Part shown: in pieces, positions 1 through 64,000 of the stretch | How positions within the stretch are numbered: the stretch's first letter is position 1 | Layout: every line of letters starts with the position of its first letter | DNA from: an uncultured Anaerolineales bacterium | GTDB taxonomy: Bacteria; Chloroflexota; Anaerolineae; B4-G1 | DNA: 64,000 nucleotides | Direction: 5' to 3' | Assembly (NCBI GenBank): GCA_964421785.1 | Contig: CAYQZG010000001.1 | Coordinates: 73,853 to 137,852 of the forward strand | The notes under the pieces: model-generated | The model's input: only the letters and a program-made list of their open reading frames with translations | What the model was told of the DNA's origin: nothing | Database searches by the model: none | Program-made: the position numbers and the translations under genes

Positions 1-775
1 CGAGAACCTGCCGGAGGTGCCCGCCGGGGTCGCCGGCAAGGAGCAGGCGGAGGTGGTCTACTTCGTTGGTTGTGTGGCGTCTTTCTACCCGCGCTCCTAC
101 TCGGTACCGCAGAGCATGGTCGAGATCTTCGAGCAAGCAGGGGTCGACTACCTGACGCTGGGCGGCGAGGAATGGTGCTGTGGCTTCCCGCTCATCATCG
201 CGGGGATGGGCGGCGCCGCGGTCGACGCGATGCGTCACAATCTGGAAGCAGTGCGTAGCACGGGCGCGAAGCGACTGGTCGCGGCCTGTCCCTCCTGCTA
301 CCATACCTGGAAGCACGACTACCCGCGCATTCTCGGCGAGCCGCTGGGCTTCGAGGTTGTGCATGCCACTGAGGCGTTGGAGGAGATCGTCGACGCGGGG
401 CGCATTGAGCTCAAACCGTTTAAGCGCCCGGTGACGTACCACGATCCCTGCGACCTAGGGCGCACCAGCGGTGTCTACGACGCGCCGCGCAACGTCATCC
501 GCGCCATACCGGACATCACCTTCACGGAGATGGAGCACAATCGCGAGTATTCCCTCTGTTGCGGCGGTGGTGGCGACGTGGAGATGGCCGACAAGAATTT
601 GACGGCGGCTGTCGCTCAACGGCGTGTGGAAGAGGCCGCGGCCACGGAGGCCCAGGTGATTCTATCGGCCTGCCAGCAGTGCGAGCGCACCCTCGCCGGG
701 GCTGCCCGGAAAGCGCGCATCCGCGTGCGGGCCATGGACATCGCCGATCTGATCGCCAGGCAAATGGTGCGCTAA
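1..775 (+). CDS. CCG-domain (Fe-S)-binding oxidoreductase subunit (GlcF/HdrD/LutA-like), 5'-truncated at window edge
   Basis: ORF runs off the 5' end. Translation shows two cysteine-rich CCG-type motifs (CCGFP..., CPSCYH, HDPCDLGR, CCGGGGD, ACQQCE) typical of heterodisulfide-reductase-like/glycolate oxidase Fe-S subunits. Confidence 0.6.
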   Translation, partial: ENLPEVPAGVAGKEQAEVVYFVGCVASFYPRSYSVPQSMVEIFEQAGVDYLTLGGEEWCCGFPLIIAGMGGAAVDAMRHNLEAVRSTGAKRLVAACPSCYHTWKHDYPRILGEPLGFEVVHATEALEEIVDAGRIELKPFKRPVTYHDPCDLGRTSGVYDAPRNVIRAIPDITFTEMEHNREYSLCCGGGGDVEMADKNLTAAVAQRRVEEAAATEAQVILSACQQCERTLAGAARKARIRVRAMDIADLIARQMVR

Positions 776-842
776 TTCCCATGGTCCCCGGTGGGTTCTA
801 CCTGAGCCATCTAGTCATCTACTATCACAGCGGAGTACGACA

Positions 843-1889
843 ATGAAAGTCAACCTTCTTAAGAGTGTCCCATGGCAGGACTCTCAACTTCTTTATCACG
901 CTCAGCCTCGTCTGGGCCGCGAGGGGGTGAACCTGCTGGCTCCCGCGACGCCCTACATCTGCATTGGCTATTTTCAGGACGTCGAGCAGGAGGTGGACGT
1001 AGAGTACTGTCTTGAGAACGACATCCCCGTTTTTCGGCGTGAGGTCGGCGGGGGCGCCGTCTACCTCGATGGTGACCAGCTCTTCTTCCAATTGATCCTC
1101 CATCGTGACAACCCGCTGATCCCTGAGGGAGGAAAGCTGGCCTTCTATCGGAAGTTCCTGCAGGCGCCCATTGAGGCCTACCGCGCGCTGGGCATCCCCG
1201 CCCGGTATCGTGAGGTCAACGACATCGTTGCCAACGACCGCAAGGTCTCCGGCTGTGGTGCTGCGGAGATAGAGGACTATTATGTTCTGGTCGGCAATCT
1301 GATCATCGACTTCGACTATGAGATGATGGCTCGATTGTTGAAAGTCCCCGATGAGAAGTTCCGTGACAAGGTATATAAGACGATTCGTGAGAATCTCTCG
1401 ACCATCAAGCGCGAGCTTGGTTCCGCCCCGCCGCGGGAGGAGCTATGGTCCCTGATGGTTGGTAAGTTCGTGGACATGCTGGGGCCGTTAGAAATTGAAA
1501 CCGAGGTCGATGAGGTCTGGCGGTCCAAGGTCAACGAACTGGCTGAGGACTTCCTTTCCGACACCTGGCTTCATCGGAAGAGTCGTTCTCCGAGTGGCGA
1601 GCGAGACGTGAAGATACGCTCGGGGGTCGACTTGCGCCACCGCATGTACAAGGCCGCCGGTGGTCTCATTCGCGCTGCCTTCGAGGTTCGAGAGGACACC
1701 CTGGCGTCGGTCTCGTTTTCCGGGGACTTTTTCTTCTATCCGGAGGAGAAGCTGGTGGATCTGGAGGAGGCGCTGGTCGGCATGGCTATCGAGGATGTTG
1801 AACGTGCAGTGATCCGGTTCTACGACGAACATGGCATCGAGAGTCCTGGTGTCAAGGCGGAGGATCTCGCCAAGTTGCTTGCGAGGTGA
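843..1889 (+). CDS. lplA: lipoate-protein ligase A family protein (BPL/LPL catalytic domain + C-terminal domain)
   Basis: 348 aa. Global similarity by eye to LplA (FRREVGGGAVYLD, KVSGCGAAE); length and C-terminal domain fit LplA rather than LipB. Confidence 0.65.
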   Translation: MKVNLLKSVPWQDSQLLYHAQPRLGREGVNLLAPATPYICIGYFQDVEQEVDVEYCLENDIPVFRREVGGGAVYLDGDQLFFQLILHRDNPLIPEGGKLAFYRKFLQAPIEAYRALGIPARYREVNDIVANDRKVSGCGAAEIEDYYVLVGNLIIDFDYEMMARLLKVPDEKFRDKVYKTIRENLSTIKRELGSAPPREELWSLMVGKFVDMLGPLEIETEVDEVWRSKVNELAEDFLSDTWLHRKSRSPSGERDVKIRSGVDLRHRMYKAAGGLIRAAFEVREDTLASVSFSGDFFFYPEEKLVDLEEALVGMAIEDVERAVIRFYDEHGIESPGVKAEDLAKLLAR

Positions 1890-2101
1890 GATGTGGTTTC
1901 CCATCAGCATGCCTCATCCATCGAGGCTGACACCAACGCTAGACTGAGCGATTGACCATTGGCCTCAAAGATCGTCCTTTCCGGCCGAAGGTCTGGAGCC
2001 TCAGGAATCCTTGATGTCTTCCCTGTGTGGACGCATTTGCAGCCATGCGGTCATGCTGGTATAATAAACTAGAAGAAGATTAAGGAAAGGTTGGGCTTCA
2101 A

Positions 2102-3523
2102 GTGGTTTGGCTGCGAGATGCTTTCGCGTCTCATCAATTGGAATGGGCACTTTTGCATGGACAGGTCTTTTTTGTCCTTGGTATTTCCATTCTCTTCCTG
2201 ACCCGGGGTGGCACTCGGCTGGAACTTGCCCGTGAGCTAGCATCTCTGGCAGCTTTTGGGTTCTGTGAGGCCGTTGCGGCATGGTCTGGCGCGTGGTTGG
2301 GCTATTCAGGGTCATCGGGAACTTGGCTGGGCTGGCTCTGCCTCGTGGTGCTTGCCCTTGGCTACGCTTTTCTGCTCGCATTCGCGATACAGGTCATTAT
2401 GCTGCCCAGAAGGCAAGGTCGAGAGCGGTGGGTGATCGCGGGTGGAGTTTTTCTGTTGTGGGCCGGTGGCTTGCTACTTGTGCGGCTCTTTGGGGTTTCA
2501 GGAGCGCGTGTGAGGCTCTTGGGGGAGATCGCCGCTCGCTATGGGTTGGCTCTGCCGGGAGGGCTGTTAGGCGCATGGGGGCTCCGTCGCGAGACGTACC
2601 GCACGATTGAGCCTGACCGTTTGCCGTTGGTCAAGCCCCCCATGCGCGTCACCGAAGTGGCTCTGGGAGCCTTCGCCCTGTTTGGAGGGGCCATTGGTCC
2701 TACTGCTTCCTTCTTTCCTGCCAATCTGGTTAACGAGAGGCTGCTTCTGGCATATCTAGGCGTTCCGGTTTCATTGCTGCGAGGTCTGGCTGGCATTGGG
2801 ATCACCTTTGGCGTGGTCCGTGCATTAGGCATAGTTTTGAACGAGATTGAGATGTGGTTGGAGAGTGTGGAACAGATGCAGGCCCTGGTCGATGAACGAG
2901 AGCGTATAGGCCGCGAGTTACATGACGGTATCATTCAGTCCATCTATGCCTCGGGGCTGATCCTAGAAGGCGCGCGGCAGAGTGTTGTTAGTAACCCTGA
3001 AAAGACGCGCGAGCAGCTTACAATAGCTATCGAGAATCTTAACGAGACGATTCAGGATATCCGACGCTACATCTTCGATCTTCGCGGTGAGATGCCCCAG
3101 GAGGAGCTCGAGACAAGTTTGCGTAAGATACTGAAGGACTTCCGTGTTAATACCTTGCTTGAGACGGAGTTGATCATCTCCGGGGAGGAGACTAGACACC
3201 TAGATGCGGAACGGCGACAGCATGTCTTGCAGATCGCCCGCGAGGCGCTGACCAACGTGGCTCGACATGCATATGCTGAGAAGGTAGCAATTCGGTTGGA
3301 CTACAGGCCCGATGCTCTACGTTTGAGCTTCGCTGATGATGGCATTGGGCTTTCTTCGATTCCAAGCGGCAATGGCAATGGTTTGCGCAACATTCGAGAG
3401 CGGACTCGATTGCTGAACGCCAAGCTGGACATTGACACCGCTCCGGGCGAAGGGCTTAGGTTGGTCCTCACTGTGCCTTATCAACAGTGGATAACGTCCA
3501 ATCTCCAGGCGTGCACGGAGTAG
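2102..3523 (+). CDS. membrane sensor histidine kinase, HisKA_3 (NarX/DegS-type) + HATPase_c
   Basis: N-terminal multi-TM region; H-box 'LHDGIIQSIYASGL'; C-terminal G-boxes 'DDGIGL', 'GNGLRNIRER'; followed 38 nt downstream by a LuxR-type RR. Confidence 0.75.
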   Translation: MVWLRDAFASHQLEWALLHGQVFFVLGISILFLTRGGTRLELARELASLAAFGFCEAVAAWSGAWLGYSGSSGTWLGWLCLVVLALGYAFLLAFAIQVIMLPRRQGRERWVIAGGVFLLWAGGLLLVRLFGVSGARVRLLGEIAARYGLALPGGLLGAWGLRRETYRTIEPDRLPLVKPPMRVTEVALGAFALFGGAIGPTASFFPANLVNERLLLAYLGVPVSLLRGLAGIGITFGVVRALGIVLNEIEMWLESVEQMQALVDERERIGRELHDGIIQSIYASGLILEGARQSVVSNPEKTREQLTIAIENLNETIQDIRRYIFDLRGEMPQEELETSLRKILKDFRVNTLLETELIISGEETRHLDAERRQHVLQIAREALTNVARHAYAEKVAIRLDYRPDALRLSFADDGIGLSSIPSGNGNGLRNIRERTRLLNAKLDIDTAPGEGLRLVLTVPYQQWITSNLQACTE

Positions 3524-3560
3524 AGAGATGGCTAGATCGTGGATTGGGTGAAGTCGTATT

Positions 3561-4211
3561 ATGTCACTCGAGATACTTATCGCAGATGACCATGAAGTCG
3601 TGCGTCTTGGCCTACGCACGCTGGTTGATAATCATCCTGATTTCTCGGTCGTAGCTGAGGCTGCCACGGTCAAGGATGCTGTGCGCAAGGCACTGCTTCT
3701 TCATCCTGACGTCGTTGTGATGGACATTCGGCTGCTGGGAGGTAGCGGCATTGATGCCTGCGAGCAAATCGTGGAGCGAGTGCCGGATACGAAAGTCATT
3801 ATGCTCACCTCCTACGCGGAGGACGAGATGCTGTTCGATGCCATTGCTGCCGGAGCATGTGGCTATGTCCTCAAGCAGATTGGCAATGATGATTTGATAC
3901 GTGCTTTGGAGACGGTGGCGAGGGGTGAGGCGCTTCTCGATCCAGCATTGACTCAGCGCGTGTTTGATCGGGTGCGCGAGGCAGCTCGGAAGGAGCACGG
4001 AGAGGCTTTTGCTAATCTGACGGATCAGGAGATGCGTGTCTTGGCTCAGGTGGCGGAGGGGAAGACAAATCGTGAGATCGCTGGCGAGCTTTACTTGGGT
4101 GAAGGGACAGTGCGCAACTACGTGAGCAGCATTCTTAGCAAGCTCGACCTTTCGAACCGCACTGAGGCTGCAGCGTATGCTGTCAAACACGACCTGAATG
4201 GGTTCCTCTAG
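3561..4211 (+). CDS. two-component response regulator, NarL/FixJ (LuxR HTH) family
   Basis: REC domain (ADDH, D at ~54 'VVMDIRL', K box) + C-terminal LuxR HTH ([26 protein letters not shown]). Confidence 0.85.
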
Positions 4212-4352
4212 ACTTGCCTTCGCAGTCATTTCGCCGAGCACTTGACAACCTGACCGGTCTACAAGCAGCCCCACATTTTGTGGGGATACCCCTTGCAGAG
4301 TAGTTGGCTATCAAGGTTGAGGGCTGGGAGGCCGTGTCGAGAGGTTGGAAGA

Positions 4353-4382
4353 AGGGGCCAGGCATCTGCCTGGCCCCTTTTT
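4353..4382 (+). terminator. rho-independent terminator (GC stem GGGGCCAGG/CCTGGCCCC + TTTTT) between convergent RR and lepB
   Basis: Perfect 9-bp GC-rich inverted repeat with 6-nt loop followed by T-run, read directly from sequence. An A-run precedes it on the other strand, so it may act bidirectionally. Confidence 0.5.
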
Positions 4383-4409
4383 GTCGGTTATCAGTCGACT
4401 ACTCTAACT

Positions 4410-5009
4410 CTACTCCACGAAGCCAATGTCCTCAGGAGGCCAGTAGGATATCCAAGCATGGCCTACGATATCCTCTATCGCCACGGGACCAAAACTGCGC
4501 GAGTCGTTGGAAGCGCCTCGATTGTCACCGAGGACAAAGACGTGGAGCGGAGGAATGGTTTGAGGACTGTAGTTTCCTCCACCTTTCTTCACGGTCCAGC
4601 CTTCTTCGAGGCGTTCGCCGTTGACGTAGACGCGTCCGTTTCTTACCTCTATGGTCTCACCAGGCAGGCCGACCACGCGCTTGATCAACATCTCGCTCTG
4701 GTTTGAAGAGTCGATGACGACGATATCTCCTCGGCGAGGGCCGTGAAAGCGATAGGTGATCTTCTCGATCACCACCCGCTGTGAGCTGTGCAGGGTTGGT
4801 TCCATGCTCTGACCCAACACTTGGGTGGCTTGAGCTAGGAAGAGATTGATGAATAGGGCAATGACCACCGCCGGGATGACGGTCTCACCGATTTCGCGCA
4901 ATGTCCGCAGCAGCCACCCTAGCGCGTTAGGCCTTGGGCTGCTCGGTGTCGGTTCGTCAGTGCCTGGGCTGACGAGGTCCGTGGTCTCTTCGTTGATCTC
5001 TTCCATAGC
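4410..5009 (-). CDS. lepB: signal peptidase I
   Basis: Catalytic boxes GQSMEPTL (Ser), KRVVGLPGE (Lys), GDNRGASNDSR. Start placed at internal Met (MEEINEE) because the longer ORF would overlap pnp. Confidence 0.8.
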   Translation of the reverse strand, partial: AMEEINEETTDLVSPGTDEPTPSSPRPNALGWLLRTLREIGETVIPAVVIALFINLFLAQATQVLGQSMEPTLHSSQRVVIEKITYRFHGPRRGDIVVIDSSNQSEMLIKRVVGLPGETIEVRNGRVYVNGERLEEGWTVKKGGGNYSPQTIPPLHVFVLGDNRGASNDSRSFGPVAIEDIVGHAWISYWPPEDIGFVE

Positions 5010-5032
5010 TTGCTCTTGACCTCTCACCTTAT

Positions 5033-7165
5033 CTATCGTCGCCCGCCGCCAGGTCTGTCCGCGGCGCGGGCTTCTTGGGGGGTCCATCCCTCGAGCACGG
5101 CCTGACGGGAGAGGCGAACTTTCCCTTCCCGGTCGATGTTGGTCACCATAACCATGATCTCGTCCCCGACTTGCACGACATCTTCGACGCTGTCGATGTA
5201 CTCGTTGGAAAGCTGAGAGATGTGGACCATGCCATCGGTGCCAGGTAAGATTTCGACGAAAGCCCCAAAGCTCGTGGTTCTCGCCACCCGCCCGGTGTAG
5301 ATCTGGCCGACCTCTGGCTCCTCCGTCAGTGCCTCAATCATCGCCTGTGCTTTCTCGGCACAGGGGCCGCTGGTCGCAGCGACGTAGATGGTGCCGTCGT
5401 CCTCAATGTCGACGCTCACATCACACTGTTCCTCGATCGAGCGCACTGTCTCGCCGCCGGAGCCGATCACGGCACCTAGCTTGTCCGGATTGACGTGCAT
5501 GATGGTCATCCGCGGCGCATAAGGCGAGAAGTCCTCGCGTGGCTCCGGGATAGCATCTGTCATCACGTCTAGGATCTGAAGTCGTGCCTTGCGGGCCTGC
5601 TCCAGCGCCTCGTCCAGAAGCTCGTAGGAGATGCCTCCAAGCTTGATGTCCATCTGGAGGGCCGTGACCCCCTCGCGGGTGCCAGCGACCTTGAAATCCA
5701 TATCTCCGATGTGATCCTCTAGCCCCTGAATATCGGTGATGATCTGGTGGCGATCACCATCCTTCATCATACCCATAGCGATGCCGGCGACCGGTGCCTT
5801 GATAGGGACCCCGGCATCCATCAGGGACAAGGTGCTGCCGCAGATGCTGGCCTGCGACGTTGATCCGTTAGAGCTGAGCACGTCACTCACCACGCGGATC
5901 GTATAGGCGAAGTCATCCTCCTCAGGCAGCACAGGACGCAGCGCGTGCTCGCCTAGGACGCCATGTCCGATCTCCCGTCGTTTGGGACCGCGCAGCGGCC
6001 ACGTCTCGCCGGTGGAGAAGGGCGGGAAGTTATAGTGATGCATATACCGCTTCTTCTCGCGAGGAGATAGATCGTCGATGATCTGCTCTTCTCGGGGAGT
6101 GCCCAACGTGGCAACAGACAGAACCTGGGTCTCACCCCGGGTGAAAAGCCCGGATCCGTGAGCTCGGGGCAGCAATCCCACCTCGGCCGAGAGAGGGCGA
6201 ATCTCCTCTGACTTCCGACCGTCGACCCTCCAATCGTCATAGATGGTCCGCCCTCTTATGATCTCGCGTGCGATATCATCAAGGGCTTCTTTGATCACGT
6301 TGTCGTCCCAACTCTCTCCGAAGTGTGTCACCATATCGTTTTGGAGCGCTCGGACGCGGTTGTCACGGTCTTTCTTGTCTGCAGCGCCATAGAATGCATC
6401 TGCGATCCGATCACTTGCCTCGTGCCGCATGGTGTTAACGAGTTCATCCGGGACCACGCCGTGGAGCGTATAGGCTCGCTTTGGCTTTCCGACAGCTTCC
6501 CGCATCTCATGCTGGGTGTTGATCGTGTCCTGGATAGCATCATGGCCCGAGCGAAGTGCTTCAACCAGGATGCTTTCGTTGACACCCTCGGCGCTTGCCT
6601 CTACCATCAGGAGAGCGTCTCTGGAGCCAGCTAGTTTCAGGTCGAGTGCGCTCTCCTCCATTTGCTGAAGCGTCGGGTTGATGACGAATTCGCCATTGAT
6701 GTAGCCTATCCGGGCAGCGCCAATCGGGCCATCGAAAGGGACATCCGAGATCGTGAGGGCTGCCGATGCGCCAATGATGGACAAGATGTCCGCTTGGTGC
6801 TTCTCATCCTGTGAAAGTGGCGTGATGATGACCTGCACATCATTGCGCATCTTCTTCGGGAAGAGGGGCCGAATGGGGCGATCGGTCAGCCGCGCGATCA
6901 AGATTGCTGACTCGGGTGGTCGCCCCTCGCGGCGGAAGAAAGACCCGGGGATACGGCCTGCTGCGTAGAGCCTTTCCTCAAAATCGACGGTAAGGGGGAA
7001 GAAGCTGATTCCCTCGCGCACGTCGCGTGACATCGTCGCTGTTACCAGCAACTCGGTGTCACCGGACTGTATGGTTATTGCACCGCCTGCTTGCGGAGCG
7101 AGCTTGCCCGTTTCAAACGTAAGGGTTTGCTCTCCTAACGTTGCGGTGAACGAATGGTTATTCAC
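5033..7165 (-). CDS. pnp: polyribonucleotide nucleotidyltransferase (PNPase)
   Basis: 710 aa; two RNase PH domains, KH and C-terminal S1 domain; classic position downstream of rpsO. Confidence 0.95.
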   Translation of the reverse strand: MNNHSFTATLGEQTLTFETGKLAPQAGGAITIQSGDTELLVTATMSRDVREGISFFPLTVDFEERLYAAGRIPGSFFRREGRPPESAILIARLTDRPIRPLFPKKMRNDVQVIITPLSQDEKHQADILSIIGASAALTISDVPFDGPIGAARIGYINGEFVINPTLQQMEESALDLKLAGSRDALLMVEASAEGVNESILVEALRSGHDAIQDTINTQHEMREAVGKPKRAYTLHGVVPDELVNTMRHEASDRIADAFYGAADKKDRDNRVRALQNDMVTHFGESWDDNVIKEALDDIAREIIRGRTIYDDWRVDGRKSEEIRPLSAEVGLLPRAHGSGLFTRGETQVLSVATLGTPREEQIIDDLSPREKKRYMHHYNFPPFSTGETWPLRGPKRREIGHGVLGEHALRPVLPEEDDFAYTIRVVSDVLSSNGSTSQASICGSTLSLMDAGVPIKAPVAGIAMGMMKDGDRHQIITDIQGLEDHIGDMDFKVAGTREGVTALQMDIKLGGISYELLDEALEQARKARLQILDVMTDAIPEPREDFSPYAPRMTIMHVNPDKLGAVIGSGGETVRSIEEQCDVSVDIEDDGTIYVAATSGPCAEKAQAMIEALTEEPEVGQIYTGRVARTTSFGAFVEILPGTDGMVHISQLSNEYIDSVEDVVQVGDEIMVMVTNIDREGKVRLSRQAVLEGWTPQEARAADRPGGGRR

Positions 7166-7209
7166 TTTGTACCTCCATGTCTACGACCAGACACAGAGGT
7201 TCAGGGACT

Positions 7210-7254
7210 GGGGGGTGACTCGTAGTCCAACCTCAAGACTACGTTTCACCCCCC
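7210..7254 (-). promoter_or_regulatory. long imperfect hairpin in rpsO-pnp intergenic region (rpsO attenuator/terminator and likely RNase III-type processing site for pnp leader)
   Basis: GGGGGGTGACTCGTAGTC ... GACTACGTTTCACCCCCC inverted repeat, about 16 bp paired with a small internal loop, seen directly. Position is analogous to the E. coli rpsO-pnp hairpin. Confidence 0.5.
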
Positions 7255-7367
7255 AATTCCTGGCCTTGCGTCCGGTCTCAGTTGTCATACATACCAAACG
7301 AGCAGATCACTGAACCACGTTCAGATCTACTCGCCTGACTCACGTGGACCTTCTATACTAGATTCAC

Positions 7368-7640
7368 CTATCTGCGCAATCCAAGTCGCTTGATGATTTC
7401 CTTATAGCGATCGGGGTCTTTGCGACTAAGGTAGTTCAAATGGCGCCGCCGCTGGCCTACCATCTTGATCAACCCTCGGCGGGAGTGTTCGTCGTGCTTG
7501 TGTTCCTTCAAATGCTCCGTCAACTGGCTGATGCGGGTGGTCAGCAACGCGACCTGTACTTCAGGGGAGCCTGTGTCATTCTCTGTACGACCGTACTCCT
7601 CAATGATTGTCTGTTTTTCGCTCTTGCTCAGCGACACCAT
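7368..7640 (-). CDS. rpsO: 30S ribosomal protein S15
   Basis: 90 aa, conserved S15 sequence ([31 protein letters not shown]). Confidence 0.95.
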
Positions 7641-7846
7641 GTCCTCCTTGGCTATCTCTATTCAAACGACATTGGGATTTTACCATATTCCGGCCTTCCG
7701 CGCAAGCTAGGCACCCGAGACTTTCCCGGTGGTAGTTTGTAGGGCTGGCTGAATCGCGGTAGAATGAGTTTTCTATCACGGCGGTCGATTGGCTCGGATT
7801 CTCACCTTAGTGGCCCGCGCTGTTGAGGCAAGGGAGGAGGTACGAT

Positions 7847-9412
7847 TTGGCAGAAGCGGACAATGCACGATCGCACCAAAGCATCGGAGTTGCTCAGGCG
7901 GCGGGCATCATCGCCATCGGGAACGTGCTCAGCCGTGTGATGGGCCTGATACGCGAGATTGTCAAGGCAGACCTGTTCGGGGCGGGGGGGCATGTGAGCG
8001 CGTTGGACACAGCGATGGCGCTCCCCAAGATCATCTATGCCCTCGTCATCGGCGGGATGATCAACTCGGCGCTGATTCCTGTCTTCTCAGACTACACAGC
8101 TCCTGAGCGACGGGACGAGCTTTGGCGCTTGCTCAGCTTGCTGCTGGTCGCTGTGACCGTCATCGTGTGTGGCTTCGTTCTGATAGGCGAAGCTCTTGCC
8201 CCCCAGTTGGTCAAGCTTTCTGCAGGGGGATTGCCGCTGGCCGACCAGCAGCTGGCGATTGGCTTGCTCCGTGTAATGCTGCCGGGGATCCTCTTCTTGA
8301 GCTTGGCCGGCGTCCTCTCTGGTGCTCTCTATGCTCTCAAACGCTTCACGCTTCCTGCCTTCACTGCTGTTGTCTTCAACATGGCCATCGTCGTCCTTGC
8401 GGTGGCATTCGGCGGCCGATGGGGTGTGTACAGCATGGCAGTCGGTCTGGTCGTTGGCTCGCTTCTCCAGGTAGTCCTGCAATTGGTAGGCTTGCGCGGT
8501 GCACGCCTTCGTATCGGTCGCGCCTTTCGCCATCCAGCCTTCCGTCGTATTGGGCGCCTCTATCTGCCCATCCTCGCGGGTCTGGTGGTAGACAAGCTAG
8601 CGGAGCTGCTCAGCTACCGCCTGGCCTCTCACACTGGTCCTTCCTCCACTTCTCTGATGACGTACTCTGCGACAATCATCCAGTTCCCCCTCGGTTTGGT
8701 CGGCACGGCCATATCCATCGCCATCTTGCCTACGCTCTCTCGGCAGACGACCAGGAGGCAACTCGGACAGTTCAAGTCGACGCTGGCACAGGGCCTACGC
8801 CTGGTGCTTGCCCTGATGGTGCCAGCAACCGTGGGGCTTTGGGTACTGTCAGCGCCGCTCGTGGGGTTGGTCTTTGGGCACGGACGTTTCACATCCGTCG
8901 ACACGCTTGCGACGGTTGCCGCGCTGCGCTTCCATCTCTTGGGGTTGGTCTTCGCCGCGGTGGACCAGCCACTCATCTTCTCCTTCTACGCCCGCCAGGA
9001 CACCTGGACGCCGGCCCTGGTAGGGGTGGCGACGGTGTTCCTCTACGTCATCGTGGCCTTGGCCCCGACGCTGTTTGCCCCGTTGACACTGAATGGACTG
9101 ATCCTGGCTAACTCGCTCAAGTGGGCTGCCCACGCGCTGTTGATGCTCTTCTTGCTGCGGAGAAGGATGGGCGGCTTGGCGGGAGAGGGGCTGTGGAAGA
9201 CCTTGTTCACAGCCGTTCCGCTGTCCGCTGTGATGGGCTTGGCTGTATGGCTTGTCGTGATGGGCCTGTCCCGGATCGCGCCGGTGAGTACGATGGGCGA
9301 GTTGCTGGTGGTCGGAGGCTCTGGGTTGGTGGGGGTCGGCGTCTACGGCTCGCTAGCCCTCTTGGTGGGCATGGAGGAGATTCAACTGCTGCGACGTACT
9401 GTCGCGGGTTGA
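7847..9412 (+). CDS. murJ: lipid II flippase MurJ (MviN family)
   Basis: about 520 aa polytopic membrane protein with MurJ N-terminal signature (IGNVLSRVMGLIREIV..FGAG). Start moved to TTG at 7847 because the GGGAGGAGG RBS lies inside the longer ORF. Confidence 0.8.
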   Translation: MAEADNARSHQSIGVAQAAGIIAIGNVLSRVMGLIREIVKADLFGAGGHVSALDTAMALPKIIYALVIGGMINSALIPVFSDYTAPERRDELWRLLSLLLVAVTVIVCGFVLIGEALAPQLVKLSAGGLPLADQQLAIGLLRVMLPGILFLSLAGVLSGALYALKRFTLPAFTAVVFNMAIVVLAVAFGGRWGVYSMAVGLVVGSLLQVVLQLVGLRGARLRIGRAFRHPAFRRIGRLYLPILAGLVVDKLAELLSYRLASHTGPSSTSLMTYSATIIQFPLGLVGTAISIAILPTLSRQTTRRQLGQFKSTLAQGLRLVLALMVPATVGLWVLSAPLVGLVFGHGRFTSVDTLATVAALRFHLLGLVFAAVDQPLIFSFYARQDTWTPALVGVATVFLYVIVALAPTLFAPLTLNGLILANSLKWAAHALLMLFLLRRRMGGLAGEGLWKTLFTAVPLSAVMGLAVWLVVMGLSRIAPVSTMGELLVVGGSGLVGVGVYGSLALLVGMEEIQLLRRTVAG

Positions 9413-9528
9413 TGGCTCATTTCCCTCGATTCTGCTAGGCTCTCTCCTTCTTTGGTCCGCGCGGACCGCATTCCTATTAGCAGTACTCGTAGGAGACAAG
9501 AAGAGGGTGGCGCAGTAGAGAAAGGTAA

Positions 9529-9555
9529 AGGCACCACCTGAAGGGTGGTGCCTTA
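9529..9555. terminator. hairpin (AAGGCACCACC/GGTGGTGCCTT) between convergent murJ and oxidoreductase operon; possible bidirectional terminator
   Basis: 11-bp perfect inverted repeat, 5-nt loop. Weak U-tracts. Confidence 0.35.
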
Positions 9556-9600
9556 ATGCTAGAACGCAGCTGCGTCGGCCCTTGTTGGTGGGACGCAACT

Positions 9601-11697
9601 TCAGGGAACGGCGGTGTCCATCTCTTCTTGTTCTGAGGCCTCGCGGGCAACGAGTGCCCCTGTTGGGCAGACTTCAACGCACTTGAGGCAACCATCGCAA
9701 ACCGTCTCGCCTAGTGGCAGCCCCAGATAGGGTGTGACACGGGCGTCCAGGCCCCGACCAGAGAAGTTGAAGACGCGAAGCTCCTTCACGTCGCGGCATA
9801 CCTGGACGCATTGTCCACATAGGATGCATTTGCCCGGTTCTCGAGTCAGATCAGCGTGCGAGTCGTCCAGCGAGTAGTCACGCTTCTTGCCGTCGAAGCG
9901 GTCGGGATCGGCTCCGTACGCCATGCCGTATTCGCGAAGCAGGCAATCACCGACTGCTGAACAATCGCATTCCAGGCAGCGTTTGGCCTCTTCCACCGCC
10001 GCCGGCTCTGAGAAGCACAGTTCCACCTCTTTGAAGGTGCACACGCGCTCGTTCATCCCCAATTCAGGTTGTTCGTGGCGCTTGATCTTCTCTTCGCCAG
10101 CGAAGCGGGCCTCTGGTACTTCCTCCAGGGCTCCCATCGAGACGCTCCAAAGCTCTGGTAATCCGACGACATCCTCGCCGTTCAGGTACTGATTGATGCT
10201 GGCGGCTGCCCGGCGTCCGGCTGCCACGGCTTCCACGGCGATGTTGGCGCCGGTAACACTATCACCGCCGGAGAAGAGCCATGGTTCAGAGGTCTGCATT
10301 GTCTGCTCATCGACGGCGATGGTGTCCCAGCGCGTGAGCTCTACACTGCAGTCTCTCACGCAGTTCGGGTTCACTACCTGGCCAATCGCCATGACAGCCG
10401 TGTCGCATTCGAGCGTGAACTCGGATCCCTCGATGGGGATCGGGCGCCGCCGACCGCTCTCGTCGGGTGGGCCCAACTCCATTCGGATGCTGGTTACTCT
10501 GAGCTCTTCATCGGTCTCCTCGAAGCCGACTGGTGAGGCCAGGAAATGAAACTCGACACCTTCCTCTGCGGCGGCCTCGACCTCTACATCCAGTGCCGGC
10601 ATCTCCTCGCGGGAGCGGCGATAGAGGACAGTGACGTGCTCTGCACCCAGGCGGATGGCGGTGCGGGAGACGTCAATCGCTGTGTTGCCCCCACCGACGA
10701 CGATGACCCGATTGCCGATGGTCACCTTATGACCGCGCGTCAGGCTTTCCAGTAGCTCCACGCCGCCCCAGACTCGGGTACTGTCGATGCCGGGGATGTC
10801 TATCATACGCGAGCGCTGGGCGCCGATGGCCAGGAATACGGCGTCGTAGTCGTCTCTGAGATCCTCCAATCTGATATCCTTACCGAGCTTAGTACTGCAT
10901 CGCAACTCGATGTCCAGATCGGTGATGGTCTTGATCTCGGCATCCAGCATCTCGTAGGGCAGACGATAGGCCGGGATGCCGTAGCGGAGCATACCGCCTG
11001 GTTTCTCTTGCGCTTCGTAGATGGTCACGTGATGCCCCATCTGGCGCGCGTAGTAGGCCGCTGTGAGCCCGGCTGGCCCGGCGCCAACGACGGCGACCTT
11101 GTTACCTGTATCGGGCGCGACGTCGGGCAGATAAGGGTTTTCCTTCTCAAGATCTTGTTCCCCGGCAAATCGTTTGAGCACGCATATCGCCGTGGCGTCA
11201 TCGACGCGGTGACGCCGGCAGGCATCTTCGCATGGAGCAGGACAGATCGAGCCCAAGGCTACAGGGAAAGGAATAGTCTCTTTGATGATCCGAATGGCCT
11301 CATCGTAGTCTCTATCTCCAATGGCAGCGATGAAGCCCGGGATGTCGCAGCCGGCCGGGCAATTTAGCTGACAGGGGCCCAGACAATCGCCACAGTGCTC
11401 GGAAAGCAGCAGTTCCAGTGCGAGGCGCCGCGTGTGGCGGATTTGATCGCTGTTTGTGGTGACGACCATGCCATCTCGCACCTGTGTTCCGCACGACAGA
11501 ACCGGTTTGTCTATGCCTTCCACCTCCACCACACAGAGCAGACAGGAGTTGAAGGGCTCTAGGTCGGGATGATTGCACAGTGTCGGGATGTCAATGCCCG
11601 CCTGTCGTGCCGCTTCAAGAATCGTCCAATCCTTCGCAACGGACATGACCTGTCCGTCGATTGTTATTCGCGCTCTTTCGTTATCGTTCATCGTCAT
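9601..11697 (-). CDS. 2Fe-2S ferredoxin + GltD-like (NADPH-dependent glutamate synthase beta / pyridine-nucleotide-disulfide oxidoreductase) + C-terminal 4Fe-4S domains fusion protein; catalytic subunit of NuoEF-associated complex
   Basis: N-terminal NuoG-like 2Fe-2S cysteine pattern; GltD Fe-S region (CGDCLGPCQLNCPAGC); FAD/NAD(P) Rossmann motifs (VAVVGAGPAGL, VIVVGGGNTAID); C-terminal CxxCxxC ferredoxin motifs. Start trimmed to internal Met to remove overlap with upstream gene. Confidence 0.7.
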   Translation of the reverse strand: MTMNDNERARITIDGQVMSVAKDWTILEAARQAGIDIPTLCNHPDLEPFNSCLLCVVEVEGIDKPVLSCGTQVRDGMVVTTNSDQIRHTRRLALELLLSEHCGDCLGPCQLNCPAGCDIPGFIAAIGDRDYDEAIRIIKETIPFPVALGSICPAPCEDACRRHRVDDATAICVLKRFAGEQDLEKENPYLPDVAPDTGNKVAVVGAGPAGLTAAYYARQMGHHVTIYEAQEKPGGMLRYGIPAYRLPYEMLDAEIKTITDLDIELRCSTKLGKDIRLEDLRDDYDAVFLAIGAQRSRMIDIPGIDSTRVWGGVELLESLTRGHKVTIGNRVIVVGGGNTAIDVSRTAIRLGAEHVTVLYRRSREEMPALDVEVEAAAEEGVEFHFLASPVGFEETDEELRVTSIRMELGPPDESGRRRPIPIEGSEFTLECDTAVMAIGQVVNPNCVRDCSVELTRWDTIAVDEQTMQTSEPWLFSGGDSVTGANIAVEAVAAGRRAAASINQYLNGEDVVGLPELWSVSMGALEEVPEARFAGEEKIKRHEQPELGMNERVCTFKEVELCFSEPAAVEEAKRCLECDCSAVGDCLLREYGMAYGADPDRFDGKKRDYSLDDSHADLTREPGKCILCGQCVQVCRDVKELRVFNFSGRGLDARVTPYLGLPLGETVCDGCLKCVEVCPTGALVAREASEQEEMDTAVP

Positions 11698-11702
11698 ACC
11701 TC

Positions 11703-13478
11703 TTACTCTACGCAGATCGCATCGAAGGCGCAAACCTCATCGCACGAGCCGCACCTGGTGCACAGATCCGGGTCGATTTTATGGGGTTCTTTTCGCTCGC
11801 CCGTAATTGCGTTGACTGGGCAGGCACGCACGCAAGCGCCGCAGCCGGTACATGCCTCGGCATCGATGAAGTAGGTGATAAGGCTCCTACAGACTTTGGC
11901 CGGGCAGGTCTTGTCCTTCACGTGAGCCACGTACTCATCGCGGAAATACTGCAGCGTCGTCAGGACCGGGTTAGGGGCTGTGTTGCCCAACCCACATAGT
12001 GCGGTGTTCTTGACTCTCTCGGCCAGCTCTTCTAGCGTGTCGAGATCCTCCATAGTGCCTTTGCCGTCACAGATGCGGGTGAGGATCTCCAGCATCCGGC
12101 GAGTGCCGACACGACAGTACGTGCATTTGCCACAGGACTCTGTTTGGGTGAAGTTGAGGAAGAAGCGGGCGATGTCGACCATACAGGTCTCTTCGTCCAT
12201 CACGACTGCGCCCCCGGAGCCCATAATAGCCCCGGTGCTGGTCAGTTCCTCATAGTCCACTCGCGTGTCGAAGAGAGACGCCGGCACACACCCACCGGAG
12301 GGGCCTCCCATCTGCACCGCTTTGACCGGCTTCCCGGTATTGGACCCACCACCGATGTCCTGGATCATCTCCTCGAGGGTGATGCCCATCGGCACCTCCA
12401 CCGAGCCGCCGCGTGCGACCTTGCCGGCCAGGGAGAAGACCTTGGTGCCCTTGCTGGTCTCCGTGCCATACTTGTTCAGTGCTTCGGCCCCGTTGACGAT
12501 GATCCAGGGCACATTGGTGAGCGTATTGACATTGTTGATGATGGTGGGCTTACCGAAGAGACCGGACGTGGCGGGGTATGGGGGGCGCAGCTTAGGCATC
12601 CCCCGCTTACCTTCGATGGATGCAATAAGCGCTGTCTCCTCACCGCAGACGAAGGCCCCTGCGCCCTGGCGAATCTCGATGTCAAACGAGAAGTCGCTGC
12701 CAAGGAGGTTATTGCCGAGGTAACCGTGTTCATGGGCCTGGGCGATGGCGATTCGCAATCGTTTGAGCGCCAGCGGATACTCAGCGCGGCAGTATATGAA
12801 GCCTTGTTGGGCGCCGATGGCGTATCCTCCGATCATCAGGCCCTCGAGCATACTGTGAGGATCGCTCTCCAACACCGTGCGGTTCATGAAGGCACCGGGG
12901 TCACCCTCGTCGGCATTGCAGATGATGTACTTGGTATCGTTGGAGGCGTCATAGGCGAACTGCCACTTACGACCGGTTGGAAAGCCCGCGCCTCCACGGC
13001 CGCGCAATCCCGATTTCGTTATCTCATCGATCACCTCTTGGCGCGTCATCGATGTTACGGCCTTCTCGATAGCCTCATAGCCACCGCGGGCCAGATATTC
13101 ATCGATGTGCTCCGGGTTGATCTCGCCACAATTCCGCATCACGATGCGCACTTGCTTATCGGTGAAGGATTTGAAGGCTTCGGCGTAGTCACCTTCTTCG
13201 AAGGTCCACTCGGTGAGGGGTATTCCTCTGACAACGTGCTGATCGACAATAGCCTCGGCACGTTTTGGTGTCACCTCTCCGTAGGTCCACTCGGTGCCGT
13301 CTTGTCCGATAACCTTGACGATAGGCTCGAGAAAGCAGACGCCGAGACATCCAGAGATGCCGAGTTGAGCTTCAGCGTCTGCCCTGCTGAGGGCCTCACT
13401 CAGTGCGTCATACGTCTCTTGTGCTCCTGCTGCCAGGCCGCACGAGGCCATTCCCACAATAACTTCTGCTTGGTTCAT
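11703..13478 (-). CDS. NuoF-like NADH-binding flavoprotein subunit (51-kDa family, HoxF/HndC/BfuB-like) with extra ferredoxin domains
   Basis: 591 aa; Complex-I 51 kDa signature regions (GRGGAGFPTG, SLAGKV, ESCGKCTYCR) and C-terminal 2x[4Fe-4S] Cys motifs; 4-nt overlap (ATGA) with upstream NuoE-like gene. Confidence 0.85.
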   Translation of the reverse strand: MNQAEVIVGMASCGLAAGAQETYDALSEALSRADAEAQLGISGCLGVCFLEPIVKVIGQDGTEWTYGEVTPKRAEAIVDQHVVRGIPLTEWTFEEGDYAEAFKSFTDKQVRIVMRNCGEINPEHIDEYLARGGYEAIEKAVTSMTRQEVIDEITKSGLRGRGGAGFPTGRKWQFAYDASNDTKYIICNADEGDPGAFMNRTVLESDPHSMLEGLMIGGYAIGAQQGFIYCRAEYPLALKRLRIAIAQAHEHGYLGNNLLGSDFSFDIEIRQGAGAFVCGEETALIASIEGKRGMPKLRPPYPATSGLFGKPTIINNVNTLTNVPWIIVNGAEALNKYGTETSKGTKVFSLAGKVARGGSVEVPMGITLEEMIQDIGGGSNTGKPVKAVQMGGPSGGCVPASLFDTRVDYEELTSTGAIMGSGGAVVMDEETCMVDIARFFLNFTQTESCGKCTYCRVGTRRMLEILTRICDGKGTMEDLDTLEELAERVKNTALCGLGNTAPNPVLTTLQYFRDEYVAHVKDKTCPAKVCRSLITYFIDAEACTGCGACVRACPVNAITGERKEPHKIDPDLCTRCGSCDEVCAFDAICVE

Positions 13479-13972
13479 CGCTCCGTTCCCTCTCGCTTAA
13501 ACTTCTTGAGGATCCTCTTCGCCTTCTTGCGGGTTAGGCTGCCAAATACTTTGTCATCTATCATCATGACAGGTGACAAACTGCAGCATCCCAGACAGGC
13601 TACCTTCTCCAAGGTGAACTCTCGATCATCCGTTGTTCCTTCACCGTCGAGGTCGAGAAGATCACAGATTGTGTCGGTGATGCCGACAATGCCTCGCACG
13701 TGGCACGATGTGCCGTGACAGACCCGGATGATGTGTTTCCCGAGGGGCTCAAGCCGGAACTGAGCGTAGAAGGTTGCAACCCCATAGATCTGATCCGGGG
13801 TGATGTCTGTTTTCTCTGTGACCTGTCTCATAACTTCAACGGGCAAGTATCCGAAAGCATCCTGCAATTCCAACAGGATGGGGATGACGGCATCTTTGCC
13901 CGTGCCGTAGTGCTCGATCGTGTCATTGACGACGGATGGATCCAGGTCGCTAACCGCCGCTCGTTGATTCAT
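13475..13972 (-). CDS. NuoE-like 24-kDa 2Fe-2S thioredoxin-like subunit (HoxE/HndA/BfuC-like)
   Basis: 165 aa; conserved CHGTSC ... CLGCC 2Fe-2S motif. Confidence 0.85.
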   Translation of the reverse strand: MNQRAAVSDLDPSVVNDTIEHYGTGKDAVIPILLELQDAFGYLPVEVMRQVTEKTDITPDQIYGVATFYAQFRLEPLGKHIIRVCHGTSCHVRGIVGITDTICDLLDLDGEGTTDDREFTLEKVACLGCCSLSPVMMIDDKVFGSLTRKKAKRILKKFKREGTER

Positions 13973-14939
13973 GGTTTACACTCTCCTCATATAAGCTTAA
14001 CTTGGCCTGTCGAACCATGGCCGAAGAGAAAGCAAATACCCGGCCTGTCTGGGATGAGGCAGTCTCTTGCACTTGCTCCCAAAGCCGGGTATTGAGTCAT
14101 AGCAATGACGGGCGCCTTGACTTCTGAGGTTGTTTCACGGATGCGTATGATACTCCCACCTGATTTATAACTCGTTTTGCTGATTCGGTCAAGTTACATT
14201 CATCATATCTTGACAATGGCATCGTTCCCACTTGGCCTTGATCATTCTGTACGTGGTTCTATCCAGTCGCAGCTCCCCCCTCGTCGACTTGATCGTTTCA
14301 ATGTCCGTGGGTATTTGCACCTTCCTTCATCTGGTGCTAGAATTGGATTGAGGCTGAGCATGTACCCAAGTGTCAGGCATCTTTACGGTGGAAAGCCTAG
14401 TACACGATGGCGGAAGTCCTTTACCATTGCACGCTCGCCATAGGTCAGTTGACCCGATTTGCAGATCTGGGGTCTTCAGCGGCGAAGGTGACTGCGTCGA
14501 CCAAGGATCCTTTCGGCACCGCGGACGGGTATGCCGCTGCGCTTAGAGCGATCCCCTTTGAGCGGGCAAACTGCATAGCAGCAGCCGGGATTTCCACCGG
14601 AATGTACTAGTCGCCTTTGTTATGGCCGGCAGTCAGGTTGTAGGTGTGGTTCTTGAACTTCAACTGTTCAGCGCATGGATTTCTTCGAGCTTGGGCGTTG
14701 GTCCTATGATTGGCGTGGCGCTCATAGGCAGCGTCGCAATGGAATTGGCCCATATCGAGCATCATACCTCGAATGGGTCTTTTTTTGTTGGTCATACCGC
14801 ATAGAGGTCTTTAGAGGCTGTTCCTGTGGTGGAGGCACAGAATAGACTCCCTGAAGTGCGGAACACCTCTTGTGAGTTGTCTTTGGTGTTTTCTAAGACG
14901 ATCGGGCAATGCCCGACCACTAGTCTATGGAGGTAAACG

Positions 14940-16187
14940 ATGGATCTGAATGTTGACTTGGACCGCGATATACCGGTGTTGGACTGGGAACCTTATCTTG
15001 CCTCGCGCACGGAGCGCATGAAGAGCTCTGCTATCCGTGAACTTCTCAAATTGACGCAGAAACCGGATATTATCTCCTTCGCTGGGGGACTGCCTGCTCC
15101 GGATTTCTTTCCTCTTCGTGAAGTTGAGGAGGCTTGTCGGTACATCGTCCAGCAGGATGGTGCAGAGGCCTTGCAGTACAGTGCGACGGAAGGCTATCCT
15201 CCTCTCAAGGAGTATCTATCCAACTCAATGCACAGGTATGGCGTTCCCGCCAAGCGGGACAATGTTCTGCTGACGAATGGATCCCAACAGGCACTGGATT
15301 TGATCGGCAAGATATTCATCGATCCGGGCGATTACGTGCTCACCGGTCGCCCCACGTACTTGGGTGCTATTCAGGCGTGGAATGCGTATCAGGCGCGGTA
15401 CCACACAGTGAGCCTCGATGGAGGTGGCATGATTGTGGATGAGGTTGAGCACGCCTATGAGAAGGCCGTAGCTGATTCTGGAAGACCGCCAAGGTTCATC
15501 TACGTGCTTCCCAATTTCCACAATCCGGCCGGAACGACGCTCTCCCGGGAGCGTCGAGAACAGCTAGCTGAGGTCGCTACGCGACTGTGTCTTCCGGTGG
15601 TCGAGGATGATCCCTATGGTCAGTTGCGATACGAAGGTGAGGACCTCCCTCCTATCTGCACATATATTCCTGAGCGTACGATATACCTAGGAACATTCTC
15701 CAAGACGTTGGCTCCAGGTCTTCGGCTTGGCTGGATCGTCTGTCCGGAAGCGTTGATGAATCGCTTCGTGCAGGCGAAGCAGGGCGCTGATCTGCACACC
15801 GGGACGTTCACCCAGCACGTCGCCAACGACATCTGCCAGCGCGGCTTTCTCAGACAACATGTTAAGAGATTGTGCGGAGTTTACAGAGAACGTCGCGATA
15901 CAATGCTTGATACGATGATTGAGTTCTGGCCCGATACGTGCAGTTGGACGCATCCCGAAGGTGGGCTTTTCCTTTGGGCTCAGGTGCCAGAGAGGATCAA
16001 CACCACGGATTTCCTGAAGCAGGCCTTGGAGGAGAAGGTGGCGTACGTTCCCGGTGTGAACTTCTATCCGAATGAGGATGGCGGATTCCACGCGATGCGG
16101 CTCAACTTCTCTTACTCCTCACCGGAGAACATTGTTGAGGGCATTCACCGGCTGGGGGTGGCGCTGAAGAAGACTCTGGACAACTGA
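14940..16187 (+). CDS. PLP-dependent aminotransferase, class I/II fold (2-aminoadipate/aromatic aminotransferase-like)
   Basis: 415 aa; GGGLPAPDFFP, typical fold-type I layout with SKT lysine region (TFSKTLAPGLRLGW); GGAGG RBS upstream. Confidence 0.8.
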   Translation: MDLNVDLDRDIPVLDWEPYLASRTERMKSSAIRELLKLTQKPDIISFAGGLPAPDFFPLREVEEACRYIVQQDGAEALQYSATEGYPPLKEYLSNSMHRYGVPAKRDNVLLTNGSQQALDLIGKIFIDPGDYVLTGRPTYLGAIQAWNAYQARYHTVSLDGGGMIVDEVEHAYEKAVADSGRPPRFIYVLPNFHNPAGTTLSRERREQLAEVATRLCLPVVEDDPYGQLRYEGEDLPPICTYIPERTIYLGTFSKTLAPGLRLGWIVCPEALMNRFVQAKQGADLHTGTFTQHVANDICQRGFLRQHVKRLCGVYRERRDTMLDTMIEFWPDTCSWTHPEGGLFLWAQVPERINTTDFLKQALEEKVAYVPGVNFYPNEDGGFHAMRLNFSYSSPENIVEGIHRLGVALKKTLDN

Positions 16188-16221
16188 AAGAAGCGAGACG
16201 GTCAAAGGCGATTCTAGAGCA

Positions 16222-19200
16222 TTGAGCGATTTGGGTCCTACTCTCATCCGATCCAAGCTGCAGGTGCCAGTTCCTTCCGGCCTTCTTCACCGGTCGCGGC
16301 TCTGTGATGCCATCGAACAAGGCCTTGAGCGCAAGTTGACGCTTATCTCTGCCCCAGCGGGTTACGGCAAGACGTCCGCCTTAGTTGATTTTGCTTGGCA
16401 CACCTCTGTCCCTGTCTGCTGGTACACGATTGATGAGCGAAATCGAGACCTGATTTCGTTCATCAGATATATCGTCGGTGCCATCCGCGAGCAGTTCCCA
16501 GGGTTTGGTGAACGGGTACATGAGGCCTTGGCCTCTCGAGGCAGCGAGCTCTTCCGTGATCCAACCATCGCCGTCGGCGATTTGGTCAACGAGATACTCG
16601 ATCTGGGTACAGAGTTCGTCTTGGTGCTGGACAACTTCGAGTCAGTGGAGGGAGCCTTTGGCATCCGTGAGTTTGTTCACCGATTGCTCGAAGTTCTTCC
16701 CTCCGCTTGTCACTTGATGATGGGCAGTCGTGTGCTGCCCGATGTGCCGATTACACAGCTTGTCGCCAAGCGTCAGCTTGTTGGTCTCACGGAGCAGGAT
16801 CTACGCTTCAAGCCAGAAGAGGTCGTTGAACTACTTCGAGACTCAAAGATTAGGATCTCCGAGAGACAGGCAGAGGCCGTTGCCAGGAATGCAGAGGGCT
16901 GGATCACCGGCATTCTGCTTATATCAGACTTGCTGCGCGAGGATATGGGAGCCATTATCAGTGACACTCGCAAAGCCACGTCTCAGACGTACAGATATCT
17001 GGCATCAGAAGTACTGAGTCGACAGCCTTGGGATCTCAGGCGCTTCTTGCACGCCTCTTCTATCCTGCGCGAGATGTCGGCACGGCTGTGTCGAGAGGTT
17101 CTTGGTATAGAAGGGGCCCACTTCCTTCTAGCCGAAGTCGAAAGGCGCAATCTCTTTGTGACTCGATTTGGCGATGACCGCAGGGCGGCCTATCGTTACC
17201 ATAATCTCTTCAGAGGTTTTCTGCAGGAACGGATGCGGCAGCGAGAACCGACTCGCTACGCCGAGCTTCATCAGCGGGCAGCTGCCTGGTTCGAACAGGA
17301 ACACCAAGTGGAAGAGGCGGTGCATCATTACCTTGCCGCTGAGGCCTACCCTCAGGCGACAACGCTGATGGAACGAGTGGCGTTGGAGTGGTTCACCCGA
17401 GGACGCGTTGAGACGTTGCTCCGCTGGGCAGAAGCGCTACCGGAGAAGATCAGAAGTCAGGCACCACGGCTCTTTCTCTATCATAGCAAAGTACTTACCG
17501 ATCGTTACGAGCATGAGCCGGCAAAGCAGGCCCTGGCCTACGCTGAGGCCGGCTTTGCTGATGAGGGGCTGTTGGCCTGTCTGGCGAGAGTGCACCTTCA
17601 GCATGCAACGTTGGACTTGTTTGGGGGTCGATACGAGGAGGTCATTGCGGAGGCAGAGAAAGCGCTTGAGATGCTGGGTCAGCAGGAGGTCGCGGAAAGA
17701 GCTCAAGCACAACGGCTGATCGGGAGGGCGCATCTCGGGCGCGGATGCTTCGATGCAGGGATCAGTGAACTGGAGGAAGCCCTCGGATCGTATCGGGAGA
17801 TTGGTGGTCTCTACAACGTGGTCAACTTGCTGCAGGACTTGGCCTTCGCTTTTGCCTCCCAGGGACGCTTTGAGAGGGCAGCCCGGTGCTTGAACGAGGC
17901 CTTGCCGATCGCCCGTCGGCTAGAATCGCCGGCCTTGCTGGCCGGAGTGTTGAATAGCTTGGGTTGGATCGACTATGCCTGCGGAAGGTATCGAGAAGCA
18001 CTTTCTCTGTATGAGGAGGGCCTTGCGGAGGCGCGCCGGGGGGGGGATCTCCGTGGACGGGCCAACATTCTGGACGGAATGGCAAGTATCTATCGAGATG
18101 TCGGCGCCTATCGAAGGGCGGAGTCTCTCTACAGCGCCGCTTGGCGGATCTCGCGTGAAAGCAGGCCCCGCCAAGCTGTTCTGATTCTGGTGGCGCGTGC
18201 CGATATGCATCGCTGGCAGGGACAGCATAGCCGAGCTCTTACCTTGCTGGAGGAGGCTAGGCGATTGGCTGAGGAGAAGGAGCTAGTGGTTGAACGCTGT
18301 GGACCATTGGCTATGGCGGAAGGCATAGCCCTGTCTGAAAGCGGCGAACTCGATGCAGGCCTTCGAAGGCTGTCTGAGGCCGTTAGCTTTCTGGAGCAGC
18401 AGAAAGCGAAGCGCAATCTGGCTCGAGGCTGCTTCTTGCTTGCCAAGGCGCGTCTGATGGCCGAAGAGAAGCGGCAAGCTGTCGCAGAGCTCCGCCGGGC
18501 AGTGGAGCTGGCCAGAGAGATTGGCACGGATCAATTCGCTGTCGTGGAGGCGCAGCATGCGGAGGGCCTGGTCGAGGTGGGCATTAGGGAAGGGGTGGAG
18601 GGCTGTAAGACCATCCTCGATGGCGTGCAGAAACTGGAAGCATTTAGAAAAGAGTTGATGTACGATATCGTGGGGCCGGATCGGGTGTCGGAAAGGCGAC
18701 TCAAGATCTACGCTCTTGGGCAATCTCGCGTCGTGGCTCATGGAGAGCCGATCCCTGATTCCGCCTGGCAGGCAGCGATGGCAAGAGAGCTATTCTTCTA
18801 CATTCTACTGCACGGCCCCGTAGAACGGGATACTGTTGGTCTTGTCTTCTGGCCCGATCTACCATCTGACAAGATGATAAACAACTTCCACAGCACGCTC
18901 TATCGTGCGCGTCATGCTGTTGGGAGTGATGGCATAGTGCTGGAGAATGACAAGTACAGCCTGGGCGTGGACTACTGGTTCGACGTCGAGGCATTCGAAT
19001 CCCTGGTTGAGCGCGCACGTCTCTTGCCGCCTCATGATTGGCAGGTTGAGGATCTGTGGCGGCAAGTGGTAGAGCTGTACCAGGGCGATCTGCTCCCCAA
19101 TGTGGACCGGCCGTGGTGTATATCGAGGCGCGAAGCGTTGCGGGCTGGGTATGTCGAGGCGCTGAGAGAGCTGGGGCGATGTCACGAGAGTCGAGGTGCG

Positions 19201-19425
19201 TTCCAGGGCGCCATTACCTGGTACCGCCAGGCACTGAAGGTGGACGAATTGCGTGAGGATCTCCATCGATCCGTGATGCGCGCGTATGCTCAGATCGGTC
19301 GTCGCTCCGACGCAGTAGCTCACTACCGTCAATGCCAGGAGACCTTGCGTCAAGAGTTGGGCGTCGAACCTTCTTGGGAGACGAGAAACCTATACGAAAA
19401 GCTCAGTGGCGGAGTAGCTGACTGA
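16222..19425 (+). CDS. STAND-type NTPase/TPR transcriptional regulator with C-terminal SARP-like winged-helix + BTAD domain
   Basis: Walker A (SAPAGYGKTS) at N-terminus, long helical/TPR middle, C-terminal OmpR-type wHTH (LKIYALGQSRV...LFFYILLHG...LVFWPD) followed by BTAD-like region (VDYWFDVEAFESLV..., ...GVEPSWETRNLYEKL). Confidence 0.7.
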   Translation: MSDLGPTLIRSKLQVPVPSGLLHRSRLCDAIEQGLERKLTLISAPAGYGKTSALVDFAWHTSVPVCWYTIDERNRDLISFIRYIVGAIREQFPGFGERVHEALASRGSELFRDPTIAVGDLVNEILDLGTEFVLVLDNFESVEGAFGIREFVHRLLEVLPSACHLMMGSRVLPDVPITQLVAKRQLVGLTEQDLRFKPEEVVELLRDSKIRISERQAEAVARNAEGWITGILLISDLLREDMGAIISDTRKATSQTYRYLASEVLSRQPWDLRRFLHASSILREMSARLCREVLGIEGAHFLLAEVERRNLFVTRFGDDRRAAYRYHNLFRGFLQERMRQREPTRYAELHQRAAAWFEQEHQVEEAVHHYLAAEAYPQATTLMERVALEWFTRGRVETLLRWAEALPEKIRSQAPRLFLYHSKVLTDRYEHEPAKQALAYAEAGFADEGLLACLARVHLQHATLDLFGGRYEEVIAEAEKALEMLGQQEVAERAQAQRLIGRAHLGRGCFDAGISELEEALGSYREIGGLYNVVNLLQDLAFAFASQGRFERAARCLNEALPIARRLESPALLAGVLNSLGWIDYACGRYREALSLYEEGLAEARRGGDLRGRANILDGMASIYRDVGAYRRAESLYSAAWRISRESRPRQAVLILVARADMHRWQGQHSRALTLLEEARRLAEEKELVVERCGPLAMAEGIALSESGELDAGLRRLSEAVSFLEQQKAKRNLARGCFLLAKARLMAEEKRQAVAELRRAVELAREIGTDQFAVVEAQHAEGLVEVGIREGVEGCKTILDGVQKLEAFRKELMYDIVGPDRVSERRLKIYALGQSRVVAHGEPIPDSAWQAAMARELFFYILLHGPVERDTVGLVFWPDLPSDKMINNFHSTLYRARHAVGSDGIVLENDKYSLGVDYWFDVEAFESLVERARLLPPHDWQVEDLWRQVVELYQGDLLPNVDRPWCISRREALRAGYVEALRELGRCHESRGAFQGAITWYRQALKVDELREDLHRSVMRAYAQIGRRSDAVAHYRQCQETLRQELGVEPSWETRNLYEKLSGGVAD

Positions 19426-19461
19426 GCCTTTGAGCTGCTCGTTCTCCAATCTCGAAACTCG

Positions 19462-19500
19462 ATAAGAGACTGCCTCCGCGGCAGTCTCTTATTCTTTTTT
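19462..19500 (+). terminator. strong rho-independent terminator after the STAND-SARP regulator gene
   Basis: 13-bp perfect stem ATAAGAGACTGCC/GGCAGTCTCTTAT with 5-nt loop followed by TTCTTTTTT. Confidence 0.7.
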
Positions 19501-19601
19501 GAGCTTCCTCCTGTTGCCACTTCGCTGTTTGTCACCTAGCTTCTCTCCGGAAAGAAGCATCCCACTGACGGATCCTTTCGCCATCTCCTTTATTCAACTC
19601 A

Positions 19602-19642
19602 GTTTCGTTTAGAGGTTTGTTTAGAGGCCTATGCTAGTATTG
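19602..19642 (+). promoter_or_regulatory. candidate activator-dependent promoter: tandem direct repeats GTTTAGAGG (12-nt period) about 7 nt upstream of a TAGTAT -10-like hexamer
   Basis: Repeats at 19607-19615 and 19619-19627; -10-like TAGTAT 19635-19640. Layout resembles SARP box promoters, where the direct repeats replace the -35. Confidence 0.4.
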
Positions 19643-19682
19643 TTGCGTATCCGGAGCAGAACAAGATTAGCGAGAAGGGGGG

Positions 19683-19871
19683 ATGACTATGAGGCAAAGA
19701 ATACTTCAGGTGTTAGCAGGTCTAGCCATGGTATCTGTGCTCTTCCTCGGTCCAGTCGGGCCTGAGCTTGCAGCACGGTCGTTGGGACAAAGGCTCTATG
19801 CAACTGACCCTGCTAGATCAGCTGGCCCGATGTCGCTATGCGGTATCGATGGCGGTGGTAGTGGGGCCTAA
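19683..19871 (+). CDS. small hypothetical protein with N-terminal hydrophobic (signal/TM-like) segment; coding status uncertain
   Basis: 62-aa ORF preceded by strong RBS GAAGGGGGG; hydrophobic N-terminus ILQVLAGLAMVSVLFLG; codon usage (GC3) atypical for this genome. Confidence 0.25.
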   Translation: MTMRQRILQVLAGLAMVSVLFLGPVGPELAARSLGQRLYATDPARSAGPMSLCGIDGGGSGA

Positions 19872-19882
19872 GGGGGAATGAC

Positions 19883-20110
19883 GTGCCACGAAAAGTTGAC
19901 GAACTGATGTGGCGTGCATTGACTGATGCTGCCTTCCGGGAAGGGCTCATGAACGGCCAACGACGGGAATTGGTCGATGCTATGGGGTTGACCGGAGCGG
20001 AGCGAGAGGCAGTGCTGACGGTGGAGGCCGAGTCGCTTGAGGACTTCGCCGGTGCGCTTTGTCAATCCTGTGCCAAGTCATCAATTATACAGGGGGGCAG
20101 TGTCATTTGA
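19883..20110 (+). CDS. small peptide with NHLP/Nif11-type leader-like domain (candidate RiPP-type precursor or small regulatory protein)
   Basis: 75 aa, GTG start 7 nt after AGGGGG RBS; motif ALTDAAFREGLMNGQRRELVDAMGLTGAEREAVL matches the NHLP leader consensus (AWxDxxFKxxLLxNPKxALxxxGVxLPxGVEI) position by position; Cys/Ser-containing C-terminus (CQSCAKSSIIQGGSVI). Confidence 0.4.
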   Translation: MPRKVDELMWRALTDAAFREGLMNGQRRELVDAMGLTGAEREAVLTVEAESLEDFAGALCQSCAKSSIIQGGSVI

Positions 20111-20142
20111 GCGTACATACGGGAAGCACTGTGTCCCATACA

Positions 20143-20382
20143 ATGCTTAGACAACTGGTTGGCCTGGCCTTGGTCGATAGAGCGTTCTGCGACGACTTGA
20201 TGAACGGTAAGCGGCTTGCACTCCTGGCCGAATTCGATCTTACCGACGAGGAACGAGAGATCGTGGCGTCCTTTGAGACGGGGTCGGTGCGGGAGCTTGC
20301 CATAACTGTACACAACTGGCTCAAGAAGCAGGACAGCCCGGCCTCTCCTCACGTAGACTGCAGCACGACTCAAGTTCTGTAG
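20143..20382 (+). CDS. second, paralogous NHLP/Nif11-leader-like small peptide
   Basis: Aligns with upstream peptide (ALVDRAFCDDLMNGKRLALLAEFDLTDEEREIV); alternative starts GTG 20131 / TTG 20059. Distinct C-terminus (HNWLKKQDSPASPHVDCSTTQVL). Confidence 0.4.
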   Translation: MLRQLVGLALVDRAFCDDLMNGKRLALLAEFDLTDEEREIVASFETGSVRELAITVHNWLKKQDSPASPHVDCSTTQVL

Positions 20383-20389
20383 GAATTCT

Positions 20390-20935
20390 GTGTCTGAGTC
20401 ACGTTATCTGTATGAGGGGAACGGACGGGCATATCTTGGCGAGGTGCCCTTATGTTTGGAGGGATTCCTAGTCGAGAGCTTGGCCTATGGCTTGCTGCAG
20501 GTTTTTGGTGTCAAGGGGCCACCTGTGCCTGTGCGAGATATGGTACGGGATCCTCACCCGGTCTTTGAGCGCTTGAGCCTGTTGGAGCTCAATATCGGTC
20601 TGTACGATGCCGTCTATCGATCGTTGGTCAATGGCTCGCGTCTGATCGCGGTCGATCTGGGCCATCCACTCGCCGTTCAGCGCTTTGCAATGGCCAGGGA
20701 GCTTTACGTGGCTTTCTGTTGTTCCCATCGCGCGGTTGAGTTGGATTGGCCTGATCGGGATCACCCACGAATGCACAGTAGTTTCTTCGCTCGTTGTCTG
20801 CTGATGCCAGCAGCGTGGGTGAAACACGTCGGTGCCAGGACTGGCTCTCTGGCAGAGCTGGCTGCTGTTTTCGGCGTTTCAACCAAGATGATGACCCTTA
20901 GGATGCAGGAAACAGACACAGAGCTTACAGCGTAG
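20390..20935 (+). CDS. ImmA/IrrE (DUF955)-like domain protein, apparently lacking the HEXXH catalytic motif
   Basis: C-terminal region SFFARCLLMPAAWV...LAELAAVFGVSTKMMTLRMQE resembles ImmA/IrrE family (ANxFAaeLLMP...fgVS); position of HEXXH occupied by 'AMARELY...CCSH'. Confidence 0.4.
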   Translation: MSESRYLYEGNGRAYLGEVPLCLEGFLVESLAYGLLQVFGVKGPPVPVRDMVRDPHPVFERLSLLELNIGLYDAVYRSLVNGSRLIAVDLGHPLAVQRFAMARELYVAFCCSHRAVELDWPDRDHPRMHSSFFARCLLMPAAWVKHVGARTGSLAELAAVFGVSTKMMTLRMQETDTELTA

Positions 20936-21070
20936 AGTCGATTCTGCCCATCTATCGAAACCATGAAGCGGGCGGCGGCCCCTGGCGGTCTGAGACAGAC
21001 TTAAGGGGAGCTGCGGCTCGCTTCTCTGTCGATAGCTTGAGGCCAAGGGTTTACGGGTCACCAGCGATTC

Positions 21071-21916
21071 GTGACCGATCATACTATGATAGATGGATTG
21101 GGCTTTTCGCGGGTGGGGCATCTAGCACTCGCCGGTGCTCTGATAGCCTGTGTTCTCATTGCGTGTTCCTCTCCCACTGATCCCACTTGGGATCGTGTGC
21201 GGGAGACAAGAACACTCCGCGTGGGCATGGACGCGAGTTTTCCACCCTTTGAGAGCATTGCTGCGGACGGCTCTCTGGTAGGGTTCGACGTGGATCTAGC
21301 CCGAGAGCTAAGTAGGCGTTTGGACGTGGAACCTCGCTTCGTAGCCAATCTGCCCTATGATGGCCTCTACGATGCGCTAACGGCCGGGCGCGTCGATATT
21401 GTGATCTCTGCATTGGTTGTCGATCCGTCCCGCATGGGCGACTACGCGTATTCGAGGATCTACTTCGATGCCGGTCAGGTTCTCGTGTCACGCACTGAAC
21501 AGAGAGCCAGCGACTCTATGGCGGATCTTGGTGGGCATCGTCTGGGTGTCGTTCTTGGGACAGAAGGGGATCGAGAGGGACGGCGGTGGGCACGGCGCTT
21601 GGAAGGCCTAGTTGTCGTGCAGTATCGAACGCCGGCTCGGGCTTTGAGTGCGCTCGAGGAGGGAGAGACAGATGTTGTTTTGGTCGATCACGTCTCAGCG
21701 CTGCAGGCGATGGGTGAGGGAAAGGATCTGGTCATCATTGGAAAGCCGGTGGTTGAGGTCCCCTATGCTTGTGCCATGCGACGCGACAGCGTGCAACTGC
21801 TCCGGGCAGTCAACGAGGCATTGGTGGCTATGGAGGACGATGGTACGATGGACGCGTTGATATCCAAGTGGCTCAGATGGACAGCCGGTACAGCCAATCT
21901 ACGGTTGGGAAGGTAG
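21071..21916 (+). CDS. ABC transporter substrate-binding lipoprotein, family 3 (amino-acid type), orphan (no adjacent permease/ATPase)
   Basis: Lipobox LIACSS; PBPb-like motifs (LRVGMDASFPPFE, GFDVDLARELSRRL, ...DIVISALVV). Confidence 0.7.
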   Translation: MTDHTMIDGLGFSRVGHLALAGALIACVLIACSSPTDPTWDRVRETRTLRVGMDASFPPFESIAADGSLVGFDVDLARELSRRLDVEPRFVANLPYDGLYDALTAGRVDIVISALVVDPSRMGDYAYSRIYFDAGQVLVSRTEQRASDSMADLGGHRLGVVLGTEGDREGRRWARRLEGLVVVQYRTPARALSALEEGETDVVLVDHVSALQAMGEGKDLVIIGKPVVEVPYACAMRRDSVQLLRAVNEALVAMEDDGTMDALISKWLRWTAGTANLRLGR

Positions 21917-21941
21917 GTCGGGACTGGCTCCCGATCCGGCC

Positions 21942-24900
21942 TTAGGGGAGTGTGATGTTGCTCGGCAGGAGCAGGCGATTGTCTGATAGCGGTGCACCCT
22001 CGCTGTCTACGGCTTGGAGTCGCTGCTTTGTGTCGGGATCGTACCAGCCGACGGCGAGGTCGTAGCTCCCGGGCGCCACGTCCTTCGTTGGGAGGTCGAC
22101 TTCGTCTGAGACCACCTCACCCGCGGTCCATTGACCGGTTGGATAGCTGAATCCTCGAGGCATCGTATCCACTTGGGAAGCAGGTTCACCGGTCTCTGGA
22201 TCGGCCAGGTGAACGAAGAACATGTAGTGGCGGTCCGGTGTTTTAAGCGCCTGCCAATAGAGTGTCAGATGGAGGCTCTCCCTACCCTGTGTCAGATCAT
22301 ATCCTGCCAGCTCGATCATATCGCCGAAACGGGCTTCCACGTTTCTGTCCATCTCAGGCAACTTCCAAACGCGCTCTCGTTCTCGGATCCTCACGGAAGC
22401 GGGGTGGGTATAGGAGCCGATTGATGCTCCACCTTTCGGTTCTCTGAGCGTGAGAGAGAGCGTGTAGTCGCCCGGTGGGGACGTTGGAGGGATTGTCAGG
22501 GATGCGCGCCCAGCGACCCAGGCATCGGCTGGCCATTTCTTCGGGGAGGATCCAGGAGCCATTGGTTGTGTGCTGGAGATGCTTCGTTCAGATCCCTCCA
22601 ATTGCCATTCGACCATATAGTCCTGCGAGGGTTTCTTCACGGTCGACCAGTGGGCGGTTGCCTCCAGTTTTTCTCCCTGCCAGACACTTGGTGGTATCTC
22701 GACCCGGTTGAGCACAAGCTCCTCCCCGAACCGAGCCGCAGGGGGCACGTCAGGTCGTCCTGCGGTCCGTGTCAGGCTAATGGGGGTTGCGTACTGCCCG
22801 ATGCTTTCCCAAGTTGCTACGCGGTAAAGGTCGATGGTGAGCGTGTAGGTGTCGCCGGGCGGTACTCCGGGCAGCACGGCCGGGATGTGACGATCCTCGA
22901 TGACGTTATGGAGGGGCCAGAGACTGGTGGGCAGAAAGCCATAACCTGGTTGGGTATCGTAGCCCGGCCGGTCGCCTTGATGCAACCACTCGTTATTTGC
23001 GGCATCGGTCAGGCTCAGGCTGAGGCCGTAGTTGGCGGCGATGGGTTTCACGGCGGACCAGTCGAGTTGGACGTGGAGTCGATCAGGGGCAGGTTGTGTG
23101 GTTTGGACGTCGTGCAAGCGCACGGTGCCATTGGCAAACGTGGCGCGCACAGGCTCTTCTGCGCATGTCCGATCGCGCTTTATCCATATTGGCCGTAAGT
23201 AGACCGGGGACGTGTCGTTGATCTGGAGCAGGTAGATACCCGGTGCTGTTCCCTGCGGAACCGAGAGGGTTATGGTGGTGCTGCCCCTGACGCCAGGGTC
23301 AGACTGCTGCCGATTGAGAGCGATCGGTGCCTCTGCTGTGGCTGGTACCTCGTCTCTTCGTATTGCCGCTGGCGAGAGCAGACGTAACTCTGCAGGAGAT
23401 ATCGCGGAGACGACTGCTGGGTTGTCTTTGTCCCTCCTCCAGTTGAGAGTCACTGCGAAGTCTTTCCCCGGGGTGATTCCTTCGTCAGGGGGAGATTCAA
23501 GGCTTCCGTAGCTGTAGCCGGTCAGTCGCCACCCTTCGAAGGGCACACCGTCTGGATTGTGATGGAGATATGGCTTCTCCTCAAAATCCATTGTCAGATC
23601 GTGGCTAGAGGTGGAGGTAACGCGAGGGTGAAAAGCCGTCACCAGTGACAAGATCACGACGAAGGGCAGATAAGGAGCTGTAGCGTGTCGATTACAGGTT
23701 GCCAATCCCGATATTTCACGTCCATTCTGTCTTCTTTTTCCCTCTTCTTCTTGGTTCCATGGCTCAACACAGAGGACAAGGATCATCAGCATGGCGATAA
23801 GGGATGCGATTTCGGCTCCGAGGCGTAGCGGTGTGCGGCCTAAGCGAATCTTGACTATGTGTGATCCTGGAGGAATGTACAGACTGAGGTAACCTGAGCC
23901 AATGGCCGGCTCTACCTCCATGCGCTTTCCATCCACGACGGCTTGCCAGCCGGGCCAGTAGTAGAGGGGGAAAGCGACCTTCGAGCCCTCGCTTCCTGTC
24001 TCCACGTGCCAGATCCGGCGTGTTGGTTTGCGATCGAGCCTCTTTGCACCGAGGAGCGTTCCATTGATGGGCATGGCACGGGGCCGGGCATCGGGCGAGA
24101 CTTGCTCTGGTCCGATGTAGGGGCGAGGTTTTACCCACTTGGGCAGATACTCATGCCGGATGGTTGAGCCGATATTGCCGGTGAAAAGCTCATACAAATG
24201 CAGTCGCTCAGGGTTTACGTCGTCGGCGCTGATGGGCAGGTAGTCAGGCTGGAGGCCGACCAGCACTGCTGTCGTCAGCAGGATCCCCAACGCAAGAGCG
24301 CAAGCCCAGGCAAGATAGCGGTGTTGGAATCTGATATGGGAGACGGCAGCGCCGGTCAGCAGCGCGGTGAAGAGGGCTTGAATGGAGAGGAAACGCCACG
24401 GGAATTGGGCCATTGACAGCAGGGGAAGGTGGTCCCAAACCGACTGCGAAAGAGGCGTAATCAACCAGGTGCTGAGAAGGAGGCCCAGAAGACTGAAGCC
24501 CAGCTTCATTATGTCCGGATGGTGTGCCTGGAGCTGAGAGTCGAGCTCTTTGGGCTTACCGTGCCGGGTGACGAGTTGTGAGCTAATCCCTCTGAACGAT
24601 ACAATGAGGGCGCCAGCCACTGCCAGTATGGCCTGCAGCAATCCCATTGCGAAGGGGGAAGTGGCACTTTGTCCTGTGGCGTAATCGAACAGGACCTTCC
24701 ACTGCACGAGATCAGTTCCCCGGAAGTGATTGCCATAGAAGAAGTAACCGGTGGTTTGAGCACTGAGTTGGACGTACTTGGTCTCCGCCAGGGCCGGCAG
24801 CCAGAACCAGGCTGAGAGCAGCAGGGCTAGCAACAAGGGGGATGTGAGGAGTGAGCAACGGGCGATGGCCCTCCCGAACGGGTAATCTGGCCCTGAGCTC

Positions 24901-25568
24901 GTCGTACGCGTGATGTGAAGCGTCACATAAAGGAGGATGAAGGGCGAAAAGATGAGGGCGGAGACGTTGTGGGTGACGATGAGGCCAGCGTAAGCCAGGG
25001 CTGGGAATAGGGCCCTCCGTGCAGATGGCTGCAAAGCGAGCCGATCGAATCCCCAGAGGATGAGGGGATAGAAGGCGAAAGCCGCGAATTCAGAGAGGGA
25101 GTCTCCGCGTACGTAGATGTTGATGAGGTGGAACGGGGCTGATATGTAGGCCACAGCGGCAAGCCAGGCTCCAGGACGGCTGCGGAGGACCTTTTTGGTC
25201 CAGTGGTACATCGCTAGGGCCGATACTGCCAGGAAGAGGGTCTGCGTCAGTTTGATTGCCGTGAGGATATCCAGGCCGAGGACCGCAAAGCCTGCAGCGA
25301 GGTAGTATGGCAGGGCTGCGTAATAGCTGAAGAAGGGGTAGCCAAACCCATAGGCTGCATCGGGCATCCATCGAACCGGAAATACACCGGCGCGCAGATT
25401 GGCTGCAAGCTGATGCGTGCGAAGCAACAGGAAAGGGCTATCACCGCCTCCGCGCGTGTTCAGCAGGCCAGCGCCCCATACTGGACCTGCCGCAAGCAGT
25501 GACAAAAGCAGGAGCGTCGCCGGGGGAATGATCCGTTCCCAGGCGACGCTCCGTGAAGCGGTCTTCAT
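21942..25568 (-). CDS. large (1208 aa) polytopic membrane protein with big extracytoplasmic C-terminal domain; putative GT-C-type glycosyltransferase/YfhO-like
   Basis: About 14 predicted TM helices in N-terminal 600 aa by hydrophobicity, then long soluble region; family assignment tentative. Confidence 0.45.
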   Translation of the reverse strand: MKTASRSVAWERIIPPATLLLLSLLAAGPVWGAGLLNTRGGGDSPFLLLRTHQLAANLRAGVFPVRWMPDAAYGFGYPFFSYYAALPYYLAAGFAVLGLDILTAIKLTQTLFLAVSALAMYHWTKKVLRSRPGAWLAAVAYISAPFHLINIYVRGDSLSEFAAFAFYPLILWGFDRLALQPSARRALFPALAYAGLIVTHNVSALIFSPFILLYVTLHITRTTSSGPDYPFGRAIARCSLLTSPLLLALLLSAWFWLPALAETKYVQLSAQTTGYFFYGNHFRGTDLVQWKVLFDYATGQSATSPFAMGLLQAILAVAGALIVSFRGISSQLVTRHGKPKELDSQLQAHHPDIMKLGFSLLGLLLSTWLITPLSQSVWDHLPLLSMAQFPWRFLSIQALFTALLTGAAVSHIRFQHRYLAWACALALGILLTTAVLVGLQPDYLPISADDVNPERLHLYELFTGNIGSTIRHEYLPKWVKPRPYIGPEQVSPDARPRAMPINGTLLGAKRLDRKPTRRIWHVETGSEGSKVAFPLYYWPGWQAVVDGKRMEVEPAIGSGYLSLYIPPGSHIVKIRLGRTPLRLGAEIASLIAMLMILVLCVEPWNQEEEGKRRQNGREISGLATCNRHATAPYLPFVVILSLVTAFHPRVTSTSSHDLTMDFEEKPYLHHNPDGVPFEGWRLTGYSYGSLESPPDEGITPGKDFAVTLNWRRDKDNPAVVSAISPAELRLLSPAAIRRDEVPATAEAPIALNRQQSDPGVRGSTTITLSVPQGTAPGIYLLQINDTSPVYLRPIWIKRDRTCAEEPVRATFANGTVRLHDVQTTQPAPDRLHVQLDWSAVKPIAANYGLSLSLTDAANNEWLHQGDRPGYDTQPGYGFLPTSLWPLHNVIEDRHIPAVLPGVPPGDTYTLTIDLYRVATWESIGQYATPISLTRTAGRPDVPPAARFGEELVLNRVEIPPSVWQGEKLEATAHWSTVKKPSQDYMVEWQLEGSERSISSTQPMAPGSSPKKWPADAWVAGRASLTIPPTSPPGDYTLSLTLREPKGGASIGSYTHPASVRIRERERVWKLPEMDRNVEARFGDMIELAGYDLTQGRESLHLTLYWQALKTPDRHYMFFVHLADPETGEPASQVDTMPRGFSYPTGQWTAGEVVSDEVDLPTKDVAPGSYDLAVGWYDPDTKQRLQAVDSEGAPLSDNRLLLPSNITLP

Positions 25569-25614
25569 CTCTGAGTCTGCCTCCGAGTTGAGGCGAACTC
25601 AAGGAGCATAGCAA

Positions 25615-27189
25615 CTAATAGCGGCGGCGTCGGGTCAAAAAGAAGAGCACAGCGATAGCTCCAGCCAAGATCAGGACGAGAACGCCCGCTACTCTCGCCA
25701 CGTTGGTCAGGACGTTGCCCAACCAGCCATTGCCATTGGTGTCAGCTACGCTCTCATCGCCCGATGAGGTCGCACCGCTGGTCTCCTGGTTTGCTTCTTC
25801 TGAGCTTGCCGCCGCTGTGGTTCGCGTGTTGCCGAACTGGAGGTCGAAGCTTGTACCTTCTGCCAGGGCGACGTTTTGTTCGGGCAAGCCGGTCGGCTGA
25901 TAGCCGGCGGGAGCTTGTTGAATCACTCGATAGGAGCCAGGAGCCAATCCGGTGAAGCAGTAGGGCTCATTGACCCCGTCTGATGTGTACTCTGCCACGA
26001 CACCGGCGGTGGTGGCGAGGGTGAAGTCGACGTTGGGCAGTAGTTCTTCGTTATCGGGATCTCGCACTGTGTCGCCATTCCGGTCGTGAAAGGCGAGCAC
26101 GCAGACCGAAGCTCCCTCCTGCGCCGGGGTAGGTGATGGCACGGTCTCTCCCTCAGATTGCGGTGTGGCTGTCGGGGGTTGGGGAAGCGGTGTTGCGGTT
26201 GGTGCCTCGCTCGGGACTGAGATGACCAGTTCTTGTCCCACGCGGATCAGATTGTTAGGGCCAATCGAGCCGGCGTTAAGCTGCTGGAGCATGTCCACCG
26301 ACATATCATACTGGTAAGCAATGCTGCTTAGTGTCTCTCCGCTCTGAACAACATGGACAATCGATCCATCTGGGCGCGGGGTTGGGGTGGGAAGGGGCGT
26401 GGGTGAGGGGCCCGGTGTCGCCGTGGGCGGAGGTGGCAATGGCGTAGGGGTGGGTGTCTGCGCCATGCCGAGCGGCTCCAACCTCAGGGCATCCATGAAG
26501 ATGCCGTTGTTATCAAGTCCCCACTTTGAGGCATACTCAACAAAGACGGTCATGTCCGCAGCCGTAGCGACGAAATTGAACTGTAGTGTGGTGCGACCGA
26601 GGTAGAACGGCGAAGTGTTCGTGGGGTCTGCCCAGTTGCTGAAGTTGATAGCGCCCTCATCCTGCCAGTTGGCGCCGACCGGTCCCGCGCCAAGACGAAC
26701 TTGAGCTGAAAAGGGATCGCTCGGGGCAACCTTCTGCCCGTCCCACTCGAACGTATCTACAAACACCGGCACCACAAAGCGATACTCCCGGCCAACTTCC
26801 AGGCCACTCACGTCTTGGGATATTCCCACGTGTATGGGAGCCTTAGCCCAGAACATCTTCAGGGTGTAGTCGCCATCCCAGAAGAAGATATCGTGCTCAT
26901 CCGGGGGAACCTGGGTCCTCGGCAAGACGCGGCTTTCCGGGCGGACAGTGACGTTATTGGCGTCGCCCATAGATTCGCCTTCTGTCCAGTGCATCTCCCA
27001 TTCATTGGGTGCTTGCTGCGTGCCACTTACATCGTACCAACCTTGCTCAAAGCCACCGTTCCTGAGAAGGTTCTGTTGCTCTTGGGCCTGGGTCCCCTGC
27101 GGAAACGCGGCAAGCACCACTGTCGCGACCATGTTCAAGACCAGGATACCCCTCAGAATGGGGCACATGCTGTTCTTAGCCACCTTCAT
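25615..27189 (-). CDS. secreted LysM domain protein with PT-rich linker, CnaB/SdrD-B-like domain and C-terminal TM anchor
   Basis: Signal peptide after internal Met (MKVAKNS...AFPQGTQAQ); LysM (VHVVQSGETLSSIAYQYDMSVDMLQQLN); SdrD-B-like segment (HDRNGDTVRDPDNEELLPNVDFTL...GSYRV); terminal hydrophobic helix + RRRRY. Confidence 0.6.
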   Translation of the reverse strand: MKVAKNSMCPILRGILVLNMVATVVLAAFPQGTQAQEQQNLLRNGGFEQGWYDVSGTQQAPNEWEMHWTEGESMGDANNVTVRPESRVLPRTQVPPDEHDIFFWDGDYTLKMFWAKAPIHVGISQDVSGLEVGREYRFVVPVFVDTFEWDGQKVAPSDPFSAQVRLGAGPVGANWQDEGAINFSNWADPTNTSPFYLGRTTLQFNFVATAADMTVFVEYASKWGLDNNGIFMDALRLEPLGMAQTPTPTPLPPPPTATPGPSPTPLPTPTPRPDGSIVHVVQSGETLSSIAYQYDMSVDMLQQLNAGSIGPNNLIRVGQELVISVPSEAPTATPLPQPPTATPQSEGETVPSPTPAQEGASVCVLAFHDRNGDTVRDPDNEELLPNVDFTLATTAGVVAEYTSDGVNEPYCFTGLAPGSYRVIQQAPAGYQPTGLPEQNVALAEGTSFDLQFGNTRTTAAASSEEANQETSGATSSGDESVADTNGNGWLGNVLTNVARVAGVLVLILAGAIAVLFFLTRRRRY

Positions 27190-27356
27190 CCTCCCTCGAT
27201 CAATACACCTTTCTGGGAAATCCACGAATGGTTGTTCTGACACTCTACGCGGGCTATGGCGCATCAGAGATGACACCTGCTGCCTAGCTCCAACGCTCCA
27301 GCTTGTTCCAGCTGGGGAATGATTTTAGCACATTTGACCAAAAGCACAAAGCGGGT

Positions 27357-28793
27357 CTATGATCGGCCGGTTAACCATCTGCCTGCACCCTGTGCTAGGA
27401 GCACAAGTCCCTCTAAGAGCCAGAGTAGTGGGAGATTTCCCACGTTGCGGAAGATCTGACCGAGGAGATAGGACCAATTTCCTGGCTTGGCGATCATTGG
27501 ATTGAGCTGGGCAAGATCCAGATCGTAGTTGTACGATAGACCAATGTGCAGGAAGATGTTGCGTACGGACAGGAAAAGCACCCCGTATAGGATCAAGTAG
27601 GCGACGGCCAGCCATGCCGGACGTTCGCTCCAACCTTGGATCTCTTCGATGCAGAATGCGAGAGGAATGCACCAGAGGGCCAGGAAAGGCGCCAGATAGC
27701 GCCCATCAGCGGTGAACCCATGGAACGTGCGATGCTTGGCGAACAGCATCAGGTAGACCAGGAAGAGCCCCAGCGTCAGGGTGGCTTCGCGCCTTGCGCG
27801 ACGGACATACGACCCCATCCCGAGAACCGATAGGAGGAGCACCGGCGAGAGGAGGAAGAGCCCTTGGTTGTAGCAGGTGGGATCGCACCATCCACCTCCT
27901 TCTCCCCAGACGAGCATGGCCCGCAGGCCTTTACCCAAAGGAAAATTGAACGTCTCTAAGAACTTCCCAGCCCAAGGGTAGTTGATCGCGTAGTCGTAGG
28001 ACAAAGCGAAAGGGGAACCGAAATTGCTCGTGTTGTAGAAGGCCAAGAACGCGGCCGGGAGAAGGCCCCCGCCGATGAAGAGGGCTAGGTATGCAAACCT
28101 GCTTGTGGACGGGGACGATGAAACCGTGAGCAACAGATAGAGCCCAACAGCAGCCACCAGGATGACGTTGGAGTACTCGACGAGTACGGCGCAGCCGACG
28201 AGACCCCCTAATGCCAGTGGCACTATCCGATGGAGGTTGGACGCACGGCCTGCGCGGATGGCCAGGTAGACTGACCCCATCACCAGCAGCGCCGAAGGAG
28301 CGTGTGAAAACAGCACGCTGCTGTACTTCCAGTGTATCGTGCCCAGGCCGAGGGTCAAGCTGGTCGTCAGGGCACTGAAGACGGATAAGTTTGACTCGCG
28401 AAGCAGAACGTAGAGGAGCAAAACAACACCTGTTCCAGCCCATATGGGAACCAGCATCACGTAGAGCAGACGCGGATTATGGGGATCGTGGCGCGAATCC
28501 AGTGGCGATAGCGGGGGGGGCAACACGTTGCCGATCTTGTAGAACGCGCTGGCGATCAGGGCCGTGCCCGGGGGCCGATCGCTGAATAGCTTTCCCTCTC
28601 GACGGGCGATATCGTTGCCCTCAGCATACTGATCGTAGCTCTCGATGGTGAATTGTCCTTCCTCCGCCAGAGCACGCGTTAAGGCATAATGGCTTCCATC
28701 GTTGCTGCACGTGATCCCCACCACAGTGGCGAAGTAGATCGACGAGACGACGAGGAAGAGTGTTGTGCAAAGAATTCGATCAGTCTGCGTCAT
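27357..28793 (-). CDS. polytopic membrane protein, putative GT-C fold glycosyltransferase
   Basis: 478 aa, about 12 TM helices, short loops; overlaps next gene start by 14 nt (operon). Confidence 0.45.
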   Translation of the reverse strand: MTQTDRILCTTLFLVVSSIYFATVVGITCSNDGSHYALTRALAEEGQFTIESYDQYAEGNDIARREGKLFSDRPPGTALIASAFYKIGNVLPPPLSPLDSRHDPHNPRLLYVMLVPIWAGTGVVLLLYVLLRESNLSVFSALTTSLTLGLGTIHWKYSSVLFSHAPSALLVMGSVYLAIRAGRASNLHRIVPLALGGLVGCAVLVEYSNVILVAAVGLYLLLTVSSSPSTSRFAYLALFIGGGLLPAAFLAFYNTSNFGSPFALSYDYAINYPWAGKFLETFNFPLGKGLRAMLVWGEGGGWCDPTCYNQGLFLLSPVLLLSVLGMGSYVRRARREATLTLGLFLVYLMLFAKHRTFHGFTADGRYLAPFLALWCIPLAFCIEEIQGWSERPAWLAVAYLILYGVLFLSVRNIFLHIGLSYNYDLDLAQLNPMIAKPGNWSYLLGQIFRNVGNLPLLWLLEGLVLLAQGAGRWLTGRS

Positions 28794-30825
28794 GTTTCCA
28801 GTTGTCTACAGGTAGGATGAGCATGTCCTCCAACGATGACCCTGAGGGGGTCGTGACCGGCAGTCGCTCCAAGGTGGGCCAGACGTACAATCCCACTGCG
28901 ATCTTGGGCGCGGTCAGTTCACCTGCCGGGACCTCCAAGGTGTGGACGTCCACGACGATGTCTCCAGGATGCCACAGGTGTGTGGGATAGTATCCTGTTC
29001 CAAGTTGAGCGTCGTCTTGAGCTGCTAGTTGGTCTCCCCTACATCGATCATCGCACACGTAGACGAAGGCTGTATAGTCCTCATCCAGTCTCGCCTGTAT
29101 GCTCCACGATAGACGCACGTCCCAGACGCGTCCCTTCTTCTCAATTTCGAGATCGGTGAGCTCAATGGAATCGCCGAAGCGGGCGCGGGGCGTGGGGCGC
29201 TGTTCTTTGAGCGGCTCGACATGGTAAGACGCGTAGGCCGGATAGGCCTTCTCCTCCAGATCCCCACGTGTCAGCGGCCCGGCGTGTACCTCGATTTGCG
29301 CGGGGTGGGGGAGGGCTGCCAGGTAGGGCTGTAGGTCATCGTAGGGCCAAAGAAGAAGCAGCATCTGGTCGGCGGGCGATAGGGAAGGCGTGCTGTTCGG
29401 TTGGAGCTTGATTAGAGATTGCTGCTCCGGTACCAGAAATGGAAGTCCCTTCCACGCCTGCCACAGCCGTTCGTCCACGTAGACGCGCCGCTCGTGGTCA
29501 ACGCGTTGGCTTGAAACGGTCATCCCCTGTCCATCCCAGCCGAGACCGGTGAAACGATTGATCTCTGCGGCTAGTTCGGTGGCAGCAGCCTCAAAGGCGT
29601 AGGTAGCTTGAGAACTAGAGCCGTAGCGGGCGAAGTAGTCACGCACAGTAGCCCCTAAGCTGAAGGATAGAACCAAGCAGAGTAAGATGGAACTCCATAG
29701 ATATCGACCCCGTCGAGCAGGCGCATGCAAGATCCCCTCCAGTCCCAATGCGGGGAGTACGACCAGGGGGGGCAGCACACCAACTGCACGCAGAAAGTGC
29801 GGGGCGTCGGCTGCAGCCAGGGTTGGCACGAGCATTGTTCCCACCCAGATCAAGACCAGAGCTGAACCGACATGTCGTCGCCTGGCCCGGGTTGCTGCTC
29901 GCACTACTCCCAGGATCATCGCCGCTCCCATTGGCGGGGTGAAGACCGGACGCCCAGGGACGTTATGGCGCGGTATGGTATCACCGCGAACGAAGAACAT
30001 ACCCGACGTGCGGATCAGCTGCTGTCCCAGTGTGCCCCAGAGATCACCCCGGTTAACCACTGAATTGAGCACCGATACCTGGGTGGGGCGTCCCATCACG
30101 ACATCCCAGTGGCGAACAGCATAGGTACCGAGCGGGACCATAGCGATAAGTGCTCCAATAACGAAGTAGAGTGCACCGGGCCACAGACGATCGGTCTGAC
30201 CAGTGAGTAGCAGGTAAGCGGCGAGGCCGAGCATGGCGACAGGCGTCAACCGTGCTGCCACGTAAGTGTAGAAAGTGATACCGTAGAGGATTCCAGTCAA
30301 CAGCCAGGTGTGGGCGCGGCGCGAGTGGAAGGCGCGTGAACCTGACCAGAATAGGCATGCGATCGCCAGCGGCAGCATCACGGCACGGAAGCCAACCCGG
30401 CTAAGTTGGACGTGCCACACGGTTGTCGAGATGATGGCTGCACTGAGCAGCGCCGTGCATCGATTGAACCAAGCGCGGGTCATGAGGTACGTGGCGGGGA
30501 CGGTCAGCGTACCACATATGGCAGCCACGATGCGGATTGCACCGGGTGTGCGGCCCAGAAGGCCAATCGTCGCAGCCACGAGGTAGATAAATAGGGGCTC
30601 GCGGCCGTGGTTGGCTGCGAAGTAGATGGGAAAGGTGCCTTCAAGGACCTTGAGCGCGTCCAGGCCGTTAAAGGCTTCATCATGATAGAGGCCTGGAGGA
30701 ATGTCGCCCAGACTGAGAAAGCGCAAGGCCCCCGCTAGCGCCGTCAATCCCACGATTGGGGCCCATATCCGACCGAAGCGACGCCAACGGCTTGATAGGA
30801 TCTCACCGTCTGCTGTATTCGCCAA
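28780..30825 (-). CDS. glycosyltransferase family 39 (ArnT/PMT_2-like) membrane protein with C-terminal periplasmic domain
   Basis: First-loop motif LGDIPPGLYHDEAFNG (DE motif of PMT/ArnT GT-C enzymes), multi-TM N-half, soluble C-half. Confidence 0.6.
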   Translation of the reverse strand: MANTADGEILSSRWRRFGRIWAPIVGLTALAGALRFLSLGDIPPGLYHDEAFNGLDALKVLEGTFPIYFAANHGREPLFIYLVAATIGLLGRTPGAIRIVAAICGTLTVPATYLMTRAWFNRCTALLSAAIISTTVWHVQLSRVGFRAVMLPLAIACLFWSGSRAFHSRRAHTWLLTGILYGITFYTYVAARLTPVAMLGLAAYLLLTGQTDRLWPGALYFVIGALIAMVPLGTYAVRHWDVVMGRPTQVSVLNSVVNRGDLWGTLGQQLIRTSGMFFVRGDTIPRHNVPGRPVFTPPMGAAMILGVVRAATRARRRHVGSALVLIWVGTMLVPTLAAADAPHFLRAVGVLPPLVVLPALGLEGILHAPARRGRYLWSSILLCLVLSFSLGATVRDYFARYGSSSQATYAFEAAATELAAEINRFTGLGWDGQGMTVSSQRVDHERRVYVDERLWQAWKGLPFLVPEQQSLIKLQPNSTPSLSPADQMLLLLWPYDDLQPYLAALPHPAQIEVHAGPLTRGDLEEKAYPAYASYHVEPLKEQRPTPRARFGDSIELTDLEIEKKGRVWDVRLSWSIQARLDEDYTAFVYVCDDRCRGDQLAAQDDAQLGTGYYPTHLWHPGDIVVDVHTLEVPAGELTAPKIAVGLYVWPTLERLPVTTPSGSSLEDMLILPVDNWKHDAD

Positions 30826-31017
30826 AGCGAGGGCATTATAGCACGCCGAGAAGAAGTGTCAAACGTGGTACGGCGAGTATCTCAACCATTCACGAACCCT
30901 AGTGCTGCAGAAGGCTCCCTGGCGCGCGCCAAGCAGGTCGGTCCTCAAGTAGCGGGTGAGTGATCGGAGATGGACTGCTTTTGACTGCTACTTTGCAGAA
31001 GAGGCGGTAACTTGCGT

Positions 31018-31046
31018 TTGCAATTTAACTGTACTCGTGGTAAAAT
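31018..31046 (+). promoter_or_regulatory. sigma70-like promoter candidate (TTGCAA-17 nt-TAAAAT) upstream of rpiR-family gene
   Basis: Sequence read directly; about 150 nt upstream of ATG at 31195. Confidence 0.3.
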
Positions 31047-31194
31047 AGGCGCAATTCGTAAGGGGGTGTCCAAAGACAGGCTCACTCTCTGGAAGTGATC
31101 TTACATTTCAGACGAGTGGTCTCGGCAGGCGCAGTTTAGAGAGGGAAGAGCACCTTGAGTGCTTTTCGGCTAGAGTTCAGAAGGAGATCCGACG

Positions 31195-32073
31195 ATGTTT
31201 CGTGAGAAGATACAAGAGAAATACGATGATTTGACGCCCAGTTTCCGTAAGCTTGCCGATTTCATATTGCAGAACCAGCTCGATGTTGCCTTTATGACCG
31301 CTACGGAGTTGGCCAATCGGTTGGGCGTGGATGCTGCTACCGTGGTTCGCTTTGCCCAGGAGCTTGGCTACACAGGGTTTCGAGAGCTGAGTAAAGAGAT
31401 ACAGGAGGTCGTTCGATTGGAGTTGAAGGCGTCCTATACCGCCGACCTGGACGCTGCAGAGGATCTTCAGCTATTCCGCAGTCTTTTGGGCAACGAGAAG
31501 CACAATCTGGAGCTTGCCCAGGACAGGCTGTCGGAACAGGTCGAATCGCTGCTTCCAGAGCTCTTGGATGCTGATCGGATTTGGGTTGTGGGACAAGGCC
31601 TATGTGTTCATTTGGCCGGTCTTTGCGCAGGCGCTCTGCGAGAGATTGGCTTGCCGGCCGTAGACATCGCGACAAATCCCTTGGAGGCAGCGACCAATCT
31701 CAAAGAGGTCGAGAGAGGCGATCTCCTTGTCGGGTTCTCTCTCTCTGGCATGGATCTGGATATGGCCAATGTGATCCGCTTCGCTCGTGGAAGAGGTGCA
31801 AGGACGTTTGTCTTCAGTGCGTCATCTGTCGCCGCAGCCGCTTTAGAGGCTGAGACGTCCATCATTTGCCCGGGACCTACCCAGACGGACGTTCCGTCGT
31901 TCACCGGATTGGCTGCCATGATTGTCGTAGTGATTGCAGCCTTTGCTGCTCGCTACCCTGAGGAAGCAGGTAAAATGACAGACGCGGTGCGACAGAGCTA
32001 TCAGGAGTTGCTGGAAATGCAAGTGGAGAGCGCTTCGGATCTGGACACTGAGGATTTGTGGCGCGAATTCTAG
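31195..32073 (+). CDS. MurR/RpiR family transcriptional regulator (HTH_6 + SIS domain)
   Basis: N-terminal HTH (MTATELANRLGVDAATVVRFAQELGYTGFREL), C-terminal SIS phosphosugar-binding fold. Confidence 0.8.
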   Translation: MFREKIQEKYDDLTPSFRKLADFILQNQLDVAFMTATELANRLGVDAATVVRFAQELGYTGFRELSKEIQEVVRLELKASYTADLDAAEDLQLFRSLLGNEKHNLELAQDRLSEQVESLLPELLDADRIWVVGQGLCVHLAGLCAGALREIGLPAVDIATNPLEAATNLKEVERGDLLVGFSLSGMDLDMANVIRFARGRGARTFVFSASSVAAAALEAETSIICPGPTQTDVPSFTGLAAMIVVVIAAFAARYPEEAGKMTDAVRQSYQELLEMQVESASDLDTEDLWREF

Positions 32074-32268
32074 CGTTGGCTTGAGTTGCGGTGCGTGCTG
32101 GTTGGATTGAGGTTGTCGGATGTCGAACTTGTGAAGGCCCGGTGTGAGCCGGGTCTTCTTACTGTGCGTTCTGGCAGACAGAGTGGTGTAGCGTCTTCAC
32201 GCTATTGAACTCAGGGCGAGATGGCTTCTTGGCATAATCGGCAGATGACAGAACCAGGGGAAAGAGAC

Positions 32269-33159
32269 ATGGTCATTCTTGTGGAGGATCTTGTCAAGCA
32301 TTACGATGATGTGGTTGCTGTCGACCAACTCTCATTCGAGGTGGAAAGGGGGGAGCTCTTTGGGCTCCTCGGTCCCAACGGCGCAGGTAAGACAACTACG
32401 ATCCGGATCGTGATGGATATTCTTCAGCCTGATGCAGGGCGTGTGAGGATCCTGGGGCAGCGCCCGGGCGAGGCCAAAGAGCGCGTCGGCTATCTGCCAG
32501 AGGAGAGAGGATTATACCGCGATGTCAAGGTGCTTGACATGTTGGTGTATCTGGCGGAGTTGAAGGGCGTATCGCGAGCAATGGCCCGTGATCGGGCACA
32601 AGGGTTGCTTGAGCGAATCCGCCTGGATGACTGGGCCGACCGCAAAGTGAAGGATCTGAGCAGGGGGATGCAGCAGCGGCTTCAGTTCATCGCCAGCCTG
32701 GTGCACGACCCAGATCTGCTCATCCTTGATGAGCCATTCCAAGGACTGGATCCGGTCAATACCGAGCGGCTCAAGGCGTTCGTCGACGATTTGCGTGGGG
32801 CAGGTAAGACTATCGTGCTCAGCACCCATCAGATGAACCTGGTGGAGGCATTGTGCGACCGGATTCTCCTGATCGATAGTGGGCGTGCGGTCCTCTACGG
32901 TCGTCTAGACGAGATCAAGGAGCAGAACGCTCCCAACACGATCCGGTTGCGTGCCGAAGAGGTGCCCGCCGAGCTGCCAGGAGTTCTGTCCGTAGAGCCG
33001 AGCGATGGTGCTTTCAATCTGACCCTGGCCGATGGAATGGATCCGCAAGAAGTGCTGCGGAGTCTGGTGGAGCTGGGTACTCGAGTTCGCGAGTTCGAGG
33101 TGGCTCCGGTGCCGTTGGAGGACATCTTTGTGGATGTTGTTGGTGGGGAGGAGGTCTAG
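32269..33159 (+). CDS. ABC transporter ATP-binding protein (ABC-2/DrrA-like exporter ATPase)
   Basis: Walker A GPNGAGKTT, signature LSRGMQQRL, Walker B LLILDEP; start set at MVILVEDLVKHYDD. Confidence 0.85.
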   Translation: MVILVEDLVKHYDDVVAVDQLSFEVERGELFGLLGPNGAGKTTTIRIVMDILQPDAGRVRILGQRPGEAKERVGYLPEERGLYRDVKVLDMLVYLAELKGVSRAMARDRAQGLLERIRLDDWADRKVKDLSRGMQQRLQFIASLVHDPDLLILDEPFQGLDPVNTERLKAFVDDLRGAGKTIVLSTHQMNLVEALCDRILLIDSGRAVLYGRLDEIKEQNAPNTIRLRAEEVPAELPGVLSVEPSDGAFNLTLADGMDPQEVLRSLVELGTRVREFEVAPVPLEDIFVDVVGGEEV

Positions 33160-33163
33160 TTCT

Positions 33164-34417
33164 ATGCATTGGCGCAAGATCTTGGTGATTGCCCGCCACG
33201 AATACTTGACCAACGTGAAGCGACTGGGGTTCATTATCATGACCGCGATCGTGCCTGCGCTTGGTATTCTAGGGCTCTTGGTAGCCACGATCCTCGGGGG
33301 GGAAGCTCGCAAGATTGGTGATTTCTTGGAGAGGCAGTTTACGGGTGACGAGAAGCCTTCCGCCGTTGTGGACAGTTCGGGAATCTTTGCCTCGATACAA
33401 CCCGAATACCAGGAGAATTTCGTTCTTTATCAGGGTGAGGATGCGGCGAAAGAGGCGCTTGAGGCTGAACAGATCTCCAAAGCGCTGTTGATCCCGGAGG
33501 ATTACTTAGAGACAGGGAGAGTCGTTGTGCTGACTCAGGGTAGTGGCTTCGGAGCGGTGGAAGCGAGCGATTCGTCTGAGGTGCAAGCGTTCTTTGTCGA
33601 CCACTTACTGTTGGGGCGGGTCGATCAGGCTGTTCGTGAACGGGCTGCCAGGCCGTTGAAGACGGAGGCAAAGGTGATATCAAAGGGAAAGACGCGCGGT
33701 GAGGGGCCTTTGAGCTTCGTCTTTACCTTTGTCATTCCCTACGTACTGTCGTTCTTTCTGATCATGACGATCTTTGTTTCATCGGGTTATCTTCTGCGCA
33801 GTGTCGCGGAGGAGAAGGAGACGCGAGTCGTTGAACTCGTCATCTCTTCGGTTCGCCCGATGGAGCTTATGGCGGGTAAGGTGGCCGGGCTGGGCGCTCT
33901 TGGCCTGACCCAGGTGTTGATCTGGCTGGTGAGCACCGTGGCATTCAGCGGCGGTCTGGTGGCACTGGTGGCAGCCGCGGGGGCCGTCTTGGTACCGGTC
34001 CGTGTGATGGTTCTGGGTGTTGTCTACTACCTGCTCGGCTATACGCTCTACGCGATCTTGATGGCAGGGATTGGTGCACTGGGCACCACGATGCAGGAGA
34101 GCCAGCAGCTGGCCGGCTTCTTCTCCTTCTTTGCTGCCATACCCTATATGCTAAGCGGATTCCTTTTCACCAATCCCAACGCTCTCTTGGCGCGAGTGCT
34201 TAGCTTCTTTCCCCTGACCGCGCCAACGATGATGATGCTACGTTTGCCCCTCGCCGAGTTGCCCTGGGTGGACGTGGTCGGCAGCGTGGTGGTTTTGGTC
34301 GTTTCTCTCCCGATAGCCCTGTGGTTGGGGGCGAAGCTGTTCCGTGTCGGGCTGCTCATCTACGGGAAGCGCCCTACGCTGAAGGAGATTTGGGGGATTG
34401 TGACGAGTAGTGGGTAG
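33164..34417 (+). CDS. ABC-2 family transporter permease
   Basis: Immediately downstream of ATPase; about 6 TM helices with large first extracellular loop typical of ABC-2 permeases; start at internal Met MHWRKILV. Confidence 0.7.
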   Translation: MHWRKILVIARHEYLTNVKRLGFIIMTAIVPALGILGLLVATILGGEARKIGDFLERQFTGDEKPSAVVDSSGIFASIQPEYQENFVLYQGEDAAKEALEAEQISKALLIPEDYLETGRVVVLTQGSGFGAVEASDSSEVQAFFVDHLLLGRVDQAVRERAARPLKTEAKVISKGKTRGEGPLSFVFTFVIPYVLSFFLIMTIFVSSGYLLRSVAEEKETRVVELVISSVRPMELMAGKVAGLGALGLTQVLIWLVSTVAFSGGLVALVAAAGAVLVPVRVMVLGVVYYLLGYTLYAILMAGIGALGTTMQESQQLAGFFSFFAAIPYMLSGFLFTNPNALLARVLSFFPLTAPTMMMLRLPLAELPWVDVVGSVVVLVVSLPIALWLGAKLFRVGLLIYGKRPTLKEIWGIVTSSG

Positions 34418-34563
34418 GGTTGGGCAGGTGCGTAAGAGCCCCGAAGCTTGTGGTGTGGATGGACTATACCCCGCTCTGCAGCCTGGAAGGGAGCTCGCGG
34501 AGCGGGGCCATGCTATGAGTTCTTCTGAACCAAGAAAAGAGCGGAAGGGCCTGCCAAGATAGC

Positions 34564-35829
34564 TCAGGCCCGTTCCTTCAGCCAAGTGACCAGCAGGTTC
34601 AAGTCAACGTCTATCTGATCCCCCGATGTCATGTCGCGCACGGTGGCCTTTCCGCTCTCCAGTTCGTTCTCTCCGAGGATGACGGTGTAACGCACCGCAC
34701 GCTTGTCAGCTTCGCGGAGCTGGCTCCTCAGTCCGCGGTTTCTTCCCATCGCCAGGTAGACCCCCACATCCGCACGGCGGAGTGCATCCATCAGCTTCAG
34801 AGATTCTTCGCGAGGCTTCTCACCCAGGTAGGCGAGGAAGATCTCGGGGGTCCTTGGGGCGGGAGGCCCCACTTCCAATGCTTTCATCGTGATGACGATC
34901 CGCTCCAGCCCTATGGCCACACCAACGCCCGGGGTCTCTGGACCACCCAGGAGATCGGTCAGTCCGTCGTACCGCCCCCCGCCGCACAGGGCGCTCTGCG
35001 CGCCGATCCCGGATGCCCAGACTTCGAAGACGGTTTTCGTATAGTAGTCCAGCCCGCGCACCAGCCGGTGGTTGAGCACGTATCGCCGGTTAAGCAGCTC
35101 TAGATATTCCCGCAGACGGGTAAAGTGTTCTCTACATTCATCGCATAGGTAGTCTACGATACGAGGTGCCTTTTCGATGATGGGCTGACACTGTTCATCC
35201 TTGCAGTCGAGCACGCGGAGAGGGCTTCGCTCCAGCCGTCGTCGGCAATCCTCGCAGACTTCATCATCGTGTCTGCGATAGTGATCCTCTAACGCTTCCA
35301 CGTACTTTGGGCGACAGCGGGGGCAGCCGGTGGAGTTCAGCTGGAACTCCAGGTCTGGGATACCGAGGCCGGCGTAGAGATCCCATACCAGCATCATAAT
35401 CTCTAGATCGGCAGCTGGGTCTTGTTCGCCAAGAATCTCGGCGTTGAACTGCGTGAACTGACGATAGCGACCGGCCTGAGGGCGATCGTAGCGAAAGGTT
35501 GGCCCTATGGAATAGAGTTTCTGCGGTTTGACTTCCACGTGGAGACCGTTCTCGATATAGGCCCGCACGACGCCAGCCGTAAACTCGGGGCGGAGCGTGA
35601 GGTCGCGCCCGCCTTTGTCGGTGAAGTTGTACATCTCCTTGTCTACAACGTCGGTGCCCTCGCCAATGCCGCGAGCGAATACCTCAGTGGCCTCGAAGAT
35701 GGGGATGTCGATACGTTCGAAGCCGGCCAGTTCGGCCAGATGCTTTGCGTGGCTGCGCAGGCGTGCCCAATAGGGCTGTTCCTCCGGCAGGATGTCTTGG
35801 GTTCCGGGTGGCCGCTGATAAGGTGGCAT
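34564..35829 (-). CDS. hisS: histidine--tRNA ligase
   Basis: Class II aaRS motifs and HisRS-specific signature; C-terminal anticodon-binding domain; 421 aa. Confidence 0.9.
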   Translation of the reverse strand: MPPYQRPPGTQDILPEEQPYWARLRSHAKHLAELAGFERIDIPIFEATEVFARGIGEGTDVVDKEMYNFTDKGGRDLTLRPEFTAGVVRAYIENGLHVEVKPQKLYSIGPTFRYDRPQAGRYRQFTQFNAEILGEQDPAADLEIMMLVWDLYAGLGIPDLEFQLNSTGCPRCRPKYVEALEDHYRRHDDEVCEDCRRRLERSPLRVLDCKDEQCQPIIEKAPRIVDYLCDECREHFTRLREYLELLNRRYVLNHRLVRGLDYYTKTVFEVWASGIGAQSALCGGGRYDGLTDLLGGPETPGVGVAIGLERIVITMKALEVGPPAPRTPEIFLAYLGEKPREESLKLMDALRRADVGVYLAMGRNRGLRSQLREADKRAVRYTVILGENELESGKATVRDMTSGDQIDVDLNLLVTWLKERA

Positions 35830-35999
35830 GAGTTTCTCCTTCCAGATCTATGCAAAGCTGAGCGGGCAATCTATCACGCCAGAGATGAAGGCGCATGCGC
35901 TCCTGAGATATACTGGCCAGTATTATAGTCGGACTCGAGGGTTTCGCCAGCCAAGCGAGTTGCCGGACTTCATGTTACGAAGGGGGAGGGGCGAAGATG

Positions 36000-36302
36000 T
36001 CACGCGCGCGCCCAGTCGGTGGCCCATTGAGGGCGATCAGGGATGTAGACGGTGATGGCGACGATCTCATCTCTGTCGGCGTATTCACAAACGACGTGAA
36101 TCTGGAGATCGAAACCAGTGTTAGGCCCGACGATGAGCACCCGGTGTCGCCTTGGATAGTGCTCAAGGATCTTGCCGTTGAAGATGGCGTGGAAGACATC
36201 CTTGGCTCGCAAACTCTCCTTGTAGGCTTCGTAAAGTGCATGTTCGGTGAGGCGCATCGTGTCGTGAGAGACTAGCAGATCATCGACCTCTGTGATAACC
36301 AT
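36000..36302 (-). CDS. DUF4258-like small protein (toxin-like fold), orphan
   Basis: 100 aa; C-terminal ...HVVCEYADRDEIVAITVYIPDRPQW resembles DUF4258 family endings (..VITVY.PD...W); no obvious partner gene. Confidence 0.4.
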   Translation of the reverse strand: MVITEVDDLLVSHDTMRLTEHALYEAYKESLRAKDVFHAIFNGKILEHYPRRHRVLIVGPNTGFDLQIHVVCEYADRDEIVAITVYIPDRPQWATDWARA

Positions 36303-36604
36303 CTATGCGCTCCTTTCGGCTCCCGTGTCAACAAGGAGGCGTTTGCTGGACCGTAGCTTGCGAAAAGCAACTGTTCCACGTCGTGTGGGGTGTTTAGTAT
36401 ACGTCGCTTTCTGGACATGAGCAAATTATCCGGTGGTGGTGTGCGATTGACGATAAGGGCAGGAAGGGTATAATCAGGGTGCGTTCGCCACTCGATATGC
36501 GACCGAGAGCTACCATACGGGGTGGGCCTTTCATTGCTTGTAAGAAATGGCCTTCAATGAGAATCCCGCTTCAGAATGAATCAAGGCATCGAAGGGAGAG
36601 AATC

Positions 36605-37162
36605 ATGATCGACGTCAATGAACTGCGCAAAGGTGTTACGTTTACAATGGATGGCGAGCTTTATCGAGTTCTTGAGTATGAGCATCACAAGCCAGGCCGA
36701 GGTAAAGCTTACATCCGTACCAAGCTGCGCAACATAAACACGGGCGCGACGATCAAGCATACGTTTATCTCCGGTGACAAGGTGGAGGATGTCTACGTCG
36801 AGCGGCGAGGTGTCCAGTACCTGTACACGGATGGTGACCTGTACCATTTCATGGACACTGAGACGTATGAGCAGCTGGCAGCACCCGCGTCTGTGCTGGG
36901 AGAGGGTGCCAAGTATCTCCTGGAGAACATGGAAATCGTTGTGGCGGTATACGGAGGCAGAATCATCGACGTCGATCTGCCAACAAAGGTCGACCTGGAG
37001 GTGGTGCACTCAGAGGTGGCGGTGGCCGGTGACCGCGCGACGGGGACGCTGAAGACCGTGACGACAGAGACCGGTTTGGACGTAGAGGTTCCTCTCTTCG
37101 TTGAAGTGGGGGATGTGATCCGAGTCGACACGCGAAATGGTGAATACGTGACACGCGTGTAG
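36605..37162 (+). CDS. efp: elongation factor P
   Basis: 185 aa from MIDVNELRKG; KPGKG loop (HHKPGRGKAYIRTKLRN), three OB-like domains. Confidence 0.92.
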   Translation: MIDVNELRKGVTFTMDGELYRVLEYEHHKPGRGKAYIRTKLRNINTGATIKHTFISGDKVEDVYVERRGVQYLYTDGDLYHFMDTETYEQLAAPASVLGEGAKYLLENMEIVVAVYGGRIIDVDLPTKVDLEVVHSEVAVAGDRATGTLKTVTTETGLDVEVPLFVEVGDVIRVDTRNGEYVTRV

Positions 37163-37191
37163 ACCTGTGTCCGCTGGCATCAAGGGGAGTT

Positions 37192-39894
37192 ATGAGTCAA
37201 AGAGCCAAGCGTCTTCTTATCGGTACGGTCGTTGGTTTTGCGGCACTTGTCCTTCTGCCGATCCTTTCTGGCAATGCCATCACTTTCTATACTGACTGGC
37301 TCTGGTTCGACAGTGTAGGGCATCTGGATGTGCTAAAGACCCGTATCCTCGCTCGAGTTGCGTTGTGGGCAGCCGGTGCTCTAGTTGTCGTTGGTTTTCT
37401 GGCGGTCAATTGGTTCTTCCTACCAAGGCGATTACTCGGGCGCATCCAGTTGAGGATCCAGGGACAAGGACGCGCATCAATCACCATTGGTGCGCGGCTT
37501 TTGACTGTTCTTCTCGGTGTGGTCGGTGCCCTGGTGGCTCTGACCATGGCGTCGGCAGCTGCTGATAAGTGGATGTCGGCCCTAAGGTTCAGTCATGCCG
37601 CATCGTTTGGGCTTAGCGATCCGATCTTTGGCCTCGATGCTGGTTTCTACGTATTCAAGCTCCCCTTCTATCGTTTCCTCGTCAGTTGGATGATGGGCTT
37701 GGTTGTGGTGACACTGATTGGTAATGCTCTGGTCTACGTTTTCGCCGGGCGCATTCGGGAGGCGGAAGCGACTGGGCATCTATCGGTGCTGGGGGCACTC
37801 TTCCTGGTTGGTCAGGCGGTGAGCTATCAACTGCAGCGATGGGCGCTGCTTGAGTCGTCGACTGGCGTCGTCTATGGTGCAGGTTACACCGACGTGAGGG
37901 CTCGCATGCCGCTCTTTTCTCTATTGGCGGGCGTTGTCGTGATCGGGGCCTTGCTGCTGTTGGTTAACATTCGTATTCGCCGATGGAAGCTACTCGTCTT
38001 TGTGGGGATCGCTTGGTTAGCCTTGAGTCTGATCGGGCAGTTCTATCCGGCAGCGGTGCAGCGATTCACGGTCGAACCCAATGAACTGGCATTGGAACGG
38101 GAGTTTATCGAGAACAACATCCGCTTCACCCGTTTTGCCTACGGAATCGATGAGATTGAGGAGTTTGACTATCAGCTCAATGGAGAGCTGACGCCCCAAG
38201 ATCTGGAGGAAAGCGCCGATACGCTTGATAACGTACGCCTATGGGATTGGAAGCCACTGCGGACGACCTATGAGCAGATTCAGGAGATCCGTACCTACTA
38301 TACGTTCGCTGACGTGGATATTGACCGGTATACACTCGACGGTCGGTTGCGCCAGGTCAATCTGGCCGTGCGCGAGCTGGACATCGAGCAGATGCGCGAG
38401 GATGCGCGAACCTGGATCAATCAGCATCTGATCTATACCCACGGCTACGGCCTTTGCATGAGCCCCGTGGGGGAGGTCAGCGAGGAGGGATTACCGCATC
38501 TCCTGGTTCGTAATATCCCACCCGAGACCGAACATCCGCGACTGGAGATCACACGGCCTGAGATCTACTTCGGCGAGAAGACATCCAACTACGTCGTCAT
38601 CAACGCGACCGAGGATGAGTTTGACTATCCCAGCGGCGATCAGAACGTCTACGCGCGCTATGAAGGAGGCGCTGGCGTGCCGGTGGGAGGCTTGCTGCGC
38701 CGTATCGCCTTCGCTCTGCGTTTCAGGAGCTCACCGATTTTGCTCTCGCGTGCGATCAATTCCGAGAGTCGCATTCTCTTTCACCGGGTCCTTTCCGAGC
38801 GAGTGGGGATGGTGGCTCCTATGCTCTGGTTCGATGCTGATCCTTATCCCGTCATCTTGGACGGGCGTGTCGTGTGGCTCTATGACGCCTACACCTGGAG
38901 TGACCGCTTTCCCTATTCGAGACCGACGCGAGGGCTTAACTACATACGCAATAGCGTCAAGATCGCCATTGATGCCTACACTGGCGAGATGGTTTTCTAT
39001 GTCGTCGATCCCGACGATCCGGTGATTCAGACGTATCGGTCCATCTTCCCGGAGCTGTTTACATCCGTTGAGGAGATGGATTCGGCACTCCGTGAGCATT
39101 GGCGCTACCCGGAACAGCTCTTTCGCATCCAGGCAGATCTCTATGGGGCCTACCACATGCAGGATCCGAGAGTCTTCTACAACCAAGAGGATTTGTGGCA
39201 GACGCCGACAGAGGTGCGGGAGTCCGAAAAGACGGAGATGTCCCCCTACTACGTCACGGTTCGCCTGCCCGACTCCGAGCAAGTCGAGTTCATGATGATC
39301 CGTCCCTATGTGCCGGCCGGCAAGCAGAATATGATTGCCTGGTTGTATGCTGATTCGGATGGCTCCGACTATGGACAGCTTGGTGTCTACAAGTTCTCGA
39401 AGGAAGCGTTGATCTACGGCCCGATGCAGGTGGAATCGCGCATCGACCAGGATCCAACCATCTCTCAGCAACTGACGCTGTGGAATCAGCGTGGTTCCTC
39501 GGTCAATCGTGGGAACCTGATTGTGATTCCGATTGACGGGACGTTGCTCTACATTGAGCCGCTCTACCTGCAGGCCGAGGCCAGCCGACTGCCCGAACTC
39601 AAGCGGGTGGTCGTCTCGTACCAGAATCGCGTGGCGATGGAGGGTACTCTTTCGGAGAGCCTGGCTAGGGTGCTTGGGGCCGCCGCGGCGGAGGGGCCCG
39701 ACCAGGTGCCCGAGACGGAGGAGGGACCGCCCCCACCGCCGTCCGGTGACGTGGTAGAGCTTGCACGCTCGGCGCAATCCCACTATGAGGCGGCCCAGCA
39801 ATGCCTGCAGGAAGGCGACTGGGCCTGCTACGGTGATGAGCTAGAGGCTTTGGAGCAGGACCTGCGGGCGTTGGTCAACGCCACTGAGGAATAG
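37192..39894 (+). CDS. UPF0182 family membrane protein
   Basis: 900 aa; N-terminal TM region with YTDWLWFDSVG motif characteristic of UPF0182, large soluble C-terminal region. Confidence 0.75.
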   Translation: MSQRAKRLLIGTVVGFAALVLLPILSGNAITFYTDWLWFDSVGHLDVLKTRILARVALWAAGALVVVGFLAVNWFFLPRRLLGRIQLRIQGQGRASITIGARLLTVLLGVVGALVALTMASAAADKWMSALRFSHAASFGLSDPIFGLDAGFYVFKLPFYRFLVSWMMGLVVVTLIGNALVYVFAGRIREAEATGHLSVLGALFLVGQAVSYQLQRWALLESSTGVVYGAGYTDVRARMPLFSLLAGVVVIGALLLLVNIRIRRWKLLVFVGIAWLALSLIGQFYPAAVQRFTVEPNELALEREFIENNIRFTRFAYGIDEIEEFDYQLNGELTPQDLEESADTLDNVRLWDWKPLRTTYEQIQEIRTYYTFADVDIDRYTLDGRLRQVNLAVRELDIEQMREDARTWINQHLIYTHGYGLCMSPVGEVSEEGLPHLLVRNIPPETEHPRLEITRPEIYFGEKTSNYVVINATEDEFDYPSGDQNVYARYEGGAGVPVGGLLRRIAFALRFRSSPILLSRAINSESRILFHRVLSERVGMVAPMLWFDADPYPVILDGRVVWLYDAYTWSDRFPYSRPTRGLNYIRNSVKIAIDAYTGEMVFYVVDPDDPVIQTYRSIFPELFTSVEEMDSALREHWRYPEQLFRIQADLYGAYHMQDPRVFYNQEDLWQTPTEVRESEKTEMSPYYVTVRLPDSEQVEFMMIRPYVPAGKQNMIAWLYADSDGSDYGQLGVYKFSKEALIYGPMQVESRIDQDPTISQQLTLWNQRGSSVNRGNLIVIPIDGTLLYIEPLYLQAEASRLPELKRVVVSYQNRVAMEGTLSESLARVLGAAAAEGPDQVPETEEGPPPPPSGDVVELARSAQSHYEAAQQCLQEGDWACYGDELEALEQDLRALVNATEE

Positions 39895-39912
39895 CACGAC
39901 GCGCGGCAGCTG

Positions 39913-40812
39913 ATGGTGCTGCATCAGGAGGCAATGACATTGGAGACTAGACCATTTGGCAGGACCGGAGAATCATTCCCCATCCTGAGCTTCGGAGGTC
40001 AACGGATCGTGGACGACCACGGTTGCACGGAGGAGGAGGCGATCGAGATCGTCAACACCGCCATAGATCGCGGTATCCGCTATTTCGACACTGCCTGGAT
40101 CTACTCTCAAGGGCAGGCAGAAACCCGCCTGGGCAAGGTGGTCAAGCATCGCCGTTCGGAGATGTGGATCGCCACCAAGACGTGGGACACTACCCGCGAT
40201 GGGGCGCTTCGCCAACTGGAGGAGAGCCTGACCCGTCTGCAGACCGATCACGTAGACGAGTGGCGACTGCACAATATCGAGGACTACGCACGGCTCGATG
40301 CGTTCACCGGGAAGGACGGCGCGCTGGAGGCGGCGATCCAGGCCCGCGACGAGGGTGTGGTGAGCTACATCAGCATCAGCGGTCACACTGACCCTCAGAT
40401 CCTCGTTGAGGCCCTCGATCGCTTCCCCTTTGACAGCGCCCTCATCGCTGTCTCGGCGTTGGATCATTTCATCCTCAGCTTTGCCGAGGAGTTTCTGCCG
40501 GTCGCGAATGCGAAAGGCATCGCCACGATAGGGATGAAGGTGCTGGGACTGGGTAGCCTGACCCACGAGGTGGAACGTTCCCTCCGCTACGCCTTTGGGT
40601 TGCCCGTCAGCACGGTGGTCGTGGGCATGGAGACGATGGCCCAGTTGGAGCAGAATCTATCCATCGCCGAGTCCTTTGAGCCTCTGAGCGACGAGGAGCG
40701 TCTTGCTTTCTTCAGGGACATCCTCCCCCTGGTCCGGCCGGAGAAGGTGCCTTGGAAGGCAAGCGACTGGAACGACCCGACCGAATGGGTCTCGCGTGGG
40801 CGAGGTCGGTAG
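39913..40812 (+). CDS. aldo/keto reductase family oxidoreductase
   Basis: AKR signatures (FGRTGE..., IRYFDTAWIYSQGQAETRLGK, ISISGH). Confidence 0.85.
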   Translation: MVLHQEAMTLETRPFGRTGESFPILSFGGQRIVDDHGCTEEEAIEIVNTAIDRGIRYFDTAWIYSQGQAETRLGKVVKHRRSEMWIATKTWDTTRDGALRQLEESLTRLQTDHVDEWRLHNIEDYARLDAFTGKDGALEAAIQARDEGVVSYISISGHTDPQILVEALDRFPFDSALIAVSALDHFILSFAEEFLPVANAKGIATIGMKVLGLGSLTHEVERSLRYAFGLPVSTVVVGMETMAQLEQNLSIAESFEPLSDEERLAFFRDILPLVRPEKVPWKASDWNDPTEWVSRGRGR

Positions 40813-41174
40813 TGCGCACACCGGCCGGCACCGAGTGTCCCTATTATTACGAGGACTTCTACCGTGGTCGCTCCAAGCAGGAGTGCCGGTTGATCAAGCG
40901 CAACCGACAGTCCGAGCCTTGGGAGCCGAAGCTGTGTGCTCGCTGCCCCGTGCCTGATATCCTGCGGGCGAACGCTTGCCCTAACATGGTTTTGGAGGCG
41001 AAGGTGGTGCGGCGCTGGTTTGGACTGGTCCACCGCGTCGAGGTCTATGCCGTCTGCACGGAGTATGAGGTCGAGGTGGATGATCCTTACGTTGGCTGCG
41101 GGCACTGTCATCCCGAGGCAAAGAAGCTTTTCGAGGCGGCGGAGGTGAAAGAGGACGGTCTTCCTTTGGGGTGA
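40812..41174 (+). CDS. small cysteine-rich hypothetical protein (8 Cys; CxxC and CGHCH motifs)
   Basis: GTG start overlapping AKR stop (GTAGTG); Cys spacing suggests zinc ribbon-like metal site; no family recognised. Confidence 0.3.
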   Translation: MRTPAGTECPYYYEDFYRGRSKQECRLIKRNRQSEPWEPKLCARCPVPDILRANACPNMVLEAKVVRRWFGLVHRVEVYAVCTEYEVEVDDPYVGCGHCHPEAKKLFEAAEVKEDGLPLG

Positions 41175-41224
41175 ATTATCGACACTGCTAATGATGAGCC
41201 CAGAGACGGGATGAGGAGATTTCT

Positions 41225-42391
41225 ATGGTATCAATAACCTCAGAGGGCACAACCACGATCGAGCGGTTGCGGCGCAAGCTCTTGTCTGAGATGAAGATTG
41301 AAGAGTATGAGATCGTTCGGCCGCCCAATGCCCTGATTGCCTTTCGGGGTCATGTCTTGGGAGACACAGGATCCGCCTTCAACCGCATTTCGAAAGCGTT
41401 TGAGAGGCAGGGGTACACGGCAATGCTGCGCAATTCGGACGATGGCAGGCACGAGGTCCTGGCGGTTCGAGGCGTTCAAGATGATGAACCCTCTAACCCT
41501 TGGGTCAATGTGGCTCTGTTTCTGGCGACGCTCGGCACGGTGCTCTTCATTGGTGCTGCGAGCGCACTCCAGTACGCGGAGCAGTTCCAGGGTATGGATG
41601 TTTCCTACGATTTGCTGACCATCTTGTCGAATCTGCATCGTGGGATTCCCTTTGCAGCTGCACTGATGGGCATCCTGCTGGCACATGAGTTGAGTCATTA
41701 CTTCGTGGCGCGGCGGTATGGATCTCCGGTCAGCCTGCCGTACTTCATTCCGATGCCTAACTTGCTCGGGACAATGGGTGCTGTGATCACGCAGAAAGCG
41801 CCGATGCGCAATCGGAAAGCCTTGTTCGACATCGGCATCGCGGGTCCATTGGGTGGTTTGTTTCTGGCTGTTCCTCTGTTGATCGTAGGGCTATCGCTTT
41901 CGACAGTGCAGGCGCCTCCTCCTGGCATTGATCAAGCTTATCAGGAGGGCAACTCGCTCCTATACATTGCCGCCAAGTATATAGTGTTCGGTGAGGTGCT
42001 CCCCAGCAACGGTCAGGACGTGTGGGTCCATCCGGTCGCCTTTGCTGCTTGGGCTGGGCTGCTGGTTACGATGATTAACTTGATCCCAGTTGGGCAGCTT
42101 GACGGCGGGCACGTTAGCTACGCCTTGCTGGGGCGCAAAGCCTGGTCCTTGGGCTACGTGCTTATCGCTGCAATGTTCGCATGGGGGGGATTCCTTCTGC
42201 TGAGAGGTAATCAGGCCGGCGGATTCTGGGTCCTTTGGGGCTTCATCAATATGGTGTTGAATCGGAAGCATCCGCCCCCTCTCAATGACGTCACGCCGGT
42301 CGGCCGAGGCCGGGTTGTGGTCGGCGTCCTGATGCTGGTGGTCTTCATCCTCACCTTCATGCCGTCGCCATTGCGCATAATCACCCTATAG
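41225..42391 (+). CDS. site-2 protease family (M50) intramembrane metalloprotease
   Basis: HELSH in TM helix (LLAHELSHYFVARRYG), LDGG motif (GQLDGGHV), multiple TM helices. Confidence 0.8.
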   Translation: MVSITSEGTTTIERLRRKLLSEMKIEEYEIVRPPNALIAFRGHVLGDTGSAFNRISKAFERQGYTAMLRNSDDGRHEVLAVRGVQDDEPSNPWVNVALFLATLGTVLFIGAASALQYAEQFQGMDVSYDLLTILSNLHRGIPFAAALMGILLAHELSHYFVARRYGSPVSLPYFIPMPNLLGTMGAVITQKAPMRNRKALFDIGIAGPLGGLFLAVPLLIVGLSLSTVQAPPPGIDQAYQEGNSLLYIAAKYIVFGEVLPSNGQDVWVHPVAFAAWAGLLVTMINLIPVGQLDGGHVSYALLGRKAWSLGYVLIAAMFAWGGFLLLRGNQAGGFWVLWGFINMVLNRKHPPPLNDVTPVGRGRVVVGVLMLVVFILTFMPSPLRIITL

Positions 42392-42404
42392 CGAGGAGCG
42401 TTCA

Positions 42405-42863
42405 ATGATTCAAGGCGTTGAGACAAAGGATCTCGTGACCCACACGGATGAGCGTGGATTCTTCCGCGAGGTAATTCGGGACAGTGACTCTATCTTCTCC
42501 GAAGGCTTCGGTCAGTGGAGCCATACGATGTCCTATCAGGGTGTCGCCAAGGCGTGGCACGTCCACCAGAAGCAGACCGACTGGTGGTACGTCGCCGTCG
42601 GCACCATCAAGGCGGCCCTGTACGACACGCGGGTCGATTCACCAACCTATGGAGAACTGCAAGAGCTTCTCTTGGGCGAGGGACAGCCGGCCCAGGTGCT
42701 CAAGATCCCACCCGGGGTGGCCCACGGCTATCGAGTTCTGCAAGGTCCGGCCCATGTCTTCTACATCGTCTCTCATGAGTACGACGGGACCGATGAAGGG
42801 CGGATTCGACACGACGATCCGGAGATTGGCTACGATTGGACAGCTGGCCCGGAGATCACCTAG
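42405..42863 (+). CDS. dTDP-4-dehydrorhamnose 3,5-epimerase-like cupin (RmlC family)
   Basis: 152 aa; DERGFF motif, conserved His/Tyr positions (WHVH, AHGYRVL, YIVSHEYD). Confidence 0.65.
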   Translation: MIQGVETKDLVTHTDERGFFREVIRDSDSIFSEGFGQWSHTMSYQGVAKAWHVHQKQTDWWYVAVGTIKAALYDTRVDSPTYGELQELLLGEGQPAQVLKIPPGVAHGYRVLQGPAHVFYIVSHEYDGTDEGRIRHDDPEIGYDWTAGPEIT

Positions 42864-42943
42864 TTGCTTGAGGGGCCTTGAGAGAGGCGGCAGTTTCGTG
42901 CTCCGCCGCCACAATCGCTTCGATCTGTATCGGAGGGACGGCT

Positions 42944-43360
42944 ATGAGTGGAGAACGATCGGTGACGTTCTTGTCACGGGAGCAGGCGCGCGATTTGGTT
43001 GCTCTGGCCGAAATGGCGAGGCAGGATCTGAGTCGGTTTTCGAGGCGAGAGGTTACCTTTGGTGGAGGGGCTGTACAGCTCCTTGATGAGTGGATTGAGG
43101 ATTATCTCGAGACAGTGCCTGACCCGCCAATGAACGTGCGTCTCTTATGGACTAGTTTCTTAGGCGAGGTATTCCGGCGTTTTCACGAGGGCTGGTGGGC
43201 TTTGCGAGATGGTAAGCTCGTCATTGTGTGCCCAACCGACGGGGGGGACAGGCGTGTGGTGGCGGTGCGAGAGCAGATTGACCGTCGTATTGTCTCCGGG
43301 ATGTCTGAATCGCTGACCTATTTCCACAACGTGATGCGTATTGAACTGAAACTAGGATGA
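42944..43360 (+). CDS. hypothetical protein
   Basis: ORF with genome-typical codon bias, no recognisable family; start uncertain (42878 or 42944). Confidence 0.3.
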   Translation: MSGERSVTFLSREQARDLVALAEMARQDLSRFSRREVTFGGGAVQLLDEWIEDYLETVPDPPMNVRLLWTSFLGEVFRRFHEGWWALRDGKLVIVCPTDGGDRRVVAVREQIDRRIVSGMSESLTYFHNVMRIELKLG

Positions 43361-43455
43361 GGCGTCCGTCTTGGCTTAAAGAATAGCCAAGGGCTGGCTC
43401 TCTGATGAGCTGGCCCTTGGCTATTCGGTTCTACCGCCGGTTCTGCTCTATGACA

Positions 43456-44952
43456 TCAATCGTCAAGCTCTGCGTCGGCAGCTGTCTCGCCTTTGACCAT
43501 GAAGTTGCTTATGTCTTTGTGGAACTCAGGGGCGTCGATATGCTTCTGAACCAGCTCGTGGGTGTCGACGGCGTTTAGCTGGTCGAAGAGGAAGGCGAAT
43601 TTCTCCCGCAATGCGTCTCGGATCTCCTGCCGGATCTCTGATGGGATATTCCAGACTTGCTGCTTGAAGGTTCCAAAGGCGCGCTTGCGGTTGTCATAGA
43701 TGAATTGCTCCTCAGTCTGGTCCTCCTTCCAGCGGTGGGCGTGCTCCTCTCTAAGGTGATCGTAGATGTGCTCACGCAGGTCATCTGGGAATGCTGGGTG
43801 TTCGTAGATTATGTTCTGGAAGCCTGTTGCCAGGTGAATCTCGAGGCAGCCCTCTTCGGGAAACTTGTGGAATGCTTCCTCTGGCAGGGTACTGGCGCCG
43901 TGCTGCACTGCGCCGCCCATGCCATACTCGTCCCGGGCGATGTTTGAAAGGCGCCGCATCACGTCGAAATCAATCTTGACCTGGGCCAGGGAGCCGTCAG
44001 GTAACACCACGCCGCCGTGAGACGTGCCGGTCTGGATGCTGATCTTGCTCAGTCCCACCATCCCCTCGGGCAATGTGTCGTTGTACCCGTCCATATATCC
44101 ACGTAGTTCCTCGGGGGTGCTGTTCTTCCCGCCCACCTCGCCGATCTCACCTCCTACCGAGATGGTGATCCCTTCTGGCTCTAACTCGCGGGTCACCTTG
44201 GTGAACCGCGCCGATAGCTCGAAATTCTCTCGCTGCTGCTCGGCAATCGTTGGCGGGGTCAGGTCGACCAGCGTCGAGGTGTCGATGTCGATATTATAGA
44301 AGCCGGCCTGGATACTCTCTTCGATCAGATCTTCCAGCGCGTCAAGTTCGGTGTCGATGCTCTCGGTGTATTTACCCGGGTTAACCTGGAAGTGATCGCC
44401 CTGGAGGAAGATCGGGCCACGGTGGCCCTCGCGGATTGCCGCGGCGAGTATGACGCTGGCGTACTCGGCCGGCGGCTGGCCCGTGTATCCCATCTCCGAG
44501 CGGGCGATTTCGAAGATCATTGCTCCTACACTGCGGGGCAGTGCAGCCTGGAAGACGGCGCGTGCCATATCGTACGCCATGCCGCGGAGATTCATCGCCG
44601 GGACTGTCCACTGCCCCTTGGTCTCACCTCGACCACGTGCACGATAGAGGTCGTTGATGCTCGCCGGCCGGATGCCTAGCGCTTGGCCCATTTCCCAAAT
44701 CAGCCAGCGGGCCGTGGCCTTCACATCATCGTCTGCGAAGACGGCGTTGTGGATCAGTTCGTCGATCGCCAATCCTTGAAGCTTCGTCTCGTCCTTGATG
44801 ACCACGGTTTCATCCTCTACGCGGACGATCTCCTCAATACTGCTCAGCAGTTCTTGCTTGCTTTGGTGAATCGTCACAATTCCCTCCCTGATAACGCAGC
44901 TGCTTCCTGGTGCTATGGCATCATTTGATATGAGAACGTGTGTTCTCGTCAC
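43456..44952 (-). CDS. class II (metal-dependent) fructose/tagatose-bisphosphate aldolase family protein, long form
   Basis: Collinear resemblance to FbaA-type class II aldolases (TVPAMNLRG, PIFLQGDHF, YNIDIDTS, ISVGGEIGEVGG) with N- and C-terminal extensions. Confidence 0.5.
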   Translation of the reverse strand: MTRTHVLISNDAIAPGSSCVIREGIVTIHQSKQELLSSIEEIVRVEDETVVIKDETKLQGLAIDELIHNAVFADDDVKATARWLIWEMGQALGIRPASINDLYRARGRGETKGQWTVPAMNLRGMAYDMARAVFQAALPRSVGAMIFEIARSEMGYTGQPPAEYASVILAAAIREGHRGPIFLQGDHFQVNPGKYTESIDTELDALEDLIEESIQAGFYNIDIDTSTLVDLTPPTIAEQQRENFELSARFTKVTRELEPEGITISVGGEIGEVGGKNSTPEELRGYMDGYNDTLPEGMVGLSKISIQTGTSHGGVVLPDGSLAQVKIDFDVMRRLSNIARDEYGMGGAVQHGASTLPEEAFHKFPEEGCLEIHLATGFQNIIYEHPAFPDDLREHIYDHLREEHAHRWKEDQTEEQFIYDNRKRAFGTFKQQVWNIPSEIRQEIRDALREKFAFLFDQLNAVDTHELVQKHIDAPEFHKDISNFMVKGETAADAELDD

Positions 44953-44991
44953 TACTCTTTCAGGTCTTCAATTACCGACCCGCCGTCTGCG

Positions 44992-45489
44992 TCATGCTGT
45001 GCTTCGTAGACGCCGAACGAGGATCAAGAGGAAGGCCAGGCCTCCTGCGAGCGCGGCTCCCCCTAGGATACCAATGCCTGTATCCGGCATGCCATCCGAG
45101 TTGTTATCCTGGTCCGTCTCTGGTGTCTCTAGGCCGAGGGTGGCCGTGGATTCTGGGGTCTCTGGTTCTGGGGTAGCGGTCGGCGGTGGTGGTGGCGGTG
45201 TTGGGGTATCGGTTGGAATTGGCGTGTCTGTTGGAACAGGAGTGTCGGTCGGTGTTGGCGTGACGGCAGCCGTCTCCGTCGCCGACTGCGCAATTGCCAC
45301 CGCTGTGTTCGTCGCAGAGATAGCCTCATTCTGTGACTCGATATCTGCTCTCATTCTCGGTGCTATGAGGAGTGCCCAGGCTACGAAGGCGCCGATACTC
45401 AGCACGAGCAGTCCCCCCAACACCGCGACGAGGATGACGAAACTTCGGTTGGTCCCTTCTTCCTGGATGACTTCTTCTTGGTTCTCCAT
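44992..45489 (-). CDS. small surface protein: N-terminal TM, PT-rich linker, C-terminal sortase-type sorting signal (MPDTG + hydrophobic + RRLR)
   Basis: 165 aa; TPTPTDTPVPTDTPIPTDTP linker; C-terminal tripartite signal read directly. Confidence 0.4.
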   Translation of the reverse strand: MENQEEVIQEEGTNRSFVILVAVLGGLLVLSIGAFVAWALLIAPRMRADIESQNEAISATNTAVAIAQSATETAAVTPTPTDTPVPTDTPIPTDTPTPPPPPPTATPEPETPESTATLGLETPETDQDNNSDGMPDTGIGILGGAALAGGLAFLLILVRRLRSTA

Positions 45490-45542
45490 GTCTCTCCTCC
45501 AATGATAGACTTCTTCTTGTGACGCAGCGGCTTACTGGATCG

Positions 45543-46604
45543 CTAGCGTAGGATCTCCAAGTTGACCAGTGGGACAAAGACAGGTTCGTCTTGGCCGATA
45601 TTCACCTCCGCGCAGTAGGCTCGGGCGCCTGTCGCTATGCGACGCGCATACCGGGGGATGTCGATGACCGTTCCCACCGAGCCCAGGTACGGGGCGCGGA
45701 CAACTCTTACTCGTGCTCCCTGTGTGAGCTCTCCATGCCTTTCCATCTCATCTGCTGATAGCTTCCTGTTCGGCATAGGTATGATGAGCTCTGGTCGCTT
45801 TGAGCCCCACCGCATCTCGGTCTGACCGCTGACTGATACTTCTCTTTCTTCGTTGTCCTTGAGCAAGTTGAAGATGTCCTTCATCATCGGAAGGTCTCCA
45901 AAGCCATCGGTGACAATGATGGGGAAGGGCAGTCGCTCGGCGGTAGGAATCAGCTCTGGAGAAAGACCGCCAGTCACGATGCCTCGCACCTCGACCTCCT
46001 GTGCTCGCGCGAGGGTTTCCCGATCCAAGATTGTACCAGCGACGAGAACGCTGCCGTGGCAGGATGGGTCAATGGCGCGGGCCTGCAATGACTCGCTAGA
46101 TCGCCTCGTTATGCCTTTCAGCGCGCCGACGCTCTCCTCTCCCGAACCCCAAGCACCTTGGATGAGAGCGCCCGTTGTCTCAATGGAGACGACCTGGTCG
46201 TCTCTGATATTCAATACGGTCCCTGGGATGTGGGCGTGTAGCTCAAAAGGCGTGGGTTGAGCCTCGATAAGCGCTCGTCCTCCCCCTGTGGCGGTCATAA
46301 TGCCATCAATGGGGGACTCGACCGAACGGCCGAGAAGGCCAACTCTTCTGGCAATTATATCTCCCCGATGGACTATGTCTCCCAATTTGACCCTCAGGCA
46401 GTCCTCAGCCTCCGACGCCGAAACATCCAACAGGCGCGCAACAGCCACGATTCGAAAGTCGCTGGGCAAGTTGGTACGGGCCACGACCTGCGTGGATTCG
46501 ACGCGGTCACCGGGGTGGACCAGCACTTCCCCTGGTTTTGGCAGAACCCGTTCGCGATGAATTCTCGTCAGAGATGATACCCTAGTTTCGAAAGCGTAGT
46601 ACAT
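45543..46604 (-). CDS. hypothetical protein with barrel-sandwich/lipoyl-like hybrid motif; last gene of 7-gene operon
   Basis: 353 aa; segment VESTQVVARTNLPSD...KLGDIVHRGDIIARRVG resembles biotinyl/lipoyl-like hybrid domains of HlyD/M23 N-termini; no family assigned. Confidence 0.35.
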   Translation of the reverse strand: MYYAFETRVSSLTRIHRERVLPKPGEVLVHPGDRVESTQVVARTNLPSDFRIVAVARLLDVSASEAEDCLRVKLGDIVHRGDIIARRVGLLGRSVESPIDGIMTATGGGRALIEAQPTPFELHAHIPGTVLNIRDDQVVSIETTGALIQGAWGSGEESVGALKGITRRSSESLQARAIDPSCHGSVLVAGTILDRETLARAQEVEVRGIVTGGLSPELIPTAERLPFPIIVTDGFGDLPMMKDIFNLLKDNEEREVSVSGQTEMRWGSKRPELIIPMPNRKLSADEMERHGELTQGARVRVVRAPYLGSVGTVIDIPRYARRIATGARAYCAEVNIGQDEPVFVPLVNLEILR

Positions 46605-46651
46605 TGTTGCTAAGAACCACCTATTCCATGACGGTGTGCCAATCCATCAGC

Positions 46652-48412
46652 TTAACCGCCGACATCATATAACCATTGCCGCATCTGCTCGCGACGTTGT
46701 TCAGGCTCGGCTGGCAGAGACAACGGACGACCTCGGGCATCAATAATGAGGCCAGTCAATCCTCCGCTCACGCGTCGCTTGCCGGTTTTTCCCTGTCCTC
46801 CAAGCCCGACATCGAAACCACGTTTTGGGCGCAGCTCCAGAACTGCCTCTTGCCCAAGAGGTAATGGTAAGACCTCCAAGTCTCCATGACGGACCTCGAT
46901 ATCCAATTCGCTTCCATCGTCGTATGAGACACTGACTCTCAGGATGGTGTCGCCCAGTTTAGCATCTCCTCCGACTGGTGTGACCACAGTAGCAAGATTG
47001 GTGAATACTCCGGCATCCAGGGCCTCCACTGCCGCTAGCGGCTTGACTGCCGCGACATTCCCCAGCGCTGGTGCAAGTCCATATGTATCCAACACGAGCG
47101 TGCTCACGCCGATCGGCTGCAGTGCGTTGAGCACGGCTAGAGCGGCTTGTCCAGGTCGGGGGGCTTGAGTCAGAGGAGCTCCGCTGATGAGAATGGTGTC
47201 GCACAGGGGCGTAAGGTCAGGGTAGGGTTGGGCAGTGCCAGGCTTCCAGCCCGGACGGGCTGTCTCGAGTGTGGTGCATATTGTCGCGCAAGTTAGTGCT
47301 TGTTCCACCCAGAGATCACGGTTCACCTGAGGGATGCTAGTCGGGTGCATTCTCTTGTTGATCAGCAATGCCTGGACTTGGTGATAGGGTATCGATTCAG
47401 GAAGCCAGCGGGCGATGGCCTCAAAGCCTTCTTCCTCTAGCAGACGCTCCCCTCCGAAGGCCGCGCCCAGGCCACCGTGGATAGTCGTGTAAAGCTGTTC
47501 GTCGAAGACGGCAGCTACTGTGGTATTGGCCCCTCCAGCGTCGATGCCCAGAACGCCCCTGGTTGGATCGCCCAGGTGCCATAGATACTGGATCAGTTGG
47601 CCAAATGCCTGCGCAGTCGGGGCAATGCGTACCGGGCTCCAGTCTGCCAGGGTAGCAAAGCCTGGAAGCTGTCGCATCTTCTGCTGTCTGAAGATGTTCT
47701 GGAGTTCCTGTTGGGCATCCTGTAGTTGCTCGACTTCGAGTATCGGGCGAACGTTGTCGACGACACGCAGCTTCGTCTCGTCACCGACGATTTCGGTAAC
47801 CTGCTGGCGCAGTCGTGAGTTGCCTGCGTAGAGAAGGGTGGGACGCTTTCTACGATCCATCATCGCGCACGCCAGTGTCGCGGCTTTCACAGCGTCCAGC
47901 ACAGGTCGCTCGGCACCCCCGTCAATTCCGCCGGTAAGGCAGATGACATCCGGTGTGGCGGCGCGGAGCAAACGAACGCGGTCTTCGTCGGTTAAGGTGA
48001 TTTCCTGGCCTTCGTCCAGAACAGCTATCACCCGAGAGTAGGTACCCGCAGCTGCGCGTTTGGCGCTCGCGATGCTGAGGCTCTCCACCAGACCGCTGAG
48101 CACGATTCCTAGCGGTTCGCTGGCGCTGACGGTGGCCGTAAAGGCGTCTACACCTCGTCGGCTCGTTGCCTGAGGGGAGATGAGATCGCCCGTCTCATCG
48201 AAGAATTTTCGGCCCGTTATTCGCGAAATGCGCTCCACAGCATGCCGTATACCATCTATGACGGTGGCTGGGGATGCCCCGAACGTAGTGGGCGCTTCTC
48301 CAGATGCTACAAAGCGATACTCGCCACCTATCCGATCAAGCAACATAGCTTTGGTCATCACGGTGCCGCAGTCGACGACGAGAATCGAACCGATACTTTC
48401 GTTTGCCACCAT
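46652..48412 (-). CDS. ASKHA (actin/Hsp70/sugar kinase) superfamily ATPase-like protein (MutL/EutA/FtsA-PilM-like)
   Basis: 586 aa; two phosphate-binding-type motifs at the start of each half (ILVVDCGTVMTKAML and LGIDAGGANTTVAAV), characteristic duplicated actin fold. Confidence 0.45.
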   Translation of the reverse strand: MVANESIGSILVVDCGTVMTKAMLLDRIGGEYRFVASGEAPTTFGASPATVIDGIRHAVERISRITGRKFFDETGDLISPQATSRRGVDAFTATVSASEPLGIVLSGLVESLSIASAKRAAAGTYSRVIAVLDEGQEITLTDEDRVRLLRAATPDVICLTGGIDGGAERPVLDAVKAATLACAMMDRRKRPTLLYAGNSRLRQQVTEIVGDETKLRVVDNVRPILEVEQLQDAQQELQNIFRQQKMRQLPGFATLADWSPVRIAPTAQAFGQLIQYLWHLGDPTRGVLGIDAGGANTTVAAVFDEQLYTTIHGGLGAAFGGERLLEEEGFEAIARWLPESIPYHQVQALLINKRMHPTSIPQVNRDLWVEQALTCATICTTLETARPGWKPGTAQPYPDLTPLCDTILISGAPLTQAPRPGQAALAVLNALQPIGVSTLVLDTYGLAPALGNVAAVKPLAAVEALDAGVFTNLATVVTPVGGDAKLGDTILRVSVSYDDGSELDIEVRHGDLEVLPLPLGQEAVLELRPKRGFDVGLGGQGKTGKRRVSGGLTGLIIDARGRPLSLPAEPEQRREQMRQWLYDVGG

Positions 48413-48423
48413 CGTGTTTCTCG

Positions 48424-49083
48424 CTAGAGTCCCATTGCCCTGAGGGCCAGATCGATGAAGTGCTCCATACGACCAACGAATATCGAAAGCGAAGCTGTGA
48501 GTGCTCCGGCAAAGGCCACGCCGAAGGTGAAGATCAGGAACACGCGGCCAACCCAGGCCGCTCCATCTACGATACTTCGCCAGACGAAGCTCCCTGCATG
48601 ACCTTCAGGCTTTGTGAAGGTGAAGGCCAGCAATGTGCATACCGTCCCTACGACGATCATCAGGCCATCTAGTGGGCCGAAGCGGTAGGATTTCAGGGAG
48701 GCTGGGCTAAGTGCCTGTCCCGTTGCTTCCACTTGAGGGGCGAGCGTTCCCAGCAGGGCCCCGGCGAGGGTGACGGCCGTTCCGACGCCGATGAGATAGG
48801 CGATGGAGAAGTTCCCAACAAATGCTTGTCTAGGGAATCCTTTGAAAAGCAATAGGATGCCGAGCACGAGCGGTATCAAGACGGCGGATGGGTTGGATAT
48901 CAGCTTTGGGAACGCCATCCGGATCAGTACCTCGCGCACGGTCACGCCAAGGGAATAGCCAACCACTACGCCGACAAAGATGTGTAGGGCCAGTCGATAG
49001 AGCGGGTTGTCGCCTACCAGATAGCTCAATATGAGCAGCATTAGTACTGCCCCCAGGATGGTGCCGACCAACTCGGGTATCAT
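48424..49083 (-). CDS. integral membrane protein, hypothetical
   Basis: 219 aa, about 6 TM helices; 4-nt overlap with upstream gene. Confidence 0.4.
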   Translation of the reverse strand: MIPELVGTILGAVLMLLILSYLVGDNPLYRLALHIFVGVVVGYSLGVTVREVLIRMAFPKLISNPSAVLIPLVLGILLLFKGFPRQAFVGNFSIAYLIGVGTAVTLAGALLGTLAPQVEATGQALSPASLKSYRFGPLDGLMIVVGTVCTLLAFTFTKPEGHAGSFVWRSIVDGAAWVGRVFLIFTFGVAFAGALTASLSIFVGRMEHFIDLALRAMGL

Positions 49084-51275
49084 GTCTCTTCCCCTTTGGT
49101 CCTCCCCAAAGCATGGACGAGGGCGCCAACGATCATCAGTACGACAATGGCGATGTGACCTGCTGCTAGCGCGTCGAGCCGCTGTGTGGCACTACCGACT
49201 GTTCCGCGGCGGGCCTCGTAAGCAGCGGCTCCTTTGAGGCCGTGAATGGCTCCTTCCAACTGCCCGGCGTTGGCGTCAAGGTAGGGGCTCGCAACAGGTT
49301 CCAAAGCTGCACTGCCAACGGCGACCACCGGTAGTTGGTCTCCATACCGCGCATTGGCTTGTTCAATCCAGAGGCGGAGCGGCGTCGGCCTACTGGTCAA
49401 TATGAGAAGCAGCCTAGGTGATCCGTCAGCAGTGCCCAATAACTGGGAGACGGCAGTTGCTGTTCCTGGTCGATAGCCGATGAACGTGTATTGGTCTCTG
49501 GAGTCGGCGATCTTGGCCATCATGGCCCGCGCCACCAGTGGACCATCGGGGCGGGTACTGGCGATTGAGATCTGTGCTCCGCGCTCAAGCACGTGCGTCA
49601 GAACTGGCTGTGCCACAGCACTAAGCTCGTCGGCTTCCGGTGGCCCATAGTCAAAGGCTACGAGGACGTGATCACCCACGTCAAGCTCATCGACAACACG
49701 ATGGAGATTTGTGACTCCTGGAGTCGTCAGTGGTTGGGTTAGAATGGTCCCCATGCCCGTCACCAGGGGGGCCAGGAGCATACTTAACACAGCGAGAATC
49801 AGGAAGCCCGCTACTAGCCAACGTTCAGCCAAGCTCGCAGTGTCGGTTGCTTTCCTTCTTACCCCACGTTTGGGCCTAATCGTTGGTTGAATCGCTGGTT
49901 GACCTAGCAGGCTCTGAAGCAGCTCGGCTCGGGCTAGGTTCGCCTCGCTGGTCTGAGGCGCTGGTGGACCTGCGAAAGTGTCGGGCGCGCCAATAGCGTG
50001 GGCCGCGGGAATCAGACCGCGCAATCCTCTCAACAGCCCTTCGGTCTCTAGGGGCCCTTGGACAGGCTCTTCGCCCTCATCCTGGCTTGGTCTCAGTTCC
50101 TGCAGCCAGTCGGGAATATCTGCACGTTCCAGATCCGCACTCCAATCCTCTTCTGTGACGTCTAGCTCCGCTGGGAACGGCGAAGCATCGTCATCCTCCT
50201 GGGTTGGCGTCATAAGCTCGGTCAACCAATCCGGCGTTTCGATAGTCTCAGGAGGTGCCTCTGTGAAGGGGGAAACAGGTTCTTCAGACGTTTCCTCTGG
50301 CTGAGCTTCGGCCTCTTGAAGCCAGGCGGGAATCTCAGCCGGTTCAGGAGGGGGTATCTCTGCTGCTGCCTCCGTCCGTTCAGGTTCATCAGGCACTAGA
50401 AGTTCTTTTCCTGCTGTAAGCTCTTCAGAAGGCTGTGGGCCCGCGCTGGCTTGTGCCTCCTTGAGCCAGTCGGGGATTTCGATGGCCGCGGATTCTGCAT
50501 CGCCGATTTCCGATTCCCTTTCTGCAGCTTCGCTCAACTCCGACGGCGCTGTTGTTTCTTCATCCAAAGGTGAGATATCTTGCAACCACCTTGGCATTTC
50601 CTCCAGATCAGGTTCCTCAGTCTCGGATCGGTCCGTCTCCCTTTCGTCGCCAAAGGGCTCCTGCATCCTCGGTGGTTCGTCCTCTGGAATGGGGGATGTT
50701 TCCTCGCTGATTGGGCCCAAGTCACGAAGCCAGTCCGGGATCTCGGCTGGTTCTGGAGTTGCTTCTTCGGGAGTTCTATCTGGCGGTGAAGCCTCCATGC
50801 TGGTCTGACGTGGGGACTCTTCGCTGATCGATCCCAGGTCACTCAGCCAATCGGGGATGTTGGCTGGCTCCAATGGCTCTTCATCATCTTCGATATGCTC
50901 GTCGTCTTCGACGATCTCAGGTTGTTGGTTTGTAGACTCTCGGAGCTCATCCAGCCAGTCTTCTGATGTCGATTCCTCTTGCTCGATCGATTCGACGGTG
51001 GGCTTCTCCTGTTCTCCTGCCGTCTCATCCAATGGAATAGTTGGCAGCGAGAACCCTTTGATCGGCCTTGTCTTCTCCTCTGATTCCTCCTCTTCAGGTT
51101 CAGATGACATTGGCACGAGGCGCGCATTACATTTCTGGCAGTAGACGTTGCCGACGGCGTTGATGGTGTCACACATGGGGCAGCGCATGCCGGTACTTGG
51201 CAGTGGCTCGCCGCACTCATTGCAGAAGCGGCTGCCTTTTCGATTGGATGTTCCGCAGTTGGGGCAATAGATCAT
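49080..51275 (-). CDS. double zinc-ribbon membrane protein with acidic region carrying 7 tandem 'IPDWL' repeats and a C-terminal extracytoplasmic domain
   Basis: N-terminus CPNCG...CNECG and CPMCD...CQKCN; repeats ANIPDWLSDLG / AEIPDWLRDLG / EEMPRWLQDIS / IEIPDWLKEAQ / AEIPAWLQEAE / IETPDWLTELM / ADIPDWLQELR; TM helix then about 250-aa domain and terminal TM. Confidence 0.55.
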   Translation of the reverse strand: MIYCPNCGTSNRKGSRFCNECGEPLPSTGMRCPMCDTINAVGNVYCQKCNARLVPMSSEPEEEESEEKTRPIKGFSLPTIPLDETAGEQEKPTVESIEQEESTSEDWLDELRESTNQQPEIVEDDEHIEDDEEPLEPANIPDWLSDLGSISEESPRQTSMEASPPDRTPEEATPEPAEIPDWLRDLGPISEETSPIPEDEPPRMQEPFGDERETDRSETEEPDLEEMPRWLQDISPLDEETTAPSELSEAAERESEIGDAESAAIEIPDWLKEAQASAGPQPSEELTAGKELLVPDEPERTEAAAEIPPPEPAEIPAWLQEAEAQPEETSEEPVSPFTEAPPETIETPDWLTELMTPTQEDDDASPFPAELDVTEEDWSADLERADIPDWLQELRPSQDEGEEPVQGPLETEGLLRGLRGLIPAAHAIGAPDTFAGPPAPQTSEANLARAELLQSLLGQPAIQPTIRPKRGVRRKATDTASLAERWLVAGFLILAVLSMLLAPLVTGMGTILTQPLTTPGVTNLHRVVDELDVGDHVLVAFDYGPPEADELSAVAQPVLTHVLERGAQISIASTRPDGPLVARAMMAKIADSRDQYTFIGYRPGTATAVSQLLGTADGSPRLLLILTSRPTPLRLWIEQANARYGDQLPVVAVGSAALEPVASPYLDANAGQLEGAIHGLKGAAAYEARRGTVGSATQRLDALAAGHIAIVVLMIVGALVHALGRTKGEET

Positions 51276-51285
51276 CAGATCACCA

Positions 51286-51909
51286 TCAGAACTCGCTGTG
51301 GGGACGCTCGATACCCAGCAGGACTCTCACGCCCGTGATCACCGTGCCAAGCGCGACACCAAGGAGTAGGCCTCGGATCCCAGCCATCCCAGGCACGTGA
51401 ATCAGCCAGTGGCGAACTTCGCTCAGCCACTCGAAGCCTAGGAGGGGAGTCGTGCCCAGGAGAGACAAAGCCACAACCAAGACGAAGAGTAGGGAAGCTG
51501 GGGTCGGTCGATGTCGCAGCAATCGAACAGCAGACAGCGTCAGGGTGAAGACCACAAGCGCGGCAAGCGATCCCCCGAGCGGGGTGATGACGTAATCTAG
51601 CATCGCCTGTGTCATCTCACCGGAGGGGCCATAGAAGAGTGGGGGAATCCAGGATAGCAGGGCGGCCAAGAGCAGGACCAAACTGTGCAATCGCTCTTCT
51701 CCGGAGCCAAGTATCCGCTGACCATGGACTCGGAGAATGTTGAATATACCGAGGATGAGGGCGAAGGCACCGATGATCACGGCCCACTCGATGAGTTGAT
51801 CGCGGCAGGTGGACAGTATCGTTCCCGGAAACAGGTAGCCAGCCAGCGTGAGAAGCCCACTGACGGTTGCGAAGAAGATGGGTATCCACTTCCTAGTGAT
51901 ACGTCTCAT
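51286..51909 (-). CDS. integral membrane protein, hypothetical
   Basis: 207 aa, multi-TM. Confidence 0.4.
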   Translation of the reverse strand: MRRITRKWIPIFFATVSGLLTLAGYLFPGTILSTCRDQLIEWAVIIGAFALILGIFNILRVHGQRILGSGEERLHSLVLLLAALLSWIPPLFYGPSGEMTQAMLDYVITPLGGSLAALVVFTLTLSAVRLLRHRPTPASLLFVLVVALSLLGTTPLLGFEWLSEVRHWLIHVPGMAGIRGLLLGVALGTVITGVRVLLGIERPHSEF

Positions 51910-51954
51910 GGCCTTTGCCTTCCGTGGATCAACTGCTGTGAGACTTGACGCGCA

Positions 51955-52713
51955 CTAGCTTCCGATGAGGGCCAGAACTGCTGTTCCCAGGATAGCTAGT
52001 GCCAAGATGAATCTTAGGATGTCCTCGCTGATCAAGCTCGTTATATATTCCTTCTTCTCGGTGATCTGGGCCCCGGCGGCGTACAGTTCCTCTCCCACAG
52101 CGAGACGGTCGACGGCGGCGTACAGGGCGCCGGTCGCCTGCGCGGTATCGACGGCAGCCATCTTTGGCTTGCTGCGCCGATCACTCATGTCTGCAATAAG
52201 GGATACTTCAGATCCAAAAGCACCTGCCAGTATGTTGGCGGTCGCATCCTCTGGTGCTCCTACAGGGATGGCTCCGGCAGAGTATGCGAGGGAAGAAGGG
52301 GCGACAAAGCGAACTTGGCTCGCATCGTAGAACTCGGCAATCTGCCTACGCTCATAGGCTCGGCGCAGCACGTCTTGAGCCAAAGGGAGAAGCGTGGCAT
52401 CGCCAACTGTGATGATTGGCGCAACGTCGTACGAAACCGCTGCGTCGACCAATCCTTCCAACACCTGAAGTCCTGCTAAGGAGGAGATTGAATTCTCGCT
52501 GCTCAGTCCTCCGCTTCCCAGAGCGATGTGGAGCGGCCTACCGCTCTCGGCCGCTCGCCCAAGCTCGTCCTGCAGATCCTTGAAGGCAGGGATCTGCCGT
52601 AGGTGGGGATTCTCCTCTCTTCGACGATGAAGAATCGTGAGCACGATCAACACGAGCGCGCTGAGAAGCAGGAAAACAAGGGCCCACGCTGTAGGACTAA
52701 GGAAATCACTCAT
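51955..52713 (-). CDS. bitopic/membrane-anchored hypothetical protein
   Basis: 252 aa, N- and C-terminal TM helices flanking soluble domain. Confidence 0.4.
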   Translation of the reverse strand: MSDFLSPTAWALVFLLLSALVLIVLTILHRRREENPHLRQIPAFKDLQDELGRAAESGRPLHIALGSGGLSSENSISSLAGLQVLEGLVDAAVSYDVAPIITVGDATLLPLAQDVLRRAYERRQIAEFYDASQVRFVAPSSLAYSAGAIPVGAPEDATANILAGAFGSEVSLIADMSDRRSKPKMAAVDTAQATGALYAAVDRLAVGEELYAAGAQITEKKEYITSLISEDILRFILALAILGTAVLALIGS

Positions 52714-52984
52714 CGCTGCTATGTCCTCGGATCAGTCGGTTTCTCAAGTGCGCCCGCACTTCGGAGTTACCCCATAGATGTGCGGCCTGCTCAATCTGCT
52801 TGTTAGATACATCTCTCACCAGTGGCTCTAGAGCTAAGAGAGCCTGATGGCCCAAGAAACCAAAGGTATCGACAATCTCGAGAAGAGACAAAGCCACTGA
52901 AGATAGGCCATTTGACTCGATCAACTCCGCCCATCGATCAGCTTGTGTCTGTTTTTCTTGCTTACCATTCACATTTAGATTCAA
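52706..52984 (-). CDS. small hypothetical protein, first gene of operon (coding status uncertain)
   Basis: 92 aa; 8-nt overlap (ATGAGTGA) with next gene suggests translational coupling, but GC3 is low. Confidence 0.25.
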   Translation of the reverse strand: MNLNVNGKQEKQTQADRWAELIESNGLSSVALSLLEIVDTFGFLGHQALLALEPLVRDVSNKQIEQAAHLWGNSEVRAHLRNRLIRGHSSDE

Positions 52985-53109
52985 GGTGAGTATATTCGAG
53001 ATATCGAAGTGCCAGCCATGTAGTCTCAGTATAGCACGATTTCGGGGGGGTGTAAAGTGCGCTGGAAGATTGTCTCTGCGTGTGGTTTGTCAATTCTTGC
53101 TTCTATGCT

Positions 53110-54288
53110 ATGATATCCATCGATACTAAGACTATGACTGAGGAATCTGATATCTCTCTTCCGTCTCAAGAGCCTCGCCACTGTCCTGTCTGTGGCATTC
53201 GAGTGGCTGCCAAGGCATCAGAGTGTCTGATGTGTGGGGCTTCTCTTGTAGAGGAAGAGCCTGAGCAAGACGAGGAGAAAGAACGTACGATACCGAGCTG
53301 GGTTGGGTCTGTTGCTGTGGTTGTGTTGGCCCTAGTCATCCTGGGTGCCGGCGGTTTTGGTCTCTATACGATGCTGGCCGTCGAACCCGAGCCAGAGCCG
53401 GTGGTGGTAGCAGTCACCCCCTCTCCAACATCCACGCCCGTAGCGAGCCCCAAGCCTAGTGACACGCCAGTGCCTACTTCCACTCCCACGCCTCTCCCCC
53501 CACGCGCTTATGATGTGCGAGAGGGGGAGACGTTGAGCGATATCGCCGATCTGTATGCGTTGACGGTTGAAGAAATCCTGGCTTTGAATCCCGATGTGGA
53601 TCCGGAGCTCATCCAGCCGGGACAGGTGTTGCTTATTCCAGCGCCCACGCCGACAGCGGACACCTCGCTTTCCGGTGAAGGGGATGGCTTGGAGTCGGCG
53701 CCAGGTGAGTTTGTGGTTCACGTCGTCAGTTCAGGCGAGACGTTGAGCTCTATTGCCGAGGAATACGGTGTGCCTGTGTCCATCATCCGTACTGCCAATG
53801 ACATATCGCCGGATGATGAGACGATCCGCGCTGAGCAATCCCTCGTCATTCCCTTGAGCACCCATACTCCGACTTCAACACCGACCGTCGATCCAAATGC
53901 CACGATGACACCGGTGCCATCCTACACATCACCTCCGCTGCTCTACCCGCCCGACGGAGCGGTCTTGACAGATGTAGTTCCTGTGCTGTTGCAGTGGGCT
54001 TCGATAAGCGTACTCGAGGGTGATGAGTGGTATGAGCTCTATGTGTGGCAACCGGCGGATGACGTGGTGTCGAGTACTGTCCGCACGCGCGCCACAGCTT
54101 GGCGTGTGCCGTTTGACTTGCTACAGAAGGCCGATGGCGATGCGCCGGAGTTCCATTGGCGGGTCCAAGTGGTGCGGGAATCCGCAGATCAGGTCTATGA
54201 GGAGGCTGGTGCTCCCAGTGCAGCGTATTCGTTTGTGTGGCAAGGGCCGGCGCCGACTCAGCTGACTCCTACGATATCCGCCCCTTAG
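53110..54288 (+). CDS. zinc-ribbon + TM + two LysM domains + C-terminal domain envelope protein
   Basis: CPVCG...CLMCG zinc ribbon; TM (VAVVVLALVILGAGGFGL); PT linkers; two LysM motifs (YDVREGETLSDIADLY..., HVVSSGETLSSIAEEY...). Confidence 0.6.
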   Translation: MISIDTKTMTEESDISLPSQEPRHCPVCGIRVAAKASECLMCGASLVEEEPEQDEEKERTIPSWVGSVAVVVLALVILGAGGFGLYTMLAVEPEPEPVVVAVTPSPTSTPVASPKPSDTPVPTSTPTPLPPRAYDVREGETLSDIADLYALTVEEILALNPDVDPELIQPGQVLLIPAPTPTADTSLSGEGDGLESAPGEFVVHVVSSGETLSSIAEEYGVPVSIIRTANDISPDDETIRAEQSLVIPLSTHTPTSTPTVDPNATMTPVPSYTSPPLLYPPDGAVLTDVVPVLLQWASISVLEGDEWYELYVWQPADDVVSSTVRTRATAWRVPFDLLQKADGDAPEFHWRVQVVRESADQVYEEAGAPSAAYSFVWQGPAPTQLTPTISAP

Positions 54289-54500
54289 GTCTCCTTCGAG
54301 CTTATCGATCGCGACGTTTGGCACTCAAGAGTGTCGGCAATCCTGTTGGACCTACTGGGTTTTCCTCCCTTCGATGGCCTGGATGAGTTCCGCAGCAGCG
54401 GCCCGCTGCAAGAGGGTGTCGAAGGCTTGCTTGACGCAGGCTGGGCCACAGACTATAATCCTCATTGTCATCATGCTGACCTGTGAATTGTGAGGCCTGA

Positions 54501-55322
54501 TTGGACACTGATCGACAACAACGCTCCGTGAATCCCGACCGTTATGATGAAGCTTATTTCCTGAGCGCTTGTGAAGGGTACGAAGAGTTCGTATCCAGTG
54601 AGGGGCGGTGCCTGTCACACCGATTGGAGCAGGCTTTCGCTGCGGCGGAGGTGACCCCCGGCATGAAGGTGCTGGATATTGGCTGTGGTCGGGGGGAGAT
54701 TCTCCGTCGTTGCCTCCGCCTCGGAGCGGAGGCCTATGGCATCGACTATTCGGCTGTTGCTGCTCGAATGGCGTTTGAACTCGCCAAGGATGGTGAAGAG
54801 GCGAGGATCAGCTTGGCCGATGCCAAGATCCTGCCATTTCGGAGTGGTTCTTTTGATAGAGTATTGATGTTTGACTTGGTTGAGCACCTGTACCCATGGG
54901 AGCTGCGTCAAGCTTTGTCAGAGGCGCGACGTGTATTGCGATCCAAAGGGCGGTTGATCGTTCACACCGCTCCTAATGTCTGGTATGATCGGTATGCCTA
55001 TCCTGTGGTGCGGTGGGTGCGGATTCTGATGGGAGAGGGTCACAACTATCCTCGAGACCCACGTGCCATCATCCCTGTCAACCTAGATGTTCACGTCAAT
55101 GAGCAGAGCGCTTTAAGTCTGCAGCGCGCGCTGAGCGAGGCTGATTTCCGTGCCCGCGTGTGGTTAGACACGCCCCCACAAGATCGAGATGAGAGTTTCT
55201 TGTTCCAGCTTGCTCGCCACGTCTTGTTCAATTGGCCCCCTTTTCGCTGGTTCTTTGAACGGGAAGTGTTTGCGGTGGCGAGTGTCCACGATAAGAGAGA
55301 TGAAAGACCGCCGTACGGTTGA
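54501..55322 (+). CDS. class I SAM-dependent methyltransferase
   Basis: Motif I VLDIGCGRGE, motif II/III (RVLMFDLVEHL, GRLIVHT). Confidence 0.8.
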   Translation: MDTDRQQRSVNPDRYDEAYFLSACEGYEEFVSSEGRCLSHRLEQAFAAAEVTPGMKVLDIGCGRGEILRRCLRLGAEAYGIDYSAVAARMAFELAKDGEEARISLADAKILPFRSGSFDRVLMFDLVEHLYPWELRQALSEARRVLRSKGRLIVHTAPNVWYDRYAYPVVRWVRILMGEGHNYPRDPRAIIPVNLDVHVNEQSALSLQRALSEADFRARVWLDTPPQDRDESFLFQLARHVLFNWPPFRWFFEREVFAVASVHDKRDERPPYG

Positions 55323-56271
55323 TGAACTATCTATAGAGGAGCTGGAGGAGCTTCTGCGCCTCCGCAAACGACAGGAGCGTTTGCGGCGTCTGCGCGAGCG
55401 TGACAAGGAGGCAGCTTCCCTGGATCCGCTGGCCCAAGCAAGACCAGGCGGCCCTTCTAGTCCCTCGCTACCCAAGGCACACCGACGGTTCCAGGACACC
55501 GGCGCTACGATGCAGTATCGGGCTCGTACCGTGTCCGACCCGGCCGAGGGCAGATGCGCGGAGGGAGCTCCAGAGCAGCGTAGTTTCCGCATTCACTGGA
55601 GCTGGCTGCGCGATAAGGGCTTGCTTGTGGTTGAGTTAGGGGTATTGACAGCGTTGATCCTTGTCCTGGTCGGTTCGCTGGCAACCTTGCGCGAGATCAA
55701 CCAAACATCCAGTCGCGCACAGGTGTTGCCGACCCTGACACCAACCCCGCCGATTCAGGTGGTGTTGCCGGGCGGTCATACCCCACCGGACTCGCCAGGG
55801 GGGCCTGCTCCGGCGGAGATCCCGGCTCACCTGCAGGATCTGGTGGGTGCTATTACGCCATTGCCCGTTCCAACAGCTGGGCCGGAGCAGGCGACTCGTA
55901 TTCAGATCCCGGTTATCGGCGTGGATGCGCCCGTGGTGGAGGGGGATGACTGGGAGACGCTCAAGCGGGGGGCGGGGCATCACCTCGGTAGTGCAAATCC
56001 TGGCGAACGAGGCAACTGTGTTATATCAGCTCATAATGATATCTTCGGCGAGATCTTCCGTGATTTGCCGGACCTTAGTTTGGGTGACGAGGTAATCGTT
56101 CACACAGCAAGCCGGCCTTATCGCTACGTTGTCACGCAGAAGCGCATCATTGAGCCGACCGAGGTAGATGTGATGGAGCCTACATCTTCTTCAATTCTGA
56201 CGCTTGTCTCGTGTTATCCGTACGGTATTGATACGCATCGTATTGTTGTCGTTGGAGAGTTGAAACCATAA
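55300..56271 (+). CDS. sortase (class E-like transpeptidase) with N-terminal membrane anchor
   Basis: Catalytic His region (ISAHNDIFGEIF), TLXTC motif (LTLVSCYP), conserved Arg downstream; N-terminal TM. Start overlaps methyltransferase stop by 23 nt. Confidence 0.75.
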   Translation: MKDRRTVDELSIEELEELLRLRKRQERLRRLRERDKEAASLDPLAQARPGGPSSPSLPKAHRRFQDTGATMQYRARTVSDPAEGRCAEGAPEQRSFRIHWSWLRDKGLLVVELGVLTALILVLVGSLATLREINQTSSRAQVLPTLTPTPPIQVVLPGGHTPPDSPGGPAPAEIPAHLQDLVGAITPLPVPTAGPEQATRIQIPVIGVDAPVVEGDDWETLKRGAGHHLGSANPGERGNCVISAHNDIFGEIFRDLPDLSLGDEVIVHTASRPYRYVVTQKRIIEPTEVDVMEPTSSSILTLVSCYPYGIDTHRIVVVGELKP

Positions 56272-56284
56272 AGGAGGAGTAGTA

Positions 56285-56527
56285 ATGGCCAGAGATTCAC
56301 GTCAAAGTAAGGAGAAAGACATCCGGCTTTCGGAGGCTCAGATGAGGCGTCCAGGGATGGAGAATACCGCTAGCTCCAAATCTGTTGACGCTTCGAGTTC
56401 GTCTCCCGCGCAGATGTCCGAGCTGGCGCAGGAGTATCACTACGTCTTGGCGGATCTCAGGCGTATCGGCGTCATAGCGGTCGTGATGCTGGGGGCGCTT
56501 ATTGCCCTGGCGCTCTTGTTGCCTTGA
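56285..56527 (+). CDS. small C-tail-anchored membrane protein, hypothetical
   Basis: 80 aa, strong RBS AAGGAGGAG, C-terminal TM helix. Confidence 0.3.
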   Translation: MARDSRQSKEKDIRLSEAQMRRPGMENTASSKSVDASSSSPAQMSELAQEYHYVLADLRRIGVIAVVMLGALIALALLLP

Positions 56528-56549
56528 CGTGTGTGCCTGGACGGCAGTT

Positions 56550-57374
56550 TCATTCTGAGGCGGCGTCAGGTGGAACGAGCGAAGGCGCTACGTACACCAT
56601 CTCTAATGTCCACGAGATTCCCCAGTGGAGCACAAGAGCCAACCAGAGGTTCTGTGTGTGAAGGAAAAGCATACTGCTGACCACGGCAAGCGCCCCTCGT
56701 GACAGCTGGGACCAAGCCTGACCCGGGTGGCGCAAGCCCTCGCGCCACGCTGGGTTGACTGTCGCCTCCAGCGTGATCAGAGCTAACCCCATCCAGGTTC
56801 CCCAGTACGGGCCAAGGGCTACGATGGGTGCGTTGCGGTAGAACGCCCAATGTACTTCGCGATAGATTGCCTCTCGTGCGGTTTTCCACCCTCGTCCCTC
56901 GGCGCCTCGCCCCCCATTGTTGGTCTTGGAGATGGCTTGACGGTGGGTGAAGGTAGCTAGAAGGAGCAGACCCCCAGAACTGAGGCCCAGCAATGCAGCC
57001 CATCCCAGATCATGGGCCCAGTCAGACCAATTTGCGCCCAGCGATGTGCTTCTGCTCGTGCCCGCCGGGGGCGGCAATGCCAGCCGCTGTAGGCCAAGAA
57101 GACGGCTGACGACGGCGTCATGCCCCCAGAAGAGGGCGGCGGAAGGCAGTCCCACGTAGTAAAGCAACCGAAGCCCTTGAAAGAGAGAGGGTGCGAAACG
57201 CCAATTGGCAAGTCCAAAGACGATCCTCTCCGCCAAGCTCTTGACCGTCTTAGGTTCCTCTGCATCAACCCAAGGAGAGAACAACCATGCGAGGTTGGTC
57301 CAAAGTATCGCCAGAAGTAAGGATCCCCCTAGCCAGAGCCAGGCTTCTTGCACAATCGTGTCGGGAGAGGACAC
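56550..57374 (-). CDS. polytopic membrane protein, possible CPBP/CAAX-protease-like (weak)
   Basis: 274 aa multi-TM; weak EE..R / H...N-like motifs. Confidence 0.3.
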   Translation of the reverse strand: MSSPDTIVQEAWLWLGGSLLLAILWTNLAWLFSPWVDAEEPKTVKSLAERIVFGLANWRFAPSLFQGLRLLYYVGLPSAALFWGHDAVVSRLLGLQRLALPPPAGTSRSTSLGANWSDWAHDLGWAALLGLSSGGLLLLATFTHRQAISKTNNGGRGAEGRGWKTAREAIYREVHWAFYRNAPIVALGPYWGTWMGLALITLEATVNPAWREGLRHPGQAWSQLSRGALAVVSSMLFLHTQNLWLALVLHWGISWTLEMVYVAPSLVPPDAASE

Positions 57375-59237
57375 TTACGTTCCTTCACTCAGTGGGACAG
57401 TCAGCCTGACTTTTGTGCCCTCGTCAAGCCCTGAGGCTATCGATAGCTCTCCATTCGTCATCTCAGCCCGCTCGTGCATATTGACCAGGCCTAAGCTGCC
57501 TCGCCTATCATACGTCATCTGCACGGCATCAACGTCGAATCCTATTCCGTCATCCTCAACCTCGGCGACGAAAGCCTGTTCTCCCCGAAGATAGAGCCGC
57601 ACCCAGATGCTCTCTGCTTGTGAGTGTTTGCGCGCATTGGAGATAGCCTCCTCGACAATGTAGAAGACAATGCCTTGCGTTTCTTGATCGAGTGTCCCCT
57701 CCGCTGCGGATTCGGCCTCCAGCCTTATGACTGTGTCATCTGTCTCCGCCAGTTTGCTGATATACTGTTCCAGAGCTGCCCTAAGTCCTTGGGTTTCCAG
57801 AATAAGGGGGCGCAGTGTAAAGAGCATATGGCGAATCTGCTTCGTCGTCCGGCGAGCCAGATCCTCGATCTTTTGCAGTTCTTCGGAGACCTGATCTGTC
57901 CTACTGCCATTCTCTATCAACTTCCGAACGAAGCTGACCTGCATAGCGATTGATGCGATGCTCTGTGTTGGGCCGTCGTGGAGGTTTCGGGCCAGTTTCT
58001 TGCGGGCATCCTCCTCGACTGCTACGATGCGTTCTTTTTCTTCACGTAGGTCCTGATACAGCTGGGCGTTCTGAAGTGCGACAATGGCCTGGTTGCAGAT
58101 GGCAGTGAGAAGATTGACCAAGTTCTCTGTATAAATGTCTGGTTCGGAGTTGCCGAAGATCACGACTCCGAAGCTCTCAAACCCAGCGCGCAGCGGCACA
58201 ACGATGGCTTGCTTGCAGCTGTGTATGCCAATGAGCTTGCTCAACTCGGGATCATCGGTAGGGTCGTTGACGACAACGGCTTCCGCCGTCGTCAGCGCGT
58301 CGGCCAGTGCACCTTCCTTTCCCTGGAGGACGATGTTACGGTCCCGCGTTGGTAGATGTCTTGAAGCGACAATGCGCAGGTCACTGTGGGCGAAGAGAAG
58401 CACTGCGCCCATCTGGCTTGCCTTATCTCGGCCTAGTTCCTGCATGCCTTTCTCACCTACCTCAAGGACGGCCCTCAAGACCTTGCTGTAGTTCAGCGTT
58501 GCACTGAGCGTGCTTGCCAGTTCAAACGTGAGCCGTGAGTGCTCACGGGCAGCACGGAGCTTGCGACGTTCGCTATCTATCTTGTCTTGCTGACTCCGGG
58601 CTGCGCTCTTCTTCGTCTCCTCGGATACGAAGCTGCTGACGACGGCAGCTAACAGCAGTATCAGGGAGAAGACGATAAAGGAAAGGATATTTGACCATGA
58701 GCTGGGGAGCGAGACGAAATAGACGCCGCTAACGAAGCTGGCAATGACGGCGAGAGCAATGATCAAGCTGATAGGTTGCGAGAAGCGGTGTACCGCCGTG
58801 AGGACGGGGAAGAGAGCGAAGAACAACAGCGGGCTGGCAAGACCCCCTGAGCTAAGAATCAGCCCCAGGGTTAGAAGTGTATCCAGTACGAGTGTCAACA
58901 GCGGTAGGACGTGCGAGGCGGAGCTGTGCGAAAGGAAGAACAGAACGGCGGCATTGTAGAGTACCGCAGTGCCGAGGAGTAGAACCTGTGGGAGCAGTCT
59001 GTCGGCTTTGGGGATGCCTCTTGGCGACGCAAAGACATCCAAAAAGACCACGAGAGCAGCACCGATGAGCAGCAACCAACGCAAGTTGCTAATCACCCAG
59101 CCTACCTGAAACCAACGTTTGGTCGTCTCTTGCGCGGGCATAAGGGCCTTCCATATAGTGCCACGTGTCATCAGGGTGGCGATGGTGCCCAAACACCAAC
59201 GAAGCCGCGGCCTTCGAATGGGTTTTTCCCCCTCCAA
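57375..59237 (-). CDS. membrane GAF-domain sensor histidine kinase, HisKA_3 type
   Basis: N-terminal multi-TM, central GAF-like region, H-box NLHDGPTQSIASIAMQ, HATPase_c (DDGIGFD, GSLGLVNMHERAE). Confidence 0.8.
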   Translation of the reverse strand: MEGEKPIRRPRLRWCLGTIATLMTRGTIWKALMPAQETTKRWFQVGWVISNLRWLLLIGAALVVFLDVFASPRGIPKADRLLPQVLLLGTAVLYNAAVLFFLSHSSASHVLPLLTLVLDTLLTLGLILSSGGLASPLLFFALFPVLTAVHRFSQPISLIIALAVIASFVSGVYFVSLPSSWSNILSFIVFSLILLLAAVVSSFVSEETKKSAARSQQDKIDSERRKLRAAREHSRLTFELASTLSATLNYSKVLRAVLEVGEKGMQELGRDKASQMGAVLLFAHSDLRIVASRHLPTRDRNIVLQGKEGALADALTTAEAVVVNDPTDDPELSKLIGIHSCKQAIVVPLRAGFESFGVVIFGNSEPDIYTENLVNLLTAICNQAIVALQNAQLYQDLREEKERIVAVEEDARKKLARNLHDGPTQSIASIAMQVSFVRKLIENGSRTDQVSEELQKIEDLARRTTKQIRHMLFTLRPLILETQGLRAALEQYISKLAETDDTVIRLEAESAAEGTLDQETQGIVFYIVEEAISNARKHSQAESIWVRLYLRGEQAFVAEVEDDGIGFDVDAVQMTYDRRGSLGLVNMHERAEMTNGELSIASGLDEGTKVRLTVPLSEGT

Positions 59238-59543
59238 GTAGCCACGGCTTTGAATCAGTGGGTGGGCTCAATAGGCCTTGGCTTTCTCGGAGCTCCTACG
59301 ACGTGAACGCAACACCGGCAAGAGAAATCGTCTCTTCGATCACAGCGCCCGCCCGAGCGCCCCACCGAGCCTCTGAGCACACGCGAATACCGCTACGTTG
59401 ACGGTGAGTGCGGTGGTTAACCACCGATGAGCACGGCTTTCCCGCACTCAAATCGCCAGACTCGCGGCTGGTTCCATCGACAAAGCTCCCCGTATACCAG
59501 CCGGCGAGCTTCAGGGCTCAGAAGCACCCAGCAAGTCAAGAAG

Positions 59544-59903
59544 TCAACTAGATGCCACACTCAGTTGCTCCTGTTCCTCCAAGAGCGTTCGCATGATCAG
59601 TAGGATGCGCCGGCGCTCATCCTCTGGTAGCTGATGAAATAGATAGAGGGCTTCTTTGATTCCAGGCGAATCCTCAGGGGCATGGGGCAGCAAACCAGCC
59701 TCGCGGAAGATCCTCTCCGGAGGGATGTGCAGTACCTCGCCCATTTTCCGACAGAGATCGGAGCTAGGATTACGTTTGCCGCTCACAACCCTGGAGATTG
59801 TAGATTCACTCACCTCGCAGCGCCGAGCGAACTCGCGCATCGACCAGCGTCTGTCGTCTAGTTCCTCCAACAACCACTTTCCAAAAGCAGATCTCTCTGT
59901 CAT
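59544..59903 (-). CDS. XRE-family helix-turn-helix transcriptional regulator
   Basis: HTH_3-like segment (SMREFARRCEVSESTISRVVSGKRNPS); start at internal Met MTERSAFGKW. Confidence 0.6.
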   Translation of the reverse strand: MTERSAFGKWLLEELDDRRWSMREFARRCEVSESTISRVVSGKRNPSSDLCRKMGEVLHIPPERIFREAGLLPHAPEDSPGIKEALYLFHQLPEDERRRILLIMRTLLEEQEQLSVASS

Positions 59904-60183
59904 CTCGGTGTCTCCGTTTGCATCTTGCAGACTATTTCTCTGCACTGCTCAAGGTCTGCGTGCATGTCATCAACGTTCATCGGCCTTCGGGCGATGGGTT
60001 CGAAAGGAAAGGGCTTGCCCATCTCGAGTGTACCCTATCAACCGAAGCACCAGTCAGCTCTAGAGCCTTTTTGGTCAGGCTCAGACATAGGCCGAGAATC
60101 GCAACAATCCTAGGTCAACCGTCACTATACAAGATTTCTCAGAACGTGTCAAGTTCCTCGACCACCAGACCAGCTGGTCAGCC

Positions 60184-61548
60184 TCACGTCGCTTCTTCTG
60201 GCGGGAAGATCTTCCCTGGATTCAGGATGTTTAACGGATCGAACGCTTGCTTGATACTTCGTTGTAGCTCAATCAGTTTCTCGTCCATCACCAACGGCAG
60301 GTAGTGTGCCCGCTTCGAACCGATACCGTGCTCACCGCTGATTGTGCCACCTAGCCTGGCGACTACCGCATATAGCTCCTCCAGAATCGCCGGCAGCTTT
60401 TCGTCCCACTCGTCCATAGGCGTCTCTGGTCGCTTGACGACGGTGGCGTGCAAATTGCCGTCTCCAGCGTGACCGTAGCAGGGAATCAGCACATCGTACG
60501 TCTCTGAAAGACGATCCAGCTCCGGCATCAAGTCGGGGATCTGAGCCATCGGTACCACGATGTCCTCCAGACTCTGCACCGGGCAGATCGCCTTCAGGGC
60601 TTCGGCCATCTCCTGGCGGGGGCGCCACATCCGACGCTCGTCACGGGGAGTGTTTCCCACGAATATGTCTAGCGCGCCCAGCTCCAGGCAGAGCTCAATG
60701 ATGCTGTTCATATCATGCTCGACATGATCCTCGCTTGTGCCATCGATTTCGATGAGGAGCATGGCGCCCACATCGGGGTGGGGGAGACGCTCGCCAGTGT
60801 AGTCATAGGCGGCCTGGATTGAGCGTTGATCCATGAACTCGACCGAGGTGGGGACGATGCGACCTTTGGTCATAACGCGAGGCACCGCGCCGATGGCAGT
60901 GCGCGTATCCGGGAAGGGGACCAGCAGCACTGCCCGGGCGGTAGGGCGGGGGAGCAGTCGCAGGGTGATCTTGGTGAAGATCCCCAGCGTCCCCTCGGAG
61001 CCAACCATCAGGTGGATCATATCGTAGCCGGTGACGTCCTTGACCCGTTTGCCTCCTAATTGAATGATCTCACCTGTCGGCAGCACCACCTCCAGGCCTA
61101 AAACGTACCGCCCGGTGACCCCGTACTTGATGGCCCGCCCGCCTCCGGCATTCTCCGCCACGTTGCCGCCCACGAAGCAGAGCTCCACGCTCATCGGGTA
61201 GCCGGCGTAGAAGAGCCCATATTCCTCGACAGCATTGTTGATGTCGTTCGTGACCACGCCGGGCTCGACCACCGCGACCATGTTCTCGCGGTCGATCTCC
61301 AGAATACGGTTCATCCGCTCAAGCGAGAGGACGATGCCCCCGTACACCGGCACGGCTCCGCAGGAGAGTCCCGACCCGGCGCCACGCGGCGTAACCGGTA
61401 CGCGCTCGCGGTTGGCGAGCTTCAGGATCTGCGAGACCTGCTGGGCGGTATCCGGCTTGACCACGACCTCCGGCATGTGGGCGTGCTCCTCGCCGGCTAC
61501 CTCGTCGTGGGCGTAGTCCTGCATGGCGCCGGGGTCGTCGGTGACCAC
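60184..61548 (-). CDS. FAD-linked oxidase (glycolate oxidase GlcD / D-lactate dehydrogenase family); N-terminus anomalous (see findings)
   Basis: FAD-binding PCMH domain (PRGAGSGLSCGAVP, VVEPGV) and C-terminal FAD-oxidase_C; only GTG start available. Confidence 0.8.
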   Translation of the reverse strand: MVTDDPGAMQDYAHDEVAGEEHAHMPEVVVKPDTAQQVSQILKLANRERVPVTPRGAGSGLSCGAVPVYGGIVLSLERMNRILEIDRENMVAVVEPGVVTNDINNAVEEYGLFYAGYPMSVELCFVGGNVAENAGGGRAIKYGVTGRYVLGLEVVLPTGEIIQLGGKRVKDVTGYDMIHLMVGSEGTLGIFTKITLRLLPRPTARAVLLVPFPDTRTAIGAVPRVMTKGRIVPTSVEFMDQRSIQAAYDYTGERLPHPDVGAMLLIEIDGTSEDHVEHDMNSIIELCLELGALDIFVGNTPRDERRMWRPRQEMAEALKAICPVQSLEDIVVPMAQIPDLMPELDRLSETYDVLIPCYGHAGDGNLHATVVKRPETPMDEWDEKLPAILEELYAVVARLGGTISGEHGIGSKRAHYLPLVMDEKLIELQRSIKQAFDPLNILNPGKIFPPEEAT

Positions 61549-61640
61549 GTGCGATTCTCCGACGATGTCACGCAGCCCGTCGATGAGGGGAGCGTTGACG
61601 GGGTTGTACGGCCCGGCATTTGGGATGGTTGGCTGGTAAC

Positions 61641-63263
61641 TCAGGACTTGCCTCCGCTGATCATATAGAGCTGACCACGTTTGAAGCCGCGCTCTCGATA
61701 ATAAGGTCGCGTGCCGATGGCGGCGATGACGGCCAGGCGCTCGTAGCCCGCCCGACGGGTGATGCGCTTGGTCTCATCGATCAGCTGCGTGCCCAGGCCC
61801 GCATGCTGAGGGGCTGTCTCAAGCTCCGAGCCCAACCCTAGCGCTGGGCCGTAGACGTGCACCTCCCGGATCATGGCACAGCCCCGTAGTTCACTGATGG
61901 GACGCCTGGCCTCCGGGAGCGAAAGACGCAGGAAACCGGCCAGATCTCCCTCCGGGGTGACGTACTGGAGGAAGCGCTCCTGTGTGGCGTCGGTTTCGTA
62001 GCTCACGCTCTCCAGCTGGAGCTCATCGGGGTCTATAGGCTCATCCCGTATCTCCCGACATCGAATGCAGCGACAGGTCTGGCCCTCCCGTGCCATATGC
62101 TGCTGGACGATCTGACGAAGGTTCGATTTCTTCACCCCGGCCACGATGTTGGGCGCGGGGATGTCGCGCATCAGCCGGTTGACGCGGCAGTAGGGCGGGA
62201 TGAGTGTCTTGCAGCGGGATAGCAGATGCACCATCGTCTCTTCATCGTATGGCTCGAATTCGCCGCGCTTCCACAGCTCGTACAGCTCCGTCTCCTCCAG
62301 AAGCGCCGTGGGATAGATCTTCAGCTCATCGGGCCGCATGGCCGGATCCCGCCACAGTCGCTTGAAGTCCTCCAGGTCACTCTCGGGGCTCGCGCCCAGG
62401 AGGTTGGGCATCCAGTGGACGACGATCTTGAAGCCGCCCAGGCGCAGCAGGCGCATCGCGCGACGCGTGTCGGCGACGGTGTGGCCCCGCTTGTTGAGGG
62501 CCAGGATCTCGTCGTCCAGACTCTGTACACCGAGCTGCACCTTCGTCGCCCCCAGCCGGCGCAGCCGCCGGATCTCCTCCGGGGTGATGAGGTCGGGGCG
62601 CGTCTCCACGACCAGGCCGACGTTGCGGCGCTCGGCGGTCTCGTTGAGCACCTGGGCCTCCTCCAGCGAGCCGGCCTCGACGCCGTTCATGGCGTCCAGG
62701 CAGCGACGAACGAACCACGTTTGGTACGACGCTGGATAGGCGGACCAGGATCCTCCCAGGATGAGCAGCTCGATCTTGTCCACGCTGTGGCCGATCTCGC
62801 GCAGCGTGGCGATGCGGCTGGCGGTCTGATCGTACGGGTCGAAGTGGTGCGTCGCGGCGCGCATGGCGCCGGGCTCGTCAGGCAGGTAGCTCTTGGGCAT
62901 GCCGGCCGGCTCCGGGCAGAAGATGCACTCGCCTGGGCAGGGATGCGGCTCGGTGAGCACCGCCACCGGCGCCACACCGGAGATCGTGCGCGTCGGCTTG
63001 ACCCGCAGCCGGCGCACGAGGGCGGGATCGGGCGAGCGGTTCTCACGCCTGCACAGCTCGCGGTAGCCCTTGATGATGCGATCCTTGGAGAGCATGTCGC
63101 CGTTGGGCAGCGTGTGGCTGCGCATAATCTGCGACAGCTCCTTCTGCGACAGATCGGGCCTCTCGCGAACCTCGTCCAGGATAGCCATCAGCACGTCGCC
63201 GTGTTCATCCAGGTCGAAGGACTGCCGATGTGCCTTTTGCCAACGCTCCTTATCTCTAGCCAC
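61641..63263 (-). CDS. elp3: Elp3-family radical SAM + GNAT protein (tRNA uridine(34) acetyltransferase homolog)
   Basis: 540 aa; radical SAM CxxxCxxC (CPGECIFCP), Elp3 collinearity, C-terminal GNAT. Confidence 0.8.
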   Translation of the reverse strand: MARDKERWQKAHRQSFDLDEHGDVLMAILDEVRERPDLSQKELSQIMRSHTLPNGDMLSKDRIIKGYRELCRRENRSPDPALVRRLRVKPTRTISGVAPVAVLTEPHPCPGECIFCPEPAGMPKSYLPDEPGAMRAATHHFDPYDQTASRIATLREIGHSVDKIELLILGGSWSAYPASYQTWFVRRCLDAMNGVEAGSLEEAQVLNETAERRNVGLVVETRPDLITPEEIRRLRRLGATKVQLGVQSLDDEILALNKRGHTVADTRRAMRLLRLGGFKIVVHWMPNLLGASPESDLEDFKRLWRDPAMRPDELKIYPTALLEETELYELWKRGEFEPYDEETMVHLLSRCKTLIPPYCRVNRLMRDIPAPNIVAGVKKSNLRQIVQQHMAREGQTCRCIRCREIRDEPIDPDELQLESVSYETDATQERFLQYVTPEGDLAGFLRLSLPEARRPISELRGCAMIREVHVYGPALGLGSELETAPQHAGLGTQLIDETKRITRRAGYERLAVIAAIGTRPYYRERGFKRGQLYMISGGKS

Positions 63264-63497
63264 GTTCCGCCTTGCTTCCTTCTGCTCTAACCGGCTCTCT
63301 CCTTGCTCCAGCAGGATCCGTGATCCGGCGATCTCTCCCTAACCCTGGCAACCGGCCTCACGTGACCGACCCCCGCTTGCTCCAACCCCCACTTGCTCCA
63401 AGGGGATCGCCAGATCCCCGCCCTCGGTCTGCCGCTTCGCGCCGAACGCCCGCCAATCCAGTTGCTATCTCCAGCCCGCTCAGCTATAATCCCTTGC

Positions 63498-64000
63498 ATG
63501 GACGACGCCATGATCGACAGACTGCTGGCGCTCAACCGCCAGTTCTATGCCGACTTCGCCGAGCACTTCGCCGCCACCCGGTCCGTCTCCGACCCGGCGC
63601 TCACATCTATTCTACCGTATCTACCCTCCCGGGCAAGGATACTGGACGTGGGCTGCGGCAATGGCCGCCTGGCCCTGTTGCTCGACCAGGAGCGACCCGG
63701 TTCGACCTACGTGGGGGTAGATGCTGTACCCGAGCTCATCGAGGAAGCCCGCGTTCATGCCCGCCAGCTCTCCAGCACAGAGGCGACGTTTCGAGTGGCG
63801 GATATCACGGAGAGGGGCTGGACCGAGAAACTTCCTCGTGTCCCCCCTGCGGTTGCGCCCGGCACCTGCTTCGATTGCGTCGTCGCCCTCGCCGTCCTAC
63901 ACCACATCCCCGGTTCCGACCTGCGAGCCCAGGTACTGGCCGATATGGCCGCTGTGCTGACGCCCCAGGGTTTCATCGCCCTCTCCACCTGGCGCTTCCT
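63498..64000 (+). CDS. class I SAM-dependent methyltransferase, 3'-truncated at window edge
   Basis: Motif I ILDVGCGNGRLAL, motif II (DCVVALAVLHHI); TATAAT 8 nt upstream of ATG; no stop before window end. Confidence 0.55.
   Translation, partial: MDDAMIDRLLALNRQFYADFAEHFAATRSVSDPALTSILPYLPSRARILDVGCGNGRLALLLDQERPGSTYVGVDAVPELIEEARVHARQLSSTEATFRVADITERGWTEKLPRVPPAVAPGTCFDCVVALAVLHHIPGSDLRAQVLADMAAVLTPQGFIALSTWRF

Follow-up and report, generated by a model that had tools for sequence, protein, structure and literature searches.

A MalT-like STAND regulator with a C-terminal SARP module and its putative small-protein operon target in the Anaerolineales

In the literature, SARPs count as actinomycete proteins whose DNA-binding module is N-terminal, and MalT/LAL regulators are defined by their LuxR output. 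The SARP classes summarised in one published account are small, medium, large and SARP-LAL, and in all of them the SARP module is N-terminal. AfsR and the other large Streptomyces SARPs combine the module with a STAND NOD and TPRs, and EmbR of Mycobacterium tuberculosis adds a C-terminal FHA domain and control by phosphorylation. In STAND proteins, effector domains can lie at either end of the protein (PMC6468293). [quoted passage not shown] Here we describe a regulator whose layout is not among the published SARP classes. It is encoded in a 64-kb stretch of DNA from an uncultured Anaerolineales bacterium, referred to here as the window. The product of ORF 16222..19425 is a MalT-like STAND protein in which a C-terminal SARP module replaces the LuxR HTH.

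The regulator is read from a single ORF of 1067 aa on the plus strand, as are all features given below, with a TTG start and a TGA stop at 19423-19425. We prefer this long start over the 1029-aa database gene call because the alignment with MalT begins at residue 8 and orthologues span residues 1-1067. Residues 1-342 (16222..17247) form a MalT-clade NOD (NBD-HD-WHD), as delimited by the match to the MalT NOD, by Foldseek and by the secondary structure of the model. The NCBIfam MalT model NF003420 matches aa 8-519 (E 7.3e-75) with 252.6 bits, which does not reach its equivalog cut-off of 537 bits, and the solved MalT NOD 8bob aligns to aa 8-407 (E 3.7e-34). Chain 8bob_C is also the best Foldseek match of the full-length model (E 9e-15), followed by PH0952 (6mfv), and WHD_MalT (PF25873) is a precomputed annotation on the regulator's orthologues. 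A Pfam profile search of the regulator gave no match to NB-ARC (PF00931), and solved AfsR chains match it solely at aa 877-1059, in the SARP region. The Walker A motif GYGKTS, which the sequence-only reading had noticed near the N-terminus, lies at aa 47-52 (16360..16377) and is present in all 77 regulators examined. Walker B, VLVLDN (aa 133-138; 16618..16635), aligns with VIDD of MalT, the second acidic residue being replaced by Asn. Among orthologues D137 is invariant and N138 is at least 90% conserved; the motif reads DN in 15 loci of the window clade and DD in 49 distant loci. Given the DN Walker B, ATP turnover in the window clade may differ from that of MalT.

The arm and TPR sensor follow at aa 343-790 (17248..18591), with about nine TPR-like repeats. 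The helical, TPR-like centre proposed earlier is borne out by matches to TPR_MalT (PF17874, E 2.2e-17) and TPR_12 and by the repeated helices of the model, and the sensor is similar to domain III of MalT (1hz4; Foldseek TMt 0.79 over 371 columns). Between sensor and output lie a linker helix and a disordered hinge of low pLDDT (aa 791-824; 18592..18693). In the full-length model, aa 815-824 have a pLDDT below 50 and are flanked by two confident blocks; the pTM of this model is 0.53 and its inter-domain arrangement is uncertain.

The C-terminal output consists of an OmpR-type winged helix-turn-helix (wHTH, aa 825-920; 18694..18981) and a BTAD (aa 921-1062; 18982..19407). PF03704 matches aa 920-1061 over model positions 1-145 of 146 (E 3.4e-25), and positions 26-264 of the NCBIfam AfsR model align to aa 824-1060 (E 4.5e-21). 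The SARP motifs on which the earlier assignment was based (LKIYALG, LFFYILLHG, VFWPD, YRAR, VDYWFDVEAFESL and GVEPSWETRNLYEKL) are all found in the protein and are conserved in 119 orthologues. Pfam detects the BTAD and the TPRs but neither NB-ARC nor Trans_reg_C (PF00486), the latter having no match on the full regulator (E≤0.01) or on the isolated wHTH segment (E≤10). Because Trans_reg_C fails to detect the winged helix, the DNA-binding domain is divergent, and since the search with the isolated segment came back empty, the winged helix was established from structure prediction. The AF2 model of aa 790-1067 (pLDDT 92.2, pTM 0.84) has the OmpR-type topology of a beta-sheet, three helices and a wing hairpin. 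It aligns with the AfsR SARP fragment 8k60 over 248 of 249 residues (E 4e-10, TMt 0.78) and with EmbR (2fez) at a TMq of 0.70, EmbR sharing both the wHTH plus BTAD fold and the packing between the two domains. Superposition on AfsR (8k60 and 8hvr) and EmbR takes in the DNA-binding domain. As modelled, the C-terminal ~245 aa are confirmed to be a complete SARP module with the wHTH packed on the BTAD, the fold that had been anticipated from the motifs. Pfam found no GerE match, and hence no LuxR/GerE HTH, in the regulator.

The likeness to MalT/LAL regulators extends to a NOD with Walker A GYGKTS/T, a WHD, an arm, a helical-repeat sensor and a C-terminal output, all in the same order. The regulator differs from them in its output, a wHTH plus BTAD of ~245 aa where MalT has a LuxR/GerE HTH, in its DN Walker B and in its host phylum, Chloroflexota. 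The sequence-only reading, a MalT/LAL layout with a SARP output, is upheld by the MalT-clade NOD, the MalT-type sensor, the full wHTH plus BTAD and the lack of a LuxR-type domain. It had also described the protein as reversed relative to AfsR. AfsR does share the SARP module (fold TM 0.70-0.78), a STAND NOD and TPRs, and the order is reversed, with the SARP module N-terminal in AfsR and C-terminal here. However, the NODs come from different STAND clades, NB-ARC in AfsR and MalT-clade in the regulator. A circularly permuted AfsR was considered and is ruled out, as the regulator's NOD is MalT-clade by both sequence and fold; because it belongs to a different STAND clade, the regulator is an independent fusion. 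It differs from EmbR in its N-terminal STAND ATPase and TPRs, and from PH0952 in that its effector is a C-terminal SARP module.

Relatives of the regulator form more than 1083 clusters at 90% identity and occur in at least 581 genomic stretches; the best 120 clusters match over the full length, and all fetched loci are from Chloroflexota. The SARP module sits at the extreme C-terminus in all 150 best representatives at 50% identity. Our literature search found no paper describing a MalT-type NOD with a C-terminal SARP module, or a BTAD in Chloroflexi. Database pipelines, however, already label proteins of this family "BTAD domain-containing" or "MalT/SARP". Because the architecture is common and already annotated automatically with both MalT and SARP/BTAD labels, it is not rare, and it is less novel than the earlier reading implied. 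The new element of the present analysis is a conserved putative target, a repeat followed by a small-gene operon.

The regulator gene is followed by an intrinsic-terminator-like hairpin (19461..19500; a 14-bp stem with 6 GC pairs, then CTTTTTT). Further downstream lies a tandem direct repeat, GTTTAGAGG-ttt-GTTTAGAGG (19607..19627), with a 12-bp period, which we consider a candidate SARP binding site. It is the sole such site across the 64-kb window, so autoregulation through a second copy upstream of the regulator is rejected here. In orthologue loci, nine repeat pairs occur in 12.2 kb downstream of regulators and none in 419.5 kb elsewhere. A de novo repeat search returned a period of 12 in 102 hits, 11 in 10, 10 in 2 and 13 in none. 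An extended -10-like element, TGcTAGTAT (19632..19640), lies 7 nt past the second repeat. In those orthologue loci that have a repeat pair, TGnTAnnnT is conserved at an identical offset, and across 22 loci the -10-like element precedes the start codon of the first small gene by a median of 42.5 nt. Upstream of this gene, a generic sigma-70 scan detected no canonical -35/-10 promoter, in agreement with an activator-dependent promoter bearing only an extended -10. No Rfam family reached its gathering threshold anywhere in the window, so no known RNA family accounts for the intergenic regions.

The geometry of the candidate site resembles that at AfsR targets. Published SARP sites are tandem direct repeats that overlap the -35 and lie about 8 nt upstream of the -10; here too, tandem direct repeats overlap the -35 region just upstream of the -10. 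The typical repeat period of SARP sites is 11 bp and that of our site is 12 bp. Repeats lie directly downstream of the regulator across clades whose regulators are 27-66% identical, with several loci showing no repeat detectable by strict criteria. The recognition helix of the SARP module and the repeat type vary together; phylogeny confounds this co-variation, since both features are shared within clades.

The genes downstream are, as the earlier reading had it, a small-peptide operon, and they are real and conserved. The first, sp0 (19683..19871; RBS GAAGGGGGG), encodes a peptide of 62 aa, in which a basic N-terminus is followed by a single hydrophobic helix and a C-terminus rich in Gly (…CGIDGGGSGA). 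Equivalent ORFs are present in most loci, with clade-specific C-termini, and sp0-type ORFs are strongly enriched downstream of regulators (56 in 122.6 kb, compared with a single one in the 1.46 Mb that served as control). The second, sp1 (19883..20110), encodes a 75-aa NHLP-clan-like protein (NF038399, E 2.6e-6; PF14407, E 0.0076; both matches under the cut-off). Its paralogue sp2 (20131..20382; NF038399, E 3.3e-5) encodes about 80 aa from a GTG at 20131 or an ATG at 20143, options that were judged by alignment with orthologue N-termini. With an in-house HMM, 68 of 84 loci were found to carry a member of the sp1 family downstream of the regulator, and an NHLP-like gene is present in all 15 orthologue loci and in 48 of 53 distant loci with enough flanking sequence. 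Repeats, an sp0-type peptide and an NHLP-like gene recur beside regulators just 27-36% identical. The regulator and its same-strand small genes stay linked across homologues 27-66% identical, while their neighbourhoods differ. In 42 of the 53 distant loci, sp0 and the NHLP-like gene are separated by a gene for the polytopic membrane protein DUF5317; this gene is absent from the window clade.

We considered whether sp1 and sp2 are Os1348/NHLP RiPP precursors and rejected this. Their NF038399 scores are 27.4 and 23.9 bits against a cut-off of 40, their tails are 0-30 aa long and variable without a GG site, and the conserved module contains no RiPP tailoring enzymes in the loci compared. A distant NHLP-like homologue (locus L061) had no sequence match to any solved structure.

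On this evidence, the regulator probably turns on the neighbouring small-peptide genes. This role had been proposed earlier as consistent with the gene's position, and it is strengthened by the linkage conserved down to 27-66% identity and by the SARP-like tandem repeat between regulator and operon. We find it probable that the protein is a signal-dependent STAND-class activator, in which a MalT-like NOD, arm and TPR sensor carry a hinged C-terminal SARP module that drives the adjacent operon through the tandem repeats. In the resting state the NOD would be closed. Binding of some ligand to the TPR sensor would let the NOD exchange its nucleotide and multimerise head to tail in the manner of MalT, with which ligand-triggered multimerisation and cooperative binding at repeated sites would be shared by analogy. 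The multimers would gather at least two SARP modules, bound side by side on the 12-bp-period repeats that fill the -35 region of a promoter with only an extended -10. These modules would then recruit RNA polymerase in the way of AfsR and switch on sp0, the two NHLP-like genes and the M78-like gene that follows them. As in the AfsR/afsS pair, the adjacent downstream target encodes small proteins.

The SARP module could instead act at this promoter by repression, as a roadblock, since a site that covers -35 to -20 might conceivably obstruct RNA polymerase. We find this very unlikely: there is no recognisable -35 hexamer at proper spacing, an extended -10 alone is typical of activator-dependent promoters, and AfsR SARP/BTAD modules activate, substituting for sigma region 4 contacts. 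It is also improbable, though less so, that the targets are distant or global and that the adjacent repeats serve another factor or form a UP-like or structural promoter element. AfsR acts globally and has several targets, our repeat scan covered 64 kb of genome, so that further targets may lie elsewhere, and some loci lack a clear repeat. Yet the repeats abut the regulator in clades 27-66% identical, with their sequence shifting along with the recognition helix, their geometry relative to the -10 is as published for SARPs, and the gene linkage is kept while the flanks vary. Foldseek STAND matches include Avs3 (8dgc), which raises the possibility of an anti-phage, Avs-like defence protein instead of a transcription factor. 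PADLOC gives only a generic TPR match and no Avs/NLR model, and on this ground the defence role is rejected. The effector is moreover neither a nuclease nor a protease but a DNA-binding SARP module, and the gene lies beside a conserved small-gene operon and not in a defence island; we regard such a role as having almost no chance of being correct.

A signal-dependent activator of the adjacent operon leaves room for peptide autoinduction, which would refine this reading and not replace it. An exported and processed sp0, through its Gly-rich C-terminal segment, or else an NHLP-like protein would be the TPR ligand, so that the regulator activates its own signal, with DUF5317 as processing factor in most clades. 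The gene for a TPR receptor adjoins a small gene with a signal-like hydrophobic segment, a pairing conserved over deep divergence, and the clade-specific C-termini of sp0 and the position of DUF5317 in 42 of 53 distant loci point the same way. However, a terminus rich in Gly is ill suited to confer specificity, we see no consistent linkage to an Opp-type importer or an export ABC transporter, and the window clade has no DUF5317. We therefore hold autoinduction to be doubtful. In the RRNPP receptors (PlcR, Rap, NprR, PrgX), a TPR regulator gene likewise lies beside a small gene with a signal-like hydrophobic segment. RRNPP proteins are not known to have a STAND ATPase or a DNA-binding domain homologous to that of the regulator; the resemblance is one of analogy only.

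It is tentative, and on balance unlikely, that sp0, DUF5317, the NHLP-like proteins, the regulator and the operator together make up a phylum-wide circuit of filamentous Anaerolineae, so far unrecognised, that serves peptide signalling or development. In such a circuit the regulator would sense a product of its own operon through the TPRs, an RRNPP-like logic built from unrelated parts, and DUF5317 is possibly a membrane-embedded processing enzyme. Our literature search found nothing relevant on DUF5317, and work on this system could give a first functional handle on it and on the conserved small proteins of Anaerolineae. Hundreds of lineages of a different, poorly studied phylum also use the SARP module in this way, as the output at the C-terminus of a MalT-type switch, and the regulator could show how STAND oligomerisation becomes SARP-type polymerase recruitment. 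Because the predicted operator, promoter and target genes adjoin the regulator, and some hosts are in culture (Longilinea arvoryzae KOME-1 is one), the system is directly testable.

The M78-like protein of the operon (20390..20935; 181 aa; PF06114, E 8e-8) is kept in 12 fetched loci including the window, which represent 10 distinct sequences. All lack both histidines of the HExxH motif, and the position reads ARELY in each of the 10.

A single long ORF was called at 16222-19425 on the + strand; it has a TTG start and encodes a regulator of 1067 aa, and every motif that the sequence-only reading quoted for it is found in the translation. That reading proposed a scan for BTAD, TPR, Trans_reg_C, and AAA_16/NB-ARC domains. 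With Pfam, BTAD matched over its full length at aa 920-1061 (E 3.4e-25), and TPR_MalT, TPR_12, and further TPR models matched the centre of the protein, but NB-ARC had no match in the regulator and Trans_reg_C none either, nor in the isolated wHTH segment at E<=10. A LuxR/GerE HTH was likewise without a Pfam match in the regulator. Among NCBIfam models, MalT aligns to aa 8-519 (E 7.3e-75, under the equivalog cut-off) and positions 26-264 of AfsR align to aa 824-1060 (E 4.5e-21). When the sequence was compared with solved structures, the MalT NOD, the ATP-binding NBD-HD-WHD part (8bob), matched aa 8-407 (E 3.7e-34) and the match to AfsR chains was confined to aa 877-1059. The identical NCBI protein, P0001, is annotated at 1029 aa, 38 aa shorter, and starts just before Walker A. 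Because the segment left out (16222-16335, +) is conserved in the MalT alignment and in orthologues, that gene call is probably truncated at its N-terminus. Walker B reads VLVLDN (16618-16635, +), with Asn as the second acidic residue. All 15 loci of the window clade, made up of the close orthologues, have the form hhhhDN, against hhhhDD in 49 loci of distant family members. Going by what is reported for Walker B mutants of MalT, this may slow hydrolysis; the window clade may have changed ATP hydrolysis.

For aa 790-1067, AlphaFold2 gave a confident model from 119 homologues (pLDDT 92.2, pTM 0.84): a small beta-sheet with three helices and a wing formed by a beta-hairpin, and after these a helical bundle. 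Its top PDB matches in Foldseek are AfsR SARP fragments (8k60, E 4e-10, 248/249 columns, TMt 0.78; also 8hvr), then EmbR (2fez, TMq 0.70), with generic TPR proteins far behind. Since the model superimposes on these AfsR and EmbR folds, the winged helix, the one observed part that profile searches left unconfirmed, is there too, and the wHTH+BTAD module at the C-terminus is complete. The full-length model (pLDDT 86.1, pTM 0.53) places the NOD at aa 25-330, an arm at aa 343-430, about nine TPR-like repeats at aa 431-790, a linker helix and then a low-confidence hinge at aa 815-824, the wHTH at aa 827-920, and BTAD at aa 921-1062. Its best PDB matches include the MalT NOD 8bob (E 9e-15), the archaeal STAND-TPR protein PH0952 (6mfv), and MalT sensor domain III (1hz4, TMt 0.79).

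The regulator is therefore MalT-like from NOD through sensor, but ends in a SARP module in place of the LuxR helix-turn-helix of MalT. The MalT/LAL-like layout proposed from the sequence holds, and so does the C-terminal SARP effector on a STAND ATPase-TPR protein. The further idea of a reversed AfsR order stands as to the C-terminal placement but not as to descent: because the NOD is of the MalT clade, not NB-ARC, the protein arose by a separate fusion rather than by permutation of AfsR. According to a preprint, the small, medium, large, and SARP-LAL classes were defined for Actinomycetes, and large-class SARPs carry the SARP domain at the N-terminus; the architecture here fits no published definition of SARP or LAL regulators. 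To a specialist the combination would come as no great surprise, since STAND proteins shuffle effector domains.

The family is widespread. A search of 5.8 billion clustered proteins at E<=1e-10 matched the regulator to more than 1083 clusters, and the top 120, all of them full-length at 55-66% identity, each have BTAD, WHD_MalT, and TPR_MalT. Existing labels include 'BTAD domain-containing putative transcriptional regulator' (NCBI) and 'MalT / DNA-binding SARP family' (JGI), on proteins from Anaerolineae, Thermoflexia, and other Chloroflexota. At least 581 stretches of species-representative genomes encode relatives, and Chloroflexota host all 79 fetched loci, cultured Longilinea arvoryzae KOME-1 among them. 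Many fetched homologues can be aligned across residues 4-1061, though identity is only 27-36%. With the SARP module alone as query against 1.84 billion 50%-identity representatives, 477 matches were obtained at E<=1e-30; in the best 150 the module always lies at the extreme C-terminus, mostly in proteins of ~1,000-1,100 aa. The cluster counts, the low-identity full-length relatives, and this placement indicate a large, old family that pipelines already label. Our literature search found no paper describing a MalT NOD with a C-terminal SARP. The combination is real, yet neither rare nor unlabelled, and the labelled family does have a SARP output. The observation on 16222-19425 is confirmed and its interpretation supported; what we add, for a phylum that has received little study, is a concrete and testable regulatory module in which operator and promoter stand with a conserved operon of small proteins.

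Past the regulator's stop codon lies a hairpin that, with its T-run, resembles a terminator (19461-19500). Next comes a perfect tandem repeat, GTTTAGAGG-ttt-GTTTAGAGG (19607-19627), the sole such site in the 64-kb window, and seven nt after it an extended -10-like element, TGcTAGTAT. A strong Shine-Dalgarno sequence precedes the first small gene, whose start is at 19683. Counting GTT[TC]AGAGG pairs in 17 orthologue loci (12-nt spacing, no more than one mismatch per copy) gave nine in 12.2 kb downstream of regulators vs 0 in 419.5 kb elsewhere. Tandem 9-mers with a TAnnnT behind them were then sought, without a preset motif, in the first 1.2 kb after each regulator; the period was 12 in 102 cases, 11 in ten, 10 in two, and 13 in none, and the repeats recovered were clade-specific, including TTGTTTAGAGG, TTGTTCAGAGG, TTGAAGCCTG, TTGGTGAGT, and TTGCATCCTG. 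The median distance from the -10-like element down to the first small gene's start codon is 42.5 nt. The predicted recognition helix NFH(S/T)TLYR pairs with GTT(T/C)AGAG, RFKNEIYR with TTGAAGCCTG (6/6 loci), and (L/F)RS(S/T)LYR with TTGGTGAGT; because clades share ancestry, this co-variation is only suggestive. Some orthologue loci, L005 (~6170-6201) and L007 (~7640-7672), have three consecutive units rather than two, which hints that more than two SARP modules may be able to bind. SARP sites typically have a period of 11 bp, vs 12 bp here. The geometry of the candidate operator and promoter agrees with that described for AfsR, in which two DNA-binding domains sit on one DNA face and replace sigma region 4 (PMC11301090).

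The small-peptide operon noted directly downstream is borne out: two or three small genes on the same strand come after the regulator in three neighbourhoods that otherwise differ, and often an M78-like gene comes after them. The first ORF past the promoter, sp0 (19683-19871, +), encodes a peptide of 62 aa that matched no Pfam family; its N-terminus is basic, it has a single hydrophobic helix, and its C-terminal end, …CGIDGGGSGA, is rich in Gly. Equivalents occupy the same position after the tandem-repeat promoter at most loci, including distant ones, with clade-specific C-termini (…LFVLAAGAPxxTGSVGG in the distant loci). By a fixed heuristic, sp0-type ORFs number 56 in 122.6 kb downstream of regulators vs 1 in 1.46 Mb of control, an enrichment of ~650-fold. 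The paralogous NHLP-clan-like proteins sp1 and sp2 follow (19883-20110 and 20131-20382, both +). With an HMM built from the two, a family member was found 0.3-1.7 kb downstream of the regulator at 68/84 loci; where the flank reaches at least 2 kb, it is present at 15/15 orthologue loci and 48/53 distant ones. The family shares a core of ~60 aa with weak resemblance to the NHLP clan: NF038399 gives 27 and 24 bits where its cut-off asks for 40, and the PF14407 match is weak. The tails are very short, variable, and without a double-glycine site, and sp1 orthologues terminate shortly past a conserved ALCQ motif. For these reasons sp1 and sp2 are not filed as RiPP precursors. The characterised Os1348/PflA precursors of Pseudomonas form a separate family accompanied by tailoring enzymes, and their leader domain is only weakly similar; no tailoring enzymes lie near sp1/sp2. 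Between sp0 and the NHLP-like gene, 42/53 distant loci encode DUF5317 (PF17248, E 1e-35; for example L021 ~8365-8980 and L038 ~4429-5028), a polytopic membrane protein with conserved NGGxMP, LSD, and FSxGD motifs, for which we found no literature. It is missing from the window clade and the rest of the 64-kb window; the clade has instead a Peptidase_M78-like protein (20390-20935, +). Because HExxH reads ARELY in 10/10 orthologues, a canonical zinc protease is unlikely; the probable alternatives are a pseudo-peptidase or some other function.

The evidence best supports a MalT-type switch under ligand control, a reading backed by STAND principles: reset by ATP hydrolysis, and effector domains possible at either protein end (PMC4381067, PMC6468293). 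By multimerising, the protein would place its SARP modules on the tandem repeats, where they would recruit RNA polymerase to a promoter without a -35 element and so turn the adjacent operon on; we infer DNA binding, activation, and oligomerisation alike. By analogy with RRNPP-like logic, the circuit could sense a peptide and activate itself, a reading that sp0, DUF5317, and the M78-like protein permit but that we consider improbable. A repressor ranks low, since the promoter has no -35 element and the characterised SARP AfsR is an activator. An anti-phage STAND was rejected, as the PADLOC match is to generic TPR only. A global regulator beside repeats belonging to another factor, ranked low too, is hard to square with the conserved adjacency and with repeat types that track the recognition helix.

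Two neighbouring ORFs were seen in passing. In Longilinea arvoryzae (locus L075), a 404-aa ORF after the NHLP-like gene (9281-10495) looks by eye like a GAF + HD-GYP-type protein. In the window, a 1208-aa ORF on the - strand (21942-25568), whose L001 counterpart carries PF10131 (PTPS_related), is syntenic in the closest relatives only.

Follow-up and report, generated by a model that had tools for sequence, protein, structure and literature searches.

A candidate SARP-type operator of tandem direct repeats upstream of a small-peptide operon in an uncultured bacterium of the Chloroflexota

The targets of SARP regulators carry direct repeats which overlap the −35 region of the promoter, lie 11 or 22 bp apart, equal to one or two helical turns, and end with a 3′ repeat placed 8 bp from the −10 element (PMC10936776; PMC11301090). 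The afs box, the target of AfsR, spans positions −40 to −19, and within each 11-bp repeat it is the first 8 bp that the protein contacts (PMC10936776; PMC11301090), the last 3 bp of each repeat being uncontacted by AfsR (PMC10936776). All described SARPs, small and large, have the SARP module at the N-terminus (PMC10936776). In the large SARPs of the AfsR type this module is followed by a NOD/NB-ARC ATPase and by TPRs. Another type of large regulator, MalT/LAL, combines a Walker-A STAND ATPase at the N-terminus with a winged-helix domain and TPR/sensor domains of MalT type, and ends with a LuxR-type helix-turn-helix. To our knowledge, MalT boxes are not phased tandem repeats located 8 bp from the −10 element. 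A third arrangement is that of the PhoB/OmpR-type proteins, the winged helices of which are placed head-to-tail on direct repeats (the pho boxes) replacing the −35 element. As far as we know, the way SARPs activate transcription has been elucidated in actinomycetes only, and always for regulators whose SARP module is N-terminal.

Here we describe a locus found in 64 kb of DNA from an uncultured bacterium of the Anaerolineae-type Chloroflexota; this whole stretch is referred to as the window, and all features are on its forward strand unless otherwise stated. The gene of a 1067-aa regulator (16222–19425) is followed by two tandem repeats and by a putative operon of small proteins. The initial annotation interpreted the repeats as a SARP box, and the way it described them agrees with the sequence: two exact copies of the 9-mer GTTTAGAGG are found at 19607–19615 and 19619–19627, with a start-to-start distance of 12 nt and the spacer TTT (19616–19618) between them. 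Counting also bears out that the repeats end 7 nt (CCTATGC) before the −10-like hexamer TAGTAT at 19635–19640. In addition, TG at 19632–19633 makes TGC-TAGTAT (19632–19640) an extended −10 element which fits TGnTAnnnT. If the gap is measured from the 8-mer that is conserved in orthologs instead of the 9-mer, it is 8 bp. With the hexamer set as −12 to −7, the upstream 8-mer (19607–19614) is predicted to occupy −40 to −33 and the downstream one (19619–19626) −28 to −21, and the predicted span of −40 to −21 overlaps the −35 position. The lack of a −35 hexamer, claimed earlier, stands as well, because hexamers 16–18 nt from the −10 element agree with TTGACA in 1/6 positions at best and a σ70 scan gave no promoter at the site. 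The transcription start is predicted at 19646–19648 solely from where the −10 hexamer lies. The ribosome-binding site AAGGGGGG (19675–19682) starts 47–48 nt after the repeats, close to the approximately 45 nt given before, and AAGGAGG-type sites are equally placed in the orthologs. Another TAnnnT hexamer, TATGCT (19630–19635), lies 5 nt before TAGTAT and overlaps the region; the position conserved in the orthologs is a different one, and orthology favours TAGTAT as the −10 element.

Two details of the initial annotation had to be given up. The sequence AGTTTC, taken for a partial third copy of the repeat, matches the T-rich spacer only: one unit upstream of the site the position weight matrix (PWM) scores 0.6 bits compared to 36.4 bits for the site itself, and the position is not conserved. 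Also, the terminator of the regulator gene, placed 40 nt upstream of the repeats, is considerably further away. A strong intrinsic terminator is found by terminator scan and RNA folding at 19461–19500, with a 14-bp stem (19461–19493) and a T-run, approximately 106 nt upstream of the first repeat, and an equivalent hairpin with a T-run is present in the orthologs. A weak 6-bp hairpin at 19539–19558, approximately 48 nt upstream of the repeats, has no T-run.

Within the window the repeat by itself is weak evidence, since exact 9-mers repeated at a period of 9–15 nt occur six times, where 1.7 are expected. Near-tandem exact 9-mers are thus not rare, which is what might be said for a duplication that arose by chance or slippage and has no function, or for an RNA element in a read-through transcript; we consider such an origin extremely improbable. 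The repeats are situated downstream of the strong terminator, and an Rfam search of 19400–19900 gave only sub-threshold chance matches, on the terminator hairpin, both of which speak against an RNA element. The exact 9-mer was not found elsewhere in the 64 kb, and copies with one mismatch are at chance level (12 matches including the two exact ones, that is 10 others, compared to 8.5 expected). With the PWM a single strong site was detected in the 64 kb, the one at 36.4 bits, the next best match having 7.2 bits, and one strong site fits a locus-specific regulator. The 7.2-bit match is at 16162–16181 on the minus strand, inside the conserved 3′ coding end of an aminotransferase gene. It faces away from the regulator, and a weak match is seen at the same place in four orthologous loci (L034, L162, L167 and L168); most likely it reflects conservation of coding sequence and is not a binding site. 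At the sequence level, the significance of the repeat comes only from conservation across genomes.

Conservation in orthologous loci had been named beforehand as the test that could refute the SARP-box interpretation, and the repeats turned out to be kept in 18/18 of them. The orthologous set comprises 17–18 loci with regulators 52–66% identical and includes loci from eight exact-protein look-ups; a metagenome scan contributed two orthologs among the matches listed. Repeats of the form GTTyAGAG, in two or three copies on the same strand, are located between the terminator of the regulator gene and an RBS with a small hydrophobic ORF. The unit can be written as GTT[T/C/A]AGAG(G); it is TGTAAGAG in L002 and L167, and a third copy is present in L001 and L003. 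The distance from the last 8-mer to the TAnnnT hexamer (GATAAT in L005) is exactly 8 bp in the window and in all 18 orthologs, so that the SARP-like spacing put forward by the initial annotation holds in the form published for SARP targets (PMC10936776; PMC11301090). Of 18 promoter copies, about 16 have TG at −3/−2 relative to the hexamer. As to the period, the window and 16 orthologs out of 18 have 12 bp, and L002 and L167 have 11 bp. In an alignment of the loci on the hexamer, information is found only at −29 to −9 (both repeats and TTT), at TG and at T, A and T of the hexamer, and is approximately 0 bits elsewhere; both the upstream repeat and the spacer have 1.2–1.9 bits per position. Such position-specific conservation in 18 orthologs with unconserved flanks is not expected of a chance duplication or an RNA element.

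The site of 20 nt (21 nt in L082) is 100% identical to that of the window in L001, L034, L082 and L168. The regulator of L082 is only approximately 52% identical to that of the window, and yet the identical site is found there in two copies. In this locus (contig Ga0180436_10005570, L082:4780–4960) the promoter module occurs twice, 103 nt apart, before the small ORF; each copy consists of GTTTAGAGGTTTGTTTAGAGG, 7 nt and TAAGAT, and a similar A-rich stretch precedes both. Elsewhere in the orthologous set, paired changes are seen in the two repeats, C/C in L003, L005 and L163 and TGTAAGAG twice in L002 and L167. The two repeats thus tend to change together, as would be expected if identical protomers read both.

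The site resembles the Streptomyces SARP boxes, namely the afs box of AfsR at afsS and the targets of ActII-ORF4 and DnrI, in many ways. In all of them tandem same-strand repeats lie over the −35 position of a promoter without a good −35 element, 8 bp separate the 3′ repeat from the −10 element, about 8 bp are conserved per repeat, the footprint, here a predicted one, covers roughly −40 to −20, and the cognate regulator has a winged helix with a BTAD, i.e., a SARP module. As read from the sequence, the span of −40 to −21 together with the 8-bp gap is the published SARP footprint and rule. There are differences, too. Here and in most loci of the family the repeats have a period of 12 bp, whereas in Streptomyces it is 11 or 22 bp. 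The TTT spacer is strongly conserved, in contrast to the last 3 bp of the AfsR repeats, which are not contacted. The −10 element is TG-extended, the sequence of the box is unrelated, and the host is not an actinomycete but belongs to the Anaerolineae-type Chloroflexota.

The regulator encoded immediately upstream begins with a MalT-like STAND ATPase, continues with a TPR region of MalT type and ends with a SARP module. Its Walker A motif is SAPAGYGKTS (aa 43–52), in which GYGKT is invariant, and the NCBIfam MalT model matches aa 8–519 (model positions 2–516, E = 7e-75, which is below the equivalog cut-off). Pfam detects TPR_MalT and, at the far C-terminus, BTAD (E = 3e-25), and the NCBIfam AfsR model matches aa 824–1060. 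A Foldseek search with the AF2 model of all 1067 aa gave MalT (8bob_C) as the best match; the matches to this whole model were MalT and generic TPR proteins with no SARP structures among them, because the TPR part dominates. A profile of the last 240 aa, built from 44 family members and compared with the PDB, aligns in one stretch to AfsR (28–263, E = 3e-29) and to EmbR (16–254, E = 1e-17), and the C-terminus is thereby identified as a complete SARP module. This module (approximately aa 826–1067 of 1067; 18697–19422) has a winged helix with the recognition helix DKMINNFHSTLYRARHAV, followed directly by BTAD. Trans_reg_C, the OmpR-type Pfam family, was not detected, with no match to the DNA-binding fragment even at E ≤ 10. 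The AF2 model has helices at 846–864, 869–876 and 882–900 and a β-hairpin at 905–914, at a moderate pLDDT of approximately 57–71.

The protein on record for the regulator gene, P0001, has 1029 aa, and the ORF from the TTG codon at 16222 gives 1067 aa, the additional part being 16222–16335. The longer start is probably right, since orthologs align from residues 1–7 of the longer form. More than 120 orthologs of the regulator, with 55–66% identity, are found in MAGs of Anaerolineae, Anaerolineales and Thermoflexia.

Similarly to the large SARPs of the AfsR type, the regulator is assembled from a STAND-type ATPase, a TPR sensor and a SARP output block, and a single dedicated promoter appears to drive a small ORF, as AfsR does with afsS. 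Unlike in those proteins, the order is inverted, with the ATPase first, then the TPRs and the SARP module at the C-terminus and not at the N-terminus, and the ATPase and TPR parts are of MalT type instead of NB-ARC type. With the MalT/LAL regulators it shares the N-terminal Walker-A STAND ATPase, the winged-helix domain and the MalT-type TPR/sensor domains, whereas in the place of their C-terminal LuxR-type helix-turn-helix, for which no LuxR/GerE match was obtained, it has the SARP module.

Hundreds of MalT-type STAND–TPR regulators with a C-terminal SARP module were found, and many of them have a private tandem operator with a period of 12 bp (or 11 bp). The 400 nt after the regulator genes were searched with a detector that accepts a period of 11–12, at least 8/9 matches and TAnnnT within 10 nt. 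Of 66 family loci, 34 are positive directly behind the regulator gene. Inside the gene the same detector gives 1/66 and 0/66, further downstream 0/57 and 1/49, on the reverse complement 2/66, and in shuffled sequences 0.6 on average. About half of the family loci thus have no repeat under this strict detector. In a larger set 56/113 loci have an exact repeat run of 8 nt or more, with a period of 12 in 42 and 11 in 14 of them, and the gap to the first TAnnnT has its modal value at 8 (27/46 family loci). The enrichment is orientation-specific, as seen from the reverse-complement control. Together with the conservation in orthologs, the enrichment in the family effectively refutes chance duplication and the RNA element.

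While the geometry is shared, each paralogous clade has its own repeat unit, among them TTTGGTGAGTG, TTTTGAAGCCTG, TTTTGCAGCCTG, TGGTAAGAG, CCGGCGAGAG, TTGTGAGTG and CGTAAGCAC. The unit goes with the recognition helix: [NS]NFHS is paired with GTTTAGAG (with the exception of L082), D[SN]FH with GTTCAGAG (with a partial exception in L004) and NRFH with TGTAAGAG; in addition, LKLRFKN is paired with GAAGCC and LKARFKN with GCAGCC. The comparison of three loci is instructive in this respect. L002 has TGTAAGAG twice with a period of 11 and the helix NRFH, and L003, its closest relative in the N-terminal 826 aa (79% identity), has GTTCAGAG twice with a period of 12 and the helix DSFH. Between these two proteins the winged helix is the least conserved part (70%, compared to 79% and 83% for the others). 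L167 agrees with L002 in box, period and helix, yet over the N-terminal part it is only 64% identical to L002 or L003. The box therefore follows the helix and not the rest of the protein. The code from helix to base is not one-to-one, since L082 combines the helix RDTFHS with GTTTAGAG, and L004, with the helix DSFH, has GTTTAGAG as the downstream repeat. The covariation of helix and box is also partly confounded by shared ancestry.

These data bear on the question whether the repeats could be the target of a transcription factor encoded elsewhere, e.g., a response regulator of the OmpR/PhoB type, the neighbouring SARP gene being incidental. Regulators of the OmpR/PhoB family also bind tandem direct repeats overlapping the −35 position, and the likeness extends to winged helices placed head-to-tail in the −35 region. 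Nevertheless, we consider such a factor very unlikely. The box adjoins the regulator gene in 18/18 orthologs and in dozens of paralogous loci, and each clade has its own box, which varies along with the recognition helix of the protein encoded beside it. One MAG (JASFWK01) contains both an ortholog (L007, the contig of which ends before the box position) and a paralog (L009), and the paralog has a box of its own, CTGTGTATA. The PhoB/OmpR proteins themselves differ from the regulator described here: as response regulators driven by phosphorylation they have a receiver domain, and their boxes have a period of 11 bp. The regulator of this locus has no receiver domain and is not matched by Trans_reg_C. 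Taken as a whole, the SARP-box interpretation of the initial annotation is favoured by the SARP module encoded next door, the conserved repeats, the matching geometry and the private boxes of the paralogs.

The genes behind the promoter are small. ORF1 (19683–19871) encodes a peptide of 62 aa (60 aa from the ATG at 19689) with basic N-terminal residues, one hydrophobic stretch and the tail ...CGIDGGGSGA, which is predicted from these features to be exported; no family of Pfam or NCBIfam matched it. ORF2 (19883–20110, 75 aa) and ORF3 (20143–20382, 79 aa) encode small proteins resembling the Os1348/NHLP clan, and both are conserved in the orthologs. ORF2 matches NCBIfam NF038399 with E = 2.6e-6 and 27.4 bits, below the cut-off of 40, and Pfam Frankia_peptide with E = 0.008, and ORF3 matches NF038399 with E = 1.6e-5, also below the cut-off. 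In Pseudomonas, Os1348 itself is an antibiotic-related small protein (PMC7726476). The putative operon ends with a gene (20390–20935) for an M78/IrrE-like protein of 181 aa (Pfam Peptidase_M78, E = 8e-8), which is conserved in most orthologs. At the position expected for HExxH, MARELYVAF (RELYV) is read by eye in the window and in all orthologs, and judging from this the protein may have a catalytically inactive peptidase fold. In some orthologs a conserved domain 'LTEALFSLKEPWRGRFLDLVA…' is fused to the M78-like protein or follows it directly.

The order of genes at 14940–25568 of the window, i.e., aminotransferase, regulator, peptide operon and SBP_bac_3 solute-binding protein, is shared with L161, L162 and L168, and in that order the SBP_bac_3 gene is followed, on the opposite strand, by the gene of a 1208-aa PTPS_related membrane protein. 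In some orthologs a gene resembling nucleoside 2-deoxyribosyltransferase is inserted upstream of the regulator gene.

Similar peptides are encoded behind the box throughout the family, often together with Os1348/NHLP-like small proteins and either a DUF5317 or an M78-like protein. Of 48 first ORFs in family loci, 47 do not exceed 100 aa and 39 have one hydrophobic stretch, usually followed by a tail of the type GAP…GGG. Almost all of these peptides are 35–65 aa long; their N-terminus has basic residues, and after the hydrophobic stretch comes a short tail rich in Gly (…GAPxDGGG…, …DGGGSGA). Some of the tails are tandemly repeated, LLANPPVGGGSSAT three times in L005 and PVDGTGGGRRT three times in L070. 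In seven paralogous operons (L011, L024, L025, L027, L040, L044 and L055) a DUF5317 membrane protein of approximately 190 aa is encoded about 300–1300 nt after the regulator gene (E = 6e-32 and 1e-35 in the two that were tested), and a Frankia_peptide/Os1348-like ORF together with DUF5317 is found there in place of the M78-like gene. Literature searches for SARP or BTAD in Chloroflexi or Anaerolineae found no paper, and those on DUF5317 or Frankia_peptide gave the Os1348 paper (PMC7726476) as the one relevant result.

In our opinion it is quite probable, judging from the features described above, that a pair of SARP modules, supplied by the adjacent regulator, occupies the repeats head-to-tail, replaces the −35 element and activates the extended −10 promoter of the peptide operon. 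The two GTTTAGAG(G) repeats would then be the dedicated operator of the protein encoded immediately upstream (16222–19425). Binding would be gated by the MalT-like ATPase/TPR part in its active state, and two C-terminal SARP modules would be placed head-to-tail, one on each 8-bp repeat (approximately −40 to −33 and −28 to −21). There they would stand in for the absent −35 element, and RNA polymerase would be recruited to TGC-TAGTAT or positioned on it. Transcription would start near 19647 and cover the four-gene operon, with the Gly-tailed peptide, the two Os1348/NHLP-like proteins and the M78-like protein. We infer physical binding, the transcription start, activation rather than repression, and a signal sensed by the regulator. 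With a period of 12 bp the two protomers would be shifted in phase by about 50° if neither the DNA nor the dimer interface were different.

The direction of control deserves separate consideration, as the same site could also serve as a repression operator. In that case the promoter would be constitutive owing to its TG-extended −10 element, and a protein bound at −40 to −21, either some state of the adjacent regulator or a further factor that binds in tandem, would block RNA polymerase. Extended −10 promoters can work without a −35 element; the one found here (TGnTAnnnT) is conserved in the orthologs and could do so without an activator, and the site overlaps a region which polymerase must contact. 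We nevertheless regard repression as improbable. The adjacent protein has a BTAD, the 'bacterial transcriptional activator domain', and the phasing of 8 bp is fixed across clades with unrelated boxes, which is expected of polymerase contact and not of simple occlusion. In addition, the structurally characterised SARP complexes at this position are all activating (PMC10936776; PMC11301090). Activation by the adjacent regulator is thus the interpretation we prefer.

If this is so, the SARP mechanism would reach an uncultured lineage of Chloroflexota, with an inverted order of domains in the regulator and mostly a 12-bp period in the operator. The dozens of helix–box pairs are a natural dataset for studying how SARP winged helices read DNA. 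A promoter of 34 bp together with one regulator may offer a switch for an uncharacterised peptide operon of organisms that cannot be grown. The steady coupling of regulator and peptide suggests, as a matter of speculation, an undescribed module that is possibly autoinducing. The most far-reaching interpretation, which may be entertained although it is rather unlikely to hold in full, is that the locus belongs to a large undescribed signalling system of the Anaerolineae-type Chloroflexota, in which the peptide is exported, perhaps processed, and sensed directly or indirectly by the TPR/ATPase part of the regulator, resulting in autoinduction, while paralogs are insulated from each other by co-evolving pairs of helix and box. 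If true, the logic of autoinduction would be like that of the RRNPP systems of Firmicutes, by analogy, and built from unrelated parts. The coupling of these regulators to tiny Gly-tailed peptides hints at an undescribed system of peptide signalling or production.

Follow-up and report, generated by a model that had tools for sequence, protein, structure and literature searches.

An M78-fold protein without zinc ligands, coupled by gene order and fusion to an NHLP-like small protein in uncultured Anaerolineae

Introduction

Proteins of the ImmA/IrrE/CapP group are known as 'cut the repressor' switches, acting in mobile elements, in the radiation response of Deinococcus and in CBASS defence. What role is left to such a protein when its metal-binding residues have been replaced and small peptides are encoded where its repressor should be? 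The question is raised by one gene in the 64-kb stretch of DNA analysed here (the window; all coordinates are positions in it and all features lie on its plus strand). An earlier note on this gene had proposed a pseudo-protease, encoded in one operon with NHLP-like peptides and perhaps serving them as a peptide-binding or sensor module. The reading preferred here, with a probability of roughly 55%, is that the protein is a pseudo-protease that has kept the M78 fold and docks a small protein, pepB, inside a peptide-centred regulatory operon driven by an adjacent regulator.

Family and fold of the M78-like protein

The open reading frame at 20390..20935 (GTG start) encodes a protein of 181 residues, assigned by sequence, profile and model to the ImmA/IrrE (M78) fold and devoid of the zinc ligands. 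The public protein collection holds an identical 181-aa entry (P0001). The similarity to ImmA/IrrE (DUF955) asserted in the earlier note was upheld both by the family profile and by structure prediction. Peptidase_M78 (PF06114) is the only Pfam family matched above its cut-off, over residues 65-171 (32.6 bits, cut-off 22, E=8e-8), and the three strings quoted in that note, RFAMARELYVAFCCSH, SFFARCLLMPAAW and LAELAAVFGVSTKMMTLRMQE, are found at residues 98-113, 131-143 and 154-174, respectively. A single-sequence search of the PDB sequences gave no relevant match, and a profile search with the family returned CapP only, and weakly (E=0.15), so that a comparison of folds was needed. The AlphaFold2 model (pLDDT 89.4, pTM 0.83) was matched by Foldseek to CapP (7t5t, E=4e-5), IrrE (3dte), PprI (8sln) and the Mycobacterium tuberculosis regulator PrpR (6cyj/6cz6), each with probability 1.00.

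The domain ends in an HTH-like helix pair (residues 154-180, including LAELAAVFGVSTKMMTLRMQE; 20849..20929), which the model resolves into helices 154-161 and 165-180 and which is retained and conserved in the family, F161 and R171 being invariant. These helices bring up the proposal that the protein is a regulator binding DNA or ssDNA through them, as PrpR/RamB do or with a surface like the DNA-sensing face of PprI/CapP, in which case pepB would be a modulator and not a client. PrpR, itself a transcription factor, has an M78-like domain that lacks HEXXH and stands together with the PprI-ssDNA complex (8sln) among the best fold matches, and the corresponding stretch of the homologues gives weak matches to HTH_20, HTH_24 and Rrf2. 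All of these HTH matches, however, fall far under their cut-offs (~12-14 bits), and the helix pair is common to every M78 domain, so its retention is unspecific. Moreover, the protein has only 181 residues, with no XRE, GAF-like or Fe-S domain, and the cassette has a dedicated DNA-binding activator of its own, which leaves a DNA-binding role decidedly improbable. Membership of a defence system was also considered and rejected, as PADLOC reported for this protein nothing but a capP match of 16.7 bits.

Loss of the metal site

The apparent replacement of both metal-ligating histidines, on which the earlier note had built its proposal, was examined by placing 146 library representatives onto the profile of the M78-like family with hmmalign. 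The HEXXH of canonical relatives (e.g., QRFSLAHEFKHV and KRFTLAHELGHL) falls on RELYV, residues 103-107 (R103-E104-L105-Y106-V107; codons at 20696..20710), and this placement is unambiguous, being anchored by the common QRF..A and FA.CLLMP motifs. The two histidines are thus indeed replaced, by R103 and V107. Column counts over 90 homologues show R103, Y106, V107 and C110 in 90 of 90 each, and column 104 holds E in 85, A in 4 and G in 1.

The third ligand, which the earlier note had not remarked upon, is replaced as well. In canonical M78 proteins it is a Glu that precedes the FA..LLMP helix (..ER.ADYFAACLLMP), and hmmalign and the alignment with CapP ('IEAQADLFASYLLMP') both put it on R127 (codon at 20768..20770), a column that reads R, Y, H, S or N among the 90 homologues and never Glu. 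All three zinc ligands (H to R103, H to V107, E to R127) are lost in 90/90 homologues, and because of this loss metalloprotease activity is very unlikely. The catalytic Glu is, on the same alignment, dispensable in some members (A or G in five).

An ordinary ImmA/IrrE metalloprotease would still be at hand if the loss of HEXXH were an alignment artefact and a shifted motif made use of the His of 'CCSH', and the window protein does carry His near the motif at positions 113, 125 and 129. Position 113 is His in a mere 3 of the 90 homologues, however, and there is therefore no shifted HEXXH; positions 125 and 129 vary among homologues, and the HEXXH string is absent from every position of all members. 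The hmmalign placement and the column counts refute this explanation, which retains next to no probability. The only column that is His in at least half of the sequences is H56 (47/89).

No substitute for the lost site is apparent. C136 was considered as a new metal ligand and rejected, since FAACLLMP is also present in HEXXH-bearing relatives. Broader relatives read ARA, AKA, ACS or ARL at the motif, and therefore no replacement catalytic set is conserved. Within the family, strong conservation around the old active site is seen at E104 (85/90), R103, Y106, C110, S112 and C136, a pattern that fits a retained binding groove and also an unrecognised catalytic role.

Selection and distribution

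At 90% identity the family forms 90 clusters, and a search of 1.8 billion proteins yielded 11 representatives at E<1e-30. The relatives come from metagenome-assembled genomes of Anaerolineae, Anaerolineales and Thermoflexales, all uncultured, and the cassette is confined to uncultured bacteria of the Anaerolineae type. Far-clade members carry a C-terminal extension of ~85 aa; its identification as an NHLP-like domain was rejected (hhalign probability 0.1, no Pfam match). A second HEXXH-less group (L024-L035) shows synteny with an aldehyde-dehydrogenase-like gene only and offers no functional clue. L036, the nearest relative to bear HEXXH, is preceded by an XRE/HTH_31 gene and adjoined by a serine recombinase.

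Canonical ImmA genes typically belong to mobile elements, and this, together with the recombinase next to L036, would suit a remnant, functionless and in decay, of an immunity module from a prophage or mobile element (ImmA without ImmR). Against such a remnant, dN/dS is ~0.12 for the M78-like gene, which is therefore under purifying selection and not in decay, and the reading frame is intact across the 90 clusters. The neighbourhood is chromosomal and syntenic, with no integrase in it, and phage and plasmid collections gave no match. Selection and synteny together refute the remnant, for which hardly any credence is left.

The cassette and its small proteins

The cassette runs in the order regulator, terminator, tandem 12-bp repeats with an extended -10 element, sig, pepA, pepB and the M78-like gene. 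All 16 loci that extend far enough upstream show this full order from the regulator onward, and in 23/23 related loci the M78-like gene follows the peptide genes. In the window the gaps between sig, pepA, pepB and the M78-like gene are 11, 20 and 7 nt, with no terminator found between these operon genes, and the cassette contains no XRE repressor. Both the co-operonic arrangement and the presence of small peptides in place of the usual XRE partner, as described in the earlier note, are accordingly confirmed, and the co-conservation with NHLP-like peptides that it suggested looking for is seen in the 23 loci and in the fusions described below. Flanking genes are syntenic within the near clade, whereas the near and far clades have the cassette genes alone in common. 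The neighbours, as classified by Pfam, encode an aminotransferase, a Nuo51-like protein, SBP_bac_3, a PTPS_related membrane protein and a LysM protein. Rfam gave zero matches in the 64-kb window.

The first gene of the operon, sig (19689..19871), is a small ORF of 60 aa from the ATG at 19689 (62 aa from 19683), preceded by the RBS GAGAAGGGGGG. Its product has a basic N-terminus, a hydrophobic core like that of a signal peptide and a Gly/Ser-rich tail (...SLCGIDGGGSGA). It has no family match in Pfam or NCBIfam. A similar ORF (50-66 aa, ...GGGS(S/G).. tail) lies between the regulator and pepA in 14/14 loci examined.

The second gene, pepA (19883..20110), encodes a 75-aa small protein of the NHLP clan (LigA-like fold group) that ends in ...LEDFAGA-LCQSCAKSSIIQGGSVI. 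This end resembles a double-glycine leader end, with L at -7, F at -4, G at -2 and A at -1 (LEAFAGA), and is followed by a short, partly conserved core of LCQ plus 1-14 residues. One or two copies of pepA are present per locus across the 23 core loci, and the gene has a dN/dS of ~0.12. Its paralogue pepB (20131..20382; probable start GTG 20131) encodes an NHLP-like protein of 83 aa with five helices followed by a disordered tail. NF038399 (NH_RiPP_Os17) scores 27.4 bits against pepA, and 27.4 and 23.9 bits for the two peptides, under a cut-off of 40. PF14407 reaches 17 bits (cut-off 48), and precomputed PF14407 matches exist for many of the peptide homologues. Homologues of pepB numbered 3 in a single-sequence search and 448 in an alignment-based search. 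The pepB product is no XRE repressor but belongs, as a helical domain, to the LigA-like group, which includes RiPP leader and docking domains (PMC12353581).

The M78-like gene is closely tied to pepB. pepB always lies directly 5' of that gene, at a gap of 7-8 nt, or is fused to it; fusion to the N-terminus of the M78-like domain is seen in 6 of the 90 clusters, at no fewer than three (>=3) separate positions of a neighbour-joining tree, and the fused loci L001 and L017 contain no separate pepB gene. Such fusions show a functional coupling of the two proteins, which need not imply that a peptide is bound in the groove. A core is often missing from pepB and is wholly absent in the far clade.

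Neither a RiPP maturase (YcaO, rSAM, LanM, ATP-grasp or methyltransferase) nor a PCAT exporter is encoded in or near the cassette, and no other protease is encoded in it. With no maturase nearby, pepA and pepB may therefore not be RiPP precursors as usually understood. Literature searches on Franean1_4349, on NHLP with M78 and on NHLP/Chloroflexi/SARP yielded no account of the cassette, and the sponge 'srp' proteusins belong to another system, one that is YcaO-based.

The double-glycine-like end and short core of pepA leave room for a protein that is still a peptidase, by a non-canonical chemistry or set of ligands (e.g., E104 with C110, C136 or E117, or a metal bound in another way), and that would cleave the NHLP-like leader off pepA at the conserved LEAFAGA/LCQ junction, with pepB as a leader-like recognition subunit. 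In lasso peptide systems the B1 and B2 proteins are split or fused, and pepB and the M78-like protein might be likened to these or to split borosin systems. The cassette has no other protease or PCAT transporter to do the cutting, 85/90 members keep E104, and C110 and C136 vary little or not at all. However, the zinc ligands are gone, and R, V and R/Y/H make no plausible ligand set. Five natural members have A or G in place of E104, C136 comes down from HEXXH-bearing relatives (FAACLLMP) and is no new ligand, C110 is not retained in the wider HEXXH-less relatives, and far-clade pepB is entirely coreless. Continued peptidase activity is thus unlikely, and a docking pseudo-protease remains the preferred reading.

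Regulator and promoter

The first gene of the cassette forms its own transcription unit (16222..19425) and encodes a regulator of 1067 aa, with a MalT-like STAND ATPase, a TPR region and a C-terminal winged helix plus BTAD (SARP), as assigned by Pfam. The BTAD domain occupies residues 920-1061 (E=3.4e-25), and TPR_MalT and TPR_12 are matched as well. Just 3' of the gene lies a terminator-like hairpin with a 14-bp stem followed by a T run (19461..19503), and hairpins of the GGCTGCC...GGCAGCC type are found at the equivalent place in other loci.

Between this hairpin and sig, a tandem direct repeat with a 12-bp period, TTCGTTTAGAGG / TTTGTTTAGAGG (19604..19627), is a candidate binding site for the SARP domain. 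Its position is conserved across loci, and a regular expression for the repeat pair gave 9 matches in 510 kb of loci, all on the plus strand and all between the regulator and the small ORF. An extended -10-like element, TGC-TAGTAT (19632..19640), can be read 7 nt 3' of the second repeat. TG(C/G)TAnnnT occurs at equal offset in 11 of 12 repeat-bearing loci, L020 having TATACT without the TG. A generic sigma-70 scan did not call this element because there is no -35 element. In SARP promoters the direct repeats are one helical turn apart and the 3' repeat lies ~8 bp from the -10 element (PMC10936776). The window promoter fits this layout, with its BTAD regulator, its repeats of 12-bp period and its 7 nt to TAGTAT, although classical SARP sites have an 11-bp period. 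Judging from this arrangement, the sig-pepA-pepB-M78-like operon is probably activated by the MalT-like ATPase/TPR/SARP regulator. The pairing of a TPR regulator with a signal-peptide-like small ORF also recalls RRNPP systems, but the regulator is of the STAND/SARP type and does not have the RRNPP fold.

Proposed role

Under the preferred reading, the regulator would bind the two tandem repeats abutting the -10 element and thereby switch on the four-gene operon. The direct partner of the M78-like protein would be pepB, which takes the place held by the XRE repressor beside a canonical ImmA; its helical domain would be docked by the M78-like protein, and the old substrate groove would hold a peptide instead of cutting it. 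Candidate clients for the groove are the tail of pepB, the conserved FAGA-LCQ end of pepA and the Gly/Ser tail of sig. The regulatory output ascribed to the cassette is a guess: the docked complex could serve a peptide-centred circuit under the adjacent regulator as its receptor or adaptor.

A bolder and more tentative reading takes the five genes as an undescribed peptide-signalling or RiPP-like system of Anaerolineae/Thermoflexales, in which the M78 fold would be a leader- or peptide-docking receptor. To our knowledge, such a role is not known for the M78 protease family. The STAND-SARP activator would here drive a pro-peptide that is secreted and carries a conserved GGGS tail, and one or two ComX/NHLP-like precursors with a very short core, and pepB would be a leader mimic bound or fused to the dead M78 protease. 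In a more radical version the M78-like protein would be a metal-independent leader peptidase.

The locus offers a family-wide case of an M78 fold that has no metal site, whose XRE partner is exchanged for an NHLP/LigA-like protein and which is repeatedly fused to it. The M78-like protein and pepB form a defined, testable pair for the role of a dead M78 domain, and the cassette could represent a novel form of regulation or communication by peptides in a poorly studied, mostly uncultured phylum. For annotation, 'ImmA/IrrE family metallo-endopeptidase' is the wrong functional label for this clade, and NHLP-clan matches without maturases should not be taken as RiPP clusters by default.

Comparison with known systems

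The protein shares its fold and domain with ImmA, IrrE (PprI) and CapP (MEROPS M78, PF06114), including an N-terminal helix, a three-stranded sheet, the 'QRF..A.E' and 'FA.CLLMP' helices and the HTH-like helix pair. It also resembles ImmA in being a small stand-alone protein whose gene lies directly downstream of a presumed partner. By contrast, it has R103, V107 and R127 in place of the zinc ligands, its gene is chromosomal and not carried by a mobile element, and the upstream partner is a helical protein of the NHLP clan where ImmA has an XRE repressor. The GAF-like C-terminal domain of IrrE is absent from it.

With PrpR/RamB it shares an M78-like domain without HEXXH. In PrpR, where HEXXH is not conserved, this domain belongs to a ligand-binding, non-proteolytic regulator (PMC6765138). 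PrpR, however, is a protein of ~480 residues in which an XRE domain stands at the N-terminus, a GAF-like domain helps to form a CoA-binding cavity and a 4Fe-4S cluster is present, whereas the 181-aa single-domain protein has no XRE HTH, GAF-like/DUF2083 domain or 4Fe-4S cluster, and the domain added in its fusions is NHLP-like.

pepA and pepB are placed in the NHLP clan, alongside NHLP, Nif11 and Frankia_peptide, by scores below the curated cut-offs, and share their fold group with the LigA-like docking domains of split borosins and ComX. pepA further resembles RiPP precursors in its leader-end-like LEAFAGA followed by a short tail. Unlike NHLP/Nif11 RiPP systems, the cassette has no maturase or PCAT exporter, its pepB is often coreless and the sole 'enzyme-like' partner is a dead protease.

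In its control region the cassette can be set beside AfsR-afsS pairs, in which a large SARP switches on the small-protein gene next to it. Here, too, a large NOD/TPR/SARP regulator adjoins small-protein genes, and the promoter of these genes has tandem direct repeats, spaced by about one helical turn, that abut the -10 element. The order of domains is reversed with respect to AfsR (ATPase-TPR-SARP, with SARP C-terminal), the repeat period is 12 bp, the hosts are Chloroflexota and not actinomycetes, and the target is an operon of four genes.

M78 Fold and Zinc-Ligand Positions

The M78-like gene occupies positions 20390..20935 on the + strand, exactly as the earlier note placed it, and runs from a GTG start to encode a protein of 181 aa, identical to one already present in a public protein collection (P0001). 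Residues 65-171 match the Pfam family Peptidase_M78 (IrrE N-terminal-like; E=8e-8, 32.6 bits), above the gathering score of 22. The AlphaFold2 model (42 homologues as input; pLDDT 89.4, pTM 0.83) has as its top structural matches, each at probability 1.00, CapP (7t5t), IrrE (3dte, 3dti), PprI (8sln, 8slm) and the M78-like part of PrpR from M. tuberculosis (6cyj, 6cz6). The Pfam and structural matches make the DUF955/M78 assignment sound, in agreement with the similarity noticed earlier, and by sequence and predicted fold the protein is a member of the M78 family. Searched as a single sequence against PDB sequences it gave no useful match, and the family profile matched CapP only weakly, over the 'FA..LLMP' helix.

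In an alignment of 146 representatives, drawn from an exhaustive profile search, onto the family profile, the HEXXH of canonical relatives (e.g. QRFSLAHEFKHV, KRFTLAHELGHL) falls on R103-E104-L105-Y106-V107 of the window protein, and R127 stands where these relatives have the third ligand, the Glu of '..ER.ADYFAACLLMP'. Among 90 close homologues, R103, Y106, V107 and C110 are invariant, position 104 has Glu in 85 and otherwise Ala (4) or Gly (1), and column 127 is R/Y/H/S/N, with Glu in none. The earlier note was thus right that HEXXH is absent. It had also considered a shifted motif using the His of 'CCSH', which is ruled out by the profile alignment: His stands at position 113 in only 3/90 close homologues, and H56 is the sole column reaching even half His. 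Sequence comparison refutes misalignment as the explanation of the missing motif. C136 was rejected as a new ligand, being common to HEXXH-bearing relatives (FAACLLMP). C110 is particular to the M78-like family and is not retained among the wider HEXXH-less relatives, for which the alignment reveals no alternative set of conserved residues.

The pairwise dN/dS of seven near-clade M78-like genes has a median of 0.12, a rough value with dS near saturation, dN being nonetheless far below dS. The gene is under purifying selection, so that loss of the ligands does not reflect decay, and the pseudogene explanation is refuted.

Organization of the Cassette

The M78-like gene is the final gene of a conserved cassette, preceded by the genes for a regulator (16222-19425), a small signal-peptide-like protein (sig, 19689-19871) and two small NHLP-like proteins, pepA (19883-20110) and pepB (20131-20382); the gaps from sig onward are 11, 20, and 7 nt. 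The regulator (~1070 aa across loci) comprises a MalT-like ATPase, TPR repeats and a C-terminal winged-helix/BTAD (SARP) domain. This gene order, with pepA in one or two copies, is found in 16/16 loci reaching far enough upstream, and peptide genes lie 5' of the M78-like gene in 23/23 related loci (L001-L023), which is the co-conservation expected of the pairing proposed in the earlier note. In near relatives the genes to either side of the cassette are shared, as in ordinary synteny; the distant clade has other flanks, and the five cassette genes alone are common to both clades. The window contains a single such cassette, and RiPP maturases, PCAT exporters and integrases are all missing from its surroundings.

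The paralogues pepA and pepB (~65-85 aa) score below the curated cut-offs of the NHLP-clan model NF038399 and Pfam Frankia_peptide. They have 448 homologues; among the 120 listed, every name given is 'hypothetical' and many carry precomputed PF14407 matches. In the ECOD curation, Frankia_peptide, Nif11, NHase_alpha, ComX, and DurB fall together under the heading 'LigA-like domain', a group that comprises RiPP precursors and enzymes (PMC12353581). Matches of pepB include a borosin methyltransferase (7twm) and DesB (3wku), and its identity as a disguised ImmR was therefore rejected. The end of pepA reads ...LEAFAGA-LCQ, followed by 1-14 residues, and LEAFAGA shows the -7/-4/-2/-1 pattern of NHLP leader ends. 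In the distant clade, pepB terminates right after the helical domain. Several far-clade loci contain tandem duplicates of pepA (L001 9401-9875, L016 7094-7627, L019 2156-2705, L021 3783-4465), the C-terminal tails beyond the conserved ...AGALCQ being unlike between copies.

In 6/90 clusters (P0065, P0067, P0069, P0074, P0079, P0081) pepB is fused in frame, N-terminal to the M78-like domain. Several of these fusions are found on multiple contigs, a neighbour-joining tree places the six at three or more separate points, and a separate pepB is absent from the fused-gene loci L001 and L017. As a Rosetta-stone link, the fusions argue more strongly than any other finding for a physical partnership between pepB and the M78-like protein. 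The genomic link between the two is obligatory, and covalent in some members.

Promoter Region and sig

A terminator with a 14-bp stem (19461-19503) lies 3' of the regulator gene. Tandem 12-bp direct repeats (TTCGTTTAGAGG and TTTGTTTAGAGG, with TTYGTTTAGAGG occurring twice; 19604-19627) are located ~80 nt 5' of sig, and seven nt 3' of the second repeat is an extended -10 element, TGC-TAGTAT (TGCTAGTAT), the whole spanning 19604-19640. The layout recurs at other loci, with distant-clade variants such as GTAAGAGATTTGTAAGAG, and a regular expression for the repeat pair has nine matches in 510 kb of locus DNA, all on the + strand and all between regulator and sig. SARP-dependent promoters consist of direct repeats one helical turn apart, with ~8 bp between the 3' repeat and the -10 element (PMC10936776); judged from its sequence, the region 5' of sig has this architecture, in a Chloroflexota genome. 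The operon carries its own SARP-type promoter beside the SARP-STAND regulator. Two loci contain extra DNA between regulator and sig (L013 6623-7321, L014 5913-7275): in L013 the repeats are ~700 nt 5' of sig versus ~80 nt at other loci, and the ~1.4 kb gap of L014 yielded no repeat pair.

Each of the 14 loci examined (window; L001, L005, L007, L010, L013-L021) has a conserved sig ORF of 50-66 aa, whose product combines a basic N-terminus with a strongly hydrophobic core of 15 residues, like that of a signal peptide, and a conserved Gly/Ser-rich C-terminal tail (..C..DGGGSS..). It matches no known family, and its sequence resembles a secreted pro-peptide.

Distribution and Distant Relatives

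The M78-like family forms 90 clusters at 90% identity. A profile search of 1.8 billion library representatives returned 11 at E<1e-30, 35 at <1e-10 and 646 at <1e-3, and a scan of species-representative genomes gave 34 loci (L004-L037), all from Chloroflexota MAGs (Anaerolineae, Anaerolineales, Thermoflexales) except L036 (Ilumatobacter) and L037 (Clostridia MAG). The window protein is unmatched in phage and plasmid collections.

Far-clade proteins share a conserved C-terminal extension of ~85 aa (..SLTEALFSLKEPWRGRFLDLV..LPTQ.EV..WL..NPGLYQD.RYMLDAW; P0043, P0059, P0060, P0065, P0066, P0068, P0073, P0074, P0081, P0089, P0090; e.g. L001 ~10690-10945), with no Pfam match and no detectable likeness to the NHLP-like domain. 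A distant member in a groundwater Chloroflexi MAG (L023 104-2943; 35% identity, motif SAREMLSG) still has, immediately 5' of the M78-like gene, an NHLP-like ORF together with a related regulator, so the pairing reaches beyond the core family. A second, more distant HEXXH-less group (L024-L035, e.g. L025 7941-8441; ~140-190 aa) occurs in Thermoflexales and Anaerolineae genomes; its motif 'ARLLYR' has lost the Glu too, and FARCLLMP is present. An aldehyde-dehydrogenase-like gene of ~510 aa adjoins the M78-like gene in six of these loci, and regulator or NHLP-like genes occur in none.

Role and Comparison With Known Systems

We infer for the M78-like protein a non-catalytic role, as receptor or adaptor. 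Four points favour such a role: none of the three ligands survives, residue 104 is naturally Ala or Gly in some members, no substitute residue set is conserved among the wider HEXXH-less relatives, and PrpR, with its HEXXH-less M78-like domain, offers a precedent (PMC6765138). The main rival, a peptidase that would trim pepA by unconventional chemistry, with pepB as recognition subunit, appears improbable. The C-terminal HTH-like helices are conserved, and DNA binding through them is a further alternative, though a very unlikely one. As a receptor or adaptor, the protein would serve as docking partner for the LigA-like domain of pepB, and its own former substrate groove may hold a peptide, the candidates being the pepB tail, the FAGA-LCQ end of pepA or the sig tail. 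The complex with pepB would belong to a circuit centred on peptides and linked to the regulator.

A literature search turned up no description of this clade or cassette, and there is some chance, if a limited one, that the whole cassette will prove a new peptide-signalling or RiPP-like system. In fold, pepA and pepB belong to the NHLP clan, but the enzymes that define RiPP systems are absent from the cassette surroundings. The regulator has the reverse domain order of AfsR (SARP-NOD-TPR), with the MalT-like ATPase and TPR preceding SARP, and the layout of sig is like that of the secreted pro-peptides of TPR-regulator signalling systems. By contrast, the nearest HEXXH-intact relative (L036 7145-8222, Ilumatobacter MAG; HEFKH, FARCLLMP also present) belongs to a canonical ImmR/ImmA pair on a mobile element, with an XRE/HTH_31 gene directly 5', broken into two frames by an apparent assembly frameshift, and a large serine recombinase adjoining. 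The M78-like protein fails the functional definition of the M78 family (HEXXH, third Glu, XRE substrate); it has none of the other domains of PrpR, but in function it would be closest to the M78-like domain of PrpR/RamB, which lacks HEXXH.

Follow-up and report, generated by a model that had tools for sequence, protein, structure and literature searches.

What kind of system might be formed when an actin-fold ATPase, a barrel-sandwich protein, four membrane proteins and a zinc-ribbon repeat protein are encoded side by side on one strand of an uncultured Anaerolineales genome? The original prediction, made from the 64,000-nucleotide window (the whole stretch of DNA analysed here), proposed a tightly coupled seven-gene minus-strand operon and a candidate envelope system. 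All seven open reading frames are present (Table 1), the domain calls (ASKHA ATPase, barrel-sandwich protein, four membrane proteins, Zn-ribbon/IPDWL protein) were right, and transmembrane (TM) predictions agree with it for g2, g3, g4 and g5. The coupling is borne out by coordinates and sequence, with an 8-nt overlap of g1 and g2 (ATGAGTGA), a 4-nt overlap of the g5 start with the g4 stop (ATGA), and remaining gaps that are, in order, 45, 10, 11 and 47 nt. Orthologous loci repeat the 4-nt g4/g5 overlap and an 8- or 4-nt g1/g2 overlap (for example L001 at 9315/9312, L003 at 7702/7699 and L005 at 5691/5684), and in distant lineages g6 and g7 overlap or abut. What did not stand was the end of the operon at 45543, as the co-directional run passes this point to take in g8, 53 nt beyond g7, and then, after a further 39 nt, an aldolase-like gene. 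The operon of seven genes plus a lineage-specific eighth is real. When all eight proteins were compared with the PADLOC anti-phage defence models, no family was matched at E<=0.01.

Table 1. Genes, protein segments and candidate signals of the locus, in window positions
Feature	Position	Strand	Description
g1	52706-52984	-	92 aa, TTG start
g2	51955-52713	-	252 aa, DUF6754 membrane protein
g3	51286-51909	-	207 aa, ~6 TM, unnamed family
g4	49080-51275	-	731 aa, composite Zn-ribbon/motif-array/TM protein
g4 double Zn ribbon	51111-51275	-	aa 1-55, Pfam Zn_Ribbon_1/DZR
g4 acidic disordered linker	50091-50864	-	aa 138-395, seven E-[IMT]-P-x-W-L motifs
g4 TM1	49761-49817	-	aa 487-505, TM prediction
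g4C	49173-49760	-	predicted extracytoplasmic domain, ~195 aa, between TM1 and TM2
g4 TM2	49116-49172	-	aa 702-720, TM prediction
g5	48424-49083	-	219 aa, ~6 TM, unnamed family
g6	46652-48412	-	586 aa, MutL/GlmL-family ASKHA ATPase
g7	45543-46604	-	353 aa, three-domain partner protein
g8	44992-45489	-	lineage-specific accessory gene, predicted sortase substrate
Aldolase-like gene	43456-44952	-	downstream of g8
Sortase gene	55189-56271		PF04203, 3.7e-32
Promoter-like site	53028-53056	-	TTTACA-17-TATACT, extended TG, ~45 nt upstream of g1; consensus match only
Terminator-like site	43399-43385	-	after aldolase-like gene

Conservation of the genes elsewhere, the main check that had been proposed for the operon, is strongly upheld. 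The order g2-g3-g4-g5-g6-g7 is held in approximately 40 Chloroflexota loci. These represent Anaerolineae, Thermoflexia, Ardenticatenales and Chloroflexia-labelled MAGs; identity falls as low as about 30% among them, and their flanking genes differ. The system also reaches far beyond Chloroflexota, which the original prediction missed: in other uncultured lineages (L060, L061/L062 and L063) all seven families are found in the permuted order g1-g6-g7-g2-g3-g4C-g5, here called type-2, with blastp E-values to the type-2 homologues of 5.6e-5 for g1, 2e-22 for g2, 3e-25 for g3, 2e-18 for g4C, 5e-20 for g5, 7e-94 for g6 and 7e-58 for g7. As all seven families recur in a different order, they are best seen as one system in two modules. 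A survey of 80 further metagenome loci with GC contents of 31-70% placed g6 directly upstream of g7 in 49 of the 65 loci with sufficient flank and g7 with no adjoining g6 in the other 16, while the membrane block was present in 16 of 26 type-2 loci and absent from 10; g6-g7 pairs with no adjoining membrane block also occur in L056, L059 and L064. The modules can thus occur apart, and g6 may also serve other clients. When 1151 ORFs were clustered without supervision, a small 2-TM protein was the only other recurrent family. We found no literature on this gene system, a conserved one of undescribed function.

The ATPase g6 belongs to the MutL/GlmL family, with residues 10-465 matching Pfam MutL (PF13941) at 7.9e-64 and 216.5 bits over profile positions 1-446 of 450. 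It has the two RNase-H-like lobes, the phosphate-1 (DxGxT..K) and phosphate-2 (DxGG..T) motifs and the adenosine motifs of ASKHA proteins, and both signatures picked out originally were correct, LVVDCGTVMTKA being phosphate 1 and GIDAGGANTT phosphate 2. Residues D14, G16 and T20 of phosphate 1, D291 and G293 of phosphate 2, and G411 are kept in all lineages, with D14, G16, T20 and G293 invariant in the alignment; the ATP-binding motifs are intact. An inserted flavodoxin-like domain is present; the ASKHA core and a GGxDGG-containing inserted domain are shared with GlmL/MutL proteins (PF13941; NF040745, TIGR01319). Unlike these, g6 carries an additional conserved C-terminal domain of ~120 aa (aa ~466-586), a subfamily-specific beta-domain and helix bearing the DARGRPL motif within an invariant GGLxGLIIDARGRPL.

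This family membership raises the possibility that g6 is a GlmL/MutL-type accessory chaperone for a coenzyme-B12-dependent mutase whose genes lie elsewhere. The swivelling domain, present in cis in DdrA, would then come from g7, and the linkage to the membrane genes would be incidental. The original prediction had itself pointed to a metabolic ASKHA assignment as the outcome that would count against an envelope system; the Pfam membership is consistent with such an assignment, but the scores and the gene neighbourhood are not. Against the NCBIfam models g6 falls below both cut-offs, with 97.2 bits for NF040745 (cut-off 475) and 79.7 bits for TIGR01319 (cut-off 204), and is not a GlmL equivalog. 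Neither glmS nor glmE is ever its neighbour; g6 is nearly always paired with g7, and the four membrane proteins commonly accompany the pair. Across ~140 loci examined no mutase gene adjoins g6. Mutase and B12-domain genes, other B12 aminomutases included, are absent beside it wherever Pfam annotation was precomputed, from the window ORFs scanned and from the recurrent neighbour families, and Chloroflexota loci have the membrane genes there instead. The low GlmL score, the lack of an adjoining mutase gene and the constant membrane-protein neighbours together leave the metabolic route unsupported. In addition, response-regulator receiver (REC) domains and B12-binding domains score equally, no cobalamin riboswitch was found in the scan, and incidental linkage does not account for membrane partners that are conserved in two gene orders. 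We consider a mutase reactivase very improbable.

The partner protein g7 is built from a barrel-sandwich hybrid domain (aa ~8-165), a swivelling beta/beta/alpha domain (aa ~170-260) of the PEP-utilising-enzyme mobile-domain type, and a KOW/SH3-like barrel (aa ~295-353); no solved structure matches it over its full length. The swivelling domain bears an invariant TEGFG motif; a conserved phospho-accepting histidine is absent, with no His invariant or near-invariant among 67 close or 18 distant homologues. In the diol/glycerol dehydratase reactivase DdrA-DdrB the swivelling domain is inserted in the DdrA ATPase, while here it sits on the separate g7 between the barrel-sandwich and KOW domains; a DdrB-like subunit is absent, as is any nearby B12 enzyme. 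RnfC/NqrA-type proteins of the Rnf/Nqr ion-translocating membrane complexes likewise have an N-terminal barrel-sandwich hybrid domain, but full-length TM-scores are <=0.16, Fe-S, FMN and SLBB domains are missing from g7, neither g3 nor g5 matches the Rnf-Nqr families, and Rnf-Nqr, FMN_bind and Fer4 models gave no matches in g3, g5 or g7.

Of the genes that accompany this pair, g1 opens the cluster in both gene orders, in 21 Chloroflexota loci and 28 type-2 loci; its core (WA..I...GLS..AL.LLE....FGFLGSQALL...PL) is hydrophobic/amphipathic, a helix lies at the C-terminus, and the protein matches no Pfam or NCBIfam family. The membrane protein g2 matches Pfam PF20539 (DUF6754) at 4e-32, with its type-2 homologues at 1e-111 to 1e-119, and is predicted to consist of an N-terminal TM, a ~195-aa domain and a C-terminal hydrophobic segment or TM. 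The positive-inside rule predicts a cytoplasmic DUF6754 domain, as do the type-2 homologues, because these carry a signal peptide and ectodomain ahead of the first TM. Both g3 and g5 have ~6 predicted TM segments, g3 with invariant R129, R179, G184 and G188 and g5 with a conserved N-terminal motif SYL(V/L)GDNPLYRLA.H.(F/L)VG...GY, and no homology between them is detectable.

Two 6-TM proteins, a protein with an extracytoplasmic domain and a cytoplasmic ATPase form the generic layout of a primary transporter, and g3 and g5, with g2 and g4C, could be a permease or translocase that g6/g7 energise or gate from the cytoplasm for ASKHA-coupled import or export. A Symbiobacterium-labelled MAG, in which g6-g7 lie beside an ABC ATPase and FtsX-like permeases, fits this scheme. 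However, among 20 members each, g3 has no Pfam match and g5 no transporter family, and neither has a PDB relative; g4C matches nothing in Pfam or the PDB, with no substrate-binding-protein family detected; and no riboswitch, cobalamin type included, or regulator hints at a substrate. The g3 and g5 alignments contain no conserved acidic intramembrane residues, which is evidence neither for nor against transport. ASKHA-powered transport would, as far as we are aware, be without precedent, and we regard a transporter as unlikely.

The most distinctive part of the Chloroflexota system lies in g4. The IPDWL-type repeat noted originally is real, with seven of the 10 six-frame [ILVMT]PxW[LM] matches in the window falling within 250 g4 residues, and Chloroflexota g4 linkers contain 2-24 copies of E-[ILV]-P-[DE]-W-L-x-[ED]-[LI] with a conserved core. 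Type-2 clusters conserve g4C alone out of g4, so the Zn ribbon and the E-I-P-D-W-L array are a Chloroflexota-specific addition, a point that had been missed. Ktedonobacterial loci have, directly upstream of g6-g7, a Zn-ribbon protein that lacks TM segments and carries 7-8 motifs; its most amphipathic helix, the C-terminal KRGFFDAIRDFF, stands where the TM segments would be.

FtsA and PilM, both of the actin fold, bind short peptides belonging to membrane or division partners, namely the FtsZ tail, FtsN and the PilN N-terminus. The FtsZ tail D-I-P-A-F-L-R binds FtsA/ZipA through I374 and L378 (PMC4117426), and the g4 motif matches it at both positions, a motif-level resemblance, although in 2-24 copies rather than one. 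On a cytoskeletal reading, g6 would polymerise on the membrane like FtsA, MreB or ParM, with the g4 array mimicking the FtsZ C-terminal tail to link to or compete with the division machinery, and the membrane proteins and wall-anchored g8 coupling it to growth of the septal or lateral wall in filamentous Chloroflexota. Yet g6 lies outside the FtsA and PilM sequence families, no Pfam model of FtsA/SHS2_FTSA or PilM being matched at E<=1, and in structural comparison FtsA/PilM come only marginally above metabolic ASKHA enzymes, with BcrAD activators, acetone carboxylase and sugar kinases scoring nearly as high. Genes for pili, secretins, FtsZ or the divisome show no co-conservation with the system. 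Since the core system also occurs with no motif array, in lineages of widely differing GC, the likeness to the FtsZ tail cannot explain its ancestral function. We regard a cytoskeletal or divisome element as unlikely.

A candidate envelope component of the Chloroflexota system is g8, which immediately follows g7 in 42 loci of Anaerolineae/Ardenticatenales type. Its acidic N-tail contains an NRTF motif, and the protein also has a TM, a linker rich in Thr and Pro and, at the C-terminus, the sorting signal MPDTG-GIGILGGAALAGGLAFLLILV-RRLRSTA, comprising motif, hydrophobic stretch and basic tail; most of the 42 orthologues keep x-P-x-T-G, a hydrophobic segment and an RR tail, and a few have divergent motifs. 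With a sortase encoded in the same genome, g8 is a predicted sortase substrate. The sortase and LysM genes said to flank the operon are both present, but cluster there in close relatives only; unlike these unconserved flanks g8 is conserved, solely in Anaerolineae-type loci. The envelope, divisome or pilus-platform role first suggested is not established.

We favour, with confidence just short of even, one multi-protein membrane-associated system in which a g6/g7 ATPase switch works on the cytoplasmic face of a g2-g5 complex with an envelope target and a g4 docking array. From the genes, the domain folds, the intact ATP-binding motifs, the co-conservation of all seven families in two gene orders and the multiplicity of the motif we infer that a cytoplasmic module of the small g1, the MutL-family ATPase g6 and g7, the obligate partner of g6, would be physically associated with a membrane module of g2 with its cytoplasmic DUF6754 domain, the unrelated 6-TM proteins g3 and g5, and g4C held extracytoplasmically between two TMs. 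Like the partner-acting ASKHA proteins FtsA, PilM, Hsp70 and DdrA-type reactivases, g6 would be a conformational switch or chaperone-type engine that binds and hydrolyses ATP, acting together with g7. The conformational change would be passed to g4C and, outside Chloroflexota, also to FN3-like ectodomains carried by DUF6754 paralogues, with an envelope component as the target. The Chloroflexota g4 array may be a multivalent docking platform that concentrates g6/g7 at the membrane, a proposal favoured by its copy number, by the Ktedonobacterial motif protein encoded beside g6-g7 and by the match to the FtsA/ZipA-binding positions of the FtsZ tail, and the Anaerolineae g8 is probably a client or wall-side partner. 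More speculatively, and less likely than not, these loci could represent a new class of bacterial membrane machine in many uncultured phyla, where a MutL-family ATPase and a three-domain adaptor drive or gate a four-protein envelope-acting complex, to which Chloroflexota recruited an FtsZ-tail-like array and a wall-anchored sortase substrate. If so, the machine could be tied to septation or wall growth in filamentous monoderm Chloroflexota.

For transcription of the operon, the promoter and terminator scans are weak evidence, both lying near shuffle expectation (promoter-like sites: 7 observed versus 3.8+/-2.3 in shuffles). The site at 53056-53028 is the sole promoter-like site facing the operon, and apart from the terminator-like site that follows the aldolase-like gene the two other minus-strand terminator hits are short 5-bp stems, at 52695-52683 within g2 and at 43609-43595 within the aldolase-like gene.

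All seven minus-strand open reading frames of the original prediction were found where it had placed them, and the series continues on the same strand past the end first drawn for it, into g8, a gene for a predicted sortase substrate, and then g9, an aldolase-like gene. The 8-nt overlap of g1 and g2 is ATGAGTGA and that of g4 and g5 is 4 nt, both being seen again in the coordinates of orthologous loci, and the remaining junctions between g1 and g7 are gaps of 45, 10, 11 and 47 nt. The promoter-like site and the terminator-like site 3' of the aldolase gene are compatible with a single transcript for the cluster and not proof of it, the counts in both scans being close to shuffle expectation; two further terminator hits have short 5-bp stems. 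An Rfam search for riboswitches in the window and six loci returned none.

Coordinates of the cluster, its predicted transcription signals and neighbouring features in the window
Feature	Position	Strand	Description
g1	52706-52984	-	92 aa, TTG start
g2	51955-52713	-	252 aa
g3	51286-51909	-	207 aa
g4	49080-51275	-	731 aa
g5	48424-49083	-	219 aa
g6	46652-48412	-	586 aa
g6 C-terminal domain	46652-47014	-	residues 466-586
g7	45543-46604	-	353 aa
g8	44992-45489	-	predicted sortase-substrate gene
g9	43456-44952	-	aldolase-like gene
Promoter-like site	53056-53028	-	TTTACA-17-TATACT
Terminator-like site	43399-43385	-	3' of aldolase gene
Terminator hit	52695-52683	-	short 5-bp stem
Terminator hit	43609-43595	-	short 5-bp stem
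LysM protein	53080-54288	+	divergent to cluster
160-aa ORF	42878-43360	+	convergent to cluster
UPF0182-family protein	37192-39894	+	900 aa

With each GTDB species represented by a single genome, a scan returned 59 loci. Searches with the window proteins (tblastn) reveal that the order g2-g3-g4-g5-g6-g7 is constant wherever the contig is long enough, down to about 30% identity, in Anaerolineae, Thermoflexia, Ardenticatenales and Chloroflexia-labelled MAGs, with g1 present in 21 loci; the closest relatives of g6 (78-81% identity) lie in MAGs labelled Anaerolineales, which places the window in a Chloroflexota (Anaerolineae) genome. In loci of the Anaerolineae type g8 always follows directly 3' of g7 (42 loci, for example L001:12925-13431). 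In most of its orthologues an acidic N-tail that contains an NRTF motif precedes a transmembrane segment (TM), and a Thr/Pro-rich linker leads to a sorting signal composed of x-P-x-T-G, a hydrophobic stretch and an RR tail (RRLR in the window), a few orthologues carrying divergent motifs. The protein is thus predicted to be a sortase substrate that also bears an N-terminal membrane anchor, and if sortase processes it, it would be held at both ends, in the membrane and at the wall. It is in the closest relatives alone that genes for LysM, methyltransferase, sortase, aldolase and M50 peptidase proteins stand beside the cluster, and g9, adjacent only there, was rejected as a member of the system. 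Two other neighbours are recorded here: the convergent 160-aa ORF, which matches no Pfam family, comes straight after g8 in 10 or more loci (L004, L009, L013, L015, L020, L032, L046, L057 and others) and is separated from it by the aldolase gene in the window; and a UPF0182-family membrane protein (5e-285), about 5.6 kb from the cluster, is a large conserved protein with no assigned function.

The system is more widespread than Chloroflexota. Distant homologues were reached through the g7-like gene of a MAG labelled Symbiobacterium, and the contigs L060, L061/L062 and L063 hold every family in a second order, called type 2: a small 2-TM protein, g1, g6, g7, g2 (a DUF6754 protein), g3, g4C (the extracytoplasmic domain of g4) and g5. 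LQAJ01000003.1 and GCA_976551135.1 are among the type-2 accessions. Between the window proteins and these type-2 families, blastp E-values range from 5.6e-5 (g1) to 7e-94 (g6). A metagenome scan seeded with type-2 g7 sequences gave more than 565 confirmed stretches, and the 80 loci retrieved span a GC content of 31 to 70%. Of the 65 metagenome loci with sufficient flank, 49 have g6 immediately 5' of g7 and the other 16 have g7 with no adjacent g6; among 26 loci in which g6 and both flanks are covered, 16 contain the membrane block. Clustering of all 1151 ORFs from these neighbourhoods returned only g7 (71 loci), g6 (48), g1 (28), DUF6754 (26), g5 (23), g4C (21), g3 (17) and the small 2-TM protein (16) as recurrent families; no enzyme, mutase or division gene recurred among them. 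That a single gene set recurs in two orders while its flanks change is strong evidence that the proteins of the cluster work together. A defence system was rejected, as there was no PADLOC match and the housekeeping-like synteny points in the same direction.

Reduced forms also occur. Bare g6-g7 pairs were found at L059 and L064; in the former (6422-9961, in a MAG labelled Symbiobacterium thermophilum) an ABC ATPase and two FtsX/MacB-like permease ORFs lie directly upstream of the pair and an IMP dehydrogenase gene lies downstream, and its g7 has only eight relatives detectable in a database of 5.8 billion proteins. Genes like g7 with no g6 (L087:7676-9707, L101:9965-12007, L120:10001-11964) are followed by a conserved signal-peptide protein of about 280-300 aa, present in nine loci and giving no Pfam hit, which may be an outer-membrane protein.

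The g6 protein belongs to the ASKHA superfamily and to Pfam MutL (PF13941), which covers residues 10-465 (7.9e-64), but it departs from GlmL proper in two defining features, the equivalog score and adjacency to a mutase: its scores are 97 bits for the GlmL equivalog model, where the cut-off is 475, and 80 bits for TIGR01319, where it is 204. The predicted ATP-binding motifs are intact, with the glycines and aspartates of phosphate-1 and phosphate-2 kept in 18 homologues down to 30% identity. Also kept across these 18 is GGLxGLIIDARGRPL, the strongest-conserved motif apart from the nucleotide site and invariant from Chloroflexota to the type-2 lineages, which sits in a C-terminal domain of about 120 aa beyond the Pfam model; a Pfam scan of this isolated domain gave no match. 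Reactivation of a B12 enzyme, the role that MutL membership would bring to mind, is very unlikely given the low equivalog scores and the lack of any recurrent mutase gene. An insert in g6 was considered as a B12-binding domain and found unsupported, since receiver (REC) domains score equally and no DxHxxG motif was seen on reading the sequence. Annotations in public records are 'hypothetical protein' or 'glutamate mutase L'; for the g6 subfamily the latter label looks misleading and should not be propagated.

The confident AF2 model of g6 (pLDDT 89.7, pTM 0.91) has among its nearest folds FtsA and PilM, ASKHA proteins whose mode of action is to dock on short peptides of partners in the membrane, as well as ATP-driven activators and chaperones, and PDB searches returned no close solved relative. 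In fold and in partner logic g6 may be like FtsA and PilM, their fold similarity being only marginally better than that of metabolic ASKHA enzymes, but it is not a member of their sequence families. A cytoskeletal or divisome element is a reading we consider unlikely, no division gene being recurrent beside the cluster. The AF2 model of its partner g7 (pLDDT 86.7) has three domains, individually common to RnfC/NqrA, PEP-utilising enzymes and NusG/Spt5, but g7 is without the cofactor-binding or catalytic features of these proteins. Foldseek with the full-length protein found no full-length analogue, only domain-level hits (TM<=0.25), and PDB sequence and profile searches gave KOW-level hits, none of them informative. 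The motif TEGFG is invariant; a role as phosphohistidine carrier was ruled out, there being no conserved His among the homologues. The g7 profile was run against 1.84 billion cluster representatives, of which 3219 matched at E<1e-3 and 954 had E<1e-30, the family size of about 950 being a count of clusters at 50% identity and E<1e-30.

Of the membrane proteins, g2 is a distant DUF6754 member (Pfam, 4e-32). No Pfam, NCBIfam or PDB sequence family was matched by g1, g3, g5 or g4C, Pfam scans of twenty homologues each of g3 and g5, taken member by member, yielded nothing beyond isolated hits in single members, read as noise, and a scan of isolated g4C gave nothing. PDB sequence and profile searches with g2, g3, g4C and g5 found no informative relatives, and profile-profile tests for paralogy detected no homology between g2 and g4C or between g3 and g5. 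Against the Pfam model, the DUF6754 proteins of the type-2 group reach E-values of 1e-111 to 1e-119. They often occur in multiple copies, two to four paralogues being frequent (metagenome loci L106, L117, L095, L091 and L104). Many have a signal peptide and an ectodomain ahead of the first TM, which places the DUF6754 domain in the cytoplasm. In most paralogues this ectodomain has a conserved DTPNDAGGSITVSW motif, and the one such protein put through Pfam gave a weak fn3 match.

Two modules can be distinguished, a cytoplasmic one of g1, g6 and g7 and a membrane one of g2, g3, g4C and g5. Most economically, g6 together with g7 would be a switch or chaperone that depends on ATP and acts on a g2-g5 complex from its cytoplasmic side, the effect being passed to the outside by g4C and the DUF6754 ectodomains; an ATP-driven remodelling unit would be in keeping with the swivelling domain of g7, a domain that DdrA carries in cis. 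We favour this model tentatively, at somewhat less than even chances, and with it we infer a physical complex, a binding partner for the g4 motif described below and an extracellular target. A transporter, for which the membrane module could be the conducting part, seems improbable, no transporter family having matched g3 or g5. The observation behind the original prediction has been strengthened well past what the sequence alone showed, and its interpretation is supported in part, as to a real, uncharacterised, membrane-associated system; the terms 'actin-like' and 'envelope' stay provisional. In our judgement no known kind of system accommodates the cluster, with the caveat that conserved hypothetical operons are numerous, and a literature search found no relevant paper on DUF6754, PF13941, TIGR01319, 'glutamate mutase L' or GlmL/actin-like/Chloroflexi in the library consulted. 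Of the eight families here, five lack a Pfam model, a sixth is a DUF and a seventh bears the annotation 'glutamate mutase L'. By the size of the g7 family, the number of metagenome stretches and their GC span, the cluster is a large, widespread and conserved piece of unexplained bacterial cell biology. To our knowledge the mechanism of the MutL/GlmL branch of the actin-fold superfamily is itself not known, and the favoured model would give it a role outside B12 enzymology. Little is known of envelope and division biology in Chloroflexota, common as these organisms are in soils, sediments and wastewater.

The g4 protein begins with a double Zn ribbon (aa 1-55, Pfam). Next come a linker rich in acidic residues (28% Asp+Glu), in which the E-[IMT]-P-x-W-L motif occurs seven times, and then the domain of about 195 aa, enclosed by two TMs. 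In all six frames of the 64-kb window, seven of the ten occurrences of [ILVMT]PxW[LM] lie inside this linker. The Zn ribbon and the two TMs are constant in the orthologues and the PxW[LMI] copies vary from 2 to 24, with the consensus E-[ILV]-P-[DE]-W-L-x-[ED]-[LI] over 373 instances. Type-2 g4 is the TM-domain-TM part alone, and the Zn-ribbon repeat is a lineage-specific add-on. At the Ktedonobacteria-type loci L055 and L056 the cluster is down to three genes, g6 and g7 being preceded by one for a TM-less Zn-ribbon protein that has 7-8 motifs. These motif proteins end in KRGFFDAIRDFF or RGFLSTILDWFS, a helix that ranks first of 530 windows by amphipathicity in L055 and in the top five in L056, and which looks like a membrane-targeting helix of the MinD/FtsA kind. 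For the Chloroflexota-specific array, the best interpretation is that it tethers g6/g7 to the membrane in a multivalent way, because it is the only partner still beside g6-g7 in Ktedonobacteria, because there it has an amphipathic helix instead of TMs, and because its copy number is free to vary around a fixed core motif. The motif also resembles the FtsZ C-terminal tail DYLDIPAFLRKQAD, in which I374 and L378 bind FtsA/ZipA (PMC4117426); these two residues correspond to [ILV] at position -1 and L at position +3 of the g4 motif, and this likeness is a lead, not a result. The repeated E-I-P-D-W-L motif (15-mer PAEIPDWLRDLGPIS) is a putative handle for peptide binding to g6, g7 or FtsA-like proteins.

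Some g4 orthologues have unusual frames. In an Ardenticatenales MAG (L058:604-9261) the orthologue is an open frame of 2885 aa, which may be one gene or a merged call, about four times the usual length, with 24 PxW[LMI] motifs ahead of the two TMs. At L004, L028, L030, L041 and L044 it lies in two ORFs (for example L030:5581-7557 and 7611-9314), the first with the Zn ribbon and motifs and no TM, the second with the other motifs and the TMs; the genes may truly be split, or the MAG assemblies may contain frameshifts. The divergent LysM protein of the window has the N-terminal design of g4, with a Zn ribbon, an acidic stretch and 'IPSWV' before its TM, past which two LysM domains lie outside.
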